Shown: positions 1-64,000 of the stretch, piece by piece | How positions within the stretch are numbered: the first letter of the stretch is position 1 | Layout of the letters: the number at the start of each line of letters is the position of its first letter | NCBI GenBank assembly: GCA_951406725.2 | Contig: OX597824.1 | Span: 71,362,001-71,426,000 of the forward strand | Length of the DNA: 64,000 nucleotides | Direction of reading: 5' to 3' | Source: Octopus vulgaris | Lineage: Eukaryota | Made by a program: the position numbers and the translations under genes | Notes under the pieces: generated by a model | Seen by the model: the letters and a program-made list of their open reading frames with translations, nothing else | What the model was told of the DNA's origin: nothing | Database searches by the model: none

Positions 1-306
1 AGTAAGATCCAGTGATTAGGTGAGCTAATGTACGCGATTCGGGTTTCGAATCAGATGGTGGAGACATCTCTCACCAGCTGAGAGAGAGAGAAAGGTAGAG
101 AAATAAAGGTATAAAGATCAACATTTGAATATATTCTCATTACCATCATCATTGTCGCCCTTCCCCTAAACACACATCAAACCAGGAGCAACTATCAATT
201 TAGACAAATGGAGAAAAAGATATGTGTATGTATATGTATATATATATATATATAGCGAGAGAGAGAGAACAGATAATAATGATACATATAAAGAATTAAA
301 ATATGA

Positions 307-353
<47 letters not shown>

Positions 354-423
354 GCATACACACACACACACACAAACATGTGTGTGCGCGTATATGTGTA
401 TGCATGTATGTATATAATCTGAC

Positions 424-523
424 CTTTTCCCATTCACCATCCATGACATGCCCCCGAAATTTCGCAGCAGCGGGGTGTTCCAACATACATCCAGACTCCG
501 ACATCAACAACTCCACAGTACGA
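424..523 (-). CDS. WDR26: WDR26 coding exon 2 (100 nt; end of LisH, start of CTLH domain)
   Basis: Acceptor tgcatttcAG|T and donor AAG|GTcaga. Joined to exon 1 (AA+T=Asn) it reads [34 protein letters not shown], matching the WDR26 segment I recall as [34 protein letters not shown]. Confidence 0.93.
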
Positions 524-1849
524 CTGAAATGCATACAAAAAGAACTCATTAAATAACTCCACAGTTTAACTTGGTTGATATTTAATTAACGTTTAATGAA
601 AAAAATGGCAACGGTAATAATAGACCTGTATAATAAACATACACAAACGAATATCAACAGATATATATATATATATATATATATAAAGAAAGAGAGAGAG
701 AGGGGGAGAGAGAAAATAATGATATACACATCTATATATATCGATACACACACACACATATATATGTATATATATATATATATATAGGGAGATAGATACA
801 CATATATACATCTACATATGCTGATACACACAGATTATATATATATATATACACACACATACCACACATGTATATACATATATAACGAGAGGGATACAGA
901 GATAAGCAAATAGATGAGGGTATATAATATACGTATACACTGTAAAATACATAGATTGTGTGTGTATCCCAACAACTGAAGTGCCTACTTATACACAAAA
1001 TAACGAAAACCAAAACAGTAACTTTCAAATATTTTAGACAGAAAGGTTCTTGAATATAAATATAAATATATATAAATATATATATATATAATATATATAT
1101 ATATATGTATACACACACGCACACATCATGTCTATGTAATGGGCGATACAATATTCTTTAAAGGACTCTTCAGTTCATTTTTTTAATGACGACAGTCTAA
1201 ATAATCGTTTTAGGTTATAAAAAGGTAAGGTGCGAAATAACTGCACGAATGTATATACAAGATAGGACAGGATAGATTGTGTGTGTGTGTGTATATATAG
1301 ATATATATATATACGTTGTAAGTATATACAATTATACACAGTAGGTTTCCTGCCTGTTCAAGAGTATATATATATATATATATATATATCTTGAATTATA
1401 TTAATGAAGAATAATGTTTTTGTTTTGGAGTGGTTTTTTTAAAAAAATTATATGGAGAAAGATAAATTCACAATTTATTAGCTGAACGTAGGTATTTCGA
1501 AATAAAGGTTGAAAGATCTGTTTTTCTTTTTTAAAACACGGTACGTTATTGCTAGCCAATTTTAAAATTAAACTGGTATATATAAACATATACACTCACA
1601 AAATCTGTGAATATAAATAAAAGGTGATGATTTATATATGGTCTAGTTGGCTTCACATAACAGACATTACGTAGAAATTAACAGCTGTAGTCGAATTTAA
1701 AAGGGAGGATTATATAAAATACGCACACACACACACAACAAAAAAATCCACAAAATTATGTATATATATAGGTGGTAGATAGAATCCTTATATATATATA
1801 CATATATATATAATATATAAATATATATATGGCGGTAGATAGTATCCTA

Positions 1850-1890
<41 letters not shown>

Positions 1891-1894
<4 letters not shown>

Positions 1895-2093
1895 GGTATA
1901 TAAAGTTATAGATATTTATATAATTCTTTTATTTATGAGAATAATACATTAGGTGACGGATATTTTAGTCTATCTATATTTTATATATGTGGTAAATAGA
2001 ATCCTAGTATATATTATATTTGTGGGTATATAAAGTTATAGACACCTATATAATTCGTCTCTTTATAAGGATAATACATTAGGTGACGGATAT
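1891..2093. repeat. Imperfect direct duplication in WDR26 intron 1
   Basis: tgtgggtatataaagttataga...ataatacattaggtgacggatat at 1891 and 2021. The short motif ggtagatagaatcct recurs near 1775, 1835 and 1990. Confidence 0.7.
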
Positions 2094-2788
2094 ATATATA
2101 TATATACATACATATATATAATCCCCATTTCGGGTAAACGAAGTGTATTTATTATAATTTTCAAAGACATAGAAAGAAGGGCGAATATATATATATATAT
2201 ATAAAGGTACAAAAACCTAGATTGTTTCTACAAACTGTGAAATTTCTCGAAAAGGGTGAAAACAAGAACAATCAAAGAAAATTATGGTGATGGCGATGAT
2301 AATAATAAGAATAAATATTTAAGGATTAATATGTAATGTAAATAATAATGGAGATAATGCCATTTCCTTTTAAAAGTATAATAATGATAATAGTATTTGA
2401 GAAATATAAATACTTATAATAATAATAATAGTATTTGAAAATATCTAAGCAGATCCTGATGATAGTGTTAATAATGTAAATATTTTAAAAATTAGTCGTA
2501 ATGAAAATAAAATTTAATTTAAAAATATTAATTGTAAGTAGCATTCAAACGTAAATAATAATAGTCTTAAAATAACGTAAACAGTAATAAGTAATAAAAA
2601 TATTTAAATGTAAATAGTAATTATATATATAAAAAAAATTAAGTAGGCTTTATATATATATATATATATATATACATATATATAGGAACGGGAGCTGCTG
2701 AAATGGGATTTCTGGCATATCAACAACCTATTGTATATATTTCTCCCATACATGCGTGTAATGAGCACACACACACACACTCTCAGTG

Positions 2789-2822
<34 letters not shown>

Positions 2823-3173
2823 TATATATACATATGTATATATACACATATATATATAATAGAGATTATATGTCTACATATATATATATGTATGCATACA
2901 TTTATAGTTCAGATATACGTAGACATACATGTATATATAGCTCAGATATATGCATACATATATATATATAGTCGTATAAAAGATATGTATACATACATAC
3001 ATATATATATATACGATATAAATATATGTATACATACATAATATATGTGTATCTATATATATATATATATATAATACATATATATGCATTTGTGTGTGTG
3101 TGTATACGAGTGTATACATAATCTATATAAAACTAAAATGTTTTCTTCATTCAGACAGTGGAGAGAGACTCAC

Positions 3174-3376
3174 TTCAAGCCGAGCCCACGGAGATGCTGG
3201 CCGATTAATCGAACTACGTCTTGATCCGCCTGGGACATGGTTTTCAAAAGATGTTGTCTATCTTCTAGTGTGGCCACCTCACCATTTGCCGTGGCAGAAC
3301 AAGAACCGTTCTGTCGGGAAGTCGACGCTATCTCCTCGCTCTCTCCATTGTGCTGAGGGCAGCCATTCGACTGCAT
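3174..3376 (-). CDS. WDR26: WDR26 coding exon 1 (AUG-initiated part)
   Basis: MQSNG...SQADQDVVRLIGQHLRGLGL, resembling WDR26 MQANG...[20 protein letters not shown] (LisH motif). Strong donor AA|GTGAGT at 3173; phase matches exon 2. Confidence 0.93.
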
Positions 3377-3454
3377 GTTAGCGGCTGAGACTCGTTGCTT
3401 TTTGGGCGGTGGGGGAGAAACTCCACCGTCTTCTGATTCTGAAGACGATGCCAG
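3377..3454 (-). CDS. WDR26: Putative CUG-initiated in-frame N-terminal extension of WDR26 (26 codons)
   Basis: Open frame (L/M)ASSSESEDGGVSPPPPKKQRVSAAN directly upstream of the ATG. CTG context is gcaAttCTGG (A at -3, G at +4). No in-frame ATG back to the in-frame stop at 3596-3598. Confidence 0.6.
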
Positions 3455-3468
3455 AATTGCCGGATTGC

Positions 3469-3489
3469 TTAAGTAATTTGTTGTAGCAT
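3469..3489 (-). other. Short uORF (MLQQIT*) in the WDR26 5' leader
   Basis: ATG CTA CAA CAA ATT ACT TAA, weak context (T at -3, C at +4), out of frame with the CDS, ending 14 nt before the CTG. Confidence 0.45.
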
Positions 3490-3699
3490 TAATATCGCTG
3501 ATCAGTCGGACCCCTTTTCCACTATGTTTTTTTTTTCTTTGTTGTTGTTTGGTATATTGTGATGATGGTGTTGGTTGTTGTTGTTGTGGTGATTGTTATA
3601 TTGGGGTTTGTTGTTGCTCTTGTTATTTGTGTTGTTTGAGTGAAGACAAGCTCCGACCAGTGCGAACACAACACAAGTTGGTGACCAAATTTGTTTTGC

Positions 3700-3745
3700 T
3701 CGATGACGTCAGTAGCAGTAGAGCATCATGGGAAATTCCATGTCC
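3700..3745. promoter_or_regulatory. WDR26 proximal promoter motifs
   Basis: Perfect CRE palindrome TGACGTCA at 3704-3711. GGGAAATTCC (kB-like) at 3730-3739 overlaps a Staf/ZNF143-like TTTCCCATGATGC on the minus strand. Lies just upstream of the CAA-rich leader. Confidence 0.5.
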
Positions 3746-6369
3746 TTAATTCCCCCCTCTAATAAAAACTTGTATGTGTCTCCCCCGATTTAAATTGATT
3801 TTTTTTCAATAAAGACCTTCTTATCCATTTTTCACTTGGTATTCTATTATTTCTGATCTCTAATGTCATGTATTTCTATTTTCTTTTCCCTGTCTGTTTC
3901 TCTGCCTCTCTGTCTTTTCCCTCACTCTCTCTCTCTCTCTCTCTCTCTACGTTGTCGCCAGTTCTCAATGCCGTTTTAATTTCAGTTCATACATACATGC
4001 ATACACACATATATAGGTGTACACTTGTGCGCGCGCACACATTCACATATATATGTGTGCCCGCGCGCGAGTGTGTATGTGTATACCTATACACACGCAC
4101 AAATATATATATTTATGTATGTGTTGATAGATACATGCACACTCACACACACACATATATATAGTCGCAATATGCATACATTTATATATCTATCTATCTA
4201 TCTATCTATCTATTTATCTATCTATATATATATATATATATTATGTATATGTGTGTGTATTCATCTTTCGTACACACGCACCTATGTGTTTATATAGAGG
4301 TTATAGCTCTGAGAATGGTTTTCCTTGGCGAGGGTTTCTCCACGTTTTACGCATGACTTATCTTCCCTTAGTTTGAAGCCTAATCCGATGTCATCTGGAT
4401 CAAGCATATTTATAAATACAGATGTAAATATATAACCTCGTATACAGTTGAATTAGTATTTAATCTTGAGACATAAGGCCAATTAATATAGAGAAGTAGG
4501 AGCCTAACTGAATATGCAGGGCCTCTTATATTACTGGTATTATTTTTATCGACCTACTTCTAGGGTATTGAAAGATAAGATCGTTTCTGTCTGGATTAAA
4601 GTCACAAAAAGATAAGGTCGCATTTAGATACCGTGAAATTAACGAAAAGACTTCTCAATTCGCAGTCTTTTCTTTTGTATATTTCGATCGATCTATTTTG
4701 CGATCATTTCAAGGTATCATATCTGTATACGTATCTATCTATCTATTTATCTAGCTAGCTAGCTATCTCTTTTAACTTCCCCTCTCTTTCTATCTTGCAC
4801 TTTTTCACCCTCTCTCGCTTTCTCGTTTGTGTGTGTCTATTAATTTATAAATTAGATTAACTATTTATCCTTTCCGATATGTGTGTGTGCTTGTATATCC
4901 TTAAGTATGATTTGAAGTTGGGAGGTGAGAGGATTTTAGAACAGGAGTAATAATTTTACCACCTGAAGACGATCGAATAAATCACCGACCGAGATATTGA
5001 GTGAAAGAAGAACATGAGAAACGAAGTTAATAGTTCAGAATTTCTTAATTATGATAGCAATAGCTTATCTAAATATACCATTTAGCTTGCTTGGCACCTT
5101 ACCATGTCAACTAGTGAGAAGGTTGTTACCTACGTGGTCGCTTAAGTTGCAAGAAATAGCAGATGCATCAGCCTCAAGTCACACCCAACGTTTTCAACTA
5201 AGAAAATACAAAACAGAAGACGTTAAATAAAGAAGTCATATACGATCCTAAAAAGATAGGATGGTCACATTTGGAAGCCCTTTCGGCAAGCTTCTGTTTG
5301 GGCTAACCACTAACAACTAACGAAATTAATGGTTATAAAGGGAATTAATAGATTCTCTCATCGGCGAAAACACTCTTTCTTCTCGAAAACAGACAAAAGT
5401 TAAAATCGTCCTTGGCGAAATTTGGAATCAGAATATAGTGGGGCGAATGTAAATTGTTATCTAGCTATCCTCGCTAACTTGGTTATCTATTTATTTTTGT
5501 CTTTTTTTATGCAGTTGACGTTTCCTTTTTCCCGTTTACTTGAATATAATAACGTACATGTTAGTGGTTCTCTCATTATTAATCCACCAGCAAAACAGTT
5601 AGGTCGAAACCTGTCACGAGTTGTCTCCCGTATTTGCCGAAATATCAGGTCTGTTTGTGTATCCCTACAACAGTCGTTCTTTTAATTTATGATCTTTCCA
5701 AACTTTGGCATAATACCAGCAATTTTGGCTGATGGATTAGTCGATTACATTGACCACAGTGTTCAACTGGTACTTATTTTATCAATCCCCGAAAGAATAA
5801 AAGACAAAATCGACCTAGGCGGATTTCGAACTCGCATTGTAGAGTTGGAAGAAATGCCGCTAAGCATTTTGCCAGCTCGCCACCTTGTTCTTTTAATTTA
5901 TATGTTCATACTCATTAGCCATTGCAGAAGTCACAATTTGGCTATTTGATTGCTGAAATCTTTCCAGACTGAGACATGCCTCCGTACTACTAAACATTAT
6001 ACATACATCCCACTGCAGTTGATATTTGATCAATTTCATTTGTGATCTTTCGAATTATGTACGTATAATGGCGGAAAATAAAATGAAAAGGAACAGAACA
6101 CGTACAGTTTTCACACATTATGTATATCCAAACGATACATAATTTATTTCCTTTCACTGTGTAGTCCGTTATTATACGTACATAATACGAAAGACCGTTT
6201 ATTTAATTAATGAATTTTTGTTGTTTAGATATTGCCTGTCCTCACCACTGAAGATATAATTTTAATTCAAGTTATTTAGTTTATAACATCAAGTATGATC
6301 TCACTCATTTATTAAAATAATATTAGTTAATGAGATAATGGTGACTTTTCTTCACCGCATAATTGTGGA

Positions 6370-6748
6370 AGCAATCGTCGGTTACGACGACGAGGGTTCC
6401 GGTTGATCCGATCAACGGAACAGCCTGCTCGTGAAATTAACGTGTAAGTGGCTGAGCACTCCACAGACACGTGTACCCTTCACGTAGTTCTCGGAGATAT
6501 TCAGCGTGACACAGAGAGTGACAAGGCCGGCCCTTTGAAAATACGGGTACAACAGAAACAGGAAGTAAGAGTGAGAGAAAGTTGTGGTGAAAGAGTACAG
6601 CAGGGATCACCACCATCCCCTGCCGGAGCCTCGTGGAGCTTTAGGTGTTTTCGCTCAATAAACATTCACAACGCCCGGTCTGGGAATCGAAACCGCGATC
6701 CTACGACCGCGAGTCCGCTGCCCTAACCACTGGGCCATTGCGCCTCCA
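6370..6748 (-). mobile_element. tRNA-derived SINE, family C
   Basis: Head GGAGGCGCAATGGCCCAGTGG...GGTTTCGATTCCC (A/B boxes). Flanking direct repeat accgcataatt. Homologous to 26965, 30690 and 62605. Confidence 0.8.
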
Positions 6749-6904
6749 CCGCATAATTATTTCTGATACGAATAAATTTATTCACTCAAATAAACATTAT
6801 TGTGTTTTTATACAGATTGCGTCTCTGAATAAGTTTACCTTAGTGGTAAAATTTTTAAGTAATGTAAGAGATGAATGTCTCGAATTCTGCATCCGCCAAC
6901 TCAC

Positions 6905-7061
6905 CGCCTTTGTATGGCTGTATGATTAAGAAGATTGCTTCTCAACAATGTGGTTTTGAGTTCAGTCCCACTGCGTGATTCATTGCGCAAGTATCTTCTG
7001 CTGTAGTCCCGAGCCAACTAAAGCTTTGTGAGATGGAAACTGAAAGAAGCCCATCATTATT

Positions 7062-7096
<35 letters not shown>

Positions 7097-7310
7097 TGTG
7101 TGTGTGCCTTTGTATTTATGTTGTTTGCCCCCAATCACCGCTTGACAACTAGTGTTAGTTATTTTACATCCCTGTAACTTAGCGGTTCGTCGAAAACACT
7201 GATGAGATCAGTACCAGACTTAAAATAAGTACTGGGGTCGATTTGTTTCTCTAAACCCTTCAAAGCTAAACCCCAGCATGACTGAAGTCCAATGACCGAA
7301 ACAGATAAAT
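6905..7310 (+). mobile_element. tRNA-derived SINE, family B (diverged)
   Basis: GTTCAGTCCCACTGCG B-box region, internal microsatellite, and tail shared with 14490, 21908 and 45703. Confidence 0.75.
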
Positions 7311-7656
7311 GATAAAAGGCATTAAAAGAGCAAAAACTGAGAATTATTGCTTAACTCCAGGTCAGGCTTCTTTGAACAAAGTTCAGGCTCATGTTTTAGT
7401 ATATGTAGGACTTTGTTTTTTTAATGTTAGAGTTGGGTTTGTATACTATTTGCCTACATTAGTCTATTGTTGGACATTCAGCAGCCAAGAGAGAAATTTG
7501 GTAAGATCGAACAAAATTACTTCCGGATCCTGGAAAATGGATGAGACTGTCCAAATAACCAGGGGCATGGAGCTTCTTTTTCTTGAGAGGGATCTAGAAA
7601 TTTTCGGCACTGGATTAACAATTAAGCAAAATAAGCGCGTGCTTAGAGTATCAAGG

Positions 7657-7802
7657 GGAGTGGGGCACCATGTAAATGGTTTGTGCTACAGAAGAAATCA
7701 CCTTATTATTTGCTAAAATAATATTCGGAGTGGGGCACCATGTAAATGGTTTGTGCTACAGAAGAAATCACCTTATTATTTGCTAAAATAATATTCGGAG
7801 TG
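7657..7802. repeat. Perfect 70-bp tandem duplication
   Basis: Unit ggagtggggcaccatg...aataatattc at 7657 and 7727, followed by a third GGAGTG at 7797 (microhomology). Confidence 0.9.
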
Positions 7803-8055
7803 CTTTATCTCTAAGTATAGAAGCAGATGAGTTACGTAAGATTCATTTTGAAGATCTGATCAAAGACTATGCAATTAAAAGAATAGAAAACTTTTCAAAT
7901 ATAAATAAAGTGGAAGTATAGAAAAATAAACATTATTTTCCATCTTACTGTTTGTTTTGTTAAATTTTGAAAAATAAAAATTTATTTTATGGTTTATGTA
8001 AGCCACCTAAATCTTTTTAGTGCTTAGGGCCTCTATAGGTCTTAATCCGGCCCTG
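7790..8055 (+). mobile_element. hAT (Tip100-like) transposon 3' remnant
   Basis: Translates LSLSIEADELRKIHFEDLIKDYAIKR, resembling a hAT dimerisation-domain C-terminus. Ends in the TIR-like ...ggtcttaatccggccctg. Confidence 0.6.
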
Positions 8056-8836
8056 ACAAGGATATAATGGGTGTGCTTTATGAGCGCTACAGAGTCATAC
8101 GAATTTTCATTAAATGTCTGTTTTTATAAGTATTCGTAAAGTCGCGCAGCTTAGTGGTTAGAGTGTTACACTCACGGTCGAAAGAGCGAGGTTTGGATTC
8201 CTGTCCTGGGCGATGCCTTGTGCTCTAAATTAAACCACTTCATTTCACGTAGCTCCAGTCCGCTCAGCTGTAAATAAGTAACCCTGAAACATACTTGCGT
8301 CCCATTCAATAAAGAAATTGTGATCTCGATTGCTTATATGCCATGAAAACTAGGTTATTGGCTCTGTGAGTCCAAGGAGACTTGGCTTTGCGGGTCCAAG
8401 ACTGAATTCATCCCCTCTCATAAACTCTAACAGTATCTAATTTTCCTTCAAATCGTACCCTTTGATCTTAAAAAAAAAGTTGGTTATCTGAATAGTGTAG
8501 TCCTAAACACATTACGTCTGATGTAGACATTGTAACACACTAGACCTAACATACATATATGTCTGTAGCTTATTGGATAAAAGCGTTATTAAGCTTAAAT
8601 TTAAAAATAAATGTTCGAAGTTGGAGTCCATTGTTAAGATACCTAATGACGATCGAAAACGAAATTGGTTGAAATGTTGTGCGTGCGTGCGTGTGTGTGC
8701 TGTTGATGTCATAAGGATCTATAAACTCCCAGGAGGACGTAAAGTAATTATTTTGAGGCGGATAGTGGATGTCGAAGCACATAAAGTTATAGATTATTGT
8801 ATGCCTTCAACTTTTTTTTTATCCAAAAGTGTTTTT

Positions 8837-9160
8837 GGATCTTTTCGGTTTGAACGGCAGTTTGTAACATAATTTCTAGTTAATTAAAAAAATTTAAACT
8901 TCGTATACTGGTAGAATGTGTTTATAAAACATCATTTTCTCTTGGCTTTATTGAGAAAATTCTATAATTTGTAACATATTTCGTCTTTAATTTCTTGCAT
9001 TTCGGCAATTTTAACCAATCAATTACCTCCATTGACATAAACAACATTCTGTGCCGCATGAATATGTCCCTCCTTTAAGAAACAGATTGGGTTTATTTAC
9101 ATTTGTGAAGAAAAAAAGATACCCTTCCCCCACCCCTAACCCTAACCCTAAAGGATATTG
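8837..9160 (+). mobile_element. GGATC-TIR MITE, 3'-truncated copy
   Basis: Starts ggatcttttcggtttgaacggcag, matches 10158 and 21066, and carries (ccctaa) repeats. Confidence 0.85.
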
Positions 9161-9164
9161 AACG

Positions 9165-9459
9165 AAACACCCTTCTTCCCAGAGGTGAATTATTCACACC
9201 CCAAAGAATCCCTCTCAACACATGGCTATGATGCTCTCCCACTACTTCTGTTCGTGATCAGAGGTACACATTTCGTCAGCCACTAAGGGACATGCTCAAC
9301 TGGTTAAGGTCAAGCAACTGACAAGCAAATCTGTGGTATTGAGCAGAATATTTGCTGTAGCCCATCTTTTATACCAAAACAAAACAATGTACATGATAAC
9401 ACTTCCAATCAGTTAAGATCAGAAGCCACGAGAGCCACTGCCTGGTGCTGCATCAGGGC

Positions 9460-9500
<41 letters not shown>
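9165..9500 (+). mobile_element. Unclassified retroposon 3' end with (TTA)n tail
   Basis: Near-identical to the reverse complement of ~41358-41640; ends in (tta)n. Confidence 0.7.
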
Positions 9501-10157
9501 TATTATGCATGCTTATGTGGTCCAATGTATGGACACCGATAAAACAAGTCTCACTGACCACTTTATGTTAAGAGCTGTTTTGGCCATATGCCAGATTGTG
9601 CAGCAGGACGGTCCAGCTGACTGTAAATAATGTGGAGAGTCAAACCAAGCTAAGAAGCACCACTGCCTTTGTATGCTCTGTACTACTTAATCTGTAAAGT
9701 TCAAAAGACCTTGCAAATTTCAATTCATATTGCAAAAAGCCGTGCGGAGAGGTAGGAAGATGGGAAACAACCACTGTGAGGTACACTTCGAAGAAATGGA
9801 AAAAAAAAATCCGCCTGCACCGAATTAAATATTTTACATTTGAGTTTATTTTCTTCTTCAGTTCTGATTTCCCTTTTGGTTCGATAAAACTACAAAATCA
9901 AATGTGATCGAGATATCGTTTTTCAGAAAACCTTTGTGACTTTGGATGTCAACACGATGGACGTAACCGATTCAGTAACAAACGAAAAATACCTTGTGAT
10001 GTTTAGTTACCTCCCTTTAACATCTACTTTCAACTTCGCCTGCTGTGTTTCTGTATAGATAAAATAAGTTACCAATCAAATATATTAGGATTGGTTAAAT
10101 CGACTACACACCTCCAGTGTCCTTCCTCAATAAAAATTTTAAATGGTTTGAGGGTCC

Positions 10158-10562
10158 GGATCTTTTCGGTTTGAACGGCAGTTTTTAACATAATTTCTAG
10201 GTAACTAAAAGATTTTAAATTTCGTATACTGGTAGAATGCGTTTATAAAACATCTTTTTCTCTTGGCTTTATTGAGAAAATTCTATAGCTTGTAAGATAT
10301 TTGTTATTTTTTTTCCTTCAATTTCTGCAATTTCAACCAATCAGTGACGTCTATTGAGGTAAAAAACATTCTGTGCCGTATGAATTTGTGAAGAAAAAAA
10401 GATACCCTTCCCCCCACCCCCAACCCTAAAAGATATTGAAATGCAATAGATCGATCCTAGGGTCATAATTATGGGTAACAATCGATACTAGGGCCATAAT
10501 TATGGGTGACAATTTCATATGACACCGCTAGAAAAAAACTGCCGTTCAAACCGAAAAGATCC
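10158..10562 (+). mobile_element. GGATC-TIR MITE, full length (405 bp)
   Basis: TIRs ggatcttttcggtttgaacggcagttttt / aaaaactgccgttcaaaccgaaaagatcc; non-coding. Confidence 0.92.
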
Positions 10563-10839
10563 TTCAAGTGTACAGAAAGTCTGAGAGGTGAAATGTAGAT
10601 ACTGAATGAATAATTTTAGTTCCACCTGCTCTCCGTGGGGCATGGACCAACGAAAGATTTCCACACAAGCCTTGTCATGAGCCATTACCTGGGACAGGTT
10701 CATATCTGCCAGCTTCTCCCCACCCCACAGTCCTCAACAGCTCTTGACACCTTTGCCTCGACTTCCACACGCTCTCTGTGACCTCTAACTGAAAGAGATT
10801 CTCACCCCTCTCTCCACGGGCATGCGTAGCACATGCTGA

Positions 10840-10960
10840 ACACCTTACACTGTCTCACGCTGTTGATTTTTCGTAGGTTACTCAGCCCGACCCATTTCAT
10901 GATTTCATCACTCATTATTTGGTCACGCCAAGAAATTCTCAATATGGTCTCGAGGCAACA
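10840..10960 (-). mobile_element. Old LINE RT C-terminal fragment
   Basis: Minus strand reads approximately CLETILRISWRDQI, resembling the CLRRIL.I.W.D.I motif of RTE/L2-type LINEs. Confidence 0.45.
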
Positions 10961-11515
10961 CCCTTAGTTGGATAATAACGCCCATTCATTGGTCTACTTA
11001 GTAACGGTTCAGTTACATAAACTTCGTTGTTGTTTGATTAGTTCTTCAGATAACTATATCTCAAATAGGCTGAACGTTCACGGTAGCAAGCTTAAAAAAA
11101 TACGTAAATCTCATACAGATATGTATTAGTTCCATTACTTCGTATGATAGCCATTGAATGTCGTTGTCATTGAAGTCAGTAAAAGTCGGTGACAAAGTAA
11201 CAAATTCATGTCCGTCATTGTTACTTCAACGATTCGTTTGTAGATTTCACTTGTTGCATGAGTGGTTGTGTCATATGTAACAATGTTCACGAATGCTATG
11301 GTCTGAGATTCATAATGTGTAGCTATTTGGCCGTATGTAATACTTCTTTTCTTTTGCATTAGTCGGTGAGGGTATATGTTTCTTTTACAGTGGTACCCTA
11401 CATAAGATCGAAGGGATGCAAGTTAAACATTTTTAAAACTTTTTTTTCACTCATCTGACGGATACAGATTCATACATGAGATACCACTGATTAGACAACG
11501 ATATGAAATGCAATA

Positions 11516-11747
11516 AGGCGGCGAGCTGGCAGAAACGTTAGCACGCCGGGCGAAATGCATAGCCGTATTTCATCTCCCGCTGCGTTCTGAGTTCAAATTC
11601 CGCCGAGGTTGACTTTGCCTTTCATCCTTTCGGGGTCGATAAATTAAGTACTAGTTACGCACTGGGGTCGATATAATCGCCTTAATCCGTTTGTCTGTCC
11701 TTGTTCGTCCTCTCTGTGTTTAGCCCCTTGTGAGTAGTAAACAAATA
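11516..11747 (+). mobile_element. tRNA-derived SINE, family A (young)
   Basis: GGCGGCGAGCTGGCAGAA head, GAGTTCAAATTCC B box, central gcctttcatcctttcggggtcgataaattaagta domain, 16-bp TSD gatatgaaatgcaata. Confidence 0.88.
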
Positions 11748-13128
11748 GATATGAAATGCAATAGCGATTTGGTGACGAATTATCAGATTTAATCTAAATG
11801 TCTGCGCTTCGAGTTCAATTCTTATCAGATTCAAATTTGGCTTTTATTCTTTTGGAGTTGATAATAAAATACCAATCTAGAATGGTGGATTGGCAGAAGT
11901 GTAAGAATCGTGAATTAAATACTATATGGTATTTATCCCGGCTATATGCGTGTTGAGTTCAAATCCCACCATGGCCTATTTGAGTGGTAGACTTAGTCCG
12001 TCACCCAGTTTAACAACACCGCTTTACATCATAGTTACCTTAGCGGACCTTACTCTGTTGAAAACATTCGAACTAGACCACGGTTTGAAGAAATCTTCCT
12101 CCTTTCATCCCACAATTCTCGGAGACCATGCAAAGAATCAGGGACACTGCATTCTTTCCTACCTAAAAAGAAAAAAAAAATACAAGGCTGTATTCGAGAA
12201 GACAAGAATCCTCAGATTGGAAACCATTCAGGCTTCCAATAAGGTAGCCGAGTAACAACACAATTTGGCTATAAGTAAGTGATTTTGTGCATACTGGTCA
12301 CTAGCTTGAAGTTAATTTCTTTTTCTTTTTTCTTTTAAAGTTGCCAACCAGTTTCACTGGAAACCACAAACCGAAGAAAACAAATAATACCAAGAAGAGA
12401 GAAAGAAAATAAAGAAAAAGAAAACAAAAGAAAAACAATCAAGAAAGAAAATTGCAAGAGGAATATTTAGGGTGGAATGCATACACGTGCCGAATCTCAT
12501 CCCTTTGAACGGCAGATCGAGAAATTAAAAAATACAACTTTAACACGAAATAACTTCGTAAATATAAACTTTTCTCAAAAACGCTACGAGTAAAAGATGT
12601 TTTATATGACACATCCTATCAGTATACGAAGTTTGAATGTGTTTAGTTACAAAATTATTTTCTAAATCTGCCGGTCAAAAGGTAAAGATCCCACGCGCGA
12701 TTTATTGGAAGTTGAATGCAATGTTATTATTTTTTAGGACGACATATTCTAATGGTATTCTTAGTACAGGGACAGCGAAGCCGGTGAGGCTAGGTGGATT
12801 TTGGGTGCTATAGGGTGCCCACAAAATTTTCGGTAAAAAAAGTAATAATACTGAGATACACGATCAATCGTCACGTTGATTAGTATTTAACCCCCCTAAA
12901 CATTTCTTTGACCTTCATTTTTCATTTAAACATACTACCGCCATCACCACCACTCAGCTGAACTTGCCTCGGTTGTTTCTACATCTATCACTCTTTGTTC
13001 GTCGTATGTAACGCATAATCAGTGTGTGTGTGTGTGTGTGTGTTGCGCGCGCGTGCGAGTCGTCTAAGACACCATAAGCCAGGGAAAAGATGCACTTGTA
13101 TATCTGACAATAGAGTGGGTATATTATC

Positions 13129-13354
13129 CGAAATATATAGTATTATATATCCACCACGGCTGATCTTACCAATCGGTTTCGCACAAGGAATACAATGGAG
13201 TGTTAGATAACAATCTGATATCCCCTTCCATATCGGTCAACTCTGACGAGCGTAAGGTTATGTAATCGGATTGTTACCTAACACTCCATCGTATTCCTTA
13301 CGCGAAACTGATTGGTAAGATCAGCCGTGATGGTTATATAATACTATATATTTC

Positions 13355-13355
<1 letters not shown>
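13129..13355. mobile_element. Penelope-like inverted-repeat hairpin with hammerhead motif
   Basis: Arms of ~90 bp. CTGACGA-GCGTAAGG...CCTTACGC-GAA-ACTGATTGGT-A at 13243-13317. Adjacent to (TA)n. Confidence 0.7.
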
Positions 13356-13411
<56 letters not shown>

Positions 13412-13549
13412 CACACACACACACACACACACAGTTAAATGAAGAAAAAAATGGAGAGTAGGAAGTTAACAATTATTTATTATTAACAAATTGGTCATCT
13501 TTACTTCTTACAACCGTTTCAATTAATATTCAATAACTTAATTACAAAT

Positions 13550-13858
13550 TATGCTGAGGTTCCTTTTGGCAATCCTTTGGTATTGGTACACGGCGTCATT
13601 CACCCACACAACCTACCCTCATGACAAAGAAGCCAGGCTAAAAAATAGGGTAAATATCGTCGTTTCCTCATACAGACACACTATTAACGAAAGATCGCAT
13701 CCCCACCACAAAAAAAAAAAAAAAAAAAAAAGCGGTGGTCTGGAGAAAGCGGCAATGCCCATGGCTTTTGCAGACCTTCATAGACTGGTGACATTCATGG
13801 TGTGCAGATGTTCATTTTGAATTATTTAACCATCCCTTTACGAGGTTAACAAATCCTC

Positions 13859-13899
<41 letters not shown>

Positions 13900-14084
13900 C
13901 AAAATGGGACAAGAACGCAAAACATCCGGACAACTAGGTGATACAAAAAGGGACAACAAAACATCCAGATAGTCGATACAAAAAAAAAAAACACGGACGG
14001 GCCATTCGAAGCCTTGTATCCTCAGTCAAGAACAGGCTCATCCTCGCAATTTCGGCTGATTAATATATATATATATATATGCAT

Positions 14085-14133
<49 letters not shown>

Positions 14134-15677
14134 ACACCACACGCATTCGTACATAGATTGCAAGATTCACTTTCAGCTTCATGCCTATTATTATTGGAGC
14201 AACAGGATATATCAACCCCGACTGAAGCACAGTATGGCTGAACTTGGGTTCTTGAGAAGAGAAGGCAAACCCTTAAATCATACACTACAAATGATGATAC
14301 ATGGGACTATAAAAATCTGCAAGACGTTAAGATTTAAAGGATGATGAGCAAAATGTAAATATTGTAATCCCAATATTTACATGCTGTTATGTATAGCTTT
14401 TATGAGTTGTGATCCACTGTTCCCCCCACCACCACCACCACCAAAAAAAATTATTTTATGTTCTCCCGAAATTTAAAAAATTCTTGTGTGCAGGAGTAGC
14501 TGTGTGGTAAGTAGCTTGCTTACCAACCACATGGTTCTGGGTTCAGTCCCACTGCGTGGCACCTTGGGCAAGTGTCTTCTACTATAGTCTCGGGCCGACC
14601 AAAGCCTTGTGAGTGGATTTGGTAGACGGAAACCGAAAGAATCCCGCCGTATATATGTATATATGCCCCTTTCTTCAGACCACCGGTCCTTTTTTGTGTG
14701 GTGGTGGTAGTGGTGATGGGGACGATTCTTCGTTAATATATATATATGTATGTGTGTGTATATATTTGTGTGTCTGTGTTTGTCCCCCCCCCCCCCAACA
14801 TCGCTTGGTTCAACAAAAGAGACCGATAGAATAAGTGCCAGGCTTACAAAGAATAAGTCCTGGGGTCGATTTGGTCGACAAAAGACGGTGCTCCAGCATG
14901 GCCTCAGTCAAATGACTGAAACAACTAAAAGAGTAAAGATGTGTGTGTTCATACACCCCAACACCTGGCCCTTCTCGTCGGGAACAGAAGATACTTCGGT
15001 CTCCGGCAATTATTGATAGCCCAAAAGTAAGAAGAAAAAAAAAGGGTGCACTGGAAAATTTGTTCTAACACCGAGGGCAGCGCTGCCACTGCATAGACAG
15101 ACATCCTCGTCCACATTTGGAAATGGATCACTTGACTGATTAGCATAAGTCATACTCCAGCAAATGGTTCGTAGATGTGCTGTTTCCTCTCCCCCACTTT
15201 TTTTTTTTTTTACTATAGTTGCAATGGCCTATGCTCTTGAAGCTGGCTGGGCTCATGCAACCTCCACTTAAGAACATTTCCGATTAGCTTACTTCTCATC
15301 GCCTGACCCTTGTTCTAATCCGCAAGCAATGCACTTATCGCTACTTCGAGTGTTTGTATCTCAGAATGTCGTCTCGCTGGAATTTCTTTCCGTAGGTGTT
15401 GACTTAGAATAGTTCAAAATGAACCTCTGCACACCATGAATATCACCATTCTATGAAAGCCTGCAAAAGCCATGGGCATTGCCCCTTTCTTCGGACCCCC
15501 CGTCCTTTTTTTTGTGGTGGTGATGTGGACGATCCTTCATCAATAGTGCGTCGGTACAGGAAAACGGCGATATTCACCCTCTTTTTTAGACTAGCTTCTT
15601 TGTCATGAGGGTAGGCTGTGTGGGTGAATGACGCCGTGTACCAATATCAAAGGGTTGCCAAAAAGAAAACCAGCATA
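13550..15677. mobile_element. Non-autonomous DNA transposon with ~270-bp TIRs
   Basis: 13550-13822 and ~15410-15677 are diverged reverse complements (e.g. ggtacacggcgtcattcacccacaca / tgtgtgggtgaatgacgccgtgtacc). The interior hosts a SINE and microsatellites. Confidence 0.75.
14490..14935 (+). mobile_element. SINE family B
   Basis: tRNA-like head with GGTTCAGTCCC, CORE-like ACCTTGGGCAAGT, and tail ...gcatggcctcagtcaaatgactgaaac. Confidence 0.85.
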
Positions 15678-15778
15678 CTTACACACAAGCATGTATTTAC
15701 AGCATTATTGATTCCTTTTAATAAAAGCTTATAGAGAACTACTTTAATATCATACGTACACTCCTCTCTCTTTCTCTC

Positions 15779-15849
<71 letters not shown>

Positions 15850-16201
15850 AACACGCGCGCACACATTCAAATACATGCAATGACATACACACATGTGAGT
15901 GGAAGTCATAGCCGGCCGCATCGTTTTTGTGTTATCGTGAGGTAATGTCTCTATACTGATTTTTTTTTTCATACTGGCACACGGCCATAAATTGGTAGGA
16001 GCAATTTAATCGAGTTATAGTCGATCGACTTAATTCCAGTACACGTGTGGCACTTATTTATTGGCTCTGGCAGGGGTTGTGGTGGAGATGACAACCTTGG
16101 CGGGATTTGAGTACAGAAATTTAATGGACGAAACTGTCATTTAGCTGTTTTCATCCCAAATGAAGGTATCTTACATGGACCCTCAAACCATTTAAAATTT
16201 T

Positions 16202-16639
16202 GGATCCTTTCGGTTTGAACGGCAGTTTTTTCTAGCGGTGTCATATGAAATTGTCACCCATAATTATGACCCTAGTATCGATCTATTGCATTTCAATCTG
16301 TTTTAGGGCTAGGGTTAGTTAGGGTTAGGGTTAGGGGGGGGGAAGGGTATCTTTTTTTCTTCACAAATGTAAATAAAACCCAATCTGTTTCTTAAACGAG
16401 GGACATATTCATACGGCACATAATGTGTTTTTTTTTACCTCAATGGACGTCATTGATTGGTTGAAATTGCAGAAATTGAAGAAAAAAAACAACAAATATC
16501 TTACAAACTATAGAGTTTTCTCAATAAAGCCAAGAGAAAAAGATGTTTTATAAACACATTCTACCAGTATACGAAGTTTAAAAGTGTTTAGTTAGGTGGA
16601 AATTATTTTTAAAAACTGCCGTTCAAACCGAAAAGATCC
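16202..16639 (-). mobile_element. GGATC-TIR MITE, full length, inverted relative to 10158
   Basis: Same TIRs; the interior is the reverse complement of 10158/21066; contains (ttaggg)n at ~16303-16335. Confidence 0.92.
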
Positions 16640-16996
16640 GAAATCTTTCGTTGGTCCATGTCCCGTGGAGAGCAGGTGGAACTAAAATTATTCATTCAGT
16701 ATCTACATTTCACCTCTCAGACTTTCTGTACACTTGAAATATGATTCAGTTAACGGCAAAAGATTTGGCTATTTTGTGGCATTCTATGACAGCTAGTTAC
16801 TTTGAACGTTCAGTTTTTCTTCGATATAGTTATCTCTCTTTATAGATCTAAGAAAGCTAACAAAGGTTTCCAACCGAAGTTGAGAACACCGTGCCTATTT
16901 TACGAATCAGCTCTGTAACCTTTCGATCGCCACTATATGTGTGTGTGTGTGTGTGTGTCGCGCGCGCGCGCGTTTGTGTGTGCGTGTATGTGCATG

Positions 16997-17027
<31 letters not shown>

Positions 17028-17035
17028 GCGTGTAT

Positions 17036-17065
<30 letters not shown>

Positions 17066-17066
<1 letters not shown>

Positions 17067-17960
17067 CTAACTGATGTACCCGGTAATTCCCGGGGGTAAG
17101 GATGTTCTATTGAAATGCTTTATTACTCTGGTATAAGAAAGCAATTTCGTTATAACTGCCACAAACGGTGTATTTTCCGTAACGCGAAAGTACGAAAAAC
17201 TGTCAGTTTGAGGAGGAAGAGATTGTTGGAGGTTGGCGAGAGAGGTTTTCGAAGGTTTCTGAGAAAGATTGTCAGAGGTCGGTGAGAGAGGTTGTCGGAG
17301 GTTGGCGATAGGCAAAGACATTATTCTGCTTAGCGAAGTCATCCGGGAAGTGTGTAACTGCTGTCATTCGCATAAAATCTCTTGTTTTACCGTGAGAAAA
17401 GTGCTGTTGAAATGTTAAGTGAAATTTGGCAATCGAGGATCGAATCCATGCTATGCCTGTATTAAGCCACTACAAATACGTTGTGGAATAAAAAATTTAT
17501 CAACTGTAATGGAAAAAGTGTAACTGTAAAAATGCAGAATTATCGGAGTAATGGGCATTCAAAAAATATGTATGCATAGAAATGTATGAATGAAGTCTTT
17601 AAGGTTTAAGATTCAAATTAAGGAAGTGCAATAATAATGTTTAGCAGTTCAAAACTGTGAGTAGTGAAATGCAGAATTAGGTCGGCTGATCGTAAAAATC
17701 AAATATTGATTGCTTCGCTAAAATCTGCTCGTGGTATGGGTTATTTCACTTGGGTTATTTAAATAAAATATTAGTAATATGTAGTAGAAAGAAGGATCCA
17801 TTGGAAGGGCCCTATTGTCGATTTTTTTTTCAACAATCTAAGTATGTCACGAGGTTTCCAGACATGAGTTCTACTCACATGTCTAACAAAGTATAAAAGT
17901 GATATTGTCAGCAAAAATTAGAAATAGGACACACAAAAAATCAATATTCAAAAGAAGGGG
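17066..17960 (+). mobile_element. Helentron/Helitron-like non-autonomous element
   Basis: Begins ACTAAC..CCCGGTAATTCCCGGG in (TA)n, like the 23120 and 40293 copies. Internal ~20-bp tandem repeats at 17205-17310. 3' end uncertain. Confidence 0.45.
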
Positions 17961-18488
17961 AGAAATTTATACAGTAGCAGCACGATAAAGTGATGGTTTG
18001 TTGCCAACTTAATGGGGCAGTCCCAGGAAAGGGAAGAATGCTACTGCTATTTAGCCCCAGGAAACACGGTTTCCAGTTGGCTATGACACATTTTCTGTGT
18101 TCTTGTTTTCAAAGATGGGAGATAAGCACCTCCACCCAGCAAGGCCAGCACTCAGAGTCTAGTTTCAGAGTCATTGCACATCATCAGTTTCGAGTAGCAT
18201 GGCTTGCTAGCGGTCGATGCTTATTCACCTTTAAAAACATAGATTTCAAGTGAAATACATTGATGATGAGCAATGACTCCGAAACTAGTCTCTGATTGCT
18301 GGTTTGGCTGGGTGGAGGTGTTTATTGCCCCTCTTTGAAAACATAAAGACACAGGAAATGTGTCATGGCCAACTGGAAACTGTGTTTCCTGGGGCTAAAT
18401 AGCAGTAGCATTCTTCCCTTTCCTGGGACTACTCCATTAAGTTGGCAACAAATCATCACTTTATCGGGCTGCTACTGTATAAATCTCT
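17961..18488. mobile_element. Penelope-like inverted pseudo-LTR hairpin
   Basis: Inverted arms of ~225 bp, each ending in a degenerate hammerhead (YTGATGA...GAAACTAGWC). Confidence 0.7.
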
Positions 18489-18543
18489 CTGAGAGATTTA
18501 GAAATGTAATATTTCTAATCATATATATATATAGATAGATATG

Positions 18544-18644
<101 letters not shown>

Positions 18645-18828
18645 TTAAGGGCTCCTAAATAAGGATGCCAAGTGCTAGGGACACAAAAAAGGGATAAATT
18701 TAGGAGCCCTTAATTATATTTCTATATGAATAATATTTTTCATATGAATAATATTTGTCTAATGACTAATTCGTCTTTTGTGCTGGGCCACTGGTAGTAA
18801 TCTATGTTATTACCCTTTTTTTATTATA

Positions 18829-18932
<104 letters not shown>

Positions 18933-18952
18933 TGTATGTATATATAGATATG

Positions 18953-19117
18953 CCCACTATACTCACAGAGTGGTTGGCGTTAGGAAGGGCATCCAGCTGT
19001 AGAAACACTGCCAGATCAGACTAGGCCTGGTGCAGCCTTCTGGCTTCCCAGATCCCAGTTGAACCGTTCAACCCATGCTAGCATGGAAAGCGGATGTTAA
19101 ACGATGATGATGATGAT
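18953..19117 (+). mobile_element. RTE-associated 3' tail element (family D), (GAT)n tail
   Basis: gttggcgttaggaagggcatccagctgtagaaac...cccatgctagcatggaaagcggatgttaaacgatgatg; recurs near 38885, 42170, 44740, 50495 and 63350. Confidence 0.75.
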
Positions 19118-19301
19118 ATATATATATATATTTAAAATCCCCAAAAATGAAGAACAAACAAGAAAAATAAAGAACAATGTGAGGACATGGTACATCAAAG
19201 TATTAGCAGACGCTCAAGGAAGGATGTATATGTATGTAAGTATATATATGTGTATATATGTGTGTGTGTGTTTGTGTGCGTGTGTATGTATGTATGTATG
19301 C

Positions 19302-19391
<90 letters not shown>

Positions 19392-19865
19392 GAAGGGAGA
19401 CATGTATCTACACGCACACGCAAACGTACGTGTGTATGTGTTATGAGTAATGATATCTATGTAATACTGTTCAGTATCGTACATTTTGCATACACCACCC
19501 TCTTATGAACAAATACATTCATACATACGAGACTGGTTTACAACTTTATTTTACTGACACGAAAATCCACCAGCCCGCCCTTTATTTTTTATCTTTTCAT
19601 GAGGAAATAACGTTTTTAATAAAAGCTTTCCGATATTTCTCCAATGTAAATTCATACTTAATCTCGTATTAACGGGTACTGTCGTCTCGGAGAGGCGGGT
19701 AAGTGTTTTCCATCCCCGTTCCATCCACTGCTATAAATAGATTAAACCAAGGGCGTGGCCCAAAAGTTTGGCTTCTCTCGTCAAAGACTATCACTCTATC
19801 AACATAACATGTTATGAAGTCTCTCATCTAATTTATTATGTCTTCTATTTATGGATCTATCTATC

Positions 19866-19903
<38 letters not shown>

Positions 19904-21065
19904 ACTATTTTTCTATATATGTATATATTTTTACTCTTGTGTGTGCGCGTGTGTATGTGTGCATCAATATATATTTATATGTGTAAATGTTTTTCTGTGG
20001 GTCGATCTATTCCGCCATCTCATCCATTTTCTATTGATCTTTTCATCAGCCCATCTTTCTGTGATCATTTTAGTTTTTTCTCTCACCGTCCCATATTCAT
20101 TCACAATACTTCACCTTTTCTCTTTTTATGGTTCTTTTTCTTTGTTTTTATTTTCTCTATGTAGCTTTCTTTCTGTCTTCTCACACGCATATGTAAATAT
20201 ATCTGCTGTCTTTGCTTTTTCTGTTTCATTTTATGCTCACGTAGTACTTATCGTTTCTCTTTCCCCTTCCCTGATTTCTGCTCTGTCTTCCCTCCCATCT
20301 TGTATTCCTTTCACTCAGTTTTTGTGGGTTGCAAAGTCTAGTCACCTATCTATATCTTTTTCACACTTATATTTCCTACTTCTGTATCCAACCTGTCTCC
20401 TCGATGTCACTTCTATATTCCCCCACTTTTGAACACCATCTCCCTTTCTGATATACTTCAATGCTCTCAAGTTAATATATGTAAATCGATAATTCAGGTA
20501 CACACTTACACGTAACTTATACACACTTACACAATTACTGGTGTATTAACAGTGTTTTGTTTCGTTGCTATATTATACTATAAAACATCTATCTACAGAT
20601 GTTTGACCAACTATATGTTACAAGGAACCTATACATTACGTCTATATAATACAATACCCTCGCAGACAGAAAACGAGAGAACGGCTGTATATGCCGCACA
20701 TTTCAACTAGTTTCGTCAGCAGCTGTGCTCCGAGTGCGTCGTCAAGCCTCTGTCCTCGCACTTCCTCAACAGTTTCATGCTACGTTTGCTTGTTTCCTCT
20801 TATTGGCTTCTTCAATACGTTCTTTCCAGGACATTGTAAATTCCACAATGACCATTTGTTTAGTTGCTTCTGAGTTGATAATCAAATCTGGCTGGAGTGA
20901 TGTTACTACAATGTGCTGCAGGAACTTCATTCAGCTGCATACCCAGATTGATCTTCAGCTGCCAGTCAAAGGCTGTGGAGTGGAGATTCATTCTTGCTTT
21001 TGGTTGTAGTTAGAACTTCTCTCCAACTAACTGACTTTTGGGGAGGGCATTGCAGTTTTTGTTTG

Positions 21066-21482
21066 GGATCTTTTCGGTTTGAACGGCAGTTTTTAAAAAT
21101 AATTTTCACGTAACCAAACTCTTTTAAACTTCGTATACTGGTAGAATGTGTTTATAAAACATCTTTTTCTCTTGGCTTTATTGAGAAAATTCTATGGTTT
21201 GTAAGATATTTGTTGTTGTTTTTTTCTTCAATTTCTGCAATTTCAACCAATCAATTACGTCTATTGAGGTAAAAAAAAGTTCTGTGCCGTATGAATATGT
21301 CCCTCCTTTAAGAAACAGATTGGGTTTATTTACATTTGTGAAGAAAAAAAGATACTCTCCCTCCCCTAACCCTAACCCTAAAATAGATTAAAATGCAATA
21401 GATCGATACTAGGGTCATAATTAAGGGTGACAATTTCATATGACACTGCTAGAAAAAACTGCCGTTCAAACCGAAAAGATCC
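21066..21482 (+). mobile_element. GGATC-TIR MITE, full length, with 8-bp TSD
   Basis: Same TIRs; flanked by tttgtttg at 21058-21065 and 21483-21490. Confidence 0.92.
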
Positions 21483-21907
21483 TTTGTTTGTGCTGAGTAA
21501 AACAGGAAGTTGCCTCGTTCTTGCTCCTGTTGTGAAGATTAGCTGAACTTCATAGAATATCATAGACATCTTGGACAAAGAACAAACATGATGGAAATGT
21601 GCCTGTATAATGTCTGGCCAGTTAATCTTGCACAACAGTACAATCTCCTACCTCATCCATGCTACCTGTTGCTGATCTCTCCCATCCTACACACTCCTCT
21701 TCCATATCTCAGACGTCTTCCTGAATAAGATTGTGTTGTTCCTTCGCCTGGGTCTTTAGAAAATAGCCTAAGCCTACTCTATTAACAGACATGATGTCAA
21801 TCAGTTCCTTTTGCCTCTGATGTGACTCTGCTACCTCCACTTTCTTCCTTTCCCAATTCTCACCCTAATGACAGGTGATGATATTTCCTGGTCCCTGGAG
21901 TCCCGAT

Positions 21908-22312
21908 ACTCTTTTACTTGTGTCAGTCATTTGACTGTGGCCATGCTGAAGCACCGCCTTTAGTCGAGTAAATCGACCCCAGGACTTATTCTTTGTAAGC
22001 CTAGTACCTATTCTATTGGTCTCTTTTGCTGAACTGCTAAGTTACGGGGACATAAACACACCACCATCGGTTGTCAAGCGATGTTGGGAGGACAAACACA
22101 GACACAGAAACACACAGACACATACATATATATGTATATACATATATACGATGGGCTTCTTTCAGTTTCCATCTAACCAAATCCACTCACAAGGCTTTGG
22201 TCGGCCCGAGGCTATAGTAGAAGACCCTTGCCCAAGGTGCTACACAGTGGGATTGAACCCGGAACCATGTGGTTGGTAAGCAAGCTACCTACCACACAAC
22301 CACTCCTACACC
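21908..22312 (-). mobile_element. SINE family B
   Basis: Full-length reverse complement of the 14490 family. Confidence 0.85.
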
Positions 22313-22960
22313 TATACTGTAGAAGTTCTCTTGTTCATGCCACTATAGACTCTTTAGTGATACTACTAAATAGTAGCTGCAAGATGTTACTGTACGATAC
22401 AGTGCTGTATAGCTAAACCTGTGGGAAAGGGTCAATCACTTTCAGAGAAAACCACTGGTCTTCTTTCAAGGGACTCAGCAGGTGTCAGAGGGCATTGGGC
22501 AGAATGGATTATTGATAGAAACAAGTTTTGAATCTATCAAACACTCAAGGTCATTATTGGACTTTTGAAAGGTGGTAGAGTCATAGAATCATTCAAGATT
22601 GAGTCAAAGAACTTCCCAGACTCTTGACTAGTTTCTCCGTAATGAGTGTGTGTGTGTGTGTGTGTGAAAGAGAAAGGTAATAACCATTCCAGATAATTAT
22701 AATCAAAATTCTAATTACCATACACAGGGGTTGGATAGGGGTTGGATAGGAGGCTTTCTGCATTCCACCTCAATTAACTTGGCCACTCTGTTCTGGCAAG
22801 GGCAAAAGGATTAATGAAAATGGTATGGGCCTGTTACTATTTTCCTCTCCCAAGCTCATGATAGTTTAATGTTTCTGAACCAGAAATGACATTCAACATG
22901 TAGCAAGGATAGCAATCCAGAATCAGGAACTCAAGAAATACTACCCTTCTGCACTATACA

Positions 22961-23045
<85 letters not shown>

Positions 23046-23119
23046 GTATATACATATATATATACATATATATTTATTATAATAATAATACATACATATA
23101 TATATAATATTATATATAT

Positions 23120-23625
23120 ACTAGCAGTATCGCCCGGCGTTGCTCGGGTTTGTAAGGGAAATAACTATATAAGCATTTTTAGAGAGTTACTTCCCTTATA
23201 GATGCCAATTCGGGCTTTCTTAGCCATTTCTGTTTTGGTGTCTTCAAGCCATGAAGTCGTTGTTCTAAAAGAACGCTGGTCTCCTTGACAACCCTTTACG
23301 ACGTTGATTTCCTTACACTCCCTTCCCCACAGCTTCACGAGGGGGGGGAGAAGCAAACAGGTGCAGGTGTGACCGTGGACGCCAACTCCGCCGCCATCGA
23401 CACACGAAAAATTATGCATTAAAATGGAATAAAAAATGATGTTAAATTATTTTTAAAATCGTAGACTCATCATAGACACGTGCTAATACTCAGACGGGCT
23501 CGATATGAATCACGACTATAGGATACCCAAATTTGGTTAAACTGCACCGCAAAATGTGGGAGTAGTTAGGAATCTAAATCGAAGGGGACAGACACTCACA
23601 CAACTACAGTTTTATATATATAGAT
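23120..23625 (+). mobile_element. Helentron/Helitron-like non-autonomous element
   Basis: 5' ACTAGCAGTATCGCCCGGCGTTGCTCGGG (short hairpin), 3' ...cagttttatatatatagat, embedded in (TA)n with no TSD. Same head at 40293. Confidence 0.6.
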
Positions 23626-24359
23626 ATATGTATAATATTTATATATATTATATATATGTATATATATATATATATATAGCATACTATTGTGTGAAGATAA
23701 AATCAAATATAGAATATTATAAGGTTTTTTAAATTGTATTCTTATCTTATATGTATTGAATTTTTAATGTATATATGTATGCTATTGTGATTCTCATTTT
23801 GTTAAATAAATAAGTTAACATTCTAATATCCTAAAGCTGATAATCCAACTAAATTGTTTCTCCATTTCCTTATTTGTAATATATATATATATATATATGT
23901 ACATGTCATCCAGTTAGTGTACAGGAGATCCATATTGCAATATAAGAGGCGTAAAGTATATAAAAACATATTTTATATACTGCAGGCATTATCTGATATT
24001 ATTCATTACTTAGAAATTTAACAATTTACTCTAACTTTCACTCTTGGGTGGTCATTCACGGGTGAGTGTGCATTTATATATGTATGTGTATATGTGTATA
24101 CATATATGTATATACACATGTTTATATATATATATTTATATGTATAAATGTATTCAAGTACATACTCATAGGTACATATCCATATAATTGCTCCTCCAAA
24201 ATTAAAGAGCTTCTCAGCATTAAAGGTCATCAAAGCAGTACAGTTAACCTGCATTAGCTGATGAGCTCAGGGCATGACAAGTCAACTGACTCATTCCACT
24301 TAATGTTACATAGATATGTATGTATGTTTATGTGTTTGTTTCCATATAATGCATTTTTA

Positions 24360-24558
24360 TTCTTTTACTTGTTTCAGTCATTTGACTGAGTCTATGCTGG
24401 AGCACTGCCTTTTAGTCTAATAAATCAACCCCTGGACTTATTCTTTATATGCCTAGTAATTATTCTACTGGTCTCTTTTGGCGAACCGCAGAGTTACAGG
24501 GAAGTAAACACACCAACATTGGTTGTCAAGTGATGGTGGGGGTACAAATACAGACACA

Positions 24559-24601
<43 letters not shown>

Positions 24602-25066
24602 TTTATATATATATATATACACATACTTGTCAACGTGTGTGTGCGTGTAGATATTTATTAACATACATGCTTATAAATATATACTCATAGGTATATAAAT
24701 ATCTTTTACTCTTTTACTTGTTTCAGTAATTTCAGTGTGGCCATGCTAGAGCACTGCCTTTAGTCGAGCAAATTGACCCCAGGACTTATTCTTTGTAAGC
24801 TTAGTACTTATTCTATCGGTCTTTTGTGCCGAACCACTAAGTTATGGGGACGTGAACACACCAGCATCAGTTGTCAAGCGATGGTGGGGGGATGAATACA
24901 GACACACACACACACACACATATACAACGGGTTTCTTTCAGTTTCTGCCTACCAAATCCACTCACAAGGCTTTGGTTGGCCTGAGGCTATAGTAGAAGAC
25001 ACTTGCTCAAGGTGCCATGCAGTGGTTAGTAAACAAGCTACTTACCACACAGCCACTCCTTTGCCC

Positions 25067-25116
<50 letters not shown>

Positions 25117-25495
25117 ATGTGGTTTTGTGGTAAAAAGTTTGCTTCCCAACCACATGATTCCAGGTTCAGTCCCACTGCGTGGCACCTTGAGTAAGTGTCT
25201 TCTCTATAGCCTTGGATTGACCGAAGCTTTGTAAGTGGATCTGGTAGACAGAAACTGAAAGAAGCACATCATATGTGCGTGTGTGTCTTTGTCCCTCCCG
25301 CCCCATTACCACTTGACAACTGGTGTTCGTTTGTTTATGTCCCCATAATGTAGCAGTTTGATAAAAGAGATTGATAGAATAAGTACCTGGCTTAAAAAAA
25401 CAAAAGTACTGGGGTCAATTTGTTTGACTAAAGTGTTTTCAAGGCAGTGAGTGCCCCAGCATGACCACAGTCTACTGACTGAAACAAGAAAAAGA
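24360..25495. mobile_element. Cluster of three SINE family B copies (-, -, +)
   Basis: Homology to 14490 and 21908 at ~24360-24600, 24703-25065 and 25112-25495. Confidence 0.8.
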
Positions 25496-25560
25496 TAAAT
25501 ACATAAAAAATATACACACAGTATACATGTGAATATATATATATATATACATCCTCTTAA

Positions 25561-26507
25561 TCTCAAGCTGTACCTCGAAATAAAGAGGTCAGATCCTGTA
25601 CACTATAGATCTCTATTGCAAGCAGACCTGGACACAATGCAGCAGTGGATCATGGACTGGCAACTCAAGCTGGCTGTGGACAAATGTACCACCATGCATT
25701 TTGGGAGGAGAAACCCAGCGTCCACCTACTCCCTCCACAACACTAGTCTCAAAAATTCTTCATGTGAACGTGACCTGGGTGTTATTGTCGACAGTGATTT
25801 GCATTGGACAAAACACATCGCTAAAATTGTCAAGAAGGCTGAGGGTGTCTTGGCATCACTCACCAAATCCTTTGTGAGCCACTCTCCGACTATCTATCTG
25901 CGGCTTTATATAGCTTTGGTTAGACCCCACCTGGAATTTGCATCACCGTTCTGGAACCCCCATCTTGCCCAGGATATCAATCGTTTGGAAGCTGTTCAGT
26001 GACGTGCAACCAAAAGAATACCCTCCATCAGGCTTTTGCCATATCCTGAACGCCTTACTTCCCTGGGCATGGACACATTGAAATTCCGACGTCTGGCAGC
26101 TGACTTGGCAGACACCCATAAAATCATCAACCATCGTACAAACAATAACTCTGAGCACCTTTTCAAACTCCACCTGTCTAACACCCGTGGACATATTTAC
26201 AAAGTCAGAAAACAGCACAGCTCCCATGACTTCAGGAAACATTTTTTCAGGCTGAGAGTTGCTGAAGCATGGAACAAACTGCCGGCATCAGTTGTTAGTA
26301 GTCGGAGCACTGCATCCTTCAAAACTTCCGTGCTTTCTGAGATTCGCAAACACTACACCTGATTTTCTCCCCTCCATACACACACAAGCATGTATCTGAC
26401 TCATGCATTGTTCGCTTTCCAGACATTTATACATTACTGCATATACTCCGACAAGTTGTGGTGCACCTGAGCACTGTATACAATAATTTCATTATATTAT
26501 ATTATAT
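25561..26507 (+). mobile_element. 5'-truncated CR1/Jockey-group LINE (RT C-terminus plus 3' UTR)
   Basis: ORF motifs LQADLD..QW..WQLKL...KC, ERDLGV, LVRPHLEFA, FF.LRV...WNKLP; one in-frame stop near 26000; (attat)n tail; TSD atacatcctcttaa on both sides. Confidence 0.9.
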
Positions 26508-26539
26508 TATATACATCCTCTTAACCATGCTCTCACACC

Positions 26540-26591
26540 GTCTCTGATGAAGGGACATAAATAATAAATATCCTAGAAACAGCTGTAAAAC
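26540..26591 (+). ncRNA. Minimal type I hammerhead ribozyme motif (Penelope-type)
   Basis: GTCT-CTGATGA-AGGG...TCCT-A-GAA-ACAGCTGT-A-AAAC with a palindromic stem III. Confidence 0.6.
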
Positions 26592-26681
26592 CTTCTATCT
26601 ATAAATGTTCTAATATCTATACAGCCTTGATTTTTTATCTCATTATGCAAAAATTTCTTATATATATACACACACACACAG

Positions 26682-26723
<42 letters not shown>

Positions 26724-26839
26724 TCACATATATAGATGTGTGTGTGTGTGTGTGTATATATATATGTATGTATGTATATATGGATATATATATATATATG
26801 TATGTAAATATATATATATATATATATGTATGTATTTGT

Positions 26840-26875
<36 letters not shown>

Positions 26876-26964
26876 AATAAAATTAAAAACAGAACACAAA
26901 CTATATCGCAGTACACGTGTTTAAAGCTTTATAAACAATCCGTTATTACATCAGTGTATTCATC

Positions 26965-27272
26965 ACCATCACCATCACGTGACCGACCAGTCCATCAGAT
27001 GTAGTTACACATCGTTGGTCACAATGCGTTCGCATTGTTTTAGCCTTCGAATGACGCCACCCCGTTGGCTAAGCGAGCAGGCCAACAGAAGAAAGAGTGG
27101 GAGAAAGAGTGATGAAAGAGTACAGCAGGGATCACCACCCCCTGCCTGAGCCTTGTGGAGCTTTTAGGTGTTTTTGTTCAATAAACACTCACGACACCCG
27201 GTCTGGGAATCGAAACCGCAATCCTACGACCGCGAGTCCGCTGCCCTAACCACTAGGCCATTGCGCCTCCAC
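26965..27272 (-). mobile_element. SINE family C
   Basis: Same tRNA-like head as 6370-6748 with a different tail; TSD acatcagtgtatt. Confidence 0.8.
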
Positions 27273-27443
27273 ACATCAGTGTATTATTGATATAAAAGAT
27301 GGTTAGAGAAACTGAAGCACCATTGCAATAAGTGTGTGAATCTGAAAGGGAAATATGCTGAACAAAATTATAATTAACTGATCCTCCTATATTTTCTTTT
27401 ACCCAAAGCCAAGAACTTTTCAGCACTCCCTTGTATGTATTTA

Positions 27444-27509
<66 letters not shown>

Positions 27510-27526
27510 CCTACCTATTTATCTAC

Positions 27527-27602
<76 letters not shown>

Positions 27603-27674
27603 ATGTATATATATATATATATAAATATATATATATATAAATAAATTTATATTTATATATATATATATAAATAA

Positions 27675-27726
<52 letters not shown>

Positions 27727-27944
27727 GTGCCCCAGCATGGCCACAGCTTATTAGCTGAAACTGGAAAAATCAAAATCAAAATCATATATACACACATAAC
27801 GACTTAGAGGATGAAGCACAGTGTCTATGATCTTAGTAGGGCCTCTGAGATTAGTGGAAGGAAGAGAGGAAGAAACCATGACTCATCAGTTGTTGCAGTA
27901 TGAAGTTCTACATGACTTGACAACTTTGTGTGCGTGTGTGTGTG

Positions 27945-27987
<43 letters not shown>

Positions 27988-28242
27988 ATGTCTCAGTCTC
28001 CATGTATGTAAATAAACAGTCATGAGTTAATTGACAGCAAAATAGAACATAAAGAAAGACAAAGGTAATATATAGAAAAATAAGATCTTTTCAAAAAAAT
28101 GACACATGTGTTCAATTGGGTTTATAAACCCTTTTTTATTCCAACCCACCTGGGACTGACCCTGAACCTAAATATAATCTTCCACAAAAATTTCATGTAT
28201 ATTTATGTTTCCAGCACCAGCTTAATAATGAAAATGCTATTT

Positions 28243-28470
28243 ACTCTTTTACATGTTTCAGTCATTTGACTGTGGCCATGCTGGAGCACCACCTTTAGTC
28301 AAGCAAACCGAGCCCAGGACTTATTCTTTGTAAGCCTAGTACTTATTCTATCGGTCTCTTTTGCCGAACCACTAAGTTATGGGGACGTAAACACACCAGC
28401 ATCGGTTGTCAAGCGATGTTGGGGGGACAAACACAGACACGCAAACACACACACACACATATATATACAT
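28243..28470 (-). mobile_element. SINE family B 3' half
   Basis: Homology to 21908-22130. Confidence 0.8.
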
Positions 28471-29140
28471 GTGTTGACAACAAACAAGATGAGGACAAAT
28501 ATCCGTCAAATATATATAATCTAAAGACAATGTATATCAACAGAAATATAGTAATGAAAGGGTTAAAAATACAGGTTATTATTCAGTAATCTAGGGGTTT
28601 CAAATCAACAAAGCTAAGAGATTGTATATTTGGGTTACATAATTATGAAAATTTTCAGTCACCTACTCCTGTGGTACAAGGATCATGTGGAATGAGGTAG
28701 AGTTCTGATGGAACATATACAGCCTTCCTTGGGTTATCCTACTTCTATCCAGGAACCATTACAGGAAAGAGTGGTAGAGAAAAAGAAGAAGATAGAAGAA
28801 GGAGAAAAAGACAAAGAATTGACCAGTACTTGAGTGGTACTGTATTGACCCTAAAAAGATAAAAGTAAGGCTGATCTAAACAGTATTTGAACTCAGAGCG
28901 CAGAGAGCCAGAATGAATACCACAAGATACTCTATCCGATGACTTAACAACTATTCTAACTCACTGCATTAGCTAACAAGATGATGCCTAGTAGAATATG
29001 TCTGAAACAAGGGAACAGGAAAGTTCCTTTGTATTCTTTCATGAAAATTAAATGACAAGAATGCAAGTGCTTATGAAGCACAGAATGGATAATATTTGGT
29101 CTTTGTCTTTCCAAATTCTTAGATCAAATTCTGTTTAGAG

Positions 29141-29470
29141 CAATGGTTCCTAAACCTTTGCTAGGGATGTGGCCTGGCTGCCAAGGGGGCAGCACCCAGG
29201 TCACATCCCCAGCACCCCCACACACACACACACACACCAAACTCACCACCACAAACATAGGCCATTTTCTGCTGCAAATTCAAAACAACTGTATTTCACA
29301 AATATAATTTAACATAATTAACTCATTATTTTGGGTTTTTTTGGGGTTTTTTTTGCCTCATTCATTGCCTCATTTAGGCCACTCTATTATCACCCCACTT
29401 TTCTTCAACACCCTCCTGAGTCTTTCCATCGCCCCCAAGGGGGCAGTACCGCCCACTTTGGGAACCACTG
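29141..29470. mobile_element. hAT-Charlie-like MITE
   Basis: TIRs caatggttcctaaa / tttgggaaccactg; perfect 8-bp TSD gtttagag. Confidence 0.85.
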
Positions 29471-29597
29471 GTTTAGAGAGAGAGCAAAACTATTATTTTT
29501 AGTATTTGAGTGAGACTGACAAAGGAGAACTGCTATAGTTGGGACTGTTAATGCTACATATACTGGTACCTTGGACCATATCCATCCTCTGCCCCAC

Positions 29598-29724
29598 AAA
29601 CAGATGGTGACACAGCTTGCCAGCACAGTCCCCACACCTCAGACAAATGGTGACACAGCTTGCCAACACAATCCCGCCTCAGACAAATAATGACACAGCT
29701 TACCAACACAGTACCCACTCAGAC
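29598..29724. repeat. ~40-bp minisatellite, 3 copies
   Basis: Unit approximately agacaaatggtgacacagcttgccaacacagtcccacctc. Confidence 0.8.
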
Positions 29725-30689
29725 TCACAAATGTGCCATTTCCTCTCTCTTCTTTTTGCTGCTGATACTACAGTTGCTGCTCTTCCTCAGAGCTGGCTGG
29801 TTTTATGCCATTGTCATTCGGACATCCCCAACTTATTCACCTCTCTTCTTGTTACTTATACTCTATCCATTCCACAATTCCCCACCACCAGGCCTCTAGA
29901 TCCAACGTTAATCAATTGCCCAGAAACCATCACTTTTCAAACTGCATCTACAAGAAAAACTACAAGATCAACTGGCAGGACATCTAAACATAAACCAAGA
30001 ACAAGATTGTTTGATAATATCTATAGTTTCCATTGTTCATACTTGGGAATTCAGTAGCAAGGTGGTTGCTTCTGATTGGATTCTGTGGAGGAGGTGCTTC
30101 CATAACTCACATAACCTCCCAGGTATTGTGGGCAGCAAAGATGGATAGATGGATGGAATAAACACTAGTCCTAGATATACAAAACAATACTATTGTTACA
30201 GTTGGAATGCTTTTGATCATTGGACTGTTTGATGGAAACTAGTTTACTCCCATTAAACACCTACAACAACGAGTTCTGCAGGTGTAGCTTGTAAAATGAC
30301 ATGCTCCACCAAGCCTTACATATACTACATGAAAGCAAAACCCAAAATGGTGTCACTGCTGTTGAATATGTTAAAGGATTCATCAACGTTAACTACCTCT
30401 ATCAATTTTTTATTCATTTACAATGAAGATACTGATATTAATTTAGTTTATTATCCTTGTAATATTGTTTTAAATTTTGGTGTAAGTCTAGCAATTTTGC
30501 AGGCATGTCAATTACATTGGACCAGAATTTCACTGGTATTTTATTTTATCAACTCTGAAAGCATGAAAGGCAAAGTTGACTTCAACAGTATTTGGACTTA
30601 GAATGTAAAGTGCTGGAAGAAATACCACTAACCATTATATCTGTTATACAAAAAACTCTGCCAACTCGCTGCCTTTTTTTTTTTTGTGA

Positions 30690-31195
30690 CTCCCTTCAGT
30701 CATGAATGACCATGGAATTGCACCTAGAAAGTTACCCTCCGAGGTACAAGTCTGGGCAAGGCTGTTTATGGAAGATCAGCAGTCACCCACGCATACCAGC
30801 CTCCCCTCTCCATGCCACCGATGTCATCAAAGGGAAAAGCAAAGGCCGATACAGTTTAGCACCAGTGACGTCACAGCTCATTTATTAACGTGCAAGTGGC
30901 TGAGCACTCCACAGACACGTGTACCCTTAACGTAATTCTCGGGGAGATTCAGCATGACACAGAGTGTGACGAGGCTGGCCCTTTGAAATACAGGTACAAC
31001 AGAAAAAGGAAGAAAGAGTGAGAGAAAGTCGTGGTGAAAGAGTACAGCAGGGATCACCACCACCCCCTGCCGGAGCCTTGTGAAGCTTTAGGTGTTTTCG
31101 CTCAATAAACACTCACAATGCCTGGTCTGGGAATCGAAACCGCAATTCTACGACCACGAGTCCGCTGCCCTAACCACTGGGCCATTGTGCCTCCA
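30690..31195 (-). mobile_element. SINE family C with RTE-like tail
   Basis: Head and body match 6440-6748; longer 3' region. Confidence 0.8.
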
Positions 31196-31219
31196 TGCTG
31201 CCTTTATCATCCTTGTAAT

Positions 31220-32780
31220 AGTTTTCTTTCTACTACAGGCATAAGGTCTGAAATTTTGAGAGAGTGGGTAGTTGACTACTTTGACCCCAGTGTTCAACTG
31301 ATACTTATTCTATCAACCCTGAAAGGTTGAAAAGCAAAGATGACCTCAGTGAAATTTAAACTCAGCATGTAAGTCAGAAGAACTGCCTGCCACTTAGTAT
31401 TTTGTCTGGTGTGTTAACAATTCTGCCAGCACACTGCCTTTATTGTCCTTGTAATACATGATAAACAACATTGACACACTGAAGCTTTAGGCATTCCGTC
31501 AGTTACGACAAAAAGTGTTCTGGTTGATCCGATCAATGGAACAACCTGCTCATGAAATGTAACATGCAAGTAACTGAGCCTTCCATCAACATGGATACCC
31601 TTAATGTAGTTCTCATGGAGATTCAGCATGACACAGAATGTGATAAGGCCGGCCCTTTGAATTACAGGTACTACTCATTTTTGCCAGCTGAGTGGACTGG
31701 AGAAACATGAAATAAAGTGTTTTCTCTCAAGGACACAACACAGTCAGGAATTGAACTCATGACCTTATGATTATGAAGAGAATACTCTAACTTCTAAGTT
31801 TTTTTCACCTGGATTCACTCACAAGATTTCAATGAGTCCAGGGCTGTAGTAGAAGACATTTGCCCAAGATATCACACAGTAGGACTGAAACCCAACTCAT
31901 ATGAATGGGAAGCAAATTTCTCAGTCACTCAGCCATGCATGCGCCTGTAGCCACACCTGTACCTACTTGTATACTTGTTATATAGGGATTTCAAATTTTG
32001 ACACAAGGCCAGCAATTTTGGGGGAGGGAGTAAGTTGGTTACATTGACCCCTGTTCCACTGGTACTTCTTTTATCAAACCCAAAAAGATGAAAGACAAAA
32101 TCAGCCTCAGCAGAATCTGAACTCAGAACATAAAGACAAAATGCCACAAAATATTTTGTCCAGCATACTAACGATTCTGCCAGCTTGTGGCCTTATACTT
32201 ATTATATATTGGTTTCAAATTTTGGCACAAGGCCAGTAATTTTGGGAGAGGGGTAAGTTGATTATCTTGACCCCAGGAGTCAATTAGTACTTATTTTATC
32301 GACCCCAAAAAGATGAAAAGTTGACTTCGGCAGAATTTGAACTCAGAATGTAAAGATGGACAAAATGCTATTAAGCATTTTGTCTGGCATGCTAATGATT
32401 CTGCCAGCTTGCTGCCTTCAAATTTTGGCACTAGGCCAGCGATTTTAGGGGAGGGGTAAGTCAATTACATTGACCCCAGTGTTCAACTGGTACTTAATTA
32501 ATGACTCCAAAGGGATGAAAGGCAAAATTGACCTCAGCAGATATACTTGTTATATATTAGAAACAGTTATTATTTAAAACAATAGATTGGCAGAATCATT
32601 TGAACATTGGACAAAGTACGTTGCCACATTTATTTCGGCTCTTTCCCTACTGAATTCAAATCCTGCCATGGGTGGCAGCTTTCATCCTTCTGGAGTCAAT
32701 AAAATAAAGTGGTAGTAAACTTGGATTAACATTACAGTGTAATCTGTCACTCAAAAATTTCTAACCTTGGGCCTATGTTA
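31220..32780. mobile_element. Cluster of older SINE copies, mostly family A
   Basis: Repeated ggcacaaggccagcaatttt...gaccccag...gatgaaaggcaaagttgac...gaatttgaactcagaa, mostly on the minus strand. Confidence 0.75.
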
Positions 32781-33019
32781 GAAATATACATTTCTGTTTT
32801 GGCGGGTTTTTGGTTTTTTCTTTTTTTTTATCATATTCAACAGTGAACCAATGTCACTTTAATTTTTTTGTAATATTATTAGCTCTTTCACATCATCAGA
32901 GATTGGGTCTTTGGAGATGCTTGCATCACATTCTTGGTAAATTCCCCAACAAACTTTTCTTAAACTGCAATCTGGCATCACTGAGTAAAAACATTATATA
33001 GTAATAATAATAATAATAA

Positions 33020-33375
33020 TAATAATATAATAATGATGAAATTATTGTATACAGTGCTCAGGTGCACCACAACTTGTCAAAAGTGCGTATAAAGCATATG
33101 CAGTAATATACAAATGTTTGGAAAGTGAACAGTGTATGAGTCAGGTACATGCTTGCGTGTGTATGGAGGGGAGAAAATCAGGTGTAGTGTTGGCGAATCT
33201 CAGGAAGCATAGAAGTTTTGAAGGATGCAGTGCTCCGACAACTAACAACTGATGCCGGCTGTTTATTCCATACTTCAGCAACTCTTAGCGTGAAAAAATG
33301 TTTCCGAAAGTCATGGGAGCTGTGCGGTTTTCTGACTTTGTAAACATGTCCACGGGTGTTAGACAGATGGAGTTT
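33020..33375 (-). mobile_element. CR1/Jockey LINE 3' fragment
   Basis: Reverse complement of ~26165-26500; HDFRKHFFTLRVAEVWNK. Confidence 0.88.
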
Positions 33376-33796
33376 TTGAAGTAGGAATATAAAGAATATA
33401 TAAGAAAAGGGAGGAGCCAACCATCTCCATCAGTCAATGATGACTCTACTTGGATCAATCTGTATATATTCACTTAACTAACAGAGACATGATGAACTGA
33501 GTCACATATTCAGTTTGACCCTTCTTCCATAATAACCTACAGCCATCAATGGGCATTCATCTATAGTGATGTCATCATTGCACCTCTCAAATTTATAATT
33601 ATAGAGTGTAGCAGATATACACTTTGATTCAAGCCTGGAACTTAGTTTTCATTAGGAAATTCTTTATAAACAAGAACCAGAATTTTGGTACATTGAGTAA
33701 TGACATCAACAAAAGTCTATAATTTTAAATAAGCAACCCTAAGACTTCCAAGTGATTATGTGGCCACAGATCACTCCAATGAGATTTATTCTAGAG

Positions 33797-34022
33797 CAGG
33801 GGTGGGCGAACTTTTTTGATCGCGGGCCGCACAGTGCGTCTTTGGAACCTTGGCGGGCCTCATTTATAAAAATCAAGTGAAAAATATTGTGAATTACCGT
33901 ACAACTGAAACAGTTACGAAGTATCTGCATAGAAGTTGGGATTCATAAAAGCTCTCGGCGGGCCACATGAAAACCTATGGCGGGCCGCATGTGGCCCGCG
34001 GGCCGTAGTTTGCCCACCCCTG
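33797..34022. mobile_element. hAT-Charlie-like MITE (226 bp)
   Basis: TIRs caggggtgggcgaac / gtttgcccacccctg; 8-bp TSD ttctagag; subterminal GCGGGCC motifs. Confidence 0.92.
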
Positions 34023-34324
34023 TTCTAGAGGGTATAAAAGAAACGAGATCTACAAAAAGAAAGAATAAAAAGACAAAGACAGACAAGAACAGAGAGGTAG
34101 ACAGGAGAATAGAGGATGTATAGTCATGTATTAAGTTAGTAACCAGTCAAATTATTAAAACCTCATACACCAACATGTTACAATCAATGGAAGCGACTTG
34201 ATATAATTGTTAGAGTGAGATCGGATGCCTTGTATAAATAGGTCCACTTCTGTCTACTCTGAGTTCAAATCATACCAAACCCATCTTTACTTTTCCTTCT
34301 TTCAGGATTGATGAATACAGTATC

Positions 34325-34555
34325 TATTTCTATTTCTTTACTATCCACAAGGGGCTAAACACAGAGAGAACAAACAAGGACAGTCAAACGGATAAAGTCG
34401 ATTATATCGACCCCAGTGCGTAACTGGTACTTATTTAATCGACCCCGAAAGGCATTGTCGACCTCGACGGAATTTGAACTCAGAACGTAGCGGCAGACGA
34501 AATATCGCAAAGCATTTCGCCCGGCGTGCTAACGTTTCTGCCAGCTCGCCGCCTT
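34325..34555 (-). mobile_element. SINE family A (young)
   Basis: Reverse complement of 11516; flanking repeat ttgatgaataca. Confidence 0.85.
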
Positions 34556-35500
34556 GTTGATGAATACACTATCACTCCAGTATTGACACTGATTCTGCTC
34601 CTCCCTCCTCCTCTCTTGATTGTATTGAAAGCCGCTGTCTTGTGTCACGCTATTTCAGTTTGAGAAATACAATAAGGGTACTTATGACATTAACTTTTAG
34701 ACATTATTTTCATGATTAGGAATTTAGTTGGTCCAACAACCAAATGCTCACATTGAGACTGACAAGGGATCCATTATAAATAGCTCTTCGTCAGAAAGAG
34801 GGAATTTTTTTTATCTCTCAGACAAAAAGTCAATCTCTAAAGGTCAATTTCCTCTTCTTCTCAGGACATACATACAAACTTACCAAACTCTACGATAAGT
34901 TTGTATGTATGTCCTGATAAATGTTTCATTTGTTCAAGAGCTTAGTTCAACACTTTCTATAGTGAGCCAATTAGGGAGACAATAAATGGTTGTTCAAACC
35001 GGTAGAAATAGCAACCAAAATCCTTATAACCACATCCTAATATCTTAAAAAAAGAAAGACATTAAACAATGCACTAAAGACATAAATACGTATGTAAACA
35101 GAGAAAAAAAAAAGAGAGTAATACATTATTCTTTAAATATTGATGATCGAGAGAAACGTTTGAGTTATCTCCCTTATACTAGTGACTAATTAAGAGTTCT
35201 TTCCCTTTGACTGAAATTTTTTAAAAAATGGTTTGTTATATATAAATTATAATCGAATTTCTTACACAATATATAAGTTGTTACTGTCCCAAAAGAAGAA
35301 AATAAAAGTAATAAGCTGCCTTTCCACGAAAGTACGAATTAATAGCCACATGAAACATGAATCTATTGGAACAGCTTCTTGCATGACATTACAGCCGCAT
35401 ATCTATTTCTATATTATTCAATAGCGTGAGCTGTATCGCTGTTAATCGCCCTACATAAAGCAACAGTCAATTTTCCTTCAAATCATACCTTACCACCTTA

Positions 35501-35984
35501 ATGTATGTATGTATGTATGTATGTATGTATGTATGTATGTATGTATGTATGTATGTATGTATGTATGTATGTATGTATGTATGTATGTATGTATGTATGT
35601 ATGTATGTATGTATGTATGTATGTATGTATGTATGTATGTATGTATGTATGTATGTATGTATGTATGTATGTATGTATGTATGTATGTATGTATGTATGT
35701 ATGTATGTATGTATGTATGTATGTATGTATGTATGTATGTATGTATGTATGTATGTATGTATGTATGTATGTATGTATGTATGTATGTATGTATGTATGT
35801 ATGTATGTATGTATGTATGTATGTATGTATGTATGTATGTATGTATGTATGTATGTATGTATGTATGTATGTATGTATGTATGTATGTATGTATGTATGT
35901 ATGTATGTATGTATGTATGTATGTATGTATGTATGTATGTATGTATGTATGTATGTATGTATGTATGTATGTATGTATGTATGT
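35501..35984. repeat. (ATGT)n microsatellite, ~121 units
   Basis: Uninterrupted tetranucleotide array followed by (AGGT)n. Confidence 0.97.
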
Positions 35985-36262
35985 AGGTAGGTAGGTAGGT
36001 AGGTAGGTAGCAAGTGACAAACGCTTTTATACGTTTCTATTTATACTTCAACTCTATACTACACTATATCATATTTCTTACCCAACTTCACTCACGACAT
36101 TTCACTATTTTACCCTATGATTTATACACTCTGGCAGTTGTTCTCTATATAATTTTCCTAAAACGATGGGATCTATCCCTATATTTTAAGGACAACTTAC
36201 AACACTATAATTTTAACAAAAAATTAAATGAAACAAAAATTGTTTTAGAATTTATTCGTATA

Positions 36263-37973
36263 TAGGGTGGAGCAGAGAGGACTGACGTTTTTGAAAAACT
36301 CACAAAATCATTAATTTTAGCTGCAAACAAATTTTATTGACATCAATATGTTCGGCCTGGATTAGCATTTGTCAAAATCAAGTGTGGAAAACAACATCCA
36401 TCACGTGGTATCCGTTTTCATTGATGCATTTCTGAAGGTGTTCTTGGAAATTAGCCTCCACTTTCTCCAGCATTGATGTAGATTTGGGCAACTTCCATGC
36501 GAATAACTTCCTTCATATTGTCCAATGTATGGGGCTTATGCACATGCACACATGCCTTGAGGTTCCTCCACAAGAAATAATCACACATGGACAAATCAGG
36601 AAACCGATGGGGTGAGGGAATGCCATCAAGCCTGGAAATGAGGCGTTCACCGAAGAGAGGGCGAAGAACCTCCATCGATGTTCTGGCTGTGTGAGTCGTC
36701 ACCCCATCCTGCTGAAACCACGCACGTCGAACAGGCATACGTTTTCGTCGTAATTCAGGCATATAGAAGTTGTTTATCATCTCAATGTAACACTCAGAGT
36801 TCATAGTAACAGCATTTCTATTATTGTCTTCAAAAAAGTAAGGACCAGTGACGGCAGCTTTTCCAACAGCACACCAGACTGTCATTTTGGACTGTGTGGT
36901 GGTCTTTCGTGCAGTTCTCTCGGATTTCCAAAAGCCCAATAACGACAGTTCTGTCGATTCACCATGCCACTGAAATGAAAATGAACTTCATCACTCATTA
37001 TCAAAATGAGGTTGTCATTTGCCTCAAAAATTGCTTCCATCTGACATGCGAAGTTAAGCCGCTGTGCATAGTCCTGTTGTCCAATTACCAATTTGTACGG
37101 GTGGAAATAATAATAATGAAATTATCATGCTTGCGTGTGTATGGAGGGGAAAAAATCAGGAGTAGTGTTAGTGAATCTCAGGAAGCATGGAAATTTTTTA
37201 AGGATGCAGTGCTCCGACAACTAACAACTGATGCCGGCAGTTTGTTCCATGCTTCAGCAACTCTTAGCTTGAAAACATGTTTCCGAAAGTCATGGGAGCT
37301 GTGCTGTTTTCTGACTTTGTAAACATGTCCACGGGTGTTAGACAGGTGGAGTTTGAAAAGGTGCTCTCAGAGTTATTGTTAGTAAGATGGTTAATAATTT
37401 TATGGGTGTCTGCCAAGTCAGCTGCCAGACGTCGGAGTTTCAATGTATCTATGCCCAGCTAAGTAAGGCGTTCAGAATATGGCAAATGCCAGGTCTTCAT
37501 GCAAATGAATATATGCAAATGCAGGTCTTCATGCAAAATACGCCTACCGATCAATTACTGATGGCAAGTTCAGTGGAATGCCTCCGAGCAGAGAGATTCG
37601 GACTCCGTATCAAAGCTTGTCTGACGCATTCCACATTTTCCAGGATCCGTACCGTTCGTGATGTCCTCACCAGTCTCCTATTCATTAGTGTACCAACGTA
37701 AGATTGTGTTACGGGTGGGAACAGTCTGATTTTGGTGAATGTTGAAGTGGCGCCGAAATTCATGCTGAACTATTGTGACAAACTCGTTATTCTTCACGTA
37801 ACTGTCATAGGCAAAGGTGATGCTGTATCGTCCACAGTGGCATAGCTTCACTTGAAAAGGAATAAAAATGCTAAGATACCCCGGACCGAATGGTACCTGA
37901 CGGACATGTGTCCCTCCCACTGGAGCTGAGTAATAGCCATTTCAAAAACGTCCATCCTCTCTTCTCCACCCTG
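36263..37973 (-). mobile_element. Tc1/mariner superfamily DD41D transposon, pseudogenised
   Basis: TIRs (y)agggtggag.agagagga..gacgtttttgaaa, TA TSDs. Transposase fragments SDEVHF..G.VNRQNCRYW, WFQQDG and PDLSMCDYFLW, with 41 residues between the 2nd and 3rd Asp. Frameshifted and interrupted by a LINE. Confidence 0.88.
37104..37490 (-). mobile_element. CR1/Jockey LINE fragment nested in the DD41D element
   Basis: Reverse complement of ~26035-26390. Confidence 0.88.
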
Positions 37974-38024
37974 TACATGCAACTGTGGCTGTATGGTTGA
38001 CAGGCTTGCTTCCTGCCTCTTATA

Positions 38025-38259
38025 CCTATTTCTTTACTACCCACAAGGGGCTAAACACAGAGAGGACAAACAAGGACAGACAAACGGATTAAGTCGATTA
38101 TATTGATCCTCAGTGCGTAACTGGTACTTAATTTATCGACCCCGAAAGGATGAAAGGCAAAGTCGACCTCGGCGGAATTTGAACTCAGAACGTAACGGCA
38201 GACGAAATACGGCTACGCATTTCACCCGGCGTGCCAACGATTCTGCCAGCTCGCCGCCT
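38025..38259 (-). mobile_element. SINE family A (young)
   Basis: Reverse complement of 11516; flanking repeat cctcttatacct. Confidence 0.87.
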
Positions 38260-39458
38260 TCTACCTCTTATACCTACTTTTTCTCCTAATACATTTACAC
38301 ATTGTCATACATACACACTGACACTACATATCCATTGCAACATGCTGGCTACTGAAAGCCATCTGGTTTAGAGCTCCCATTATTGCAGCAATTTCGTTAC
38401 CTCTTGATTTTTTTAAACTCTGGTGCCAGGCCACAGATGTGGTGGGAGGTAGTACAATTGATTGAATTAACTCTAGTTTACAAATGTTATTCGTTTCATT
38501 GACCAAGCAGGAATGAAAGTTTAGCGATGAAGCTGGCTACAGTGAATAGAAGGTTCTGAAGTCACCACTTTAGTAGGTTTTTGGCCCACTAATTTAATGT
38601 TGATACCACCTTAACGTTGTTCGTTGGTTGTTAGTTTAATAAAAGTTGTTCTTACGTCAAGTTGACTCCGTGGTGGTTGGTTGAAAATGACGATGTCGGC
38701 GAGGTAGATGTTGATAGCAGTGTGTGACAGACAGACGTTGCCAACTGTGTTCGTGTGTTCGATAGCTCTTTGGTGATATACAAAGACGGACGGACTTCAA
38801 CGGTGGTTGGTAGGCAGAGACAGATTGACAAACTCGATGGTGGTTGGTAGTGAATTTTATTCACAGCTGTGTGGGTTAAGTACACTCTTGGACTGGTTGG
38901 CATCACAGCTGTAGAAACCATGCCAGATCAGACTGGAGTCTGGTGCAGCCTTCCAGCTTGCCAACCCTAGTTAAACTGTCCAACCCATGCCCGCATGGAC
39001 AACAGACGTTAGATGATGATGATGATGATGACGATTAAGAAAGAAGAAGAAGAAGAAGAAGAAGAAGAAGAAGAAGAAGAAGAAGAAGAAGAAGAAGAAG
39101 ATGATGATGATGATGATGAGGGAGTGAAAGATTCAAGTAACACTCTACAAAGGAATTCGTTTTCGGAGGGGCAAATGATACTGAACCAGATACTGGGTTC
39201 AGTGCTGTCTTCTGACTCATTGAATCATGTCAAACTGTTTAAACCCATGCCAGCATGGAAAATGGACATTAAATGATGATGATCATGACTATGATAATGA
39301 TGACTATGATAATGATGATTACATTTACACATCAACGAAAATACACTATTAATATAGAAGTTATGCAGAAGCCTATAAGTGGTTGCTCGACCTCTAAAAA
39401 CAGCAGCCAAATTTACTTGAAATCAAACTTTGTTGTCTTGAATAGAAACACATTGGAT

Positions 39459-39620
39459 AATAATTGCAGTGTGGAAGGTGTTTATAAGCCATTTAAGAAA
39501 CACACAAAAACTGTTAGATTCATTTCAACATTTAAATTTAATTTGTCAAAATATTTTCATCGCTTTGAGACTACAACCTGTTTCTTAAATGGCTTATAAA
39601 CACCTTCCACGTTACAATTG
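39459..39620. repeat. Inverted-repeat hairpin (Penelope-like)
   Basis: gtggaaggtgtttataagccatttaagaaaca / tgtttcttaaatggcttataaacaccttccac. Confidence 0.7.
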
Positions 39621-40534
39621 TTTTCGTTCCAGCACACGATCTCAGATCAGGTCACTTGCTATGCAAGTACATCTCTGTAACATTGGATAATGTCGTACCT
39701 GAAATCTCCAACACACAGACACACCAAAGAAAAAGACAAAAAAACAGACTTTGAGTATAGATCTACTCAATCAGGGTTGACCTGGGGTTAAACAACAACA
39801 ACAACCTATTAATATTTTAAAGTTGTCGCACAATAGTTTGTTGTTTCCTCTTTTTCTGTTCCATAAAATTGTTTTCAAGAGCAGCAGCAACAACAACAAT
39901 AACAACATTAGAAGCAGGATATTTGAAGGTGGAAGTAAAACAGTGTAAGTTCAAAGTTAGCTGAATGGCAGAATCACATTATTATGTCACACAAACATAG
40001 TTGATGACCTTCATAGATATGTTTATTTACACTTTTTCTCTTCCTTCTTAACTAGACTAACTGTTCAAATTTAAAATTATTTTTTTTTTTATGATTTTTG
40101 TTTTGTATTTCATTGTTATTTTTGTTCTTAATTTTATTTCATCTTATACTTGCTTTAGTTATTGGAAAGCAGCCTTGAGGAGTTCAGTCAAAGATGGCAG
40201 CCTTGAGGAGTTCAGTCAAAGAAATCAACCCCAGTACTTCATATTTTTTCAATCCCTTTTTTTTTTTTTCAAATCTGTTATTTATTTTATCGACTAGCAG
40301 TATCGCCCAGCGTTGCTCAGGTTTGTTTCAACCCTTTAGAATTGGAATTTTTGAAAAGTAAATATTTTGCATTATGTAGCTTGTTATTTTCTTTAAGTGA
40401 ACATTTTTCTGGTTGAAATACACCAAAAATGGCGACACAGCAGTAAAAAAATGGTAAAAATAGGGATTTTCATAGAAAAAAGGCACCTTTTTGATGTAAA
40501 TAATTTTTGGCGTTAATGATAATGATAATAATTA

Positions 40535-41140
40535 AGATTTCAAATTTTGGCACAAGGCTAGCAATTTCAGGGGAGAGATAAGTTGATTACATTGACTCCA
40601 GTAATTATTTCATCACTGCCAAAAAGGATGAAAGGCAAAGTCAACTTCAACGGAATTTGAACTCAGAATATAGCAACTGGCAAAATACCACTAAGCATTT
40701 CATCCAGTGTGTTAACAATTCTGTCAGCTTACTGCTTTTAATGGTTTTAAATTTTGCCAGAAGGGTAGCCATTTTGGGGGAGGGGCTGAGTCAATTACAT
40801 CAATCGGAGTGTTTCAGTAGTAATTAATTTATTAACCCCCAAAAGGATGAAAGCAAAGTCAACTTCAGCAGAATTTGAACTCAAAATGTAGTGACAGACA
40901 AAATACCTATTTCTTTATTACCTACAAGGGGCTAAACACAGAGGGGACAAACAAGGATAGACAAACGGATTAAGTCAATCATATCGACCCCCCAGTGTGT
41001 AACTGGTACTTAATTTATTGACCCCGAAAGGATGAAAGGCAAAGTCGACCTCGGCAGAATTTGAACTCAGAACATAAATACGGATGAAATGCCACTAAAC
41101 ATTTTGTCCAGCATACTAATGATTCTGCCAGCTCGCCACC
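40535..41140 (-). mobile_element. Tandem/nested SINE family A copies
   Basis: Three head-to-tail copies of the family A core. Confidence 0.8.
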
Positions 41141-41357
41141 TTAATAATAATAGTGACAACAATAATGATTTCATTTATTTGCCACAAGGGCAAAGGATGA
41201 GGGAGACAATACAAAGAGAGACATAAAGTGTGGGGGTTTACATATAATGAAATGATAAAAAGAAAGAAAGAAAGTAGGTACACACTGAAAAAGAAGGGAC
41301 ATATGCATAGCATACAAAGGTTAAAAAAAGAAAAGGTGGCAGGTGGATGATGATAAG

Positions 41358-41915
41358 TACCAGGCAGTGGCTCTCATGGCTTTTGATCTTAACTGATTGG
41401 AAGTGTTATCATGTACATTGTTTGACTTGGTATAAAAGATGGGCTACAGCAAATATTCTGCTCAATACCACAGATTTGCTTGTCAGTTGTTTGACCTTAA
41501 CCAGTTGAGCATGTCCCTTGGTAGTTGATGATATGTGCATCTTTGATCATGAACAGAAGTAGTGGGGAGTATCATAGCCATGTGTTGAGAGGATTCTTTG
41601 GGGTTTGAATAATTCACCTCTAGGAAACATGGGTGTTTCATTCAACATTCTTAAACAACCCTTATTCAGGGACCTTTTGAGCGGGATGGGCTACTTGGCT
41701 GGAAGAAAATTCTAACTGGGCCCCATCTACAAGGTCATGTACTGTTTATTTTGATATGGGATCATCATGTTGTGCACATATGGCTGTGATGCATGTGCCT
41801 AGTGTATCCTTGTATATCCTTATCAGACAGGTAGTCATGATGGGTATATTGGGCTTCATATATTTGTACCCCAGTGTCACTTTGATGGCATGTGCTACTC
41901 TCCTGCTCAATAATA
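41358..41915 (-). mobile_element. Unclassified retroposon (same family as 9165)
   Basis: Reverse-complement homology to 9165-9445, extending further 5'. Confidence 0.7.
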
Positions 41916-42353
41916 ACGTAATGTGCAAGAGGGAAGACGAAGCTGGTATGGTCATGTTATGTGCATGGACAAAGACAGTTGTGTAAAGAAGTGCTGATCT
42001 CTAACTTTGATGGGAACCTGTGGAAGAGACAGACCTAGGAAGATATGGGATAAGGTGGTGAAGTGTGATCTTCAGATGTTGAGTCTCACAGAAGCAATGA
42101 CAAGTAACTGAGACCTTGGTGATTTGCTTTGCTTTGCTTTAGAAGACACATCAAGTTAAGTGAAATTGTAGTCATGGCCAGTGCTGGTGACATATAAAAG
42201 GCACCCGGTACACTTTGTAGAGTGGTTAGCATTAGGAAGGGCATCCAGCCATAGAAACCAAGCCAAAATAGACTGGAACCCAGTTCAGCTCTCCAGCTTA
42301 CCAGCCCCAGTCAAACCACCTTACCCATGCTAGCATGGAAAATGGATGTTAAA

Positions 42354-42417
<64 letters not shown>

Positions 42418-42423
42418 TAATAA

Positions 42424-42795
42424 GTAAATATAAGGACTTGGAAATTGAAATACAAAAGATGTGGCATCTTAAAGCAAGAACTGTTCGTGTCATTGTAGGT
42501 GCCCTAGGTATGATAAGAAAGGGATGTTAGAAACATCTAGATAAGATCCCAGGAGAACCATGTCTCAGAGAAATACAAAAGATTGTGCTGACAAGTACTG
42601 CCCACATCCTTAGAAAAACCCTATTAATTTAAATGTCTGTGTTGTATTACATGAAGATATTTTACTAATGCCCCTGCCACTCTCCCTCCCCAAGCTTTCA
42701 GTCATATTGTAACATCTCTTATCCTTCACTCATCCTAGGATGCTGGGTGTATCCCGGTGAGTGATTGTAACAAACATGCAGACTAAAAGTAAATA
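42424..42795 (+). mobile_element. R4/Dong-clade non-LTR retrotransposon 3' fragment in (TAA)n
   Basis: 42426-42632 translates KYKDLEIEIQKMWHLKARTVRVIVGALG...LREIQKIVLTSTAHILRK (REL-type endonuclease C-terminus, one internal stop). (AAT)n on both sides. Confidence 0.8.
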
Positions 42796-42824
42796 ATAAT
42801 AATAATAATAATGATAATAATAAT

Positions 42825-44580
42825 CATTTCTACTAAAGGCATAAGGCCTGGAATTTGGTGGGAGGGGACTAGTCAATTACATCATCCCTAGTGTTTCACT
42901 GGTACTTAATTTATCAATCCTGAAGGGATAAAAAGGCAACCTCAACAAAATTTAATTCAGAATGTAAAGACAGACAAAATACCACTGAGCATTTTGCCCA
43001 GCATGCTAACAATTCTTTTCTACTCTAGGCACAAGGCCCGAAACTTTGGGGGAGGGGGCCAGTCAATTAGATTGACCCCAGTACATAACTGGTACTTAGT
43101 TAATCAGCCCCAAAAGGATGAAAGGCAAAGTTGACCTTGATGGAATTTGAACTCAGAACATAAAGACTGCTAAGCATTTCGCCCAGCCTGCTAAGATTTC
43201 TGCCAGCTCGCTGCCTTGCTAATAATCATAATAATGATTTCTTTTATTGTCCCCAAGAGCCTAAGACATGGAAAACAATATCAAAGGACAAATTACAACA
43301 TATAAACAGGTAGGGAAATGCTACAATAATAAAGATATAACAAAAAAGGGAATAAAAGTACAAATAAAAATAAATAATTAATAAATGAATAGAAACTCCA
43401 ATAGTGAGGTAGTCCACTTAGGGTAATTTGGGGTAAACCCTACACAAAAATTTCTGGATTACTCTGACATCCCCGAGGCATGGGAAGTGTCATTTTCTAG
43501 TTTCTTTCCTCTTAATTAGAAAAGCATACTCAGAGTAGATCCATTCAGCCTCACAAGTCTTGCCACTCTCAGCCACCTTTTATGAGCACGGTAGAAGGTA
43601 GTGCCTCCCTCTCTATCCTCACCTTCATCTTCAAATGATATTTGAAGAGAACTGATGACAGCTTGGCCAGAGGGGGAGAGGTCTAGTAATTACACTGATT
43701 CCAGTGATCAACTGGTACTTATTTTATTGATACTGAAAGGATGAAAGGTAAATTAAACCTTGGCAAAATTTGAACTCAGAATGTAAGCCAGAAGAAAGGC
43801 TGCTTAGCATTTTGTCTGGCATCTTATTGATTAGCTCACAGCCCTGATGATAATTTTAATGGTAAGGATAATAATAATAATCAGGCGGCGAGCTGACAGA
43901 AACGTTAGCACGCCGGGCGAAATGCTTAGCGGTATTTCGTCTGCGTTACGTTGTGAGTTCAAATTCCGCCGAGGTCGACTTTGCCTTTCATCCTTTCGGG
44001 GTCGATAAATTAAGTACCAGTTACGCACTGGGGATCAATATAATCGACTTAATACCTATGTCTGTCCTTGTTTGTCCGCTCTGTGTTTAGCCCCTTGTGG
44101 GTAATAAAGAAATAGGTAAGGATAATAATAATCCTTTCTACTATAGGCACAAGGCCTGATATTTGGGGGAGGGGATAGTTGATTTCATCGACCCCAGTGT
44201 TTCACTGGTACTTAACTTAGTGACCCTGAAAGGATGAAAGGCAAGGTTGACCTCAGTGGAATTTGAACTCAGAAATAAAGAAAGCGAAATGCCGCTAAGC
44301 ATTTTGCCTGGTGTGCTAACAATTCTGCCAGCTCATTGCCTTAGTAATAACAATAATAATAATCCTTTTTACTAAAGGCACAAGGCCTGAAATTTTGGGG
44401 GAAGGGACTAGTTGATTACATCAACCCCAGTGTTTCACAGGGTACTTAATTTATTAGCCCCGAAAAGATGACAGGCAAAGTCAGCTTCAGCAGAATTTGA
44501 ACTCAGAATGTGCAGATGGACAAATGCTGCTAAGCATTTTGCCTAGTGTGCTGATGATTCAGCCATCTCATTGCCTTCTT
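42825..44580. mobile_element. Dense SINE family A cluster with a Tx1/L1-like 3' fragment (~43230-43660, minus)
   Basis: About six family A copies separated by (TAA)n; young + copy at 43883-44113 with TSD ggtaaggataataataat; FFKYHLKMKVRIERE-like reading near 43600-43650. Confidence 0.75.
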
Positions 44581-44842
44581 AATAATAATAATGATAATAA
44601 TGATAATAATTAGGAGGAGGAAAAGAAAGACAGAAAAAAGAAAGAACTTACTAATATTTTGGATATGCATATGTGTTTCATATCTTAGATGAAGACAGAG
44701 GGAAAAAAAAAAACAAAAACATTTCTTAGAAACAAAACATAAGGGCATCCAGCTATAGAAACCATGCCAGAGCAGACACTGGTATTCATTAAATCTTGTC
44801 AAACCATCCAACAACCTATTCCAGCATGGAACATGGATGTTA

Positions 44843-45059
44843 AATGATGATGATGATGGTGGTGGTGGTGGTGGTGGTGGTGGTGGTGGTGGTGGTGATG
44901 ATGATGATGATGATGATGGTGATGGTGGTGGTGGTGATGGTGGTGGTGGTGGTGGTGATGATGATGGTGATGGTGGTGGTGTGGTGGTGGTGGTGATGAT
45001 GATGATGATGATGATGGTGGTGGTGATGGTGGTGATGGTGGTAGTGGTGGTGACGATGA

Positions 45060-45093
<34 letters not shown>

Positions 45094-45217
45094 GGTGGTG
45101 GTGGTGGTGATGGTGGTGGTGGTGATGGTGGTGATGGTGGTGATGGTGGTGGTGGTGGTGATGATGATGATGATGATGATGATGATAATGATAATGATGA
45201 TGATGATAATGATGATA

Positions 45218-45250
<33 letters not shown>
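44843..45250. repeat. Compound (GAT)n/(GGT)n trinucleotide array
   Basis: Extends from the (GAT)n tail of a family D element at ~44740-44845. Confidence 0.95.
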
Positions 45251-45702
45251 TAGAGGAGAGAGAGAGAGAGAGGAAAGCAATTAACTACAACTTATGTTAC
45301 TAATGATTATCAATGGCATGAAACATGACATTGAATTGAAAGCACGTCAGAAAACAGGACAAGAGAAATTACCTAATTGTCATACACACGCATTTACGTA
45401 GACACACACACACACCACACGCATACATACATTCACATACACACACATACACATACACATGTACACAACTATCTTAAGTGGAGTGACTACAAACTTCTGG
45501 TGACCCTCTCATTGAAGAGATTTACGTATGAAAGAGAATAAAAGTTGTTTGTTGTTTACTCCAAGGTCAGTCACGATCCAAAATGACTTATAAAAACAAA
45601 TAAATTATGGGTGTGACAATCCTCTTTTTCCTTTTCTTGTTTGTTTTTTTTTCAGAAATACTTATGCCTAGGATTACAATATCCAATCTGATGGCTTATT
45701 TC

Positions 45703-45908
45703 TCTCTTTTACTTGTTTCAGTCATTCGACTGCGGCCATGCTGGAGCACCGCCTTTTAAATCGAGCAACTCGACCCCGGGACTTATTCTTTTTGTAAGCC
45801 CACTACTTATTCTATCGGTCTCTTTTTGCCGAACCGCTAAGTGACGGGGACGTAAACACACCAGCATCGGTTGTCAAGCAATGCTACGGGAACAACACAG
45901 ACACACAA

Positions 45909-45949
<41 letters not shown>

Positions 45950-46122
45950 CATATATACGACAGGCTTCTTTCAGTTTCCGTCTACCAAATTCACTCACAA
46001 AGCATTGGTCGGCCCGGGGCTATTGCAGAAGACACTTGCCCAAGATGCCACGCAGTGGGACTGAACCCGGAACCATGTGGTTAGTTAGCAAGCTACTTAC
46101 CACACAGCCAATCCTGCGCCTA
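45703..46122 (-). mobile_element. SINE family B (young, full length)
   Basis: Reverse complement of the 14490 family; CpGs retained. Confidence 0.88.
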
Positions 46123-47394
46123 TTTGTTTTTTTTTACTTTATGTTTTTTAAATGGTAGGACAGCAATGCCCAGCCTGGGTAGTGCAGACCCTTGAGGATT
46201 CATAAAAAATATACTACTGGTAAGGAAGGGATCATGTGAGTTGATTTTGAAATTTGTGAAGTACATATATCTTTAAAAAATCTGAGGTGCATGGGAAAAT
46301 ATATTTCGATAAAAAGATGATGGGGAGGTCCTTGGTAGTGAAAAGTTTGGGAATTATTGTTTCAGGGTGTGATTTGAGGGACATTGAGCCGGTATTTGTA
46401 GCAATAATAAATACAAGATAATAACTAGCTGGATTTCAAAAATAACAAATAATGTCTATTGTTGTTGTTTTGTAGCTTCTGGGGAATTTTCATCTAACAA
46501 ATAAATCTATGATCAAAGTATTACAGTTATAACTATCCTGTCTTTCAAAGAGGATATAGGTCTACATTATTTAACGAGTCCTTTCATTATATAAGACAGT
46601 GTAGTGTAATTTGAGGGAGATTTGGTTGATATTTGTAATAACTCAAATTTGGCTGTTATTTGTAACTATTTAGAGGTTCATCTTAACAGAAGACTGAGAT
46701 GAGATTTTTTTTCCTCATTAATTTTGTCCCAGCTCACAAAAATATTTATCTTTCCCTCCACAATTATGTAAATATCTGTCTTCAAGACATATTTTTAGCA
46801 TATTTAAATAGCAACATAGTGTTGTTTATGGTGAGTGCTATAGTTGGTTTCAAATTTTAGCACAAGGCCAGCAAGTTCAGGGTAGGGCTTAAGTTGATTA
46901 CATTGATCCTAGGGTTCAACTGATATTTATTTTATTGACCCTGAAAGGATGAGAGGCAAAGTTGACCTTGGAGGAATTTGAACTCAGAATGTAGAGACGG
47001 ATGAAATACTGCTAAGTATTTAGGCTGGTGTGTTAACAATTCTGCCAGCTCACTGCCTTGGTGGATGCTATAATTAACTGCATAATAAGGTTCTTCTCAG
47101 CACCCTCAGGAACAAAACACATTTGGGGCCCCCATTGTAATTAACAAGCATAATAGTCCAGAGGAAATTTTGAGCCACTTCATGCCTGTGTCCAGTGGTG
47201 ACTGATCTCTTATTCTCTTGCTTCCTATCTTTCTATGCCTCTGCACCAGTCTTACTTGTCCCAAACAGGCCTTCAGAAATCTTGGTCTTTACCTCGCTCT
47301 CCTCACTAAATGTCTTAAAAACCCATGTAATTTGTGCACATGTGTAATTTACACAGGTGATTTTCAGGATAACATTTATTAAAAGAAGCTTCTT

Positions 47395-47615
47395 ATTTCT
47401 TTATTGCCCACAAGGGGCTAAACACAGAGGGGACAAACAAGGACAGACAAACGGATCAAGTCGATTACATCGACCCCAGTGTGTAACTTGTCCTTAATTT
47501 ATCGACCCTGAAAGGATGAAAGGCAAAGTCGACCTTGGCGGAATTTGAACTCAGAGTGTAATGGCAGACAAAATACTGCTAAGCACTTTGCCCAGTGTGC
47601 TAACGTTTCTGCCAT
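47395..47615 (-). mobile_element. SINE family A
   Basis: Reverse complement of 11516. Confidence 0.83.
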
Positions 47616-48599
47616 CTTGCCAGTTTCTACCATCTTGCCAGTTTCTGCCAGCTTCTACTCATGTAAAATTCGCACCCAAAAGTTTTCAGAATTGCCGATA
47701 TGGCCAGAGGGAAAAGGTTTCCAATTTAGTTGTATTTAGCATAACTTCACTTACTTATGATTAGATTTTATTAAATTTTCATTAAACAAAAATAATTTCT
47801 GTTTAACAGGCATCACATTAAAAACTATTAAATTACGGAATGTTTGTGTTGTTTATAATAATACTAGCTGGCTCCATGCCATCAAAAATGCCCACTAATT
47901 GTAGTATTTTATACATAGATATGGATGGTAAATTAAATTAATACACTTGTCATGTTATCTAGTGGTTGTCTTTTGAGATGTGACATCGATCATCATTTGT
48001 TACTGAAAGAACGCTACTTCACACATACAAGCATTCACATACTTCCCTTGTACACACACACACACATACACACATATACTCACACAGAGTTGAAACGCCG
48101 TTTGATTTTTCTTTTCAGCGTTGAATGTTCACCATTCCACTTCCATTGCATGCGCGCACACACACACCCATTCACATCCCTCCCTGTTATACACACACAC
48201 ACATATATCCACACAGAGTTGAAACGCTCCCACTACCAGTTTGCCATCACCCTTTCCTTCGTTATTCATCTATCATCACTTCCTTTCTCATTCATATTTT
48301 GTGACGGAGAAAAACACAAGAGTATTATTAGAGTAGATGGTTCGGACTGTGATTACCATCAGGAATGTCAGACTTCAAAAAGTAGTTAACCATTTAATGA
48401 TTTTAGTAAATTTATACAGAAAAATTGAGCCTTATACTGTCCAGCATAAGTAAAAGTTAACTTCATTATATTTAAGCCCTTATTTTTTCTGTAAAAACCT
48501 ATTCTGACAATAAACGAATCAGCTTCTGGTATGAATGTTTCCATTTTGTATGTCATTTTTCAACGGAAAATTTCTAAAAAAATTCTGGAAATGATCTAA

Positions 48600-49824
48600 T
48601 TAGGTTGTCAAGTTTTTAACCTTTAAATTCAGATGCACATATCTCGGCTCAAACAAAACTTTATTAATCGAAATAAACACCATCAGAATCAACACACTTT
48701 TGCCAATGTGAAACAACTTTATTTATGCCAGTAGCGTAAAAATCCTGCCTTTTGGTGGCGATGAAGTCGTTGAAGGCGTATTTGCCATCGTCTTGGTTTT
48801 GAAGCATTTCTCATGCAGGAAGTTGTCGAGATGCTTGAAAAAGCAAGAAGTCTGGTGAGTATGGCGGATGAGGCAGAGTTTCGTAGCCCAATTCATTCAA
48901 CTTCTGCAGGGTCAGTTGTGTGACATGTGGCCGAGTGTTGTTGTGGAGAAGAATTGGTCTTTTTCTATTGACCAATGCTGGCTGTTGTTCTTGGAGTTTC
49001 TTACGTATTTCATCCATTTGCTGACAGTACTTCTCCGCTGTAATGGTTTCGCCTGGATCCAAAAAGTTGTGATGGATAAGACCGGCTGCAGACCACCAAA
49101 CAGTCACCATGACCTTCTTTTGGTGCAACTTTGGCTTTGAGAAGTGCCGTGGAGCTTCATCGGCGTCCAACCACTGAGCTGAGCATTGCCGGTTGTCATA
49201 AAGAATCCACTTTTCATTGCAAGTCCGGCTGAGAAACGGGTCGTTCTTGTTGTGTAAAAGAAGGGAAGATGACACTTTAAAACAGTGTTTTTTTTGGTTG
49301 TCATTCAATTTGTGCGGCACCCATTTCTCAAGTATTTTTGTTTTTCAAATCTCTTTCAAGTGGTTGGAAATTGTCGTATACGTTATGTCTAATTCAGAAG
49401 CAAGCACTCAAACAGTTGTACATGGATTGGCTTCAACTTAGGCTCTTAGCTGATCGTTGTCAACATCCGATGGTCAACCACTATGATTGTTATCTTCAAG
49501 ACTCTCGTCACTGCAACACAATTTCTTGAACCACCATTGTGCTGTATGTTCATTAGTGGTTCCTGGGCCAAACACATCATTGATATCGTGAGCTGTTTCA
49601 GCAGCTTTTTGGCCTAGCTTGAACTTTTTGTCCATGTTGTATTTAATGTTCCAGAAAAAATGGCCTAATTATTCAAAAAGAAAAAGAGTAACATGATTAG
49701 ATAGAGCAAAAAATGGGATTTAAAATTATATATAAAGTCAAAGTAATTTAATGGAAATTAATTTGAAAATACAACATTTAAAAGCAAAATTTAAAATTCC
49801 ACAAGAACTTTCTTGACAACCTAA
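48600..49824 (-). mobile_element. mariner (DD34D-type) transposon, pseudogenised
   Basis: TIRs ttaggttgtcaag / cttgacaacctaa. Motifs WVPHKL, EKWILYDN, HNNTRPH, HPPYSPD. Catalytic Asp residues mutated; frameshifts present. Confidence 0.9.
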
Positions 49825-50494
49825 TACTTATGAAATTTATGCACCCCTAAAGTTAATTTTTGCAAAAAAAAAATGCATAAATTACACTGGCTTTTACAGT
49901 AATCTGTAATGTGCTAAAGGTACTTTTCTGTGGTGTAAACAAGCTGTCATGCTGTGGAAAGGGGATGGTAAAAGTGTGTACTGTGGAAAAAGAGATGGAG
50001 AGTGTGTGTATGAGAGAGAGAGAGAGGAGAGGGGGAGGGAGAGAGAGAGGGGGGAAGAGAGATTTTAAACAAATGTTAAGCATATGAGTGAATTCTGTTT
50101 TTAGGTTCAATACTCCAGTTTTTTTGAATCCCGCTTCAGATATACAACTTTGGGGTGCGGTGGAATTTACAATTTTCAATAAAGTTTACCACCCTTAATT
50201 GCCAATACTGATTGATCAAGAACAATAGCATAGGCTTTCATGCTTTTCATGGCCATATGAATAGGTTCATATGTCAGGGGCTCTGAAATGGGAATCTGAG
50301 TTCTAATCTGACCTCAGTTTCACTACAACATATCTTATGAACAATTCAACAGATTTTGGCTCACAAAAGCATATTTCATGAGAATATATTCCACTTTCCA
50401 TGTGCACACCCAATAGATTTCATTGCATGAACGCACACACATTGCTGGGGTATGATTCAGATTTGATTTGGAGTTAAACAACATTATTATTATT

Positions 50495-50780
50495 CGAACG
50501 TGGCCGATGCCAGCGCCGCCTTGGCTGGCTTCTATGCAGGTGGTATGTAAAAAGCACCAACCGATTGTGGCCATAGCCAGCCTCCTCTGGCACCTGTGCC
50601 AGTGGCATGTAAAAGGCACCCACTACACTCACAGAGTGGTTGGTGTTAGGAAAGGCATCCAGCTGTAGAAACACTGCCAGATCAGACTAGAGCCTGGTGC
50701 AGCCTCCTGGCTTCCCAGACCCCGGTTGAACTGTCCAACCCATGCTAGCATGGAAAACAGACGTTATATGATGATGATGA
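50495..50780 (+). mobile_element. Family D (RTE-associated) element
   Basis: Matches 18953-19117; (GAT)n tail. Confidence 0.75.
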
Positions 50781-51168
50781 ACAACATGAGTCGATCTTTC
50801 ATGTAAAAAGTTTATTTTTATTCTTTTAGTCAGGAGGAAAGGCAGATCCTTTACAGAGCCTCTGGGATGGATGAGATGAAGAGAAGAAAGTATCTTCAAA
50901 CTGGGGATCTAGCCCAAATATATGCAACAGAGCGGACTCCCGTAAAGGCAGCCAAAATGCTTGATGAAGGTATAAAATCAGGCAACGGATTAGTCTACCA
51001 TTTAGTTTAGTAGACATAGTTAGGTGGAGGCGTGACTTCCTTCCCAATGACATGATCTCAAGTTCAGTCCCACTGTATTGCACCTTCGGCAAAGTGTCTT
51101 CTACTATATATATATCGTTTTTTGATTTGGTTTGCAAGATTCTTTATGTGAGTTCGTGTGTTGAAGCA

Positions 51169-51370
51169 TATTCTGTTGTGTCTGGGAAGAGTCATTTTCT
51201 TTTTGTCGCCTTATAATTTAACACACTCACTGGTAAAATTTCCACTCATTCCTTATTTTTATTTTCCTTTTAGGAAAATAAAAATAAGGAATAAGTGGAA
51301 ATTTTACCGGTGAGTGTGTTAAATTATAAGGCGCAAAAAGAAAATGACTCTCCCCAGACACAACAGTATA
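51169..51370. repeat. ~100-bp-arm palindrome
   Basis: ctgttgtgtctggg...attttcct ttt aggaaaat...cccagacacaacag, embedded in TA-rich flanks. Confidence 0.85.
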
Positions 51371-51759
51371 CATATACATAAAACTTGCACTAAGAGGTAA
51401 AATTACTACCTGCTTTTATAGCAAGTTGATGCAGATATTATCCCGTTCCCCTCCAACTTTTAGTTCAGGCAATTGAAAACATCACATTATTTATGGGATG
51501 ACCCAATATACGAGCAGGTGAAAGCAAACTAAGCCTAGAATAGATAATACAGAGTAGTGCCCAAATGGGTGGGAACTTGAACTTCTGCCTCTTCATCCAG
51601 GGTGGCACCTCTGCATCAAAGTCAACTTGCTCCCTTTCTGCCCTCTCTCTCTCTCTCCACACACACACACACACACATATATATGTATATATACCGGAGT
51701 ATGCACATAAATGTGAAACAAGGTGGGAAAAAGAGTACTCAAATACCAGAGGTAGAGTA

Positions 51760-51914
51760 ATATACTTTATTTAAAAGCAGCAGAAATATAACAAAAGCTG
51801 TTACTCAGAGTTTCACGTTCCCATTTGTCGGACAGTTTTTGTCCGACGAACGGGAACGTGAAACTCTGAGTAACAGCTTTTGTTATATTTCTGCTGCTTT
51901 TAAATTAAGTATAT
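51760..51914. mobile_element. Penelope-like palindrome with hammerhead motif (51840-51875, +)
   Basis: Arms of ~75 bp. TGT-CCGACGA-ACG-ggaa-CGT-GAA-ACTCTGAGT-A-ACA. Confidence 0.72.
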
Positions 51915-54282
51915 CTATATATATGTAGAAATATGTTTGTTCATATGTGTGTGTCCTTGACTTCACATCGGTTATTCGTGTCCAGTCTTCTGTCAAAAAT
52001 ATGTCTGGCCATGGGAAAATATTACTCTAGTGGGAAACAGGTGAGGGTTGGTGACAAGAAGGGCATCCGACCATAGAGAATTTGTATCAACAAATTTCGT
52101 CTGACTTATACAAGCATGAAAAAGTAGGCGTATGCTGCTGCTGCTGATGATGATCAAAATACTCAACAGATTTTGTTTTAAATAAGCATATTTGATGAAC
52201 ACACAAACTTGTTTTTTGTTATATTGAAAACATTTAATTAAAAATCAACAACAAATCATGAACAGAGACAACAGATGTTTTATAAACTATTAATTTTATT
52301 AATGTATATGTTGGGTAGTATATTTTAAGGGTCACATAACAGGCTTCATTCTCTGAGAATATATTTAATGATCACACCTTTCAAGGAAAAAATTAAATAA
52401 ACTAAAAAAAAAAAAAAATTTAGTTCGTGAACAAGAGATTTTAATTTCTCTAAGACACATTTCAGCATCCTTTTCTTCCCGTATCACTATTCTTATGGCT
52501 ACATATTTTAAAAAGCATATTATGATCACACAATTGCATCCACTCACTGAATTCATACAGCAATTTTCATTTCCTAAATTATCAATTTCATAAATTGATC
52601 ACACATTTCATACATTGAATAACAAATTTCATTTCATGAATGTCTTATGCATAACAGATTTCACTTATCAAATAAATACTCGTTTTACGAACAAACAGTA
52701 AATCGCAACTCAGTGCAATCATACGATCTGCAATAGCCCCTTAGTCTCCCTACTGTTTCAAAGAAGGGAAAATACATCGGAAAAATCTAGTACTGGAAAC
52801 AGGATATCTTTAAAAACAAAGGAAAAAAAATAAAAGAAAAAAGACATGGAGCTCTATTCAGTTTCGAGTTGAGGTTAAACAACACCATCATTCTCAATAA
52901 TATTAAAATCTCATTCAGGAACTCATATCTCTTGAGCGCATATTGAATGAGAACAGCAAATTTCACTGTAAGTAAACATATTTCATTTTCTCAATCACGC
53001 ACCTACGAGAGCGTGCTTCTTGGCGAGCGCATGTGTGTTTGTGTTTATAAAATGGAAAATCCATTAACGCATCGAGATTTCTGAACCAGAACCATCGACC
53101 TTACACTACTTTTATACCTAACCTCGCCCTTCCCTCCTCCAATATCACATATTACAATGCACATTACCTTTTACACACATATCGATTACTTCACCCCCAC
53201 CATACACACACACAGTAAGTCTATTTGCCTCCAACGTACTTATCGGAAGCTTATCCGTAAATAAATTTCCAGTTACTCATTGAATTTATTTCATCTTCAT
53301 CTTCGTTTACTCATACATATATGTGTGTGTGTGTGTGTTTATACACACGCACACATACGTGCACATGTATAAAAGTGCGCAAACACAAATACATTCATTC
53401 TTAGCCACAACCGGTGTACAGTCGAAAAGTATACCTTGAAATTAAAAGTCAGCGTCACACTTAGTGTAGCAGAAAAATTGAATATATACTTTTGAGATTA
53501 AAAATGATTTCAGTCTTCCAACATCAGCTTTAGCTTATAGCTAGCTAGAAGAAAATTAAACGTATTGACATCTATGTTATCTTTTTTCATGGTTTAATTT
53601 TTTGTTAAAATTAAACCACGAAAACAAGTACAGTCGCAGACAGTGAAACTTATAGGGAAACATTTTAAGCGACACCGCCCACCAAAACCTAAGAGTAGTG
53701 GCGTGAAATAAATACGAAAAACGGAAAAAAACCGTAAAAATTGACATCCTATAAAGCTTTTTGCAAAAAACACATATATAAAAATATATATATACATATA
53801 TATTTATATACGTACACACATATATCAACACTCATTTTACTTTTAAGCTATAACCTACATCTAATCACGACAACTGATATTGTGGTGACGAGACTTCTTC
53901 AGAAAGCATCCTGTTTTAACGTGAATCACCAACTTTACCGTTGGTGCCAATGTCATATGTGGAATATCATCACGCTTGATGTTTCTTCTTCGTCTAGCTG
54001 ATCCATTATAATCAGGTAATTGTCAATATCAATACGTAGATGTCTTGTAAATATAATATTTACGCTTGAATCACTGTTTTCGCATAGAAATTTATTATAT
54101 ATATATATATAAATATATATATAATACTAGATTTATTATTTCCATCCATATCTATCATAAATATATTATATGTATTAATATGTAATATATGTAATTAAAT
54201 ACATAATGTGCTGCATATATATATGTGTACTTTTTTTTTCGGATTTATGATTTACCGATGATAAATAAGAAATCACGATATA

Positions 54283-54337
<55 letters not shown>

Positions 54338-54404
54338 ATAAAACGGTAAGATAACAAAAGAAAGAGACCTCAATATTATGTAAATAGAGGAAATTTATCT
54401 ATAC

Positions 54405-54548
54405 AATAATATGTTACATTACTCGGTAGTCAAGATAAAACTCTGAGTTTCAGAAATAGCCAGATAACCGAAGAGATGGTGTTGTGGATTTCCACTTCGG
54501 CATCTGAAACTCAGAGTTTTATCTTGACTACCGAGTAATGTAACATAT

Positions 54549-54552
<4 letters not shown>
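54405..54552. mobile_element. Penelope-like hairpin with hammerhead motif (54462-54524, +)
   Basis: Arms of ~50 bp. AGATAA-CCGAAGA-GATG...CATC-T-GAA-ACTCAGAGT-T-TTATCT. Lies between (TA)n arrays. Confidence 0.7.
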
Positions 54553-54592
<40 letters not shown>

Positions 54593-54836
54593 CGATTTCT
54601 TATTTAGGCACAAGGCCAGCAGTTTTGATAGTAGGAATAAGTCGACTCCACTATATTTGGTTGGCATTTTATTTTATTAAAGGGTGTGACTTCAGCGCGA
54701 TTCGAGCCCATAACGTAAAAACCAGAAGAAATAATGCAAGCTATTTTATCCGACTCTCCAACGATTCTTATAATCCACCACCCTTTTATCTATCTATCTA
54801 TCTGTCTCTCTCTCTCTGTCGCATCTGTGTTCCCTG

Positions 54837-55562
54837 CTGACTTTGTTTCCTCATAGCTTTCAAAAAAAAAAACGGATTTTTTTAAACGAAACTTTCTACG
54901 AATATCTTTCTGTTGATGTGATTGCAATTATATTGAAATTTAATGTGCAAAAATAGGAAAAAAAAAAAAAAATGTTGAGCGTGCACACTTGCACATTGAC
55001 ACATCAAATTTTTTTTTTTGTAAATTTCAAGTTTCATTTTGTGATGTGTGCGCGCCAACCAATATTTTTTCCACATTAAATTCCAATATAATCGTAATCT
55101 ATGCCATCTGAATGTTATCTGTAGAAAATTTCATTTAAAAATATCTATTTTTTAAGAAAGTTAAGAGGAAACGAAAGTCGCATAAATACAGACTGATGTT
55201 CCCTCCCTCAAGATCTTGTTTCTCCCATAACTTTCTGAAAAAAAAAAAAAAAAAAAAAAAATGCGTATTTTTATACAACATTTTGCTTAATTACGTTTTC
55301 AAGAATGTAGATTACAATTTAAAAACAATGATTATTTCGGGAAGAATTTTAGATCAATTTCCATCCCTCGCCGACTACGTTTCCATCAGTATCGGTAACT
55401 TCAGCATCTAAATTTTTTTTTTAACAGATCTAAATTTGCGTAACATCAATATATACTCTACTCTCATGAAAACGTATTTCGGCAAAATATTTTAAAATAT
55501 GCATTTTAAAAGGGGGTTATGAGTTATGAGAAAACAGAAGTCGTGGGAGGATATCAGTCAGT
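54837..55562. mobile_element. Two adjacent old TIR MITEs (~54837-55181 and ~55188-55562)
   Basis: gactttgtttcctcatagcttt / aaagttaagaggaaacgaaagtc, and actgatgttccctccc...cataact / agttatgag...gggaggatatcagt. Confidence 0.55.
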
Positions 55563-56019
55563 GAGGACACACACACAACCTTATCTCCCTTCCCTTCTCT
55601 GTATTTCTGTCTGCCTCTCTCTGTACATAAATATATAATTGTTTTGCTTAATCATATACGTACATACATATTGTTATATTCTGTAGTGTTTTTTATAATC
55701 TCTCTCACGGACTTTTACTATATATAGCGTATAAGTGTGTATATATACACATATGTACATATGTGTGTGTATGTGCATGTGTCTATGTCTCCTTGTCTTG
55801 ACATTGCATGATGGATGTAAATGTGTGACCATCATTACAAGTGGTGTCCTCTGTTTCCAATCTTCCATGAAAACCTGTCTGGCCATGGGGCATGGAGAAA
55901 TATTTACTTGAAGGTTGTCAACATGAAAGACATCTGGCTGTAGAAAATCTGCTCAAATAAATTCCATCTAAGTCATGCAACCATGGAAGATAGACATTAA
56001 AAGATTATTATTCAATATG

Positions 56020-57310
56020 TGTGTGGAGAGAGTGAAAGCACAATTGAACCATGACAGAATAGACCTAGATGAGATGCAGTTTGGCTTCATATCCAGACAC
56101 ACATGCAGTATTCCTGTAGGAAAAATATTTGGTTAAGAGTAAACCATTATTCTTAGCATTCATTGATTTGGAGAAGGTTTTTTTTAATGGTAATTTGTTC
56201 AGTTATTCAGTGGTCACTAATGAAATTAGATGATGGAGATGAATGGTTTGTGAGTCGTACCAGTGTGTATAAAAATGCAGTGAGTAAAGTAGAGTCACCA
56301 ATGGTTTCAGTGACAAATTTAGCTTGAAGGGAAGAGTCTATCACAGCTCATTCCCCAACCCTTTTCTATTGATCATAGTCCTACAGGCCATCACATACGC
56401 TTTCCATGGGAACTCCTATAAGCCTATGATTTGGTTCTCATAACCGAATCTATAGTGAAATTAGAGAGGAAATTCTGGGTACTAAAGCTAAATCAAAAAT
56501 CAAGAAGCTTCAAGATTTTAGCAAATAAGAAAGATGACCCTGATATCTTCAGGAAATTGCTTGCTTGTTATGCAGGAAAAGCATGGGAATAAACTCTATA
56601 TGCTGTACTCCATGTAAGCTATGAAGACATGGATGGTGTTGTGGAATCAGAGGCAGACTAACAGAGAGAGCAAGCTTTATATGTGATTGATGTACAGGAG
56701 CAATATGTACTATGAGCACACTGGAAATAGATTCTTTTATACACCCAGATGACTCACTATTAGTTGACAGCTTTTGTTACCTAGGAGACAAAATTATACT
56801 CTGAAAGCCTAATAGCCATGATATAGACAGGTTGGATAAAGTTCAGGGCTACCATTACTACTGACAATAAAGGAATTTTCCCTCAGAGTGAAGAGCAGAT
56901 TGTATGATGCTTGTGTTAGAACTGCAGTGCTGCATTGTACTGAGGCATGTGCCTTGAATGCAGAGGACTGAAGACTGGAGAAATGTAGTTAGCATGTTCT
57001 GTTGGATATTGAATGTTAGTTTGTATGAATGACACAATATAAATGTATTGAAAGAAAATTGAGCATAAAAAGATCAGATGTAATGTGCAAGAAAGAAACT
57101 TCACTTGTATGGACTTGTGATGTGTATGGATCATGACGGTTCTGTAAAGAAGTGCCTCTCATTTCATATGGATGGAGCTTGTGGAAGAGGGAGACCCAGG
57201 AAGACATGGAATGAAATAATGAAGGCTTATCTTGAACTTCACAGAGGAGATGACAAAGGACTGGGATGACTGATAATATGTGGTACTGAAGAAAACATGA
57301 CCATCTTGGT
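56020..57310 (+). mobile_element. Highly decayed RTE LINE
   Basis: Fragments LDEMQFGF, FLAFIDLEK, PWELL(YADD)-like and GRGRPRKTW with many stops. Confidence 0.75.
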
Positions 57311-57653
57311 GAAACAGATTCTGGAAGTAAAATGTGTGCACAACTGGGTCCCTTGCCCAATTTCCTTCTCAAGCCATCCCCACCACCCACCATCTCTCTA
57401 ACTGTTATATTCTGGTGCTGTAATAAATGTGAACAGAACTGAATTCTTCACTAGCTCTTCCCTGATACTACCTATTTGTATCACTAGCCAGAAGCATTTC
57501 ATTTGATGTCAGCCTTCATTCTTAATACTGTCCTTCTCCATCTGCATGTTATATTGATCATCAAAAGGCGGCGAGCTGGTAGAATCGTTAGCACACCGGG
57601 CGAAATGTTCAGCGGTATTTCGTCTTCTGCTACGTTCTGAGTTCGAATTCCGC

Positions 57654-58175
57654 TGTAAAGGGAACTGGTTGCTTCTTTACACTTTTGGGGTGCAACTTGG
57701 GTGCAACACAATTTCCTTTCTTTTTGTTTCTAGAAACCACCAGTCGGTAACAAAATGCAACTTTAAAAATATATACGATTCTTTATTCTCTTATTCACAA
57801 ATGAAGCACGATGGTATATTGGTATCCACTTAGTTCAACACAGCAAGGCTGAATTTTAACGTTTGTAAGATTCTTACAACAATTCAGCAGCAACAGAACA
57901 GGTCAAATCCTAAGCGTCTAGGACAGGAGAATAGGCTGATCACACGTTTAAAAATACGTCCTTTCTCTTCTATCGCCGTGTCTCAAGTCAACGACGCTAT
58001 TAAGGAACGCGATAGAATTTCTTCCCCAGTCTCTAGCGCATGTGCATGAGGGAACTTCCTTATGCCTTTCCAGAAGGTTCCAACCCCGCACACGCACACT
58101 GAAGAAGGATGTTCCGCACGTGCACACTTAAGAATGACGTTGCGTGTACGCACACTGGAATATAACGTCACTACA
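57654..58175 (-). repeat. 3' LTR of the Gypsy element
   Basis: Minus strand TGTAGTG...CTTTACA, preceded by the PPT-like AGGGGGAG. No partner LTR seen in the window. Confidence 0.7.
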
Positions 58176-61100
58176 AAGGCTCCCCCTCGAGTGCGGAAGC
58201 ACGAAACAAAATTCCTTGTAGTGGCTTCAGAATATAAGGTGGATACCAAATCACCAAAATGGCACACAATATGACAAATTAAAACAAAAATTTAAATAAT
58301 TTAAATAATACTCAAATGAACAAAGTTCAATTAGTATCGTAACTGTCACTGGGAAGTCAATTAAGAATGTCAAATATAAATTGTCTTTGAAAGTTTCATT
58401 GGCCAGTGAACAGTTCTGCCTGACCTCGTAACATAAGGTTTGTTCGAGGCGGGCTGCGACGACGAAGGTGGTGTTGCCGATGTTGGTATTGATAAAGGTG
58501 CATGTGTAAATGGTGGTGTTGTCGAAGGTTCAACGATGGTTGTGGCAGTGGGGTCATCAAAAGATGTGGACACCTCAAAATATGCCCTTTTAAGACGATC
58601 TACGGAGACGGTCTCCGAACGACCATTAATGTCAAGTTTGAATACTTTCGACGTGCGGGAAATCACATGAAAAGGTCCTTTATAAGGAGAAACAAAAGGT
58701 CCTTTGACAGTATCATCACGAACAAAAACATGTGTTCAAGAATCAAGATCTGATGGCACATTAGAAGGAGGATTTTGGTGTCGGGGACCCATAGGAGGAA
58801 GGTCAGAAAAATATCTGTGTAGTCGAGCAACATAAGACTCTAAATTAAGAGACTGTGACTTGTCTGGCACCAACATCGTACCAGGCAATGCCAGTGTGGT
58901 ACCATACAAGAGATCGGCAGAAGAAAAACCAAGGTCTGCTTTAATCGCAGGACGATAGGAAGAAATTCAGTCCATGACTGTGGATTCGGCGAGGCATGCA
59001 ATGCAATGCAATGCCTGTGGAAACGCTCCACCATCCCATTAGAAGCGGGATGGTAACTAGTGGTGCGTATATGATGCATCCCCAGGATTCGTGATAACTC
59101 ATGAAATAAAACCGCTTTGAATTGTCGACCACGATCTGTGGTTAAACTGGACAGTACACCATACCTAGAAATCCAATTAGACACGAAAACTTTCGCAACA
59201 GTTTCAGCAGAAATGTCTGCTATAGGAATAGCTTCCGGCCAACGTGAGAAACGATCGATACAAGTTAAAATATATGAGAACCCGCAGCTCAGAGGCCATG
59301 GTCCAACCAAATCAAAGTGGACATGGCAAAAACGGGCCTCAGGAGAAGGAAACTGTTCAAGTGGAGCACGAACGTGTCTATGGACTTTAGCACTCTGGCA
59401 CTTTAAACAAGAGCGTGCCCAAGAGGTAATCGATCGTCGCATATTGGGCCAGAAGAACCGAGCAGTAATAAGCTTTACTGTGGCAGAGATACTCGGATGT
59501 GACAATGAATGAAGAGCATCAAAAACAGAACGTTGATGTTTCTCAGGTACTAACGGCCTGGGTGAACCGGTGGAGACATCACAAAGAATAGAGCCTTCTG
59601 CTGAAGGGAGCGGACGGTAGGCAAATTTACAATTGATAAACTTGGGCGAAGTTAAATTCAACTCCGCTAAAGATGGTTGATCCTGCGAAATAGCAGTTAA
59701 GTCAATTGCTGCCGGAGAGGAAATGGAATTGACAGGGAGTCTAGAGAGAGCATCAGCTGGGACGTTCTCCTTCCCTGGCACATGTCGAATGTCACTTGTA
59801 AACTGAGAAATATAGTCCAGATGACGGAAAGCACGAGGGGAGAGTTTATCCATTTTAGAAGATAGTGCAAAAGTAAGGGGCTTGTGATCAGTATAAATCA
59901 CAAACTCTCGTCCCTCGAGCTGGTGCTGAAAATGCCGAACTGACAGATAGATCGCTAGTAACTCTCGATCAAAAGTACTATATCTGCATTCAGCAGGCTT
60001 TAACTGGCAAGAAAAGAAAGCCAAAGGTTTAGTTTCACCATCTACGGTGTGCTGCAAGACAGCGCCAACTGCAGAATCTGATGCGTCCACAGATAAAGTA
60101 AGTAGAGCATCAGGAGCCGGATGTGCTAAAACAGGAACTGAAGCTAGTTCCTTTTTAACTAACTCAAAGGCAGACAGTGCTTCAGCTGAAAGAGTAAGAC
60201 GGGCGTCCTTTTTAGAATTGCCCTTTAGCATCTGCGTTAAAGGAAACAACTTGTCCGCACACCGGTTTATGAAGCATCGATAGAAATTAACTATACCCAA
60301 AAAATGGCGAAGTTGATGCAAATAAGAAGGTGGTGCGATGCGCTGAATTGCTTCGGCTTTAGACAAGAGTGGTTTGATTCCACTCGAATCAATATAATGA
60401 CCGAGAAAATCAAGAGATGATTGCGAACACCATAGACGCGAAGACGCTGAAAAAGCTGAGACAAGTGCTGGAGATGATTTTCATGCGTATCACTTGCGAT
60501 GAGAATATCATCGACATACGCGAAAACAAAATCAAGTCCACGAACAACTTCATCTATAAAACGTTGGAATGTACTAGTGGCGTTCCGCAAACCAAAACTC
60601 ATGTATAGAAATTTGAAACAACCAAAAGGAGTGGTAATTGCCGTTTTAGGAACATCGTCTGGGTTGACAGGTATTTGATGATAAGCACGTATGAGGTCAA
60701 CCTTAGAAAAAATGGTACAGCCATGAAGATTCGCTGAAAAATCATTGAGATTCCTAATTGGATATCTGTCCGGAATCGTCACAGAATTTAGACGCCGATA
60801 ATCTCCCACCGGGCGAAAATCTGTATCCCCTTTTCAAACTAAATGAAGGGGTGATGCTCATGGACTGGTGGATGGACGTATCAGACCAAGCTGGAGCATA
60901 TGCTCAAACTCAGCCCTAGCCGTTTTAAGACGGTCAGGTGCAAGACGCCGTAGGCGCGAAAAAGCAGGCGGCCCAGTAGTTGTAATAAAATGGAGTGTCG
61001 AGTGTAAGAGTTTTGCCATTTTAAAGGTAATATCAAGTAGCTCTGGAAAAGAAGCCAAAAGAGAATGAAAAACATCTCCAGAAGTAGCAACAAAAAATGT

Positions 61101-61690
61101 CGGGCTTAGAGCTGAATCGGTAGATTCTCTGGTCGGCATGGAGAGTGTAGTTGAACTGTCGACTAGCCTCCGACGTCTGACATCTACCAATAGATCAAAG
61201 CTATTTAGAAAATCCGCACCTAAAATAGGATGCGGAATGTCAGCAATGACAAAAACCCACTGAAAATCTCAACGAAGATTTATGTCAAGGCGTAAAGAGA
61301 TCTGACCGAATGTGGCTATTGGTGACGAGTCAATAACGTGCAAGGTAACATTAGATCGTTTTGGCCTGTCGGTTGTGAGATGCAGAGGCCAAATGCTGCA
61401 ACAAGAACCAGTGTCCACCATGAAGTATTTCTTCGACACTAGATCCTTAACGAAAAATGCACGATAACTAGAAAATGATGTGGAGGAAGTTGACGTGCTC
61501 AACTCCTCCGAAGCTAATTTAAATCTTTATAGGTGCATGTCTGTATGCACCTATGTGCTTTCTCTCCAAATTTGGAGTGATACCAACACAGTCCAGACTT
61601 TGACTGTGTGGAACGTGATGATGAACGGCTGCGACTCCGCGATCTTGAAAAGAAGACTGGATATGCTTTTACTGTGGACTGCAAGCAGAT
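57654..61690 (-). mobile_element. Gypsy LTR retrotransposon (CsRN1-like lineage), 5'-truncated and pseudogenised
   Basis: Gag CWYH..FG..A..C...C motif (61535-61588), protease VDTGS, RT YVDD, RNase H VDAS...ELLAI...TDHKPL, integrase H-H-C-C / DL / TTDRG / GMVERFH, tail TRSGR. Domain order PR-RT-RH-IN. Inserted into a family A SINE head (57567-57653). Confidence 0.93.
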
Positions 61691-62258
61691 AACACTGTTA
61701 TTACAAAGTCATTATAATACTATCATTACAACCAACAAACACATGTGAAAGCAGGAAATACAAACTCATTCATGCAAGCACTCAGGTGCACGAGCATGCA
61801 CACACACACACACGGAAATGGGAGACCCAGGAAGACAGGGGATGAAATAGAAATGAACGACCTCAGGATGCTGAACTTTTCAGGTGAGATGACAAAGGAC
61901 CGAGATGCCTGTCACCTTGCCATACTCAAGAAAACCTGTATGTCACAACAGAAGTGTTAAGACTGATGCTTCTGGTGGTGTAAAGTATTCATGGCGGTGC
62001 CACATAAAAGCACCTGTGTGCTGCATATGTATGTATTTCATCAGAAGCATATGTATGCATATACATATATGTGTGTGTGGCATATGTATGTATATATATA
62101 TATATATTTATATATATATTTATATATATATATGTGTGTATATATATATATAGTTAATCCAAACAAGAAAGCACAAAAAAACACAACAACGTGAGGACAT
62201 CATCATCGAGGAACAAATATAGTATTATTGGACGCTCAGGTAGAAGGAAAGAAGGAGG

Positions 62259-62293
62259 GTTTAACGTTTCGAGCGGGGCTCTTCGTCGGAAAC
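62259..62293 (-). ncRNA. Minimal hammerhead motif in a Penelope-like fragment (~62155-62345)
   Basis: GTTT-CCGACGA-A-GAGC-ccc-GCTC-GAA-ACGT-T-AAAC. A related truncated fragment lies at 19140-19225. Confidence 0.65.
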
Positions 62294-62604
62294 ATAGGAG
62301 AAGGAAAGATCCAGAGAAGGGAAGACAGAGGAAAAAAAATCGCCATATATATATGTATTTCATCAGAAGCAATAATTACAGGACTCAATACAAATGTAGA
62401 GTATTCTTTATTACATTATAAATGAAAGGCTCTGATTTCCAGCACTCAGAGTTGTTTGTTTCTGATCATCAACTGGTAAACTGAACATGGTTTTCTTTTG
62501 AATTTCCATTGCCTGAATATTTTTTGAAATATGAATTGAAAGTTTAAAGGAAATACTTATCTTGTTTTCCTGTTTAAAAGCTTTTGTGAACGATGCTTGA
62601 AAAA

Positions 62605-62875
62605 CGATGCGGTCGGAGGATTGTGGTTTCAATTCCCAGACTGGGCGTTTTGTGTGTTTATTGAGCGAAAACACCTAAAAGCTCCACAAGGCTCTGGCAG
62701 GGGTTGGTGGCGACCCCTGTTGTACTCTTTTGCCCCAACTTTCTTTCACTCTCTCTTCCTGTTTCTTGACTAACACTGCAATGGACTGGTGTCCCATCCA
62801 GCTGGGGGGAACACATACACAACTGAAACCGGGAAACCAGGCCCATGAGCCTAGCTAGGCTTGAAAAGGGCGCAA
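62605..62875 (+). mobile_element. SINE family C
   Basis: gcggtcggaggattgtggtttcaattcccagac...ttgagcgaaaacacctaaaagctcc. Confidence 0.75.
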
Positions 62876-62888
62876 TTAAATAAATTAA

Positions 62889-62921
<33 letters not shown>

Positions 62922-63017
62922 CGTATGTATATATATACACACACACACATACTCATAGTGTACTGTTCTGTGATGGTAAGATCAACAAAAAAAACCCACT
63001 CTATCTGATGAGAGATA

Positions 63018-63202
63018 AATATTATTTAATAAACACAATGTTTTTATGTGTTACTATTAGTTTCATGTGCTGAGAACATGCCAAACATTGTTTTGTGATT
63101 GTGCTAGGATATGTGACATGTTATAAAACAATGTTTGACATGTTCTCAGCACATGAAACTAACAGTAGTACATAAAAACATATATTGTGTTTATTAAATA
63201 TT
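63018..63202. repeat. ~75-bp-arm inverted repeat
   Basis: tagtttcatgtgctgagaacatgccaaacattgtttt / aaaacaatgtttgacatgttctcagcacatgaaacta. Confidence 0.85.
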
Positions 63203-63804
63203 ATCAAATAACGTGTGTGTGTGTGTGCGTGTGTGCGTGCGTGTAAATGTGATATGAGAGACCTGACATCTTGCTGTATTCAAAAAGACCCATCCTCTAA
63301 AGCCGAAGTGTTAAGGTCGATCCTCTGGTGGAGAGGATTGGTCTGCAAGAGTCCTGTGCTGGTGCCATGTAAAAAGCACTTGTGCTGGTGGCACATTAAA
63401 ATCACCCAGCACACTCTGTAAAGTGGTTAGTGTCAGGAAGGACATCCAGCTGTTGAAACCAAGCCGAATCAGACTGAAACCTGGTGCAGCTTGCCAGCTC
63501 TGGTCAAACCATTCAGCTCACGCCAGCATGGAAAACAGATGTTAAAGGATGATGGTGACGGCGATGTATGTATACACACACACTGCACAAGTACATAAGT
63601 GTTAAGAAAAAAAAAAGAAAACAGATCTCTCAGTACATATTATTTTTCTATTAGATGCTGAATTTCACATTATTACTACAGATATTTTGTTTCCAATCTA
63701 TGGCGATTGGAAATGAGAATTTCGGAATAATATTTTGAAAAGACTTAGGTTATAATAAAGCATGCATGCGCGCATGCACACCCACACACACACACACATA
63801 CGCA

Positions 63805-64000
63805 CTTGCTGAAATTCTCTCGAAGCGTTAGTGCACTAGACAAAATGTTTAAAGCATTCTGTCTGTCTTTGTGTTCAAATTCTGCCAGAGTCAACTTTGC
63901 CTTTCATCCTTTTGGGGTTGATAAAATAAGTACCAGTTGAGGACTGGGAGCAATGTAATTGACTTACATCTCACCTGCTCACAAAATTGCTGGCCTTGTT
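63805..64000 (+). mobile_element. Old SINE family A copy
   Basis: gttcaaattctgcc...gcctttcatccttttggggttgataaaataagtaccag. Confidence 0.7.

Follow-up and report, generated by a model that had tools for sequence, protein, structure and literature searches.

WDR26 locus and transcript

The window, i.e. the whole stretch of 64,000 nucleotides of Octopus vulgaris DNA analyzed here (contig OX597824.1), contains on its minus strand the first exons of WDR26, a part of the protein-degrading CTLH/GID ligase (Table 1). From its ATG, exon 1 is 100% identical to the annotated Octopus WDR26 (P0001), 12 of 13 WDR26 exon matches lie in order on the same contig (C11), with one weak match elsewhere, and the protein of a close relative (P0048) matches human WDR26 with an E value of 1e-272. 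A LisH-CTLH region followed by a WD40 propeller, with WDR26 as the best match, identifies the gene as a WDR26/Gid7 orthologue. Upstream of the ATG (3376-3374, context AAC-ATG-C) and in frame with it lies the segment (L/M)ASSSESEDGGVSPPPPKKQRVSAAN, headed by the CTG at 3454-3452 in the context gcaATT-CTG-G. The peptide and its start are as given in the preliminary description, which named no strand; we inspected both strands and found no such frame on the plus strand. The predicted CUG-started form has the N-terminal peptide ASSSESEDGGVSPPPPK, and the two predicted forms lie 2.6 kDa apart on 64.7 kDa.

Table 1. Features of the 5' region of octopus WDR26, in positions of the window.
Feature	Position	Strand	Support
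WDR26 exon 1 including 5' leader	3174..3714	-	Read depth, molecule ends at 3681, contig, splice ends, donor GT
WDR26 exon 2, LisH region	424..523	-	tblastn, acceptor AG, spliced reads
TGACGTCA palindrome at transcript 5' end	3704..3711	.	Also 126-153 nt above CTG in 4/5 other loci
In-frame TAA bounding the open frame	3596..3598	-	48 codons above CTG
Six-codon out-of-frame uORF (MLQQIT and stop), weak context	3469..3489	-	Ends 14 nt above CUG; position not shared by other loci
Kozak-type context GCA ATT, A at -3; G+4 is position 3451	3455..3460	-	A-3 and G+4 in 6/6 DNA loci
CUG, putative near-cognate start codon	3452..3454	-	Sequence; CTG in the same column in 5/5 other loci and human mRNA
26-codon putative N-terminal extension (M)ASSSESEDGGVSPPPPKKQRVSAAN, about 2.6 kDa	3377..3454	-	pN/pS 0.30 over codons +1 to +21 vs 0.95 upstream
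Acidic Ser tract SSSESED, predicted CK2-type sites	3428..3448	-	S/T-x-x-D/E in 63/69
Ser-Pro, predicted proline-directed kinase site	3413..3418	-	S/T-P just ahead of the basic motif in 42/69
PPKKQRV, predicted classical monopartite NLS	3389..3409	-	K[KR]x[KR] in 66/69
Annotated WDR26 ATG, A-3/C+4	3374..3376	-	Start of P0001, P0041 and P0043

Transcription over 3125-3900 was followed in four of the 24 listed runs, three raw RNA runs which share one species label, possibly that of a close relative, and one contig set. All reads of the stranded run X21 have the direction expected of minus-strand RNA, with a depth of 124 across the CUG, 9 at 3671-3696 and below 1 at 3697-3722 and with five molecules ending at 3681, while the X1 contig equals 3174-3714 without any difference from the window. 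RNA 5' ends thus lie at about 3681-3714 and the extension is covered unspliced, which places the CUG inside exon 1 of the spliced mRNA, about 230-260 nt below the 5' end. Neither of two conditions under which the extension had been expected to fail, a transcription start below 3454 or an upstream spliced exon supplying an in-frame AUG, was encountered: the 5' ends are well above 3454, and the only splice seen in the four runs is that from 3174 to exon 2 (523 downward), for which loose ends match in each run, with no upstream coding exon. Loose ends at 3574-3599, the commonest of them at 3592 (30, 18 and 35 reads), were considered as the trace of such an exon and rejected; because they sit in a triplet repeat without an AG acceptor and at a local depth spike, we read them as belonging to another transcript. 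The 5' leader also holds a long AAC-rich repeat (3540-3640), and the three raw RNA runs carry a one-base insertion at 3625, above the in-frame stop, which leaves the extension unaffected.

As had been described, the leader sequence contains no in-frame ATG between the TAA and the CTG. The single ATG in the leader (3489) is out of frame and weak, and in 5000 dinucleotide shuffles of the 338-nt leader the mean number of ATGs was 4.1, with at most one in 2.7%. Frame length was rejected as evidence, since an open frame of at least 26 codons is at chance level (2189 of 5000 shuffles); a strong-context near-cognate codon without an ATG appeared in 190 shuffles, and together with K[KR]x[KR], a pattern chosen post hoc, in nine. 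What decides in favor of the extension, in our judgment, is its conservation across species and not the open frame.

Conservation of the extension in DNA

A metagenome scan reduced 192 pattern matches to five loci, of which L004 is bivalve-like, L005 annelid-like, and L006 and L007 unplaced; L007 and L008 are near-identical, so the six DNA loci including the window represent five distinct taxa. No further locus was found among 28 genome-contig and 59 viral-contig candidates. All five other loci, six with the window, have CTG in the initiator column, flanked by A-3 and G+4, together with the peptide, in agreement with the conserved near-cognate start that the preliminary description had anticipated. 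The selection below dN/dS of 1 that it had also anticipated is visible as well: pooled pS is 0.74 and pN 0.22 over codons +1 to +21 (pN/pS 0.30), compared with 0.73 and 0.69 over codons -21 to -3 (pN/pS 0.95), calculated ungapped over ten pairs with L008 left out. The leader DNA alignment misplaced the promoter region, and this alignment did not enter the counts. Among 13 invariant-residue columns downstream only one keeps a single codon, while the Leu codon is always CTG. Frameshifts or stops in other cephalopods, named in advance as evidence against the extension, are absent from two cephalopod-type proteins, P0048 and P0049, which keep it intact. A strong in-frame near-cognate codon, coding-type conservation that begins at it and a place in mature mRNA are what characterizes a conserved non-AUG extension, and all three were observed here.

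It could be argued that the stretch is kept as an untranslated DNA or RNA element, as it lies near a conserved promoter palindrome and a short GGUGG/CCACC hairpin is predicted in four of five loci. We regard this as extremely unlikely, given that differences are mainly synonymous, length changes keep the frame in all rows, folding z-scores range from -1.9 to +0.7, and a peptide from the human extension has been detected (PMC5834625; this and the other papers are cited from the accessible parts of their texts). Two further candidates were dropped. A conserved uORF is not apparent, upstream ATGs being present in all six leaders at differing places and frames. We do not claim that a downstream hairpin helps initiation at the CUG (z-scores -0.94, 0.29, 0.66, -0.73 and -1.87), because the GGUGG/CCACC stem, at +27, comes largely from Gly and Pro codons.

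The CRE-like TGACGTCA palindrome is present in all genomic loci with enough flank (L004:691, L006:1330, L007:637 and L008:1341); the fifth, L005, holds just 89 nt upstream. It is followed by AGCAAAACAA in octopus and L004. Of 102 redundant ORFs from gene callers, 55 show its footprint (DVT or [MVL]TS) at 28-61 codons above Leu, and MTS stands at or near the start of the arthropod models P0172-P0174, P0126, P0144, P0149, P0151 and P0250. These starts are probably an ATG that overlaps the promoter palindrome, and such AUG starts may be annotation artefacts.

Orthologue rows and position of the start

Three database searches and one profile search with cluster look-up gave 346 proteins, a set without plant or fungal sequences. 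The LisH pattern was found in 337 of them, 191 with PP-x(0-2)-[KR][KR] above LisH and 146 without it, most of the latter beginning at the AUG. With at least 20 residues required upstream, 164 proteins remained, which were dereplicated to 69 rows including octopus and anchored on the basic motif only; the rows are related, so counts from them are not independent. Entropy is 3.55-4.02 bits per column at -21 to -3, 2.2 at -1 and 0.30 at the Leu column, a step at columns -2 to 0. The Leu column has Leu in 66 of the 69 rows and Met in none, two of the three exceptions being aligner-shifted fish rows; Gly+9 is kept in 64 rows and Arg/Lys+20 in 66. The residue at -1 could be encoded by an A-initial codon in 60 of 69 rows against a background of 39%, and in 55 it is Ser, Thr or Ile, residues that are unlike each other and share A-initial codons; Ala stands at -2 in 36 rows and a residue with a G-initial codon at +1 in 65. 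On sequence grounds, the biases at -1 and +1 are the Kozak context seen through the genetic code. The CUG itself was read from DNA in five invertebrate taxa and human; elsewhere, the cnidarian and arthropod start codons included, it is represented by Leu in predicted proteins.

These counts bear on a second alternative, in which translation begins further up and the Leu is an ordinary conserved residue. Residues above the Leu are conserved within vertebrates (at an ACG start), pancrustaceans and hexacoral-like rows, an in-frame ATG is present 19 codons above the CTG in L007/L008, in the weak context T-3/C+4, and octopus has weaker in-frame near-cognates at 3505 (CTG, C-3/A+4), 3502, 3493 and 3457. 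However, CTG is kept in six of six loci and in human while synonymous sites nearby have reached saturation, in L004 a stop in the same frame lies four codons above it, cross-phylum conservation stops two codons above the Leu, and the window and L004-L006 lack an in-frame ATG above the CTG. A higher start is accordingly judged very unlikely, and initiation at the CUG remains our reading: the octopus extension is very probably translated from it. The start may nevertheless differ by lineage, since vertebrates conserve the ACG 8 codons above the CUG, pancrustacean rows share a motif upstream of the Leu and the apparent start of hexacoral-like rows lies 7 codons higher. The pancrustacean motif, (F)HHG, lies 5-9 codons above Leu (P0063, P0168, P0169, P0200, P0207, P0224, P0230 and P0256); its CAT-GG would hold an out-of-frame AUG, or else it may mark a higher start. 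In some rows, namely P0192 (Labeo), P0110/P0123/P0185/P0114 and P0341, the first residue is an M or V that falls exactly on the initiator column; here either the codon has turned into AUG or GUG, or the gene caller has so rendered a near-cognate start.

The same material can be read to mean that invertebrate WDR26 functions mainly or solely in its CUG form, the AUG form being minor, with no regulated switch between two forms. The extension is under very strong constraint and the annotated AUG is without G+4 in all six loci; on the other side, five of six have a purine at -3 of the AUG, every one of the 68 orthologue rows has a Met further on (the first one 23-73 residues after the Leu column), and in human the longer band is the minor one (Ivanov 2011, PMC3105428). 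We find this quite unlikely and keep to two forms made from one mRNA.

Range among animals and the human extension

Among 112 new proteins 68 carry the motif, and 42 of the other 44 begin at or below the AUG. Named carriers include many fishes, shark, newt, birds and pangolin and, among arthropods, mayfly, termite, Timema, thrips, moth, scorpion, several crustaceans and ostracod. Other carriers were placed by their AUG part among molluscs, annelids, priapulids, echinoderms and cnidarians: P0052 is 100% identical to Ridgeia over 70 aa, P0076 100% to Asterias over 81, P0124 93.5% to the octocoral Paramuricea over 62, P0002 92% to Saccostrea, P0060 92% to Trichonephila and P0062 77% to Priapulus. 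Four full-length carriers group with Paramuricea (99/94) in a 46-row tree, which was used for placement only because cnidarians joined vertebrates there. A profile made from 20 invertebrate rows retrieves the extensions of fish, shark, amphibian, bird and mammal. The 26 residues have no match in Pfam, and an Atlas search gave only LisH look-alikes, below 0.9. Conservation across bilaterians, as proposed in the preliminary description, thus holds, and the range seems even wider with the cnidarian-placed carriers. All queries contained the extension, so carriers are over-sampled and losses uncountable. About ten upstream-bearing fragments are without the motif (P0131, P0132, P0135, P0140, P0148, P0153, P0156, P0161, P0167, P0270 and P0279); several resemble one insect group, in which an intron may lie above the AUG. 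The named mollusc, brachiopod, annelid, priapulid, echinoderm and hemichordate entries all begin at the AUG, as expected if AUG-only annotation misses the segment, and some vertebrate and arthropod database models already contain it.

The vertebrate extension with a similar segment, which the preliminary description had mentioned, is real: Ivanov 2011 (PMC3105428) lists, in its supplement, an ACG/CUG extension of WDR26 that is shared by species from human to fish, the longer, minor human band being seen on a vendor blot. The human WDR26 mRNA given there has ACT-CTG-GCC and then ASASSSSDSDTGGASPPPRKKPR; read by eye, Ser/acidic-GG-SPPP-RKKPR follows the CUG, the same motif as in octopus. Zhu 2018 (PMC5834625) detected the extension peptide ASAAEGVGEPGASAGR by mass spectrometry, noted "one strong Kozak CUG and one strong Kozak ACG" and found that the peptide fell after EGFR inhibition with the canonical protein constant. 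According to this literature the human extension is translated, and according to Fedorova 2022 WDR26 is among the genes for which GENCODE v35 annotates neither a near-cognate form nor an intact extension. The octopus and vertebrate features agree in gene, CUG position, A-3/G+4 and the AUG form downstream (PMC3105428, PMC5834625) and share the Ser/acidic tract, GG, SPPP and K-K-x-R; they differ in length, 26 codons in octopus and about 90-100 in human, and in the second start, ACG, 8 codons higher in human.

Ivanov 2011 (PMC3105428) also reported an AUU extension in Drosophila, absent in mosquitoes, and concluded independent origins, whereas the motif is here traced through many invertebrate phyla. 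From the sequences compared, the octopus and human extensions are a single ancestral feature, which did not arise within vertebrates and is much older than the literature has it; its origin likely lies before cnidarians and bilaterians split. What looks new is this deep ancestry and the reading of the motif as a phospho-flanked classical NLS, the human ACG/CUG extension being already known. We found no report of the motif in invertebrate WDR26, or of an NLS in the extension, in the literature consulted, mostly non-subscription papers; the word "nuclear" does not occur in the main text of Ivanov 2011, and the accessible parts of PMC13082882, PMC11840829, PMC12687426, PMC3464593, PMC3797097 and PMC11933467 do not mention the extension.

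Basic motif and the nuclear reading

The core consensus of a classical monopartite NLS is K-(K/R)-x-(K/R), and that of CK2 sites is S/T-x-x-D/E. The former is present in 66 of the 69 extensions, its last R/K not being imposed by the anchor pattern, and the latter is found in 63, no more than 14 residues above the prolines. K[KR]x[KR] occurs nowhere in the 570-aa AUG form of octopus. The resemblance of PPKKQRV, with its acidic Ser tract and SP site, to an SV40-type NLS, pointed out at the outset, is therefore upheld as a conserved pattern with a predicted function. As in the CcN-type signal of SV40 large T antigen (PMC3022542), an acidic Ser cluster lies about 10-15 residues above a Pro-Pro-Lys-Lys cluster and a phosphorylatable residue adjoins the prolines, and CK2 phosphorylation above the T antigen NLS speeds import 50-fold. 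Unlike there, the protein is an unrelated one and the WDR26 module would sit in an optional non-AUG segment, with import and phospho-control predicted. Given translation, the basic motif is probably a nuclear localization signal.

A different role for a CUG-translated motif is docking or self-inhibition, for example by plugging the acidic pore of WDR26's own propeller as YPEL5 does. The propeller binds short basic motifs in disordered stretches which overlap NLSs in NMNAT1 and HBP1, and the N-terminus of YPEL5 mimics them (PMC7616709); moreover, the acidic tract and GG are conserved as much as the basic residues, beyond the needs of a minimal NLS. Those degrons, however, need a bulky aromatic residue, and their consensus G/K-R-x-aromatic, with the aromatic two places after Arg, is found in none of the 69 extensions, as judged by consensus, while an SV40-type NLS in place of the NMNAT1 motif kept the protein nuclear and was poorly ubiquitylated (PMC7616709). 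We consider docking rather unlikely and retain the NLS. Of related interest, YPEL1, YPEL2 and YPEL4 are on the same vertebrate-wide non-AUG list (PMC3105428), and their paralogue YPEL5 binds WDR26.

KKKKR stands just before LisH in the AUG forms of both vertebrates checked (P0189, P0236) and in none of ten invertebrates, so that invertebrates are likelier than humans to show a clean division between nuclear and cytoplasmic forms; together with the nuclear signals that other CTLH subunits carry (PMC3797097), this means that import may not depend on the extension. WDR26 has nuclear substrates, nuclear NMNAT1 being one of its targets (PMC7616709), and nuclear high-order CTLH complexes require WDR26 (PMC11659599). 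A PDB search gave a single WDR26 sequence, a chain of 645 residues that would, by its numbering, fit the AUG start. Onea in 2022 reportedly dealt with nuclear and cytoplasmic CTLH, which may bear on the nuclear reading.

Our preferred explanation, which we consider likely, is that the CUG with its 26 codons starts a longer WDR26 by leaky scanning and that PPKKQR provides a predicted import signal absent from the AUG form. Scanning ribosomes would bypass the weak uORF or reinitiate, some of them beginning at the CUG and the others at the AUG. Importin-alpha would bind the basic motif, CK2-type and Ser-Pro phosphorylation would tune import, and a minority of long subunits would help to carry the WDR26-CTLH ligase into the nucleus. 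They would do so because WDR26 dimerises and links CTLH cores (PMC7616460). It is known in general that non-AUG extensions can add localization signals by leaky scanning (PMC3105428), and the arrangement here, a strong-context near-cognate above an in-frame AUG, is alike. Most described examples are limited to mammals or vertebrates, unlike that of WDR26, which appears to reach cnidarians. A deeply conserved non-AUG start is that of EIF4G2/NAT1.

More tentatively, and with somewhat more doubt than belief, we suggest that one CUG start with a phospho-flanked NLS may have been kept since the cnidarian-bilaterian ancestor and may set the amount of nuclear WDR26-CTLH. If true, few conserved non-AUG starts would be as old, the stringency of start-codon choice would be a direct control on protein degradation in the nucleus, since the CUG start would set the nuclear ligase amount, and reconstitution work done with the AUG form would have missed this switch. 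In any case the published view of a vertebrate feature with a separate origin in flies is to be revised, the 26-codon octopus version indicates, in minimal form, what evolution has retained of the long human extension, and invertebrate WDR26 gene models, most of which omit the extension, are likely truncated. In Skraban-Deardorff syndrome, which is linked to WDR26, it may be worth looking at variants of the human 5' leader.

Elsewhere in the window, transposon-like ORFs without a Pfam match lie at 36454-36987 (minus strand) and 25499-25999 (plus strand), a Transposase_1 fragment (Pfam) lies at 48814-49344 (minus strand), and an LTR-retroelement pol with reverse transcriptase, RNase H and integrase domains in two frames occupies 58843-60833 of the minus strand.

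What the first reader, a model, noticed from the sequence alone, without database searches (positions are those of the whole stretch)
10133..16738. ~5.6-kb inversion between inverted MITE copies with swapped, very long flanking duplications
Seen: the order is A(10133-10157, 25 bp)-MITE(+)-B(10563-10661, 99 bp) ... revcomp A(16177-16201, identical)-MITE(-)-revcomp B(16640-16738, 3 mismatches). Knowledge: exchanged target-site duplications are the signature of an inversion caused by ectopic recombination between oppositely oriented TE copies; inverted duplications also arise from staggered-break inversions. The oddity is that the duplications are 25 and 99 bp, while the copy at 21066 has an ordinary 8-bp TSD. 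Inference: either this family makes variable long TSDs, or the inversion arose by aberrant transposition with MITE copies at both staggered breaks. The event lies ~6-13 kb upstream of the WDR26 promoter.
Basis: partly seen in the sequence, partly recalled or inferred. Interest (0 to 1): 0.75.

Follow-up and report, generated by a model that had tools for sequence, protein, structure and literature searches.

The report
Transposon-bounded inversion with long swapped duplications
A 5.6-kb stretch of octopus DNA appears to have been flipped between two copies of a small DNA transposon, and those copies are flanked by swapped 25- and 99-base duplications instead of the usual 8, hinting that this transposon sometimes cuts its target with unusually long staggers.

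Summary
Observation confirmed. A (25/25) and B (96/99) are swapped around two inverted copies of a ~420-bp MITE with 29-bp GG…CC TIRs, and a third copy has a plain 8-bp TSD. The host is Octopus (WDR26 exon).

Internal evidence supports a real inversion. Undoing it restores an old head-to-tail repeat dimer through A (85 of 4000 random joins do as well) and brings the only two copies of a ~110-bp motif into direct orientation around B. All four junctions sit exactly at TIR tips with zero microhomology. The duplications cannot be told apart in age from the insertions.

The two copies are not sister copies (93%, seven indels), and no chimeric switch is visible, so ectopic recombination is plausible but not shown.

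Best reading (0.4): two independent insertions, each leaving a long target duplication, then a crossover near the element ends. Main rivals: alternative transposition by an 8-bp enzyme, or concerted cross-joined insertion. No gene was found inside. This is a new variant of a known kind, and only a genome-wide flank survey can decide it.

The parts
10133..10157 (+). Duplication A, left copy (25 bp); lies at the tail-head joint of an old repeat dimer
10158..10562 (+). MITE copy M1 (405 bp), 29/29 perfect TIRs, 40-bp internal deletion, 31-bp tandem duplication near 3' end
10563..10661 (+). Duplication B, left copy (99 bp); continuous with the LINE-like relic that follows it
   Evidence: LINE label recalled, not confirmed
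10662..16176 (.). Inverted core (5515 bp): repeats and microsatellites, no gene found
10613..11000 (-). Decayed LINE-like 3' end (stops in frame); approximate limits
   Evidence: translation; resemblance recalled; weak Atlas lead PF20049 at score 0.82; 0 hits
11019..11112 (-). Old motif, copy 1 (core 11048-11092); becomes a direct repeat of copy 2 when the inversion is undone
15965..16176 (+). Decayed copy of the ~210-bp dispersed repeat; first unit of the split dimer
10049..10132 (-). Decayed copy of the same repeat; second unit of the split dimer
16177..16201 (-). Duplication A, right copy, identical
16202..16639 (-). MITE copy M2 (438 bp), TIRs 28/29, closest to the 21066 copy (95.2%)
16640..16738 (-). 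Duplication B, right copy (96/99)
16760..16869 (+). Old motif, copy 2 (core 16791-16835)
21058..21490 (+). Reference MITE copy 21066-21482 with exact 8-bp TSD
8837..9151 (+). 3'-truncated MITE copy, shares diagnostic sites with M1; joined to another repeat
12492..12691 (-). Older 200-bp relative (76-79% identity), flanks match 6 of 8
3170..3595 (-). WDR26 coding exon with the N-terminus (context only)

Best explanation
The ancestral order was X-A-Z'-B'-Y with one copy each of A and B (supported here). Two MITEs from different lineages of one GG...CC, normally 8-bp-TSD family inserted independently and in opposite orientation (different lineages: shown). At each insertion the two strand transfers of the transposase landed 25 and 99 bases apart instead of 8; gap filling duplicated A around M1 and B around M2 (inferred). 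Later the two ~93%-identical inverted copies recombined, within the 5' TIR or the last ~110 bases, flipping 5.6 kb and swapping the duplications (inferred). The event is probably neutral: no gene was found in the segment.
For: Swapped pattern exact. Undoing the inversion gives each element perfect (25/25) or near-perfect (96/99) direct flanks.

All 4 junctions end exactly at intact TIR tips, with 0 bp of microhomology against the native neighbour in 4 of 4. This is what transposase strand transfer gives, rather than repair-mediated capture (established knowledge).

Age: A+B differ at 3 of 124 sites and the TIR pairs at 1 of 87 (Fisher p=0.64); M2 vs the 21066 copy differ at 20 of 415 (p=0.32 vs A+B). 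Duplication at insertion time is therefore allowed.

Ancestral continuity at A: a profile from 5 natural dimers aligns across the undone join as one hit (model 6-200, 12.1 bits) but stops at position 63 in today's join; 85 of 4000 random joins reach that score. At B: the motif pair scores 58, 0 of 1000 shuffles reach it, and its partner is the best place among 1012 tiles, next best 42.

Precedent for DDE elements with long variable repeats: IS1549 and IS1634, 8-514 bp (PMC2266710, passage).
Against: The only intact family member away from the breakpoints has 8 bp, and the older relative has a decayed 8 bp, so two long staggers 5.6 kb apart need a high rate.

No chimeric switch between the copies, unlike the Galileo inversion (PMC2775673, passages); under a crossover model an invisible crossover has about a 36% chance. 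The test is weak: only two outside copies, one truncated, and 5 of the 7 grouping sites cluster in columns 33-56, while the site at column 348 sits at that copy's junction with another repeat.

No paper on long TSDs for a eukaryotic TIR element turned up in searches. The continuity tests are post hoc and use low-scoring hits. The age comparison has wide intervals (A+B 0.5-6.9%).
Confidence: 0.4

Rival explanations
1. An ordinary 8-bp enzyme plus alternative transposition. Hybrid-element insertion (ends from two chromatids or two nearby copies inserting 17 and 91 bases away) or unequal exchange between neighbouring insertions made A-M-A and B-M-B, or made one duplication together with the inversion. 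The 'long TSDs' are then flanking duplications.
For: 8-bp TSD at 21066. Precise TIR junctions. Non-chimeric, different copies are expected. PMC2775673 (passage) states that aberrant transposition of copies at separate sites gives an inversion with duplications or deletions. PMC3744419 (passages) shows duplications from reversed Ac ends. Five family members or relatives lie within 13 kb, so ends are dense here.
Against: By my own reasoning, one hybrid event gives one long duplication plus one 8-bp TSD, not two long ones, so at least two such events are needed. The new Ac duplications are 8 kb or longer. That P-element flanking duplications can be very short is recalled; I saw only the citation.
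Confidence: 0.25
2. Concerted cross-joining. Two insertions were under way at once at two widely staggered target cuts and the broken ends exchanged partners, so the inversion, both duplications and both insertions arose in one event without any crossover.
For: It explains why both rare features coincide, and why no chimeric switch is seen. An analogue exists for L1: exchange between two insertion sites gives inversions and translocations with TSD-like duplications (10.1101/2024.12.14.628481, passages).
Against: It still needs 25- and 99-base staggers, and two excised elements acting 5.6 kb apart in one cell. The L1 case rests on free DNA ends from retrotransposition; a DDE transpososome holds both ends together (established knowledge).
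Confidence: 0.2
3. Host staggered breaks made the inversion with inverted duplications (Ranz model). The MITEs were captured at, or later inserted into, both junctions.
For: A-B ... A'-B' is exactly the staggered-break signature; duplications of 46 bp to 1.9 kb are reported (PMC1885836, passages).
Against: Later insertion would add its own 8-bp TSD, and none is seen at M1. The flanks of M2 match at 6 of 8 (chance 0.8-1.5% per pair, several pairs examined), but each variant is identical to its own copy in A or B. Capture of two full-length elements to the base at both junctions without microhomology is improbable.
Confidence: 0.07
4. One element duplicated itself while inverting the segment (replicative or same-site hybrid insertion), and the copies then diverged.
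For: Substitutions alone do not exclude it: 25 of 372 vs 3 of 124, Fisher p=0.076.
Against: Seven indels separate the copies. M2 is closer to the 21066 copy (95.2%) than to M1 (93.3%). Four-way sites group M1 with 8837 and M2 with 21066 in 7 of 9 cases, p=0.008.
Confidence: 0.04
5. The flip is an assembly error through the inverted MITE pair; the true sequence is A-M-A ... B'-M'-B'.
For: Inverted repeats can mis-orient an enclosed segment (established knowledge). No reads were available.
Against: The copies are only 93% alike and the longest identical run is 41 bp. The window has no N. The long duplications would remain to be explained in any case.
Confidence: 0.04

Closest known systems
Galileo-generated inversion 2z3 of Drosophila buzzatii (PMC2775673, passages)
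   Same: Two TIR-element copies in opposite orientation at the breakpoints, with exchanged flanking duplications.
   Different: There the duplications are the family's normal 7 bp and both copies are demonstrably chimeric. Here they are 25 and 99 bp against a normal 8, and no chimerism is detected.
Staggered-break inversions with inverted duplications (PMC1885836, passages)
   Same: Unique sequence from both breakpoints is duplicated in inverted orientation, at a similar size scale (46 bp and up).
   Different: That model has no transposon at the joins. Here a full-length MITE sits to the base in both.
IS1549 and IS1634 long variable direct repeats (PMC2266710, passage)
   Same: DDE-type elements whose flanking duplications vary from 8 to hundreds of bases between copies; that paper says no mechanism had been proposed.
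   Different: They are bacterial and autonomous. Here the element is an animal MITE, three intact copies were seen, and no transposase is identified.
Merlin superfamily MITEs (PMC8101967, passages and supplement search)
   Same: Terminal GG, TIR of 29 bp within the 24-462 range, 8-bp TSD. Merlin is abundant in Octopus bimaculoides (191 sequences), and PMC10294476 (passage) finds it almost restricted to cephalopods among the molluscs analysed.
   Different: No transposase is linked to this TIR, and the 12-base TIR core had 0 hits in 11 supplementary files. Zisupton, Novosib and MULE are not excluded. Long TSDs do not appear in the passages I saw.
Alternative transposition of P and Ac/Ds (PMC3744419, passages)
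   Same: Duplications and inversions that end exactly at element termini.
   Different: One event leaves one normal TSD. Here both duplications are long.
Long TSDs of LINEs: Dualen, median 900 bp, and R9, 126 bp (PMC9977147, passages)
   Same: Variable, long duplications from widely spaced nicks.
   Different: These are retrotransposons. The element here has two intact TIRs and no tail, unlike retro-DNAs, which lack TIRs (PMC11195612, passages).

Membership tests
Merlin MITE | Terminal 5'-GG on both TIRs | tested here: met
   3 of 3 intact copies; definition from PMC8101967
Merlin MITE | TIR 24-462 bp | tested here: met
   29 bp
Merlin MITE | 8-9-bp TSD | tested here: inconclusive
   Exact 8 bp in 1 of 3 intact copies; 25 and 99 bp in the other 2; 6 of 8 in the older relative
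Merlin MITE | Autonomous partner with DDE_Tnp_IS1595 and the same TIR | not testable with these tools
   No eukaryotic genome collection; TIR had 0 matches in GTDB genomes, 0 papers, core absent from the Merlin paper's supplements
TE inversion by ectopic recombination | Two homologous copies in opposite orientation at the breakpoints | tested here: met
TE inversion by ectopic recombination | Exchanged flanking duplications | tested here: met
   Pattern met, length atypical
TE inversion by ectopic recombination | Reciprocally chimeric copies | tested here: inconclusive
   No switch in 23 sites, p=0.74; 125 of 347 shared bases lie outside the informative span
TE inversion by ectopic recombination | Non-inverted chromosomes carry single A and B | not testable with these tools
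   Only internal proxies
Staggered-break inversion | Inverted duplications from both breakpoints | tested here: met
Staggered-break inversion | No inverted repeat pair at the junctions | tested here: not met
   Full MITE in both junctions
Same-site hybrid or replicative inversion | The two flanking copies are identical at origin | tested here: not met
   25 of 372 substitutions, 7 indels, different nearest relatives
IS1549/IS1634-like long variable repeats | Duplication length varies widely between copies | tested here: met
   8, 25 and 99 bp in the 3 intact copies, two of them after undoing the inversion
IS1549/IS1634-like long variable repeats | Holds family-wide at unrearranged sites | not testable with these tools
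   One 64-kb window only
Retro-DNA (retrotransposed DNA element) | Loss of TIRs | tested here: not met
   Both TIRs intact in both copies; definition in PMC11195612

The most novel reading that the evidence does not exclude
An octopus Merlin-like TIR family whose transposase routinely makes target duplications of variable length, from 8 to about 100 bp. It would be an animal counterpart of bacterial IS1549/IS1634, produced by uncoupled strand transfer of the two ends, and the same uncoupling could cross-join two insertions into an inversion. Standard fixed-TSD MITE finders would miss such copies.
Probability: 0.3. Interest if true: 0.75.

Novelty: new variant of a known kind. Interest (0 to 1): 0.5.

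Why it matters
TSD length is treated as a fixed, diagnostic property of eukaryotic cut-and-paste superfamilies (established knowledge; see also PMC5499845, passage). Two copies with 25- and 99-bp duplications joined precisely to intact TIRs, beside a sibling with 8 bp, point either to a variable-stagger transposase or to repeated alternative transposition in the wild. The locus also combines two inversion signatures usually treated as alternatives: TE copies at both breakpoints and long inverted duplications. It is one locus with no gene found inside, so its value lies in being cheaply testable across octopus assemblies.

Tried and rejected
Unfiltered self-BLAST was swamped by microsatellites and its output was cut; it was repeated for 8000-22500 with low-complexity rows dropped, leaving 111 rows.

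BLAST of the undone junctions against the window found no repeat spanning either one. Only the profile search showed the dimer at A.

The LINE label for B and the adjacent sequence could not be confirmed: 0 homologues, 0 Pfam families, 0 among 1.84 billion representatives, and only a weak Atlas lead. Paper search was read as a listing only.

TIR search in GTDB genomes: 0. TIR in papers: 0. Rfam 8000-22500: 21 matches, all below gathering score and mostly microsatellite-driven.

Survey of other inverted-repeat elements: 13 chosen elements and 34 automatic pairs. Only 21066 had an exact flank duplication of 8 bp or more, and none had a long one. This is weak, since element ends were not curated.

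Folding of A, B and their contexts gave nothing notable (no shuffle control). The 6-of-8 flank match of M2 as a hidden TSD was rejected: each variant equals its own copy in A or B, and several pairs were examined. The 31-bp duplication in M1 as a crossover scar was rejected: M2 has no reciprocal deletion. A composite 8837-10562 element was rejected: its flanks share 2 bp. PMC12368964 (abstract and outline only) and PMC8277862 (passages) were not informative for long duplications.

Unchecked: other octopus haplotypes or species, reads, and metagenome and viral collections. Supplements of the bioRxiv paper and the figure S1 schemes of PMC2775673 were not seen and could bear on which alternative-transposition paths are already described.
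Full report
OBSERVATION. The structure is exactly as described. Reading left to right: A (10133-10157), MITE M1 (10158-10562, +), B (10563-10661), a 5515-bp core, reverse-complement A (16177-16201, 25 of 25), MITE M2 (16202-16639, -), reverse-complement B (16640-16738, 96 of 99). A and three pieces of B have no other copy in the window at up to 6 substitutions. A TIR search at up to 5 mismatches gave 9 hits belonging to five elements: M1, M2, an intact copy at 21066-21482 with an exact 8-bp TSD, a 3'-truncated copy at 8837, and an older 200-bp relative at 12492-12691 with flanks matching 6 of 8.

CONTEXT. An 88-residue part of the exon at 3170-3595 (-) is 100% identical over 76% of its length to an Octopus vulgaris WDR26-like protein, so the host is Octopus; the species is not established. 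The structure is 6.8-13.4 kb upstream of the likely ATG. Five open frames from the inverted interval were among 12 scanned against Pfam; four had no family and one a sub-cutoff hit. Not every ORF was scanned. Rfam gave only sub-threshold matches. I found no gene in the segment.

IS IT AN INVERSION? No outgroup was available, so I tested whether undoing the flip restores older features. At A: an old ~210-bp dispersed repeat (SINE-like; label recalled) has 40 profile hits in the window and often forms head-to-tail arrays; 8 of 11 close same-strand neighbours are 179-233 bp apart. One decayed copy ends just inside the right breakpoint and another begins at the left A. Undone, they lie head to tail about 220 bp apart, with A at the joint. 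A profile of 5 natural dimers aligns across the undone join in one hit (model positions 6-200, 12.1 bits) and stops at position 63 (7.6 bits) in today's join. Of 4000 random joins, 99 gave any spanning hit and 85 scored as high. At B: the first 190 bases beyond the right B match a stretch ~360-450 bases inside the left breakpoint (score 58; 0 of 1000 shuffles; best place among 1012 tiles, next 42). Undone, these become direct repeats ~580 bp apart enclosing a decayed LINE-like 3' end, as an old long target duplication or tandem duplication would. The LINE label is recalled and was not confirmed. Both tests are post hoc and low-scoring, and plain BLAST found no spanning repeat, but they are independent and agree. 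I put a real inversion at about 0.9.

WHO MADE THE JOINS? All four junctions fall exactly at intact TIR tips, with no microhomology to the native neighbour in 4 of 4. That fits transposase strand transfer and fits repair capture poorly (established knowledge). The duplications are not distinguishable in age from the insertions: 3 of 124 differences against 1 of 87 between TIR pairs (p=0.64) and 20 of 415 between M2 and the 21066 copy (p=0.32); intervals are wide.

ARE THE COPIES SISTERS OR CHIMERAS? Not sisters. M1 and M2 differ at 25 of 372 aligned sites and 7 indels; M2 is 95.2% identical to the 21066 copy and 93.3% to M1; 7 of 9 four-way sites group M1 with 8837 and M2 with 21066. Substitution counts alone do not exclude sisterhood (p=0.076). 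No reciprocal switch is seen: 17 sites where M1 is the odd copy and 6 where M2 is, best split p=0.74 by permutation. A crossover in the 5' TIR or the last ~110 bases (125 of 347 shared bases, including runs of 37, 29 and 24 identical bases) would be invisible. Ectopic recombination is therefore allowed, mildly disfavoured, and not shown.

MECHANISM. Best (0.4): two independent insertions with 25- and 99-base staggers, then a terminal crossover. It needs three steps, and only the long stagger is unusual. Rivals: an 8-bp enzyme with at least two alternative-transposition events (0.25); concerted cross-joined insertion (0.2); host staggered breaks with later MITEs (0.07); self-duplication of one element (0.04); assembly flip (0.04). 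I found no route by which one event of a strict 8-bp enzyme yields both long duplications; this is reasoning, not a computation. Shown: geometry, precise joins, distinct copies, a normal 8-bp sibling. Supported: the inversion and its polarity. Inferred: how the duplications and the flip arose.

COMPARISON. It looks like the Galileo 2z3 inversion in orientation and swapped flanks but lacks demonstrated chimerism and normal TSD length (PMC2775673, passages). It has the double inverted duplication of staggered-break inversions but with elements in the joins (PMC1885836, passages). Long variable duplications are described for bacterial IS1549/IS1634 (PMC2266710, passage) and for LINEs (PMC9977147, passages); cross-joined insertions are described for L1 (10.1101/2024.12.14.628481, passages). 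The element works like a Merlin MITE (GG ends, 29-bp TIR, 8-bp TSD; Merlin is abundant in Octopus; PMC8101967, passages), but membership is unproven without a transposase; PMC10294476 (passages) also lists Zisupton and Novosib in cephalopods, and MULEs have 8-10-bp TSDs (PMC5499845, passages). Searches (listings, plus the passages cited) turned up no report of long TSDs for a eukaryotic TIR element or of this family. The library lacks most subscription papers and repeat databases were not available, so absence from print is not established.

VERDICT. A real and odd structure, a new variant of TE-bounded inversions. Interest 0.5. If the family routinely makes variable long duplications (probability 0.3), interest is 0.75. 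A genome-wide flank survey and one outgroup alignment would settle it.

Noticed in passing
window 8837-9449: The truncated MITE copy is fused to another repeat (9151-9449, 91% to 41356-41652) within a short stretch where both read alike, suggesting a microhomology-mediated deletion of the MITE's 3' end.
   Followed up: partly
window 16194-16201 and 16640-16647: The two flanks of M2 match at 6 of 8 bases, so the start of A resembles the end of B (chance 0.8-1.5% per pair). Probably coincidence or target preference.
   Followed up: partly
window 31979-32690, 40528-41180, 42817-43270, 44125-44625: An old ~210-bp repeat forms head-to-tail dimers and trimers; 40 profile hits in the window.
   Followed up: partly
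window 13547-13826 and 15408-15680: A second inverted pair (82% over ~280 bp) inside the inverted segment, with a third fragment at 14664-14738; no obvious TIR or TSD.
   Followed up: partly
window 13120-13365, 17960-18489, 39456-39625, 51169-51370, 51760-51914, 54393-54564, 63019-63204: Several palindromic MITE-like elements, mostly with AT-rich ends; none showed a long flank duplication.
   Followed up: partly
window 58370-61526 (-): LTR-retrotransposon pol relic spread over several frames; Pfam RT_RNaseH, Integrase_H2C2 and rve on the 546-aa frame.
   Followed up: no
window 48811-49344 (-): Mariner-type transposase fragment, Pfam PF01359 E=9e-32. A Tc1/mariner-like relic also seems to lie at 36451-37941 (recalled resemblance; 0 Pfam families for the one frame scanned).
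   Followed up: no
window 25499-26362; 33148-33375 and 37126-37354: LINE reverse-transcriptase-like fragment (weak RVT_1, E=0.035), and a 93% identical 229-bp pair elsewhere.
   Followed up: no
window 35501-36009: About 500 bp of nearly pure tetranucleotide microsatellite.
   Followed up: no
window 10158-10562: M1 carries a 40-bp deletion and a 31-bp tandem duplication near its 3' end that the other two intact copies lack; all copies have telomere-like hexamer repeats of variable number.
   Followed up: partly
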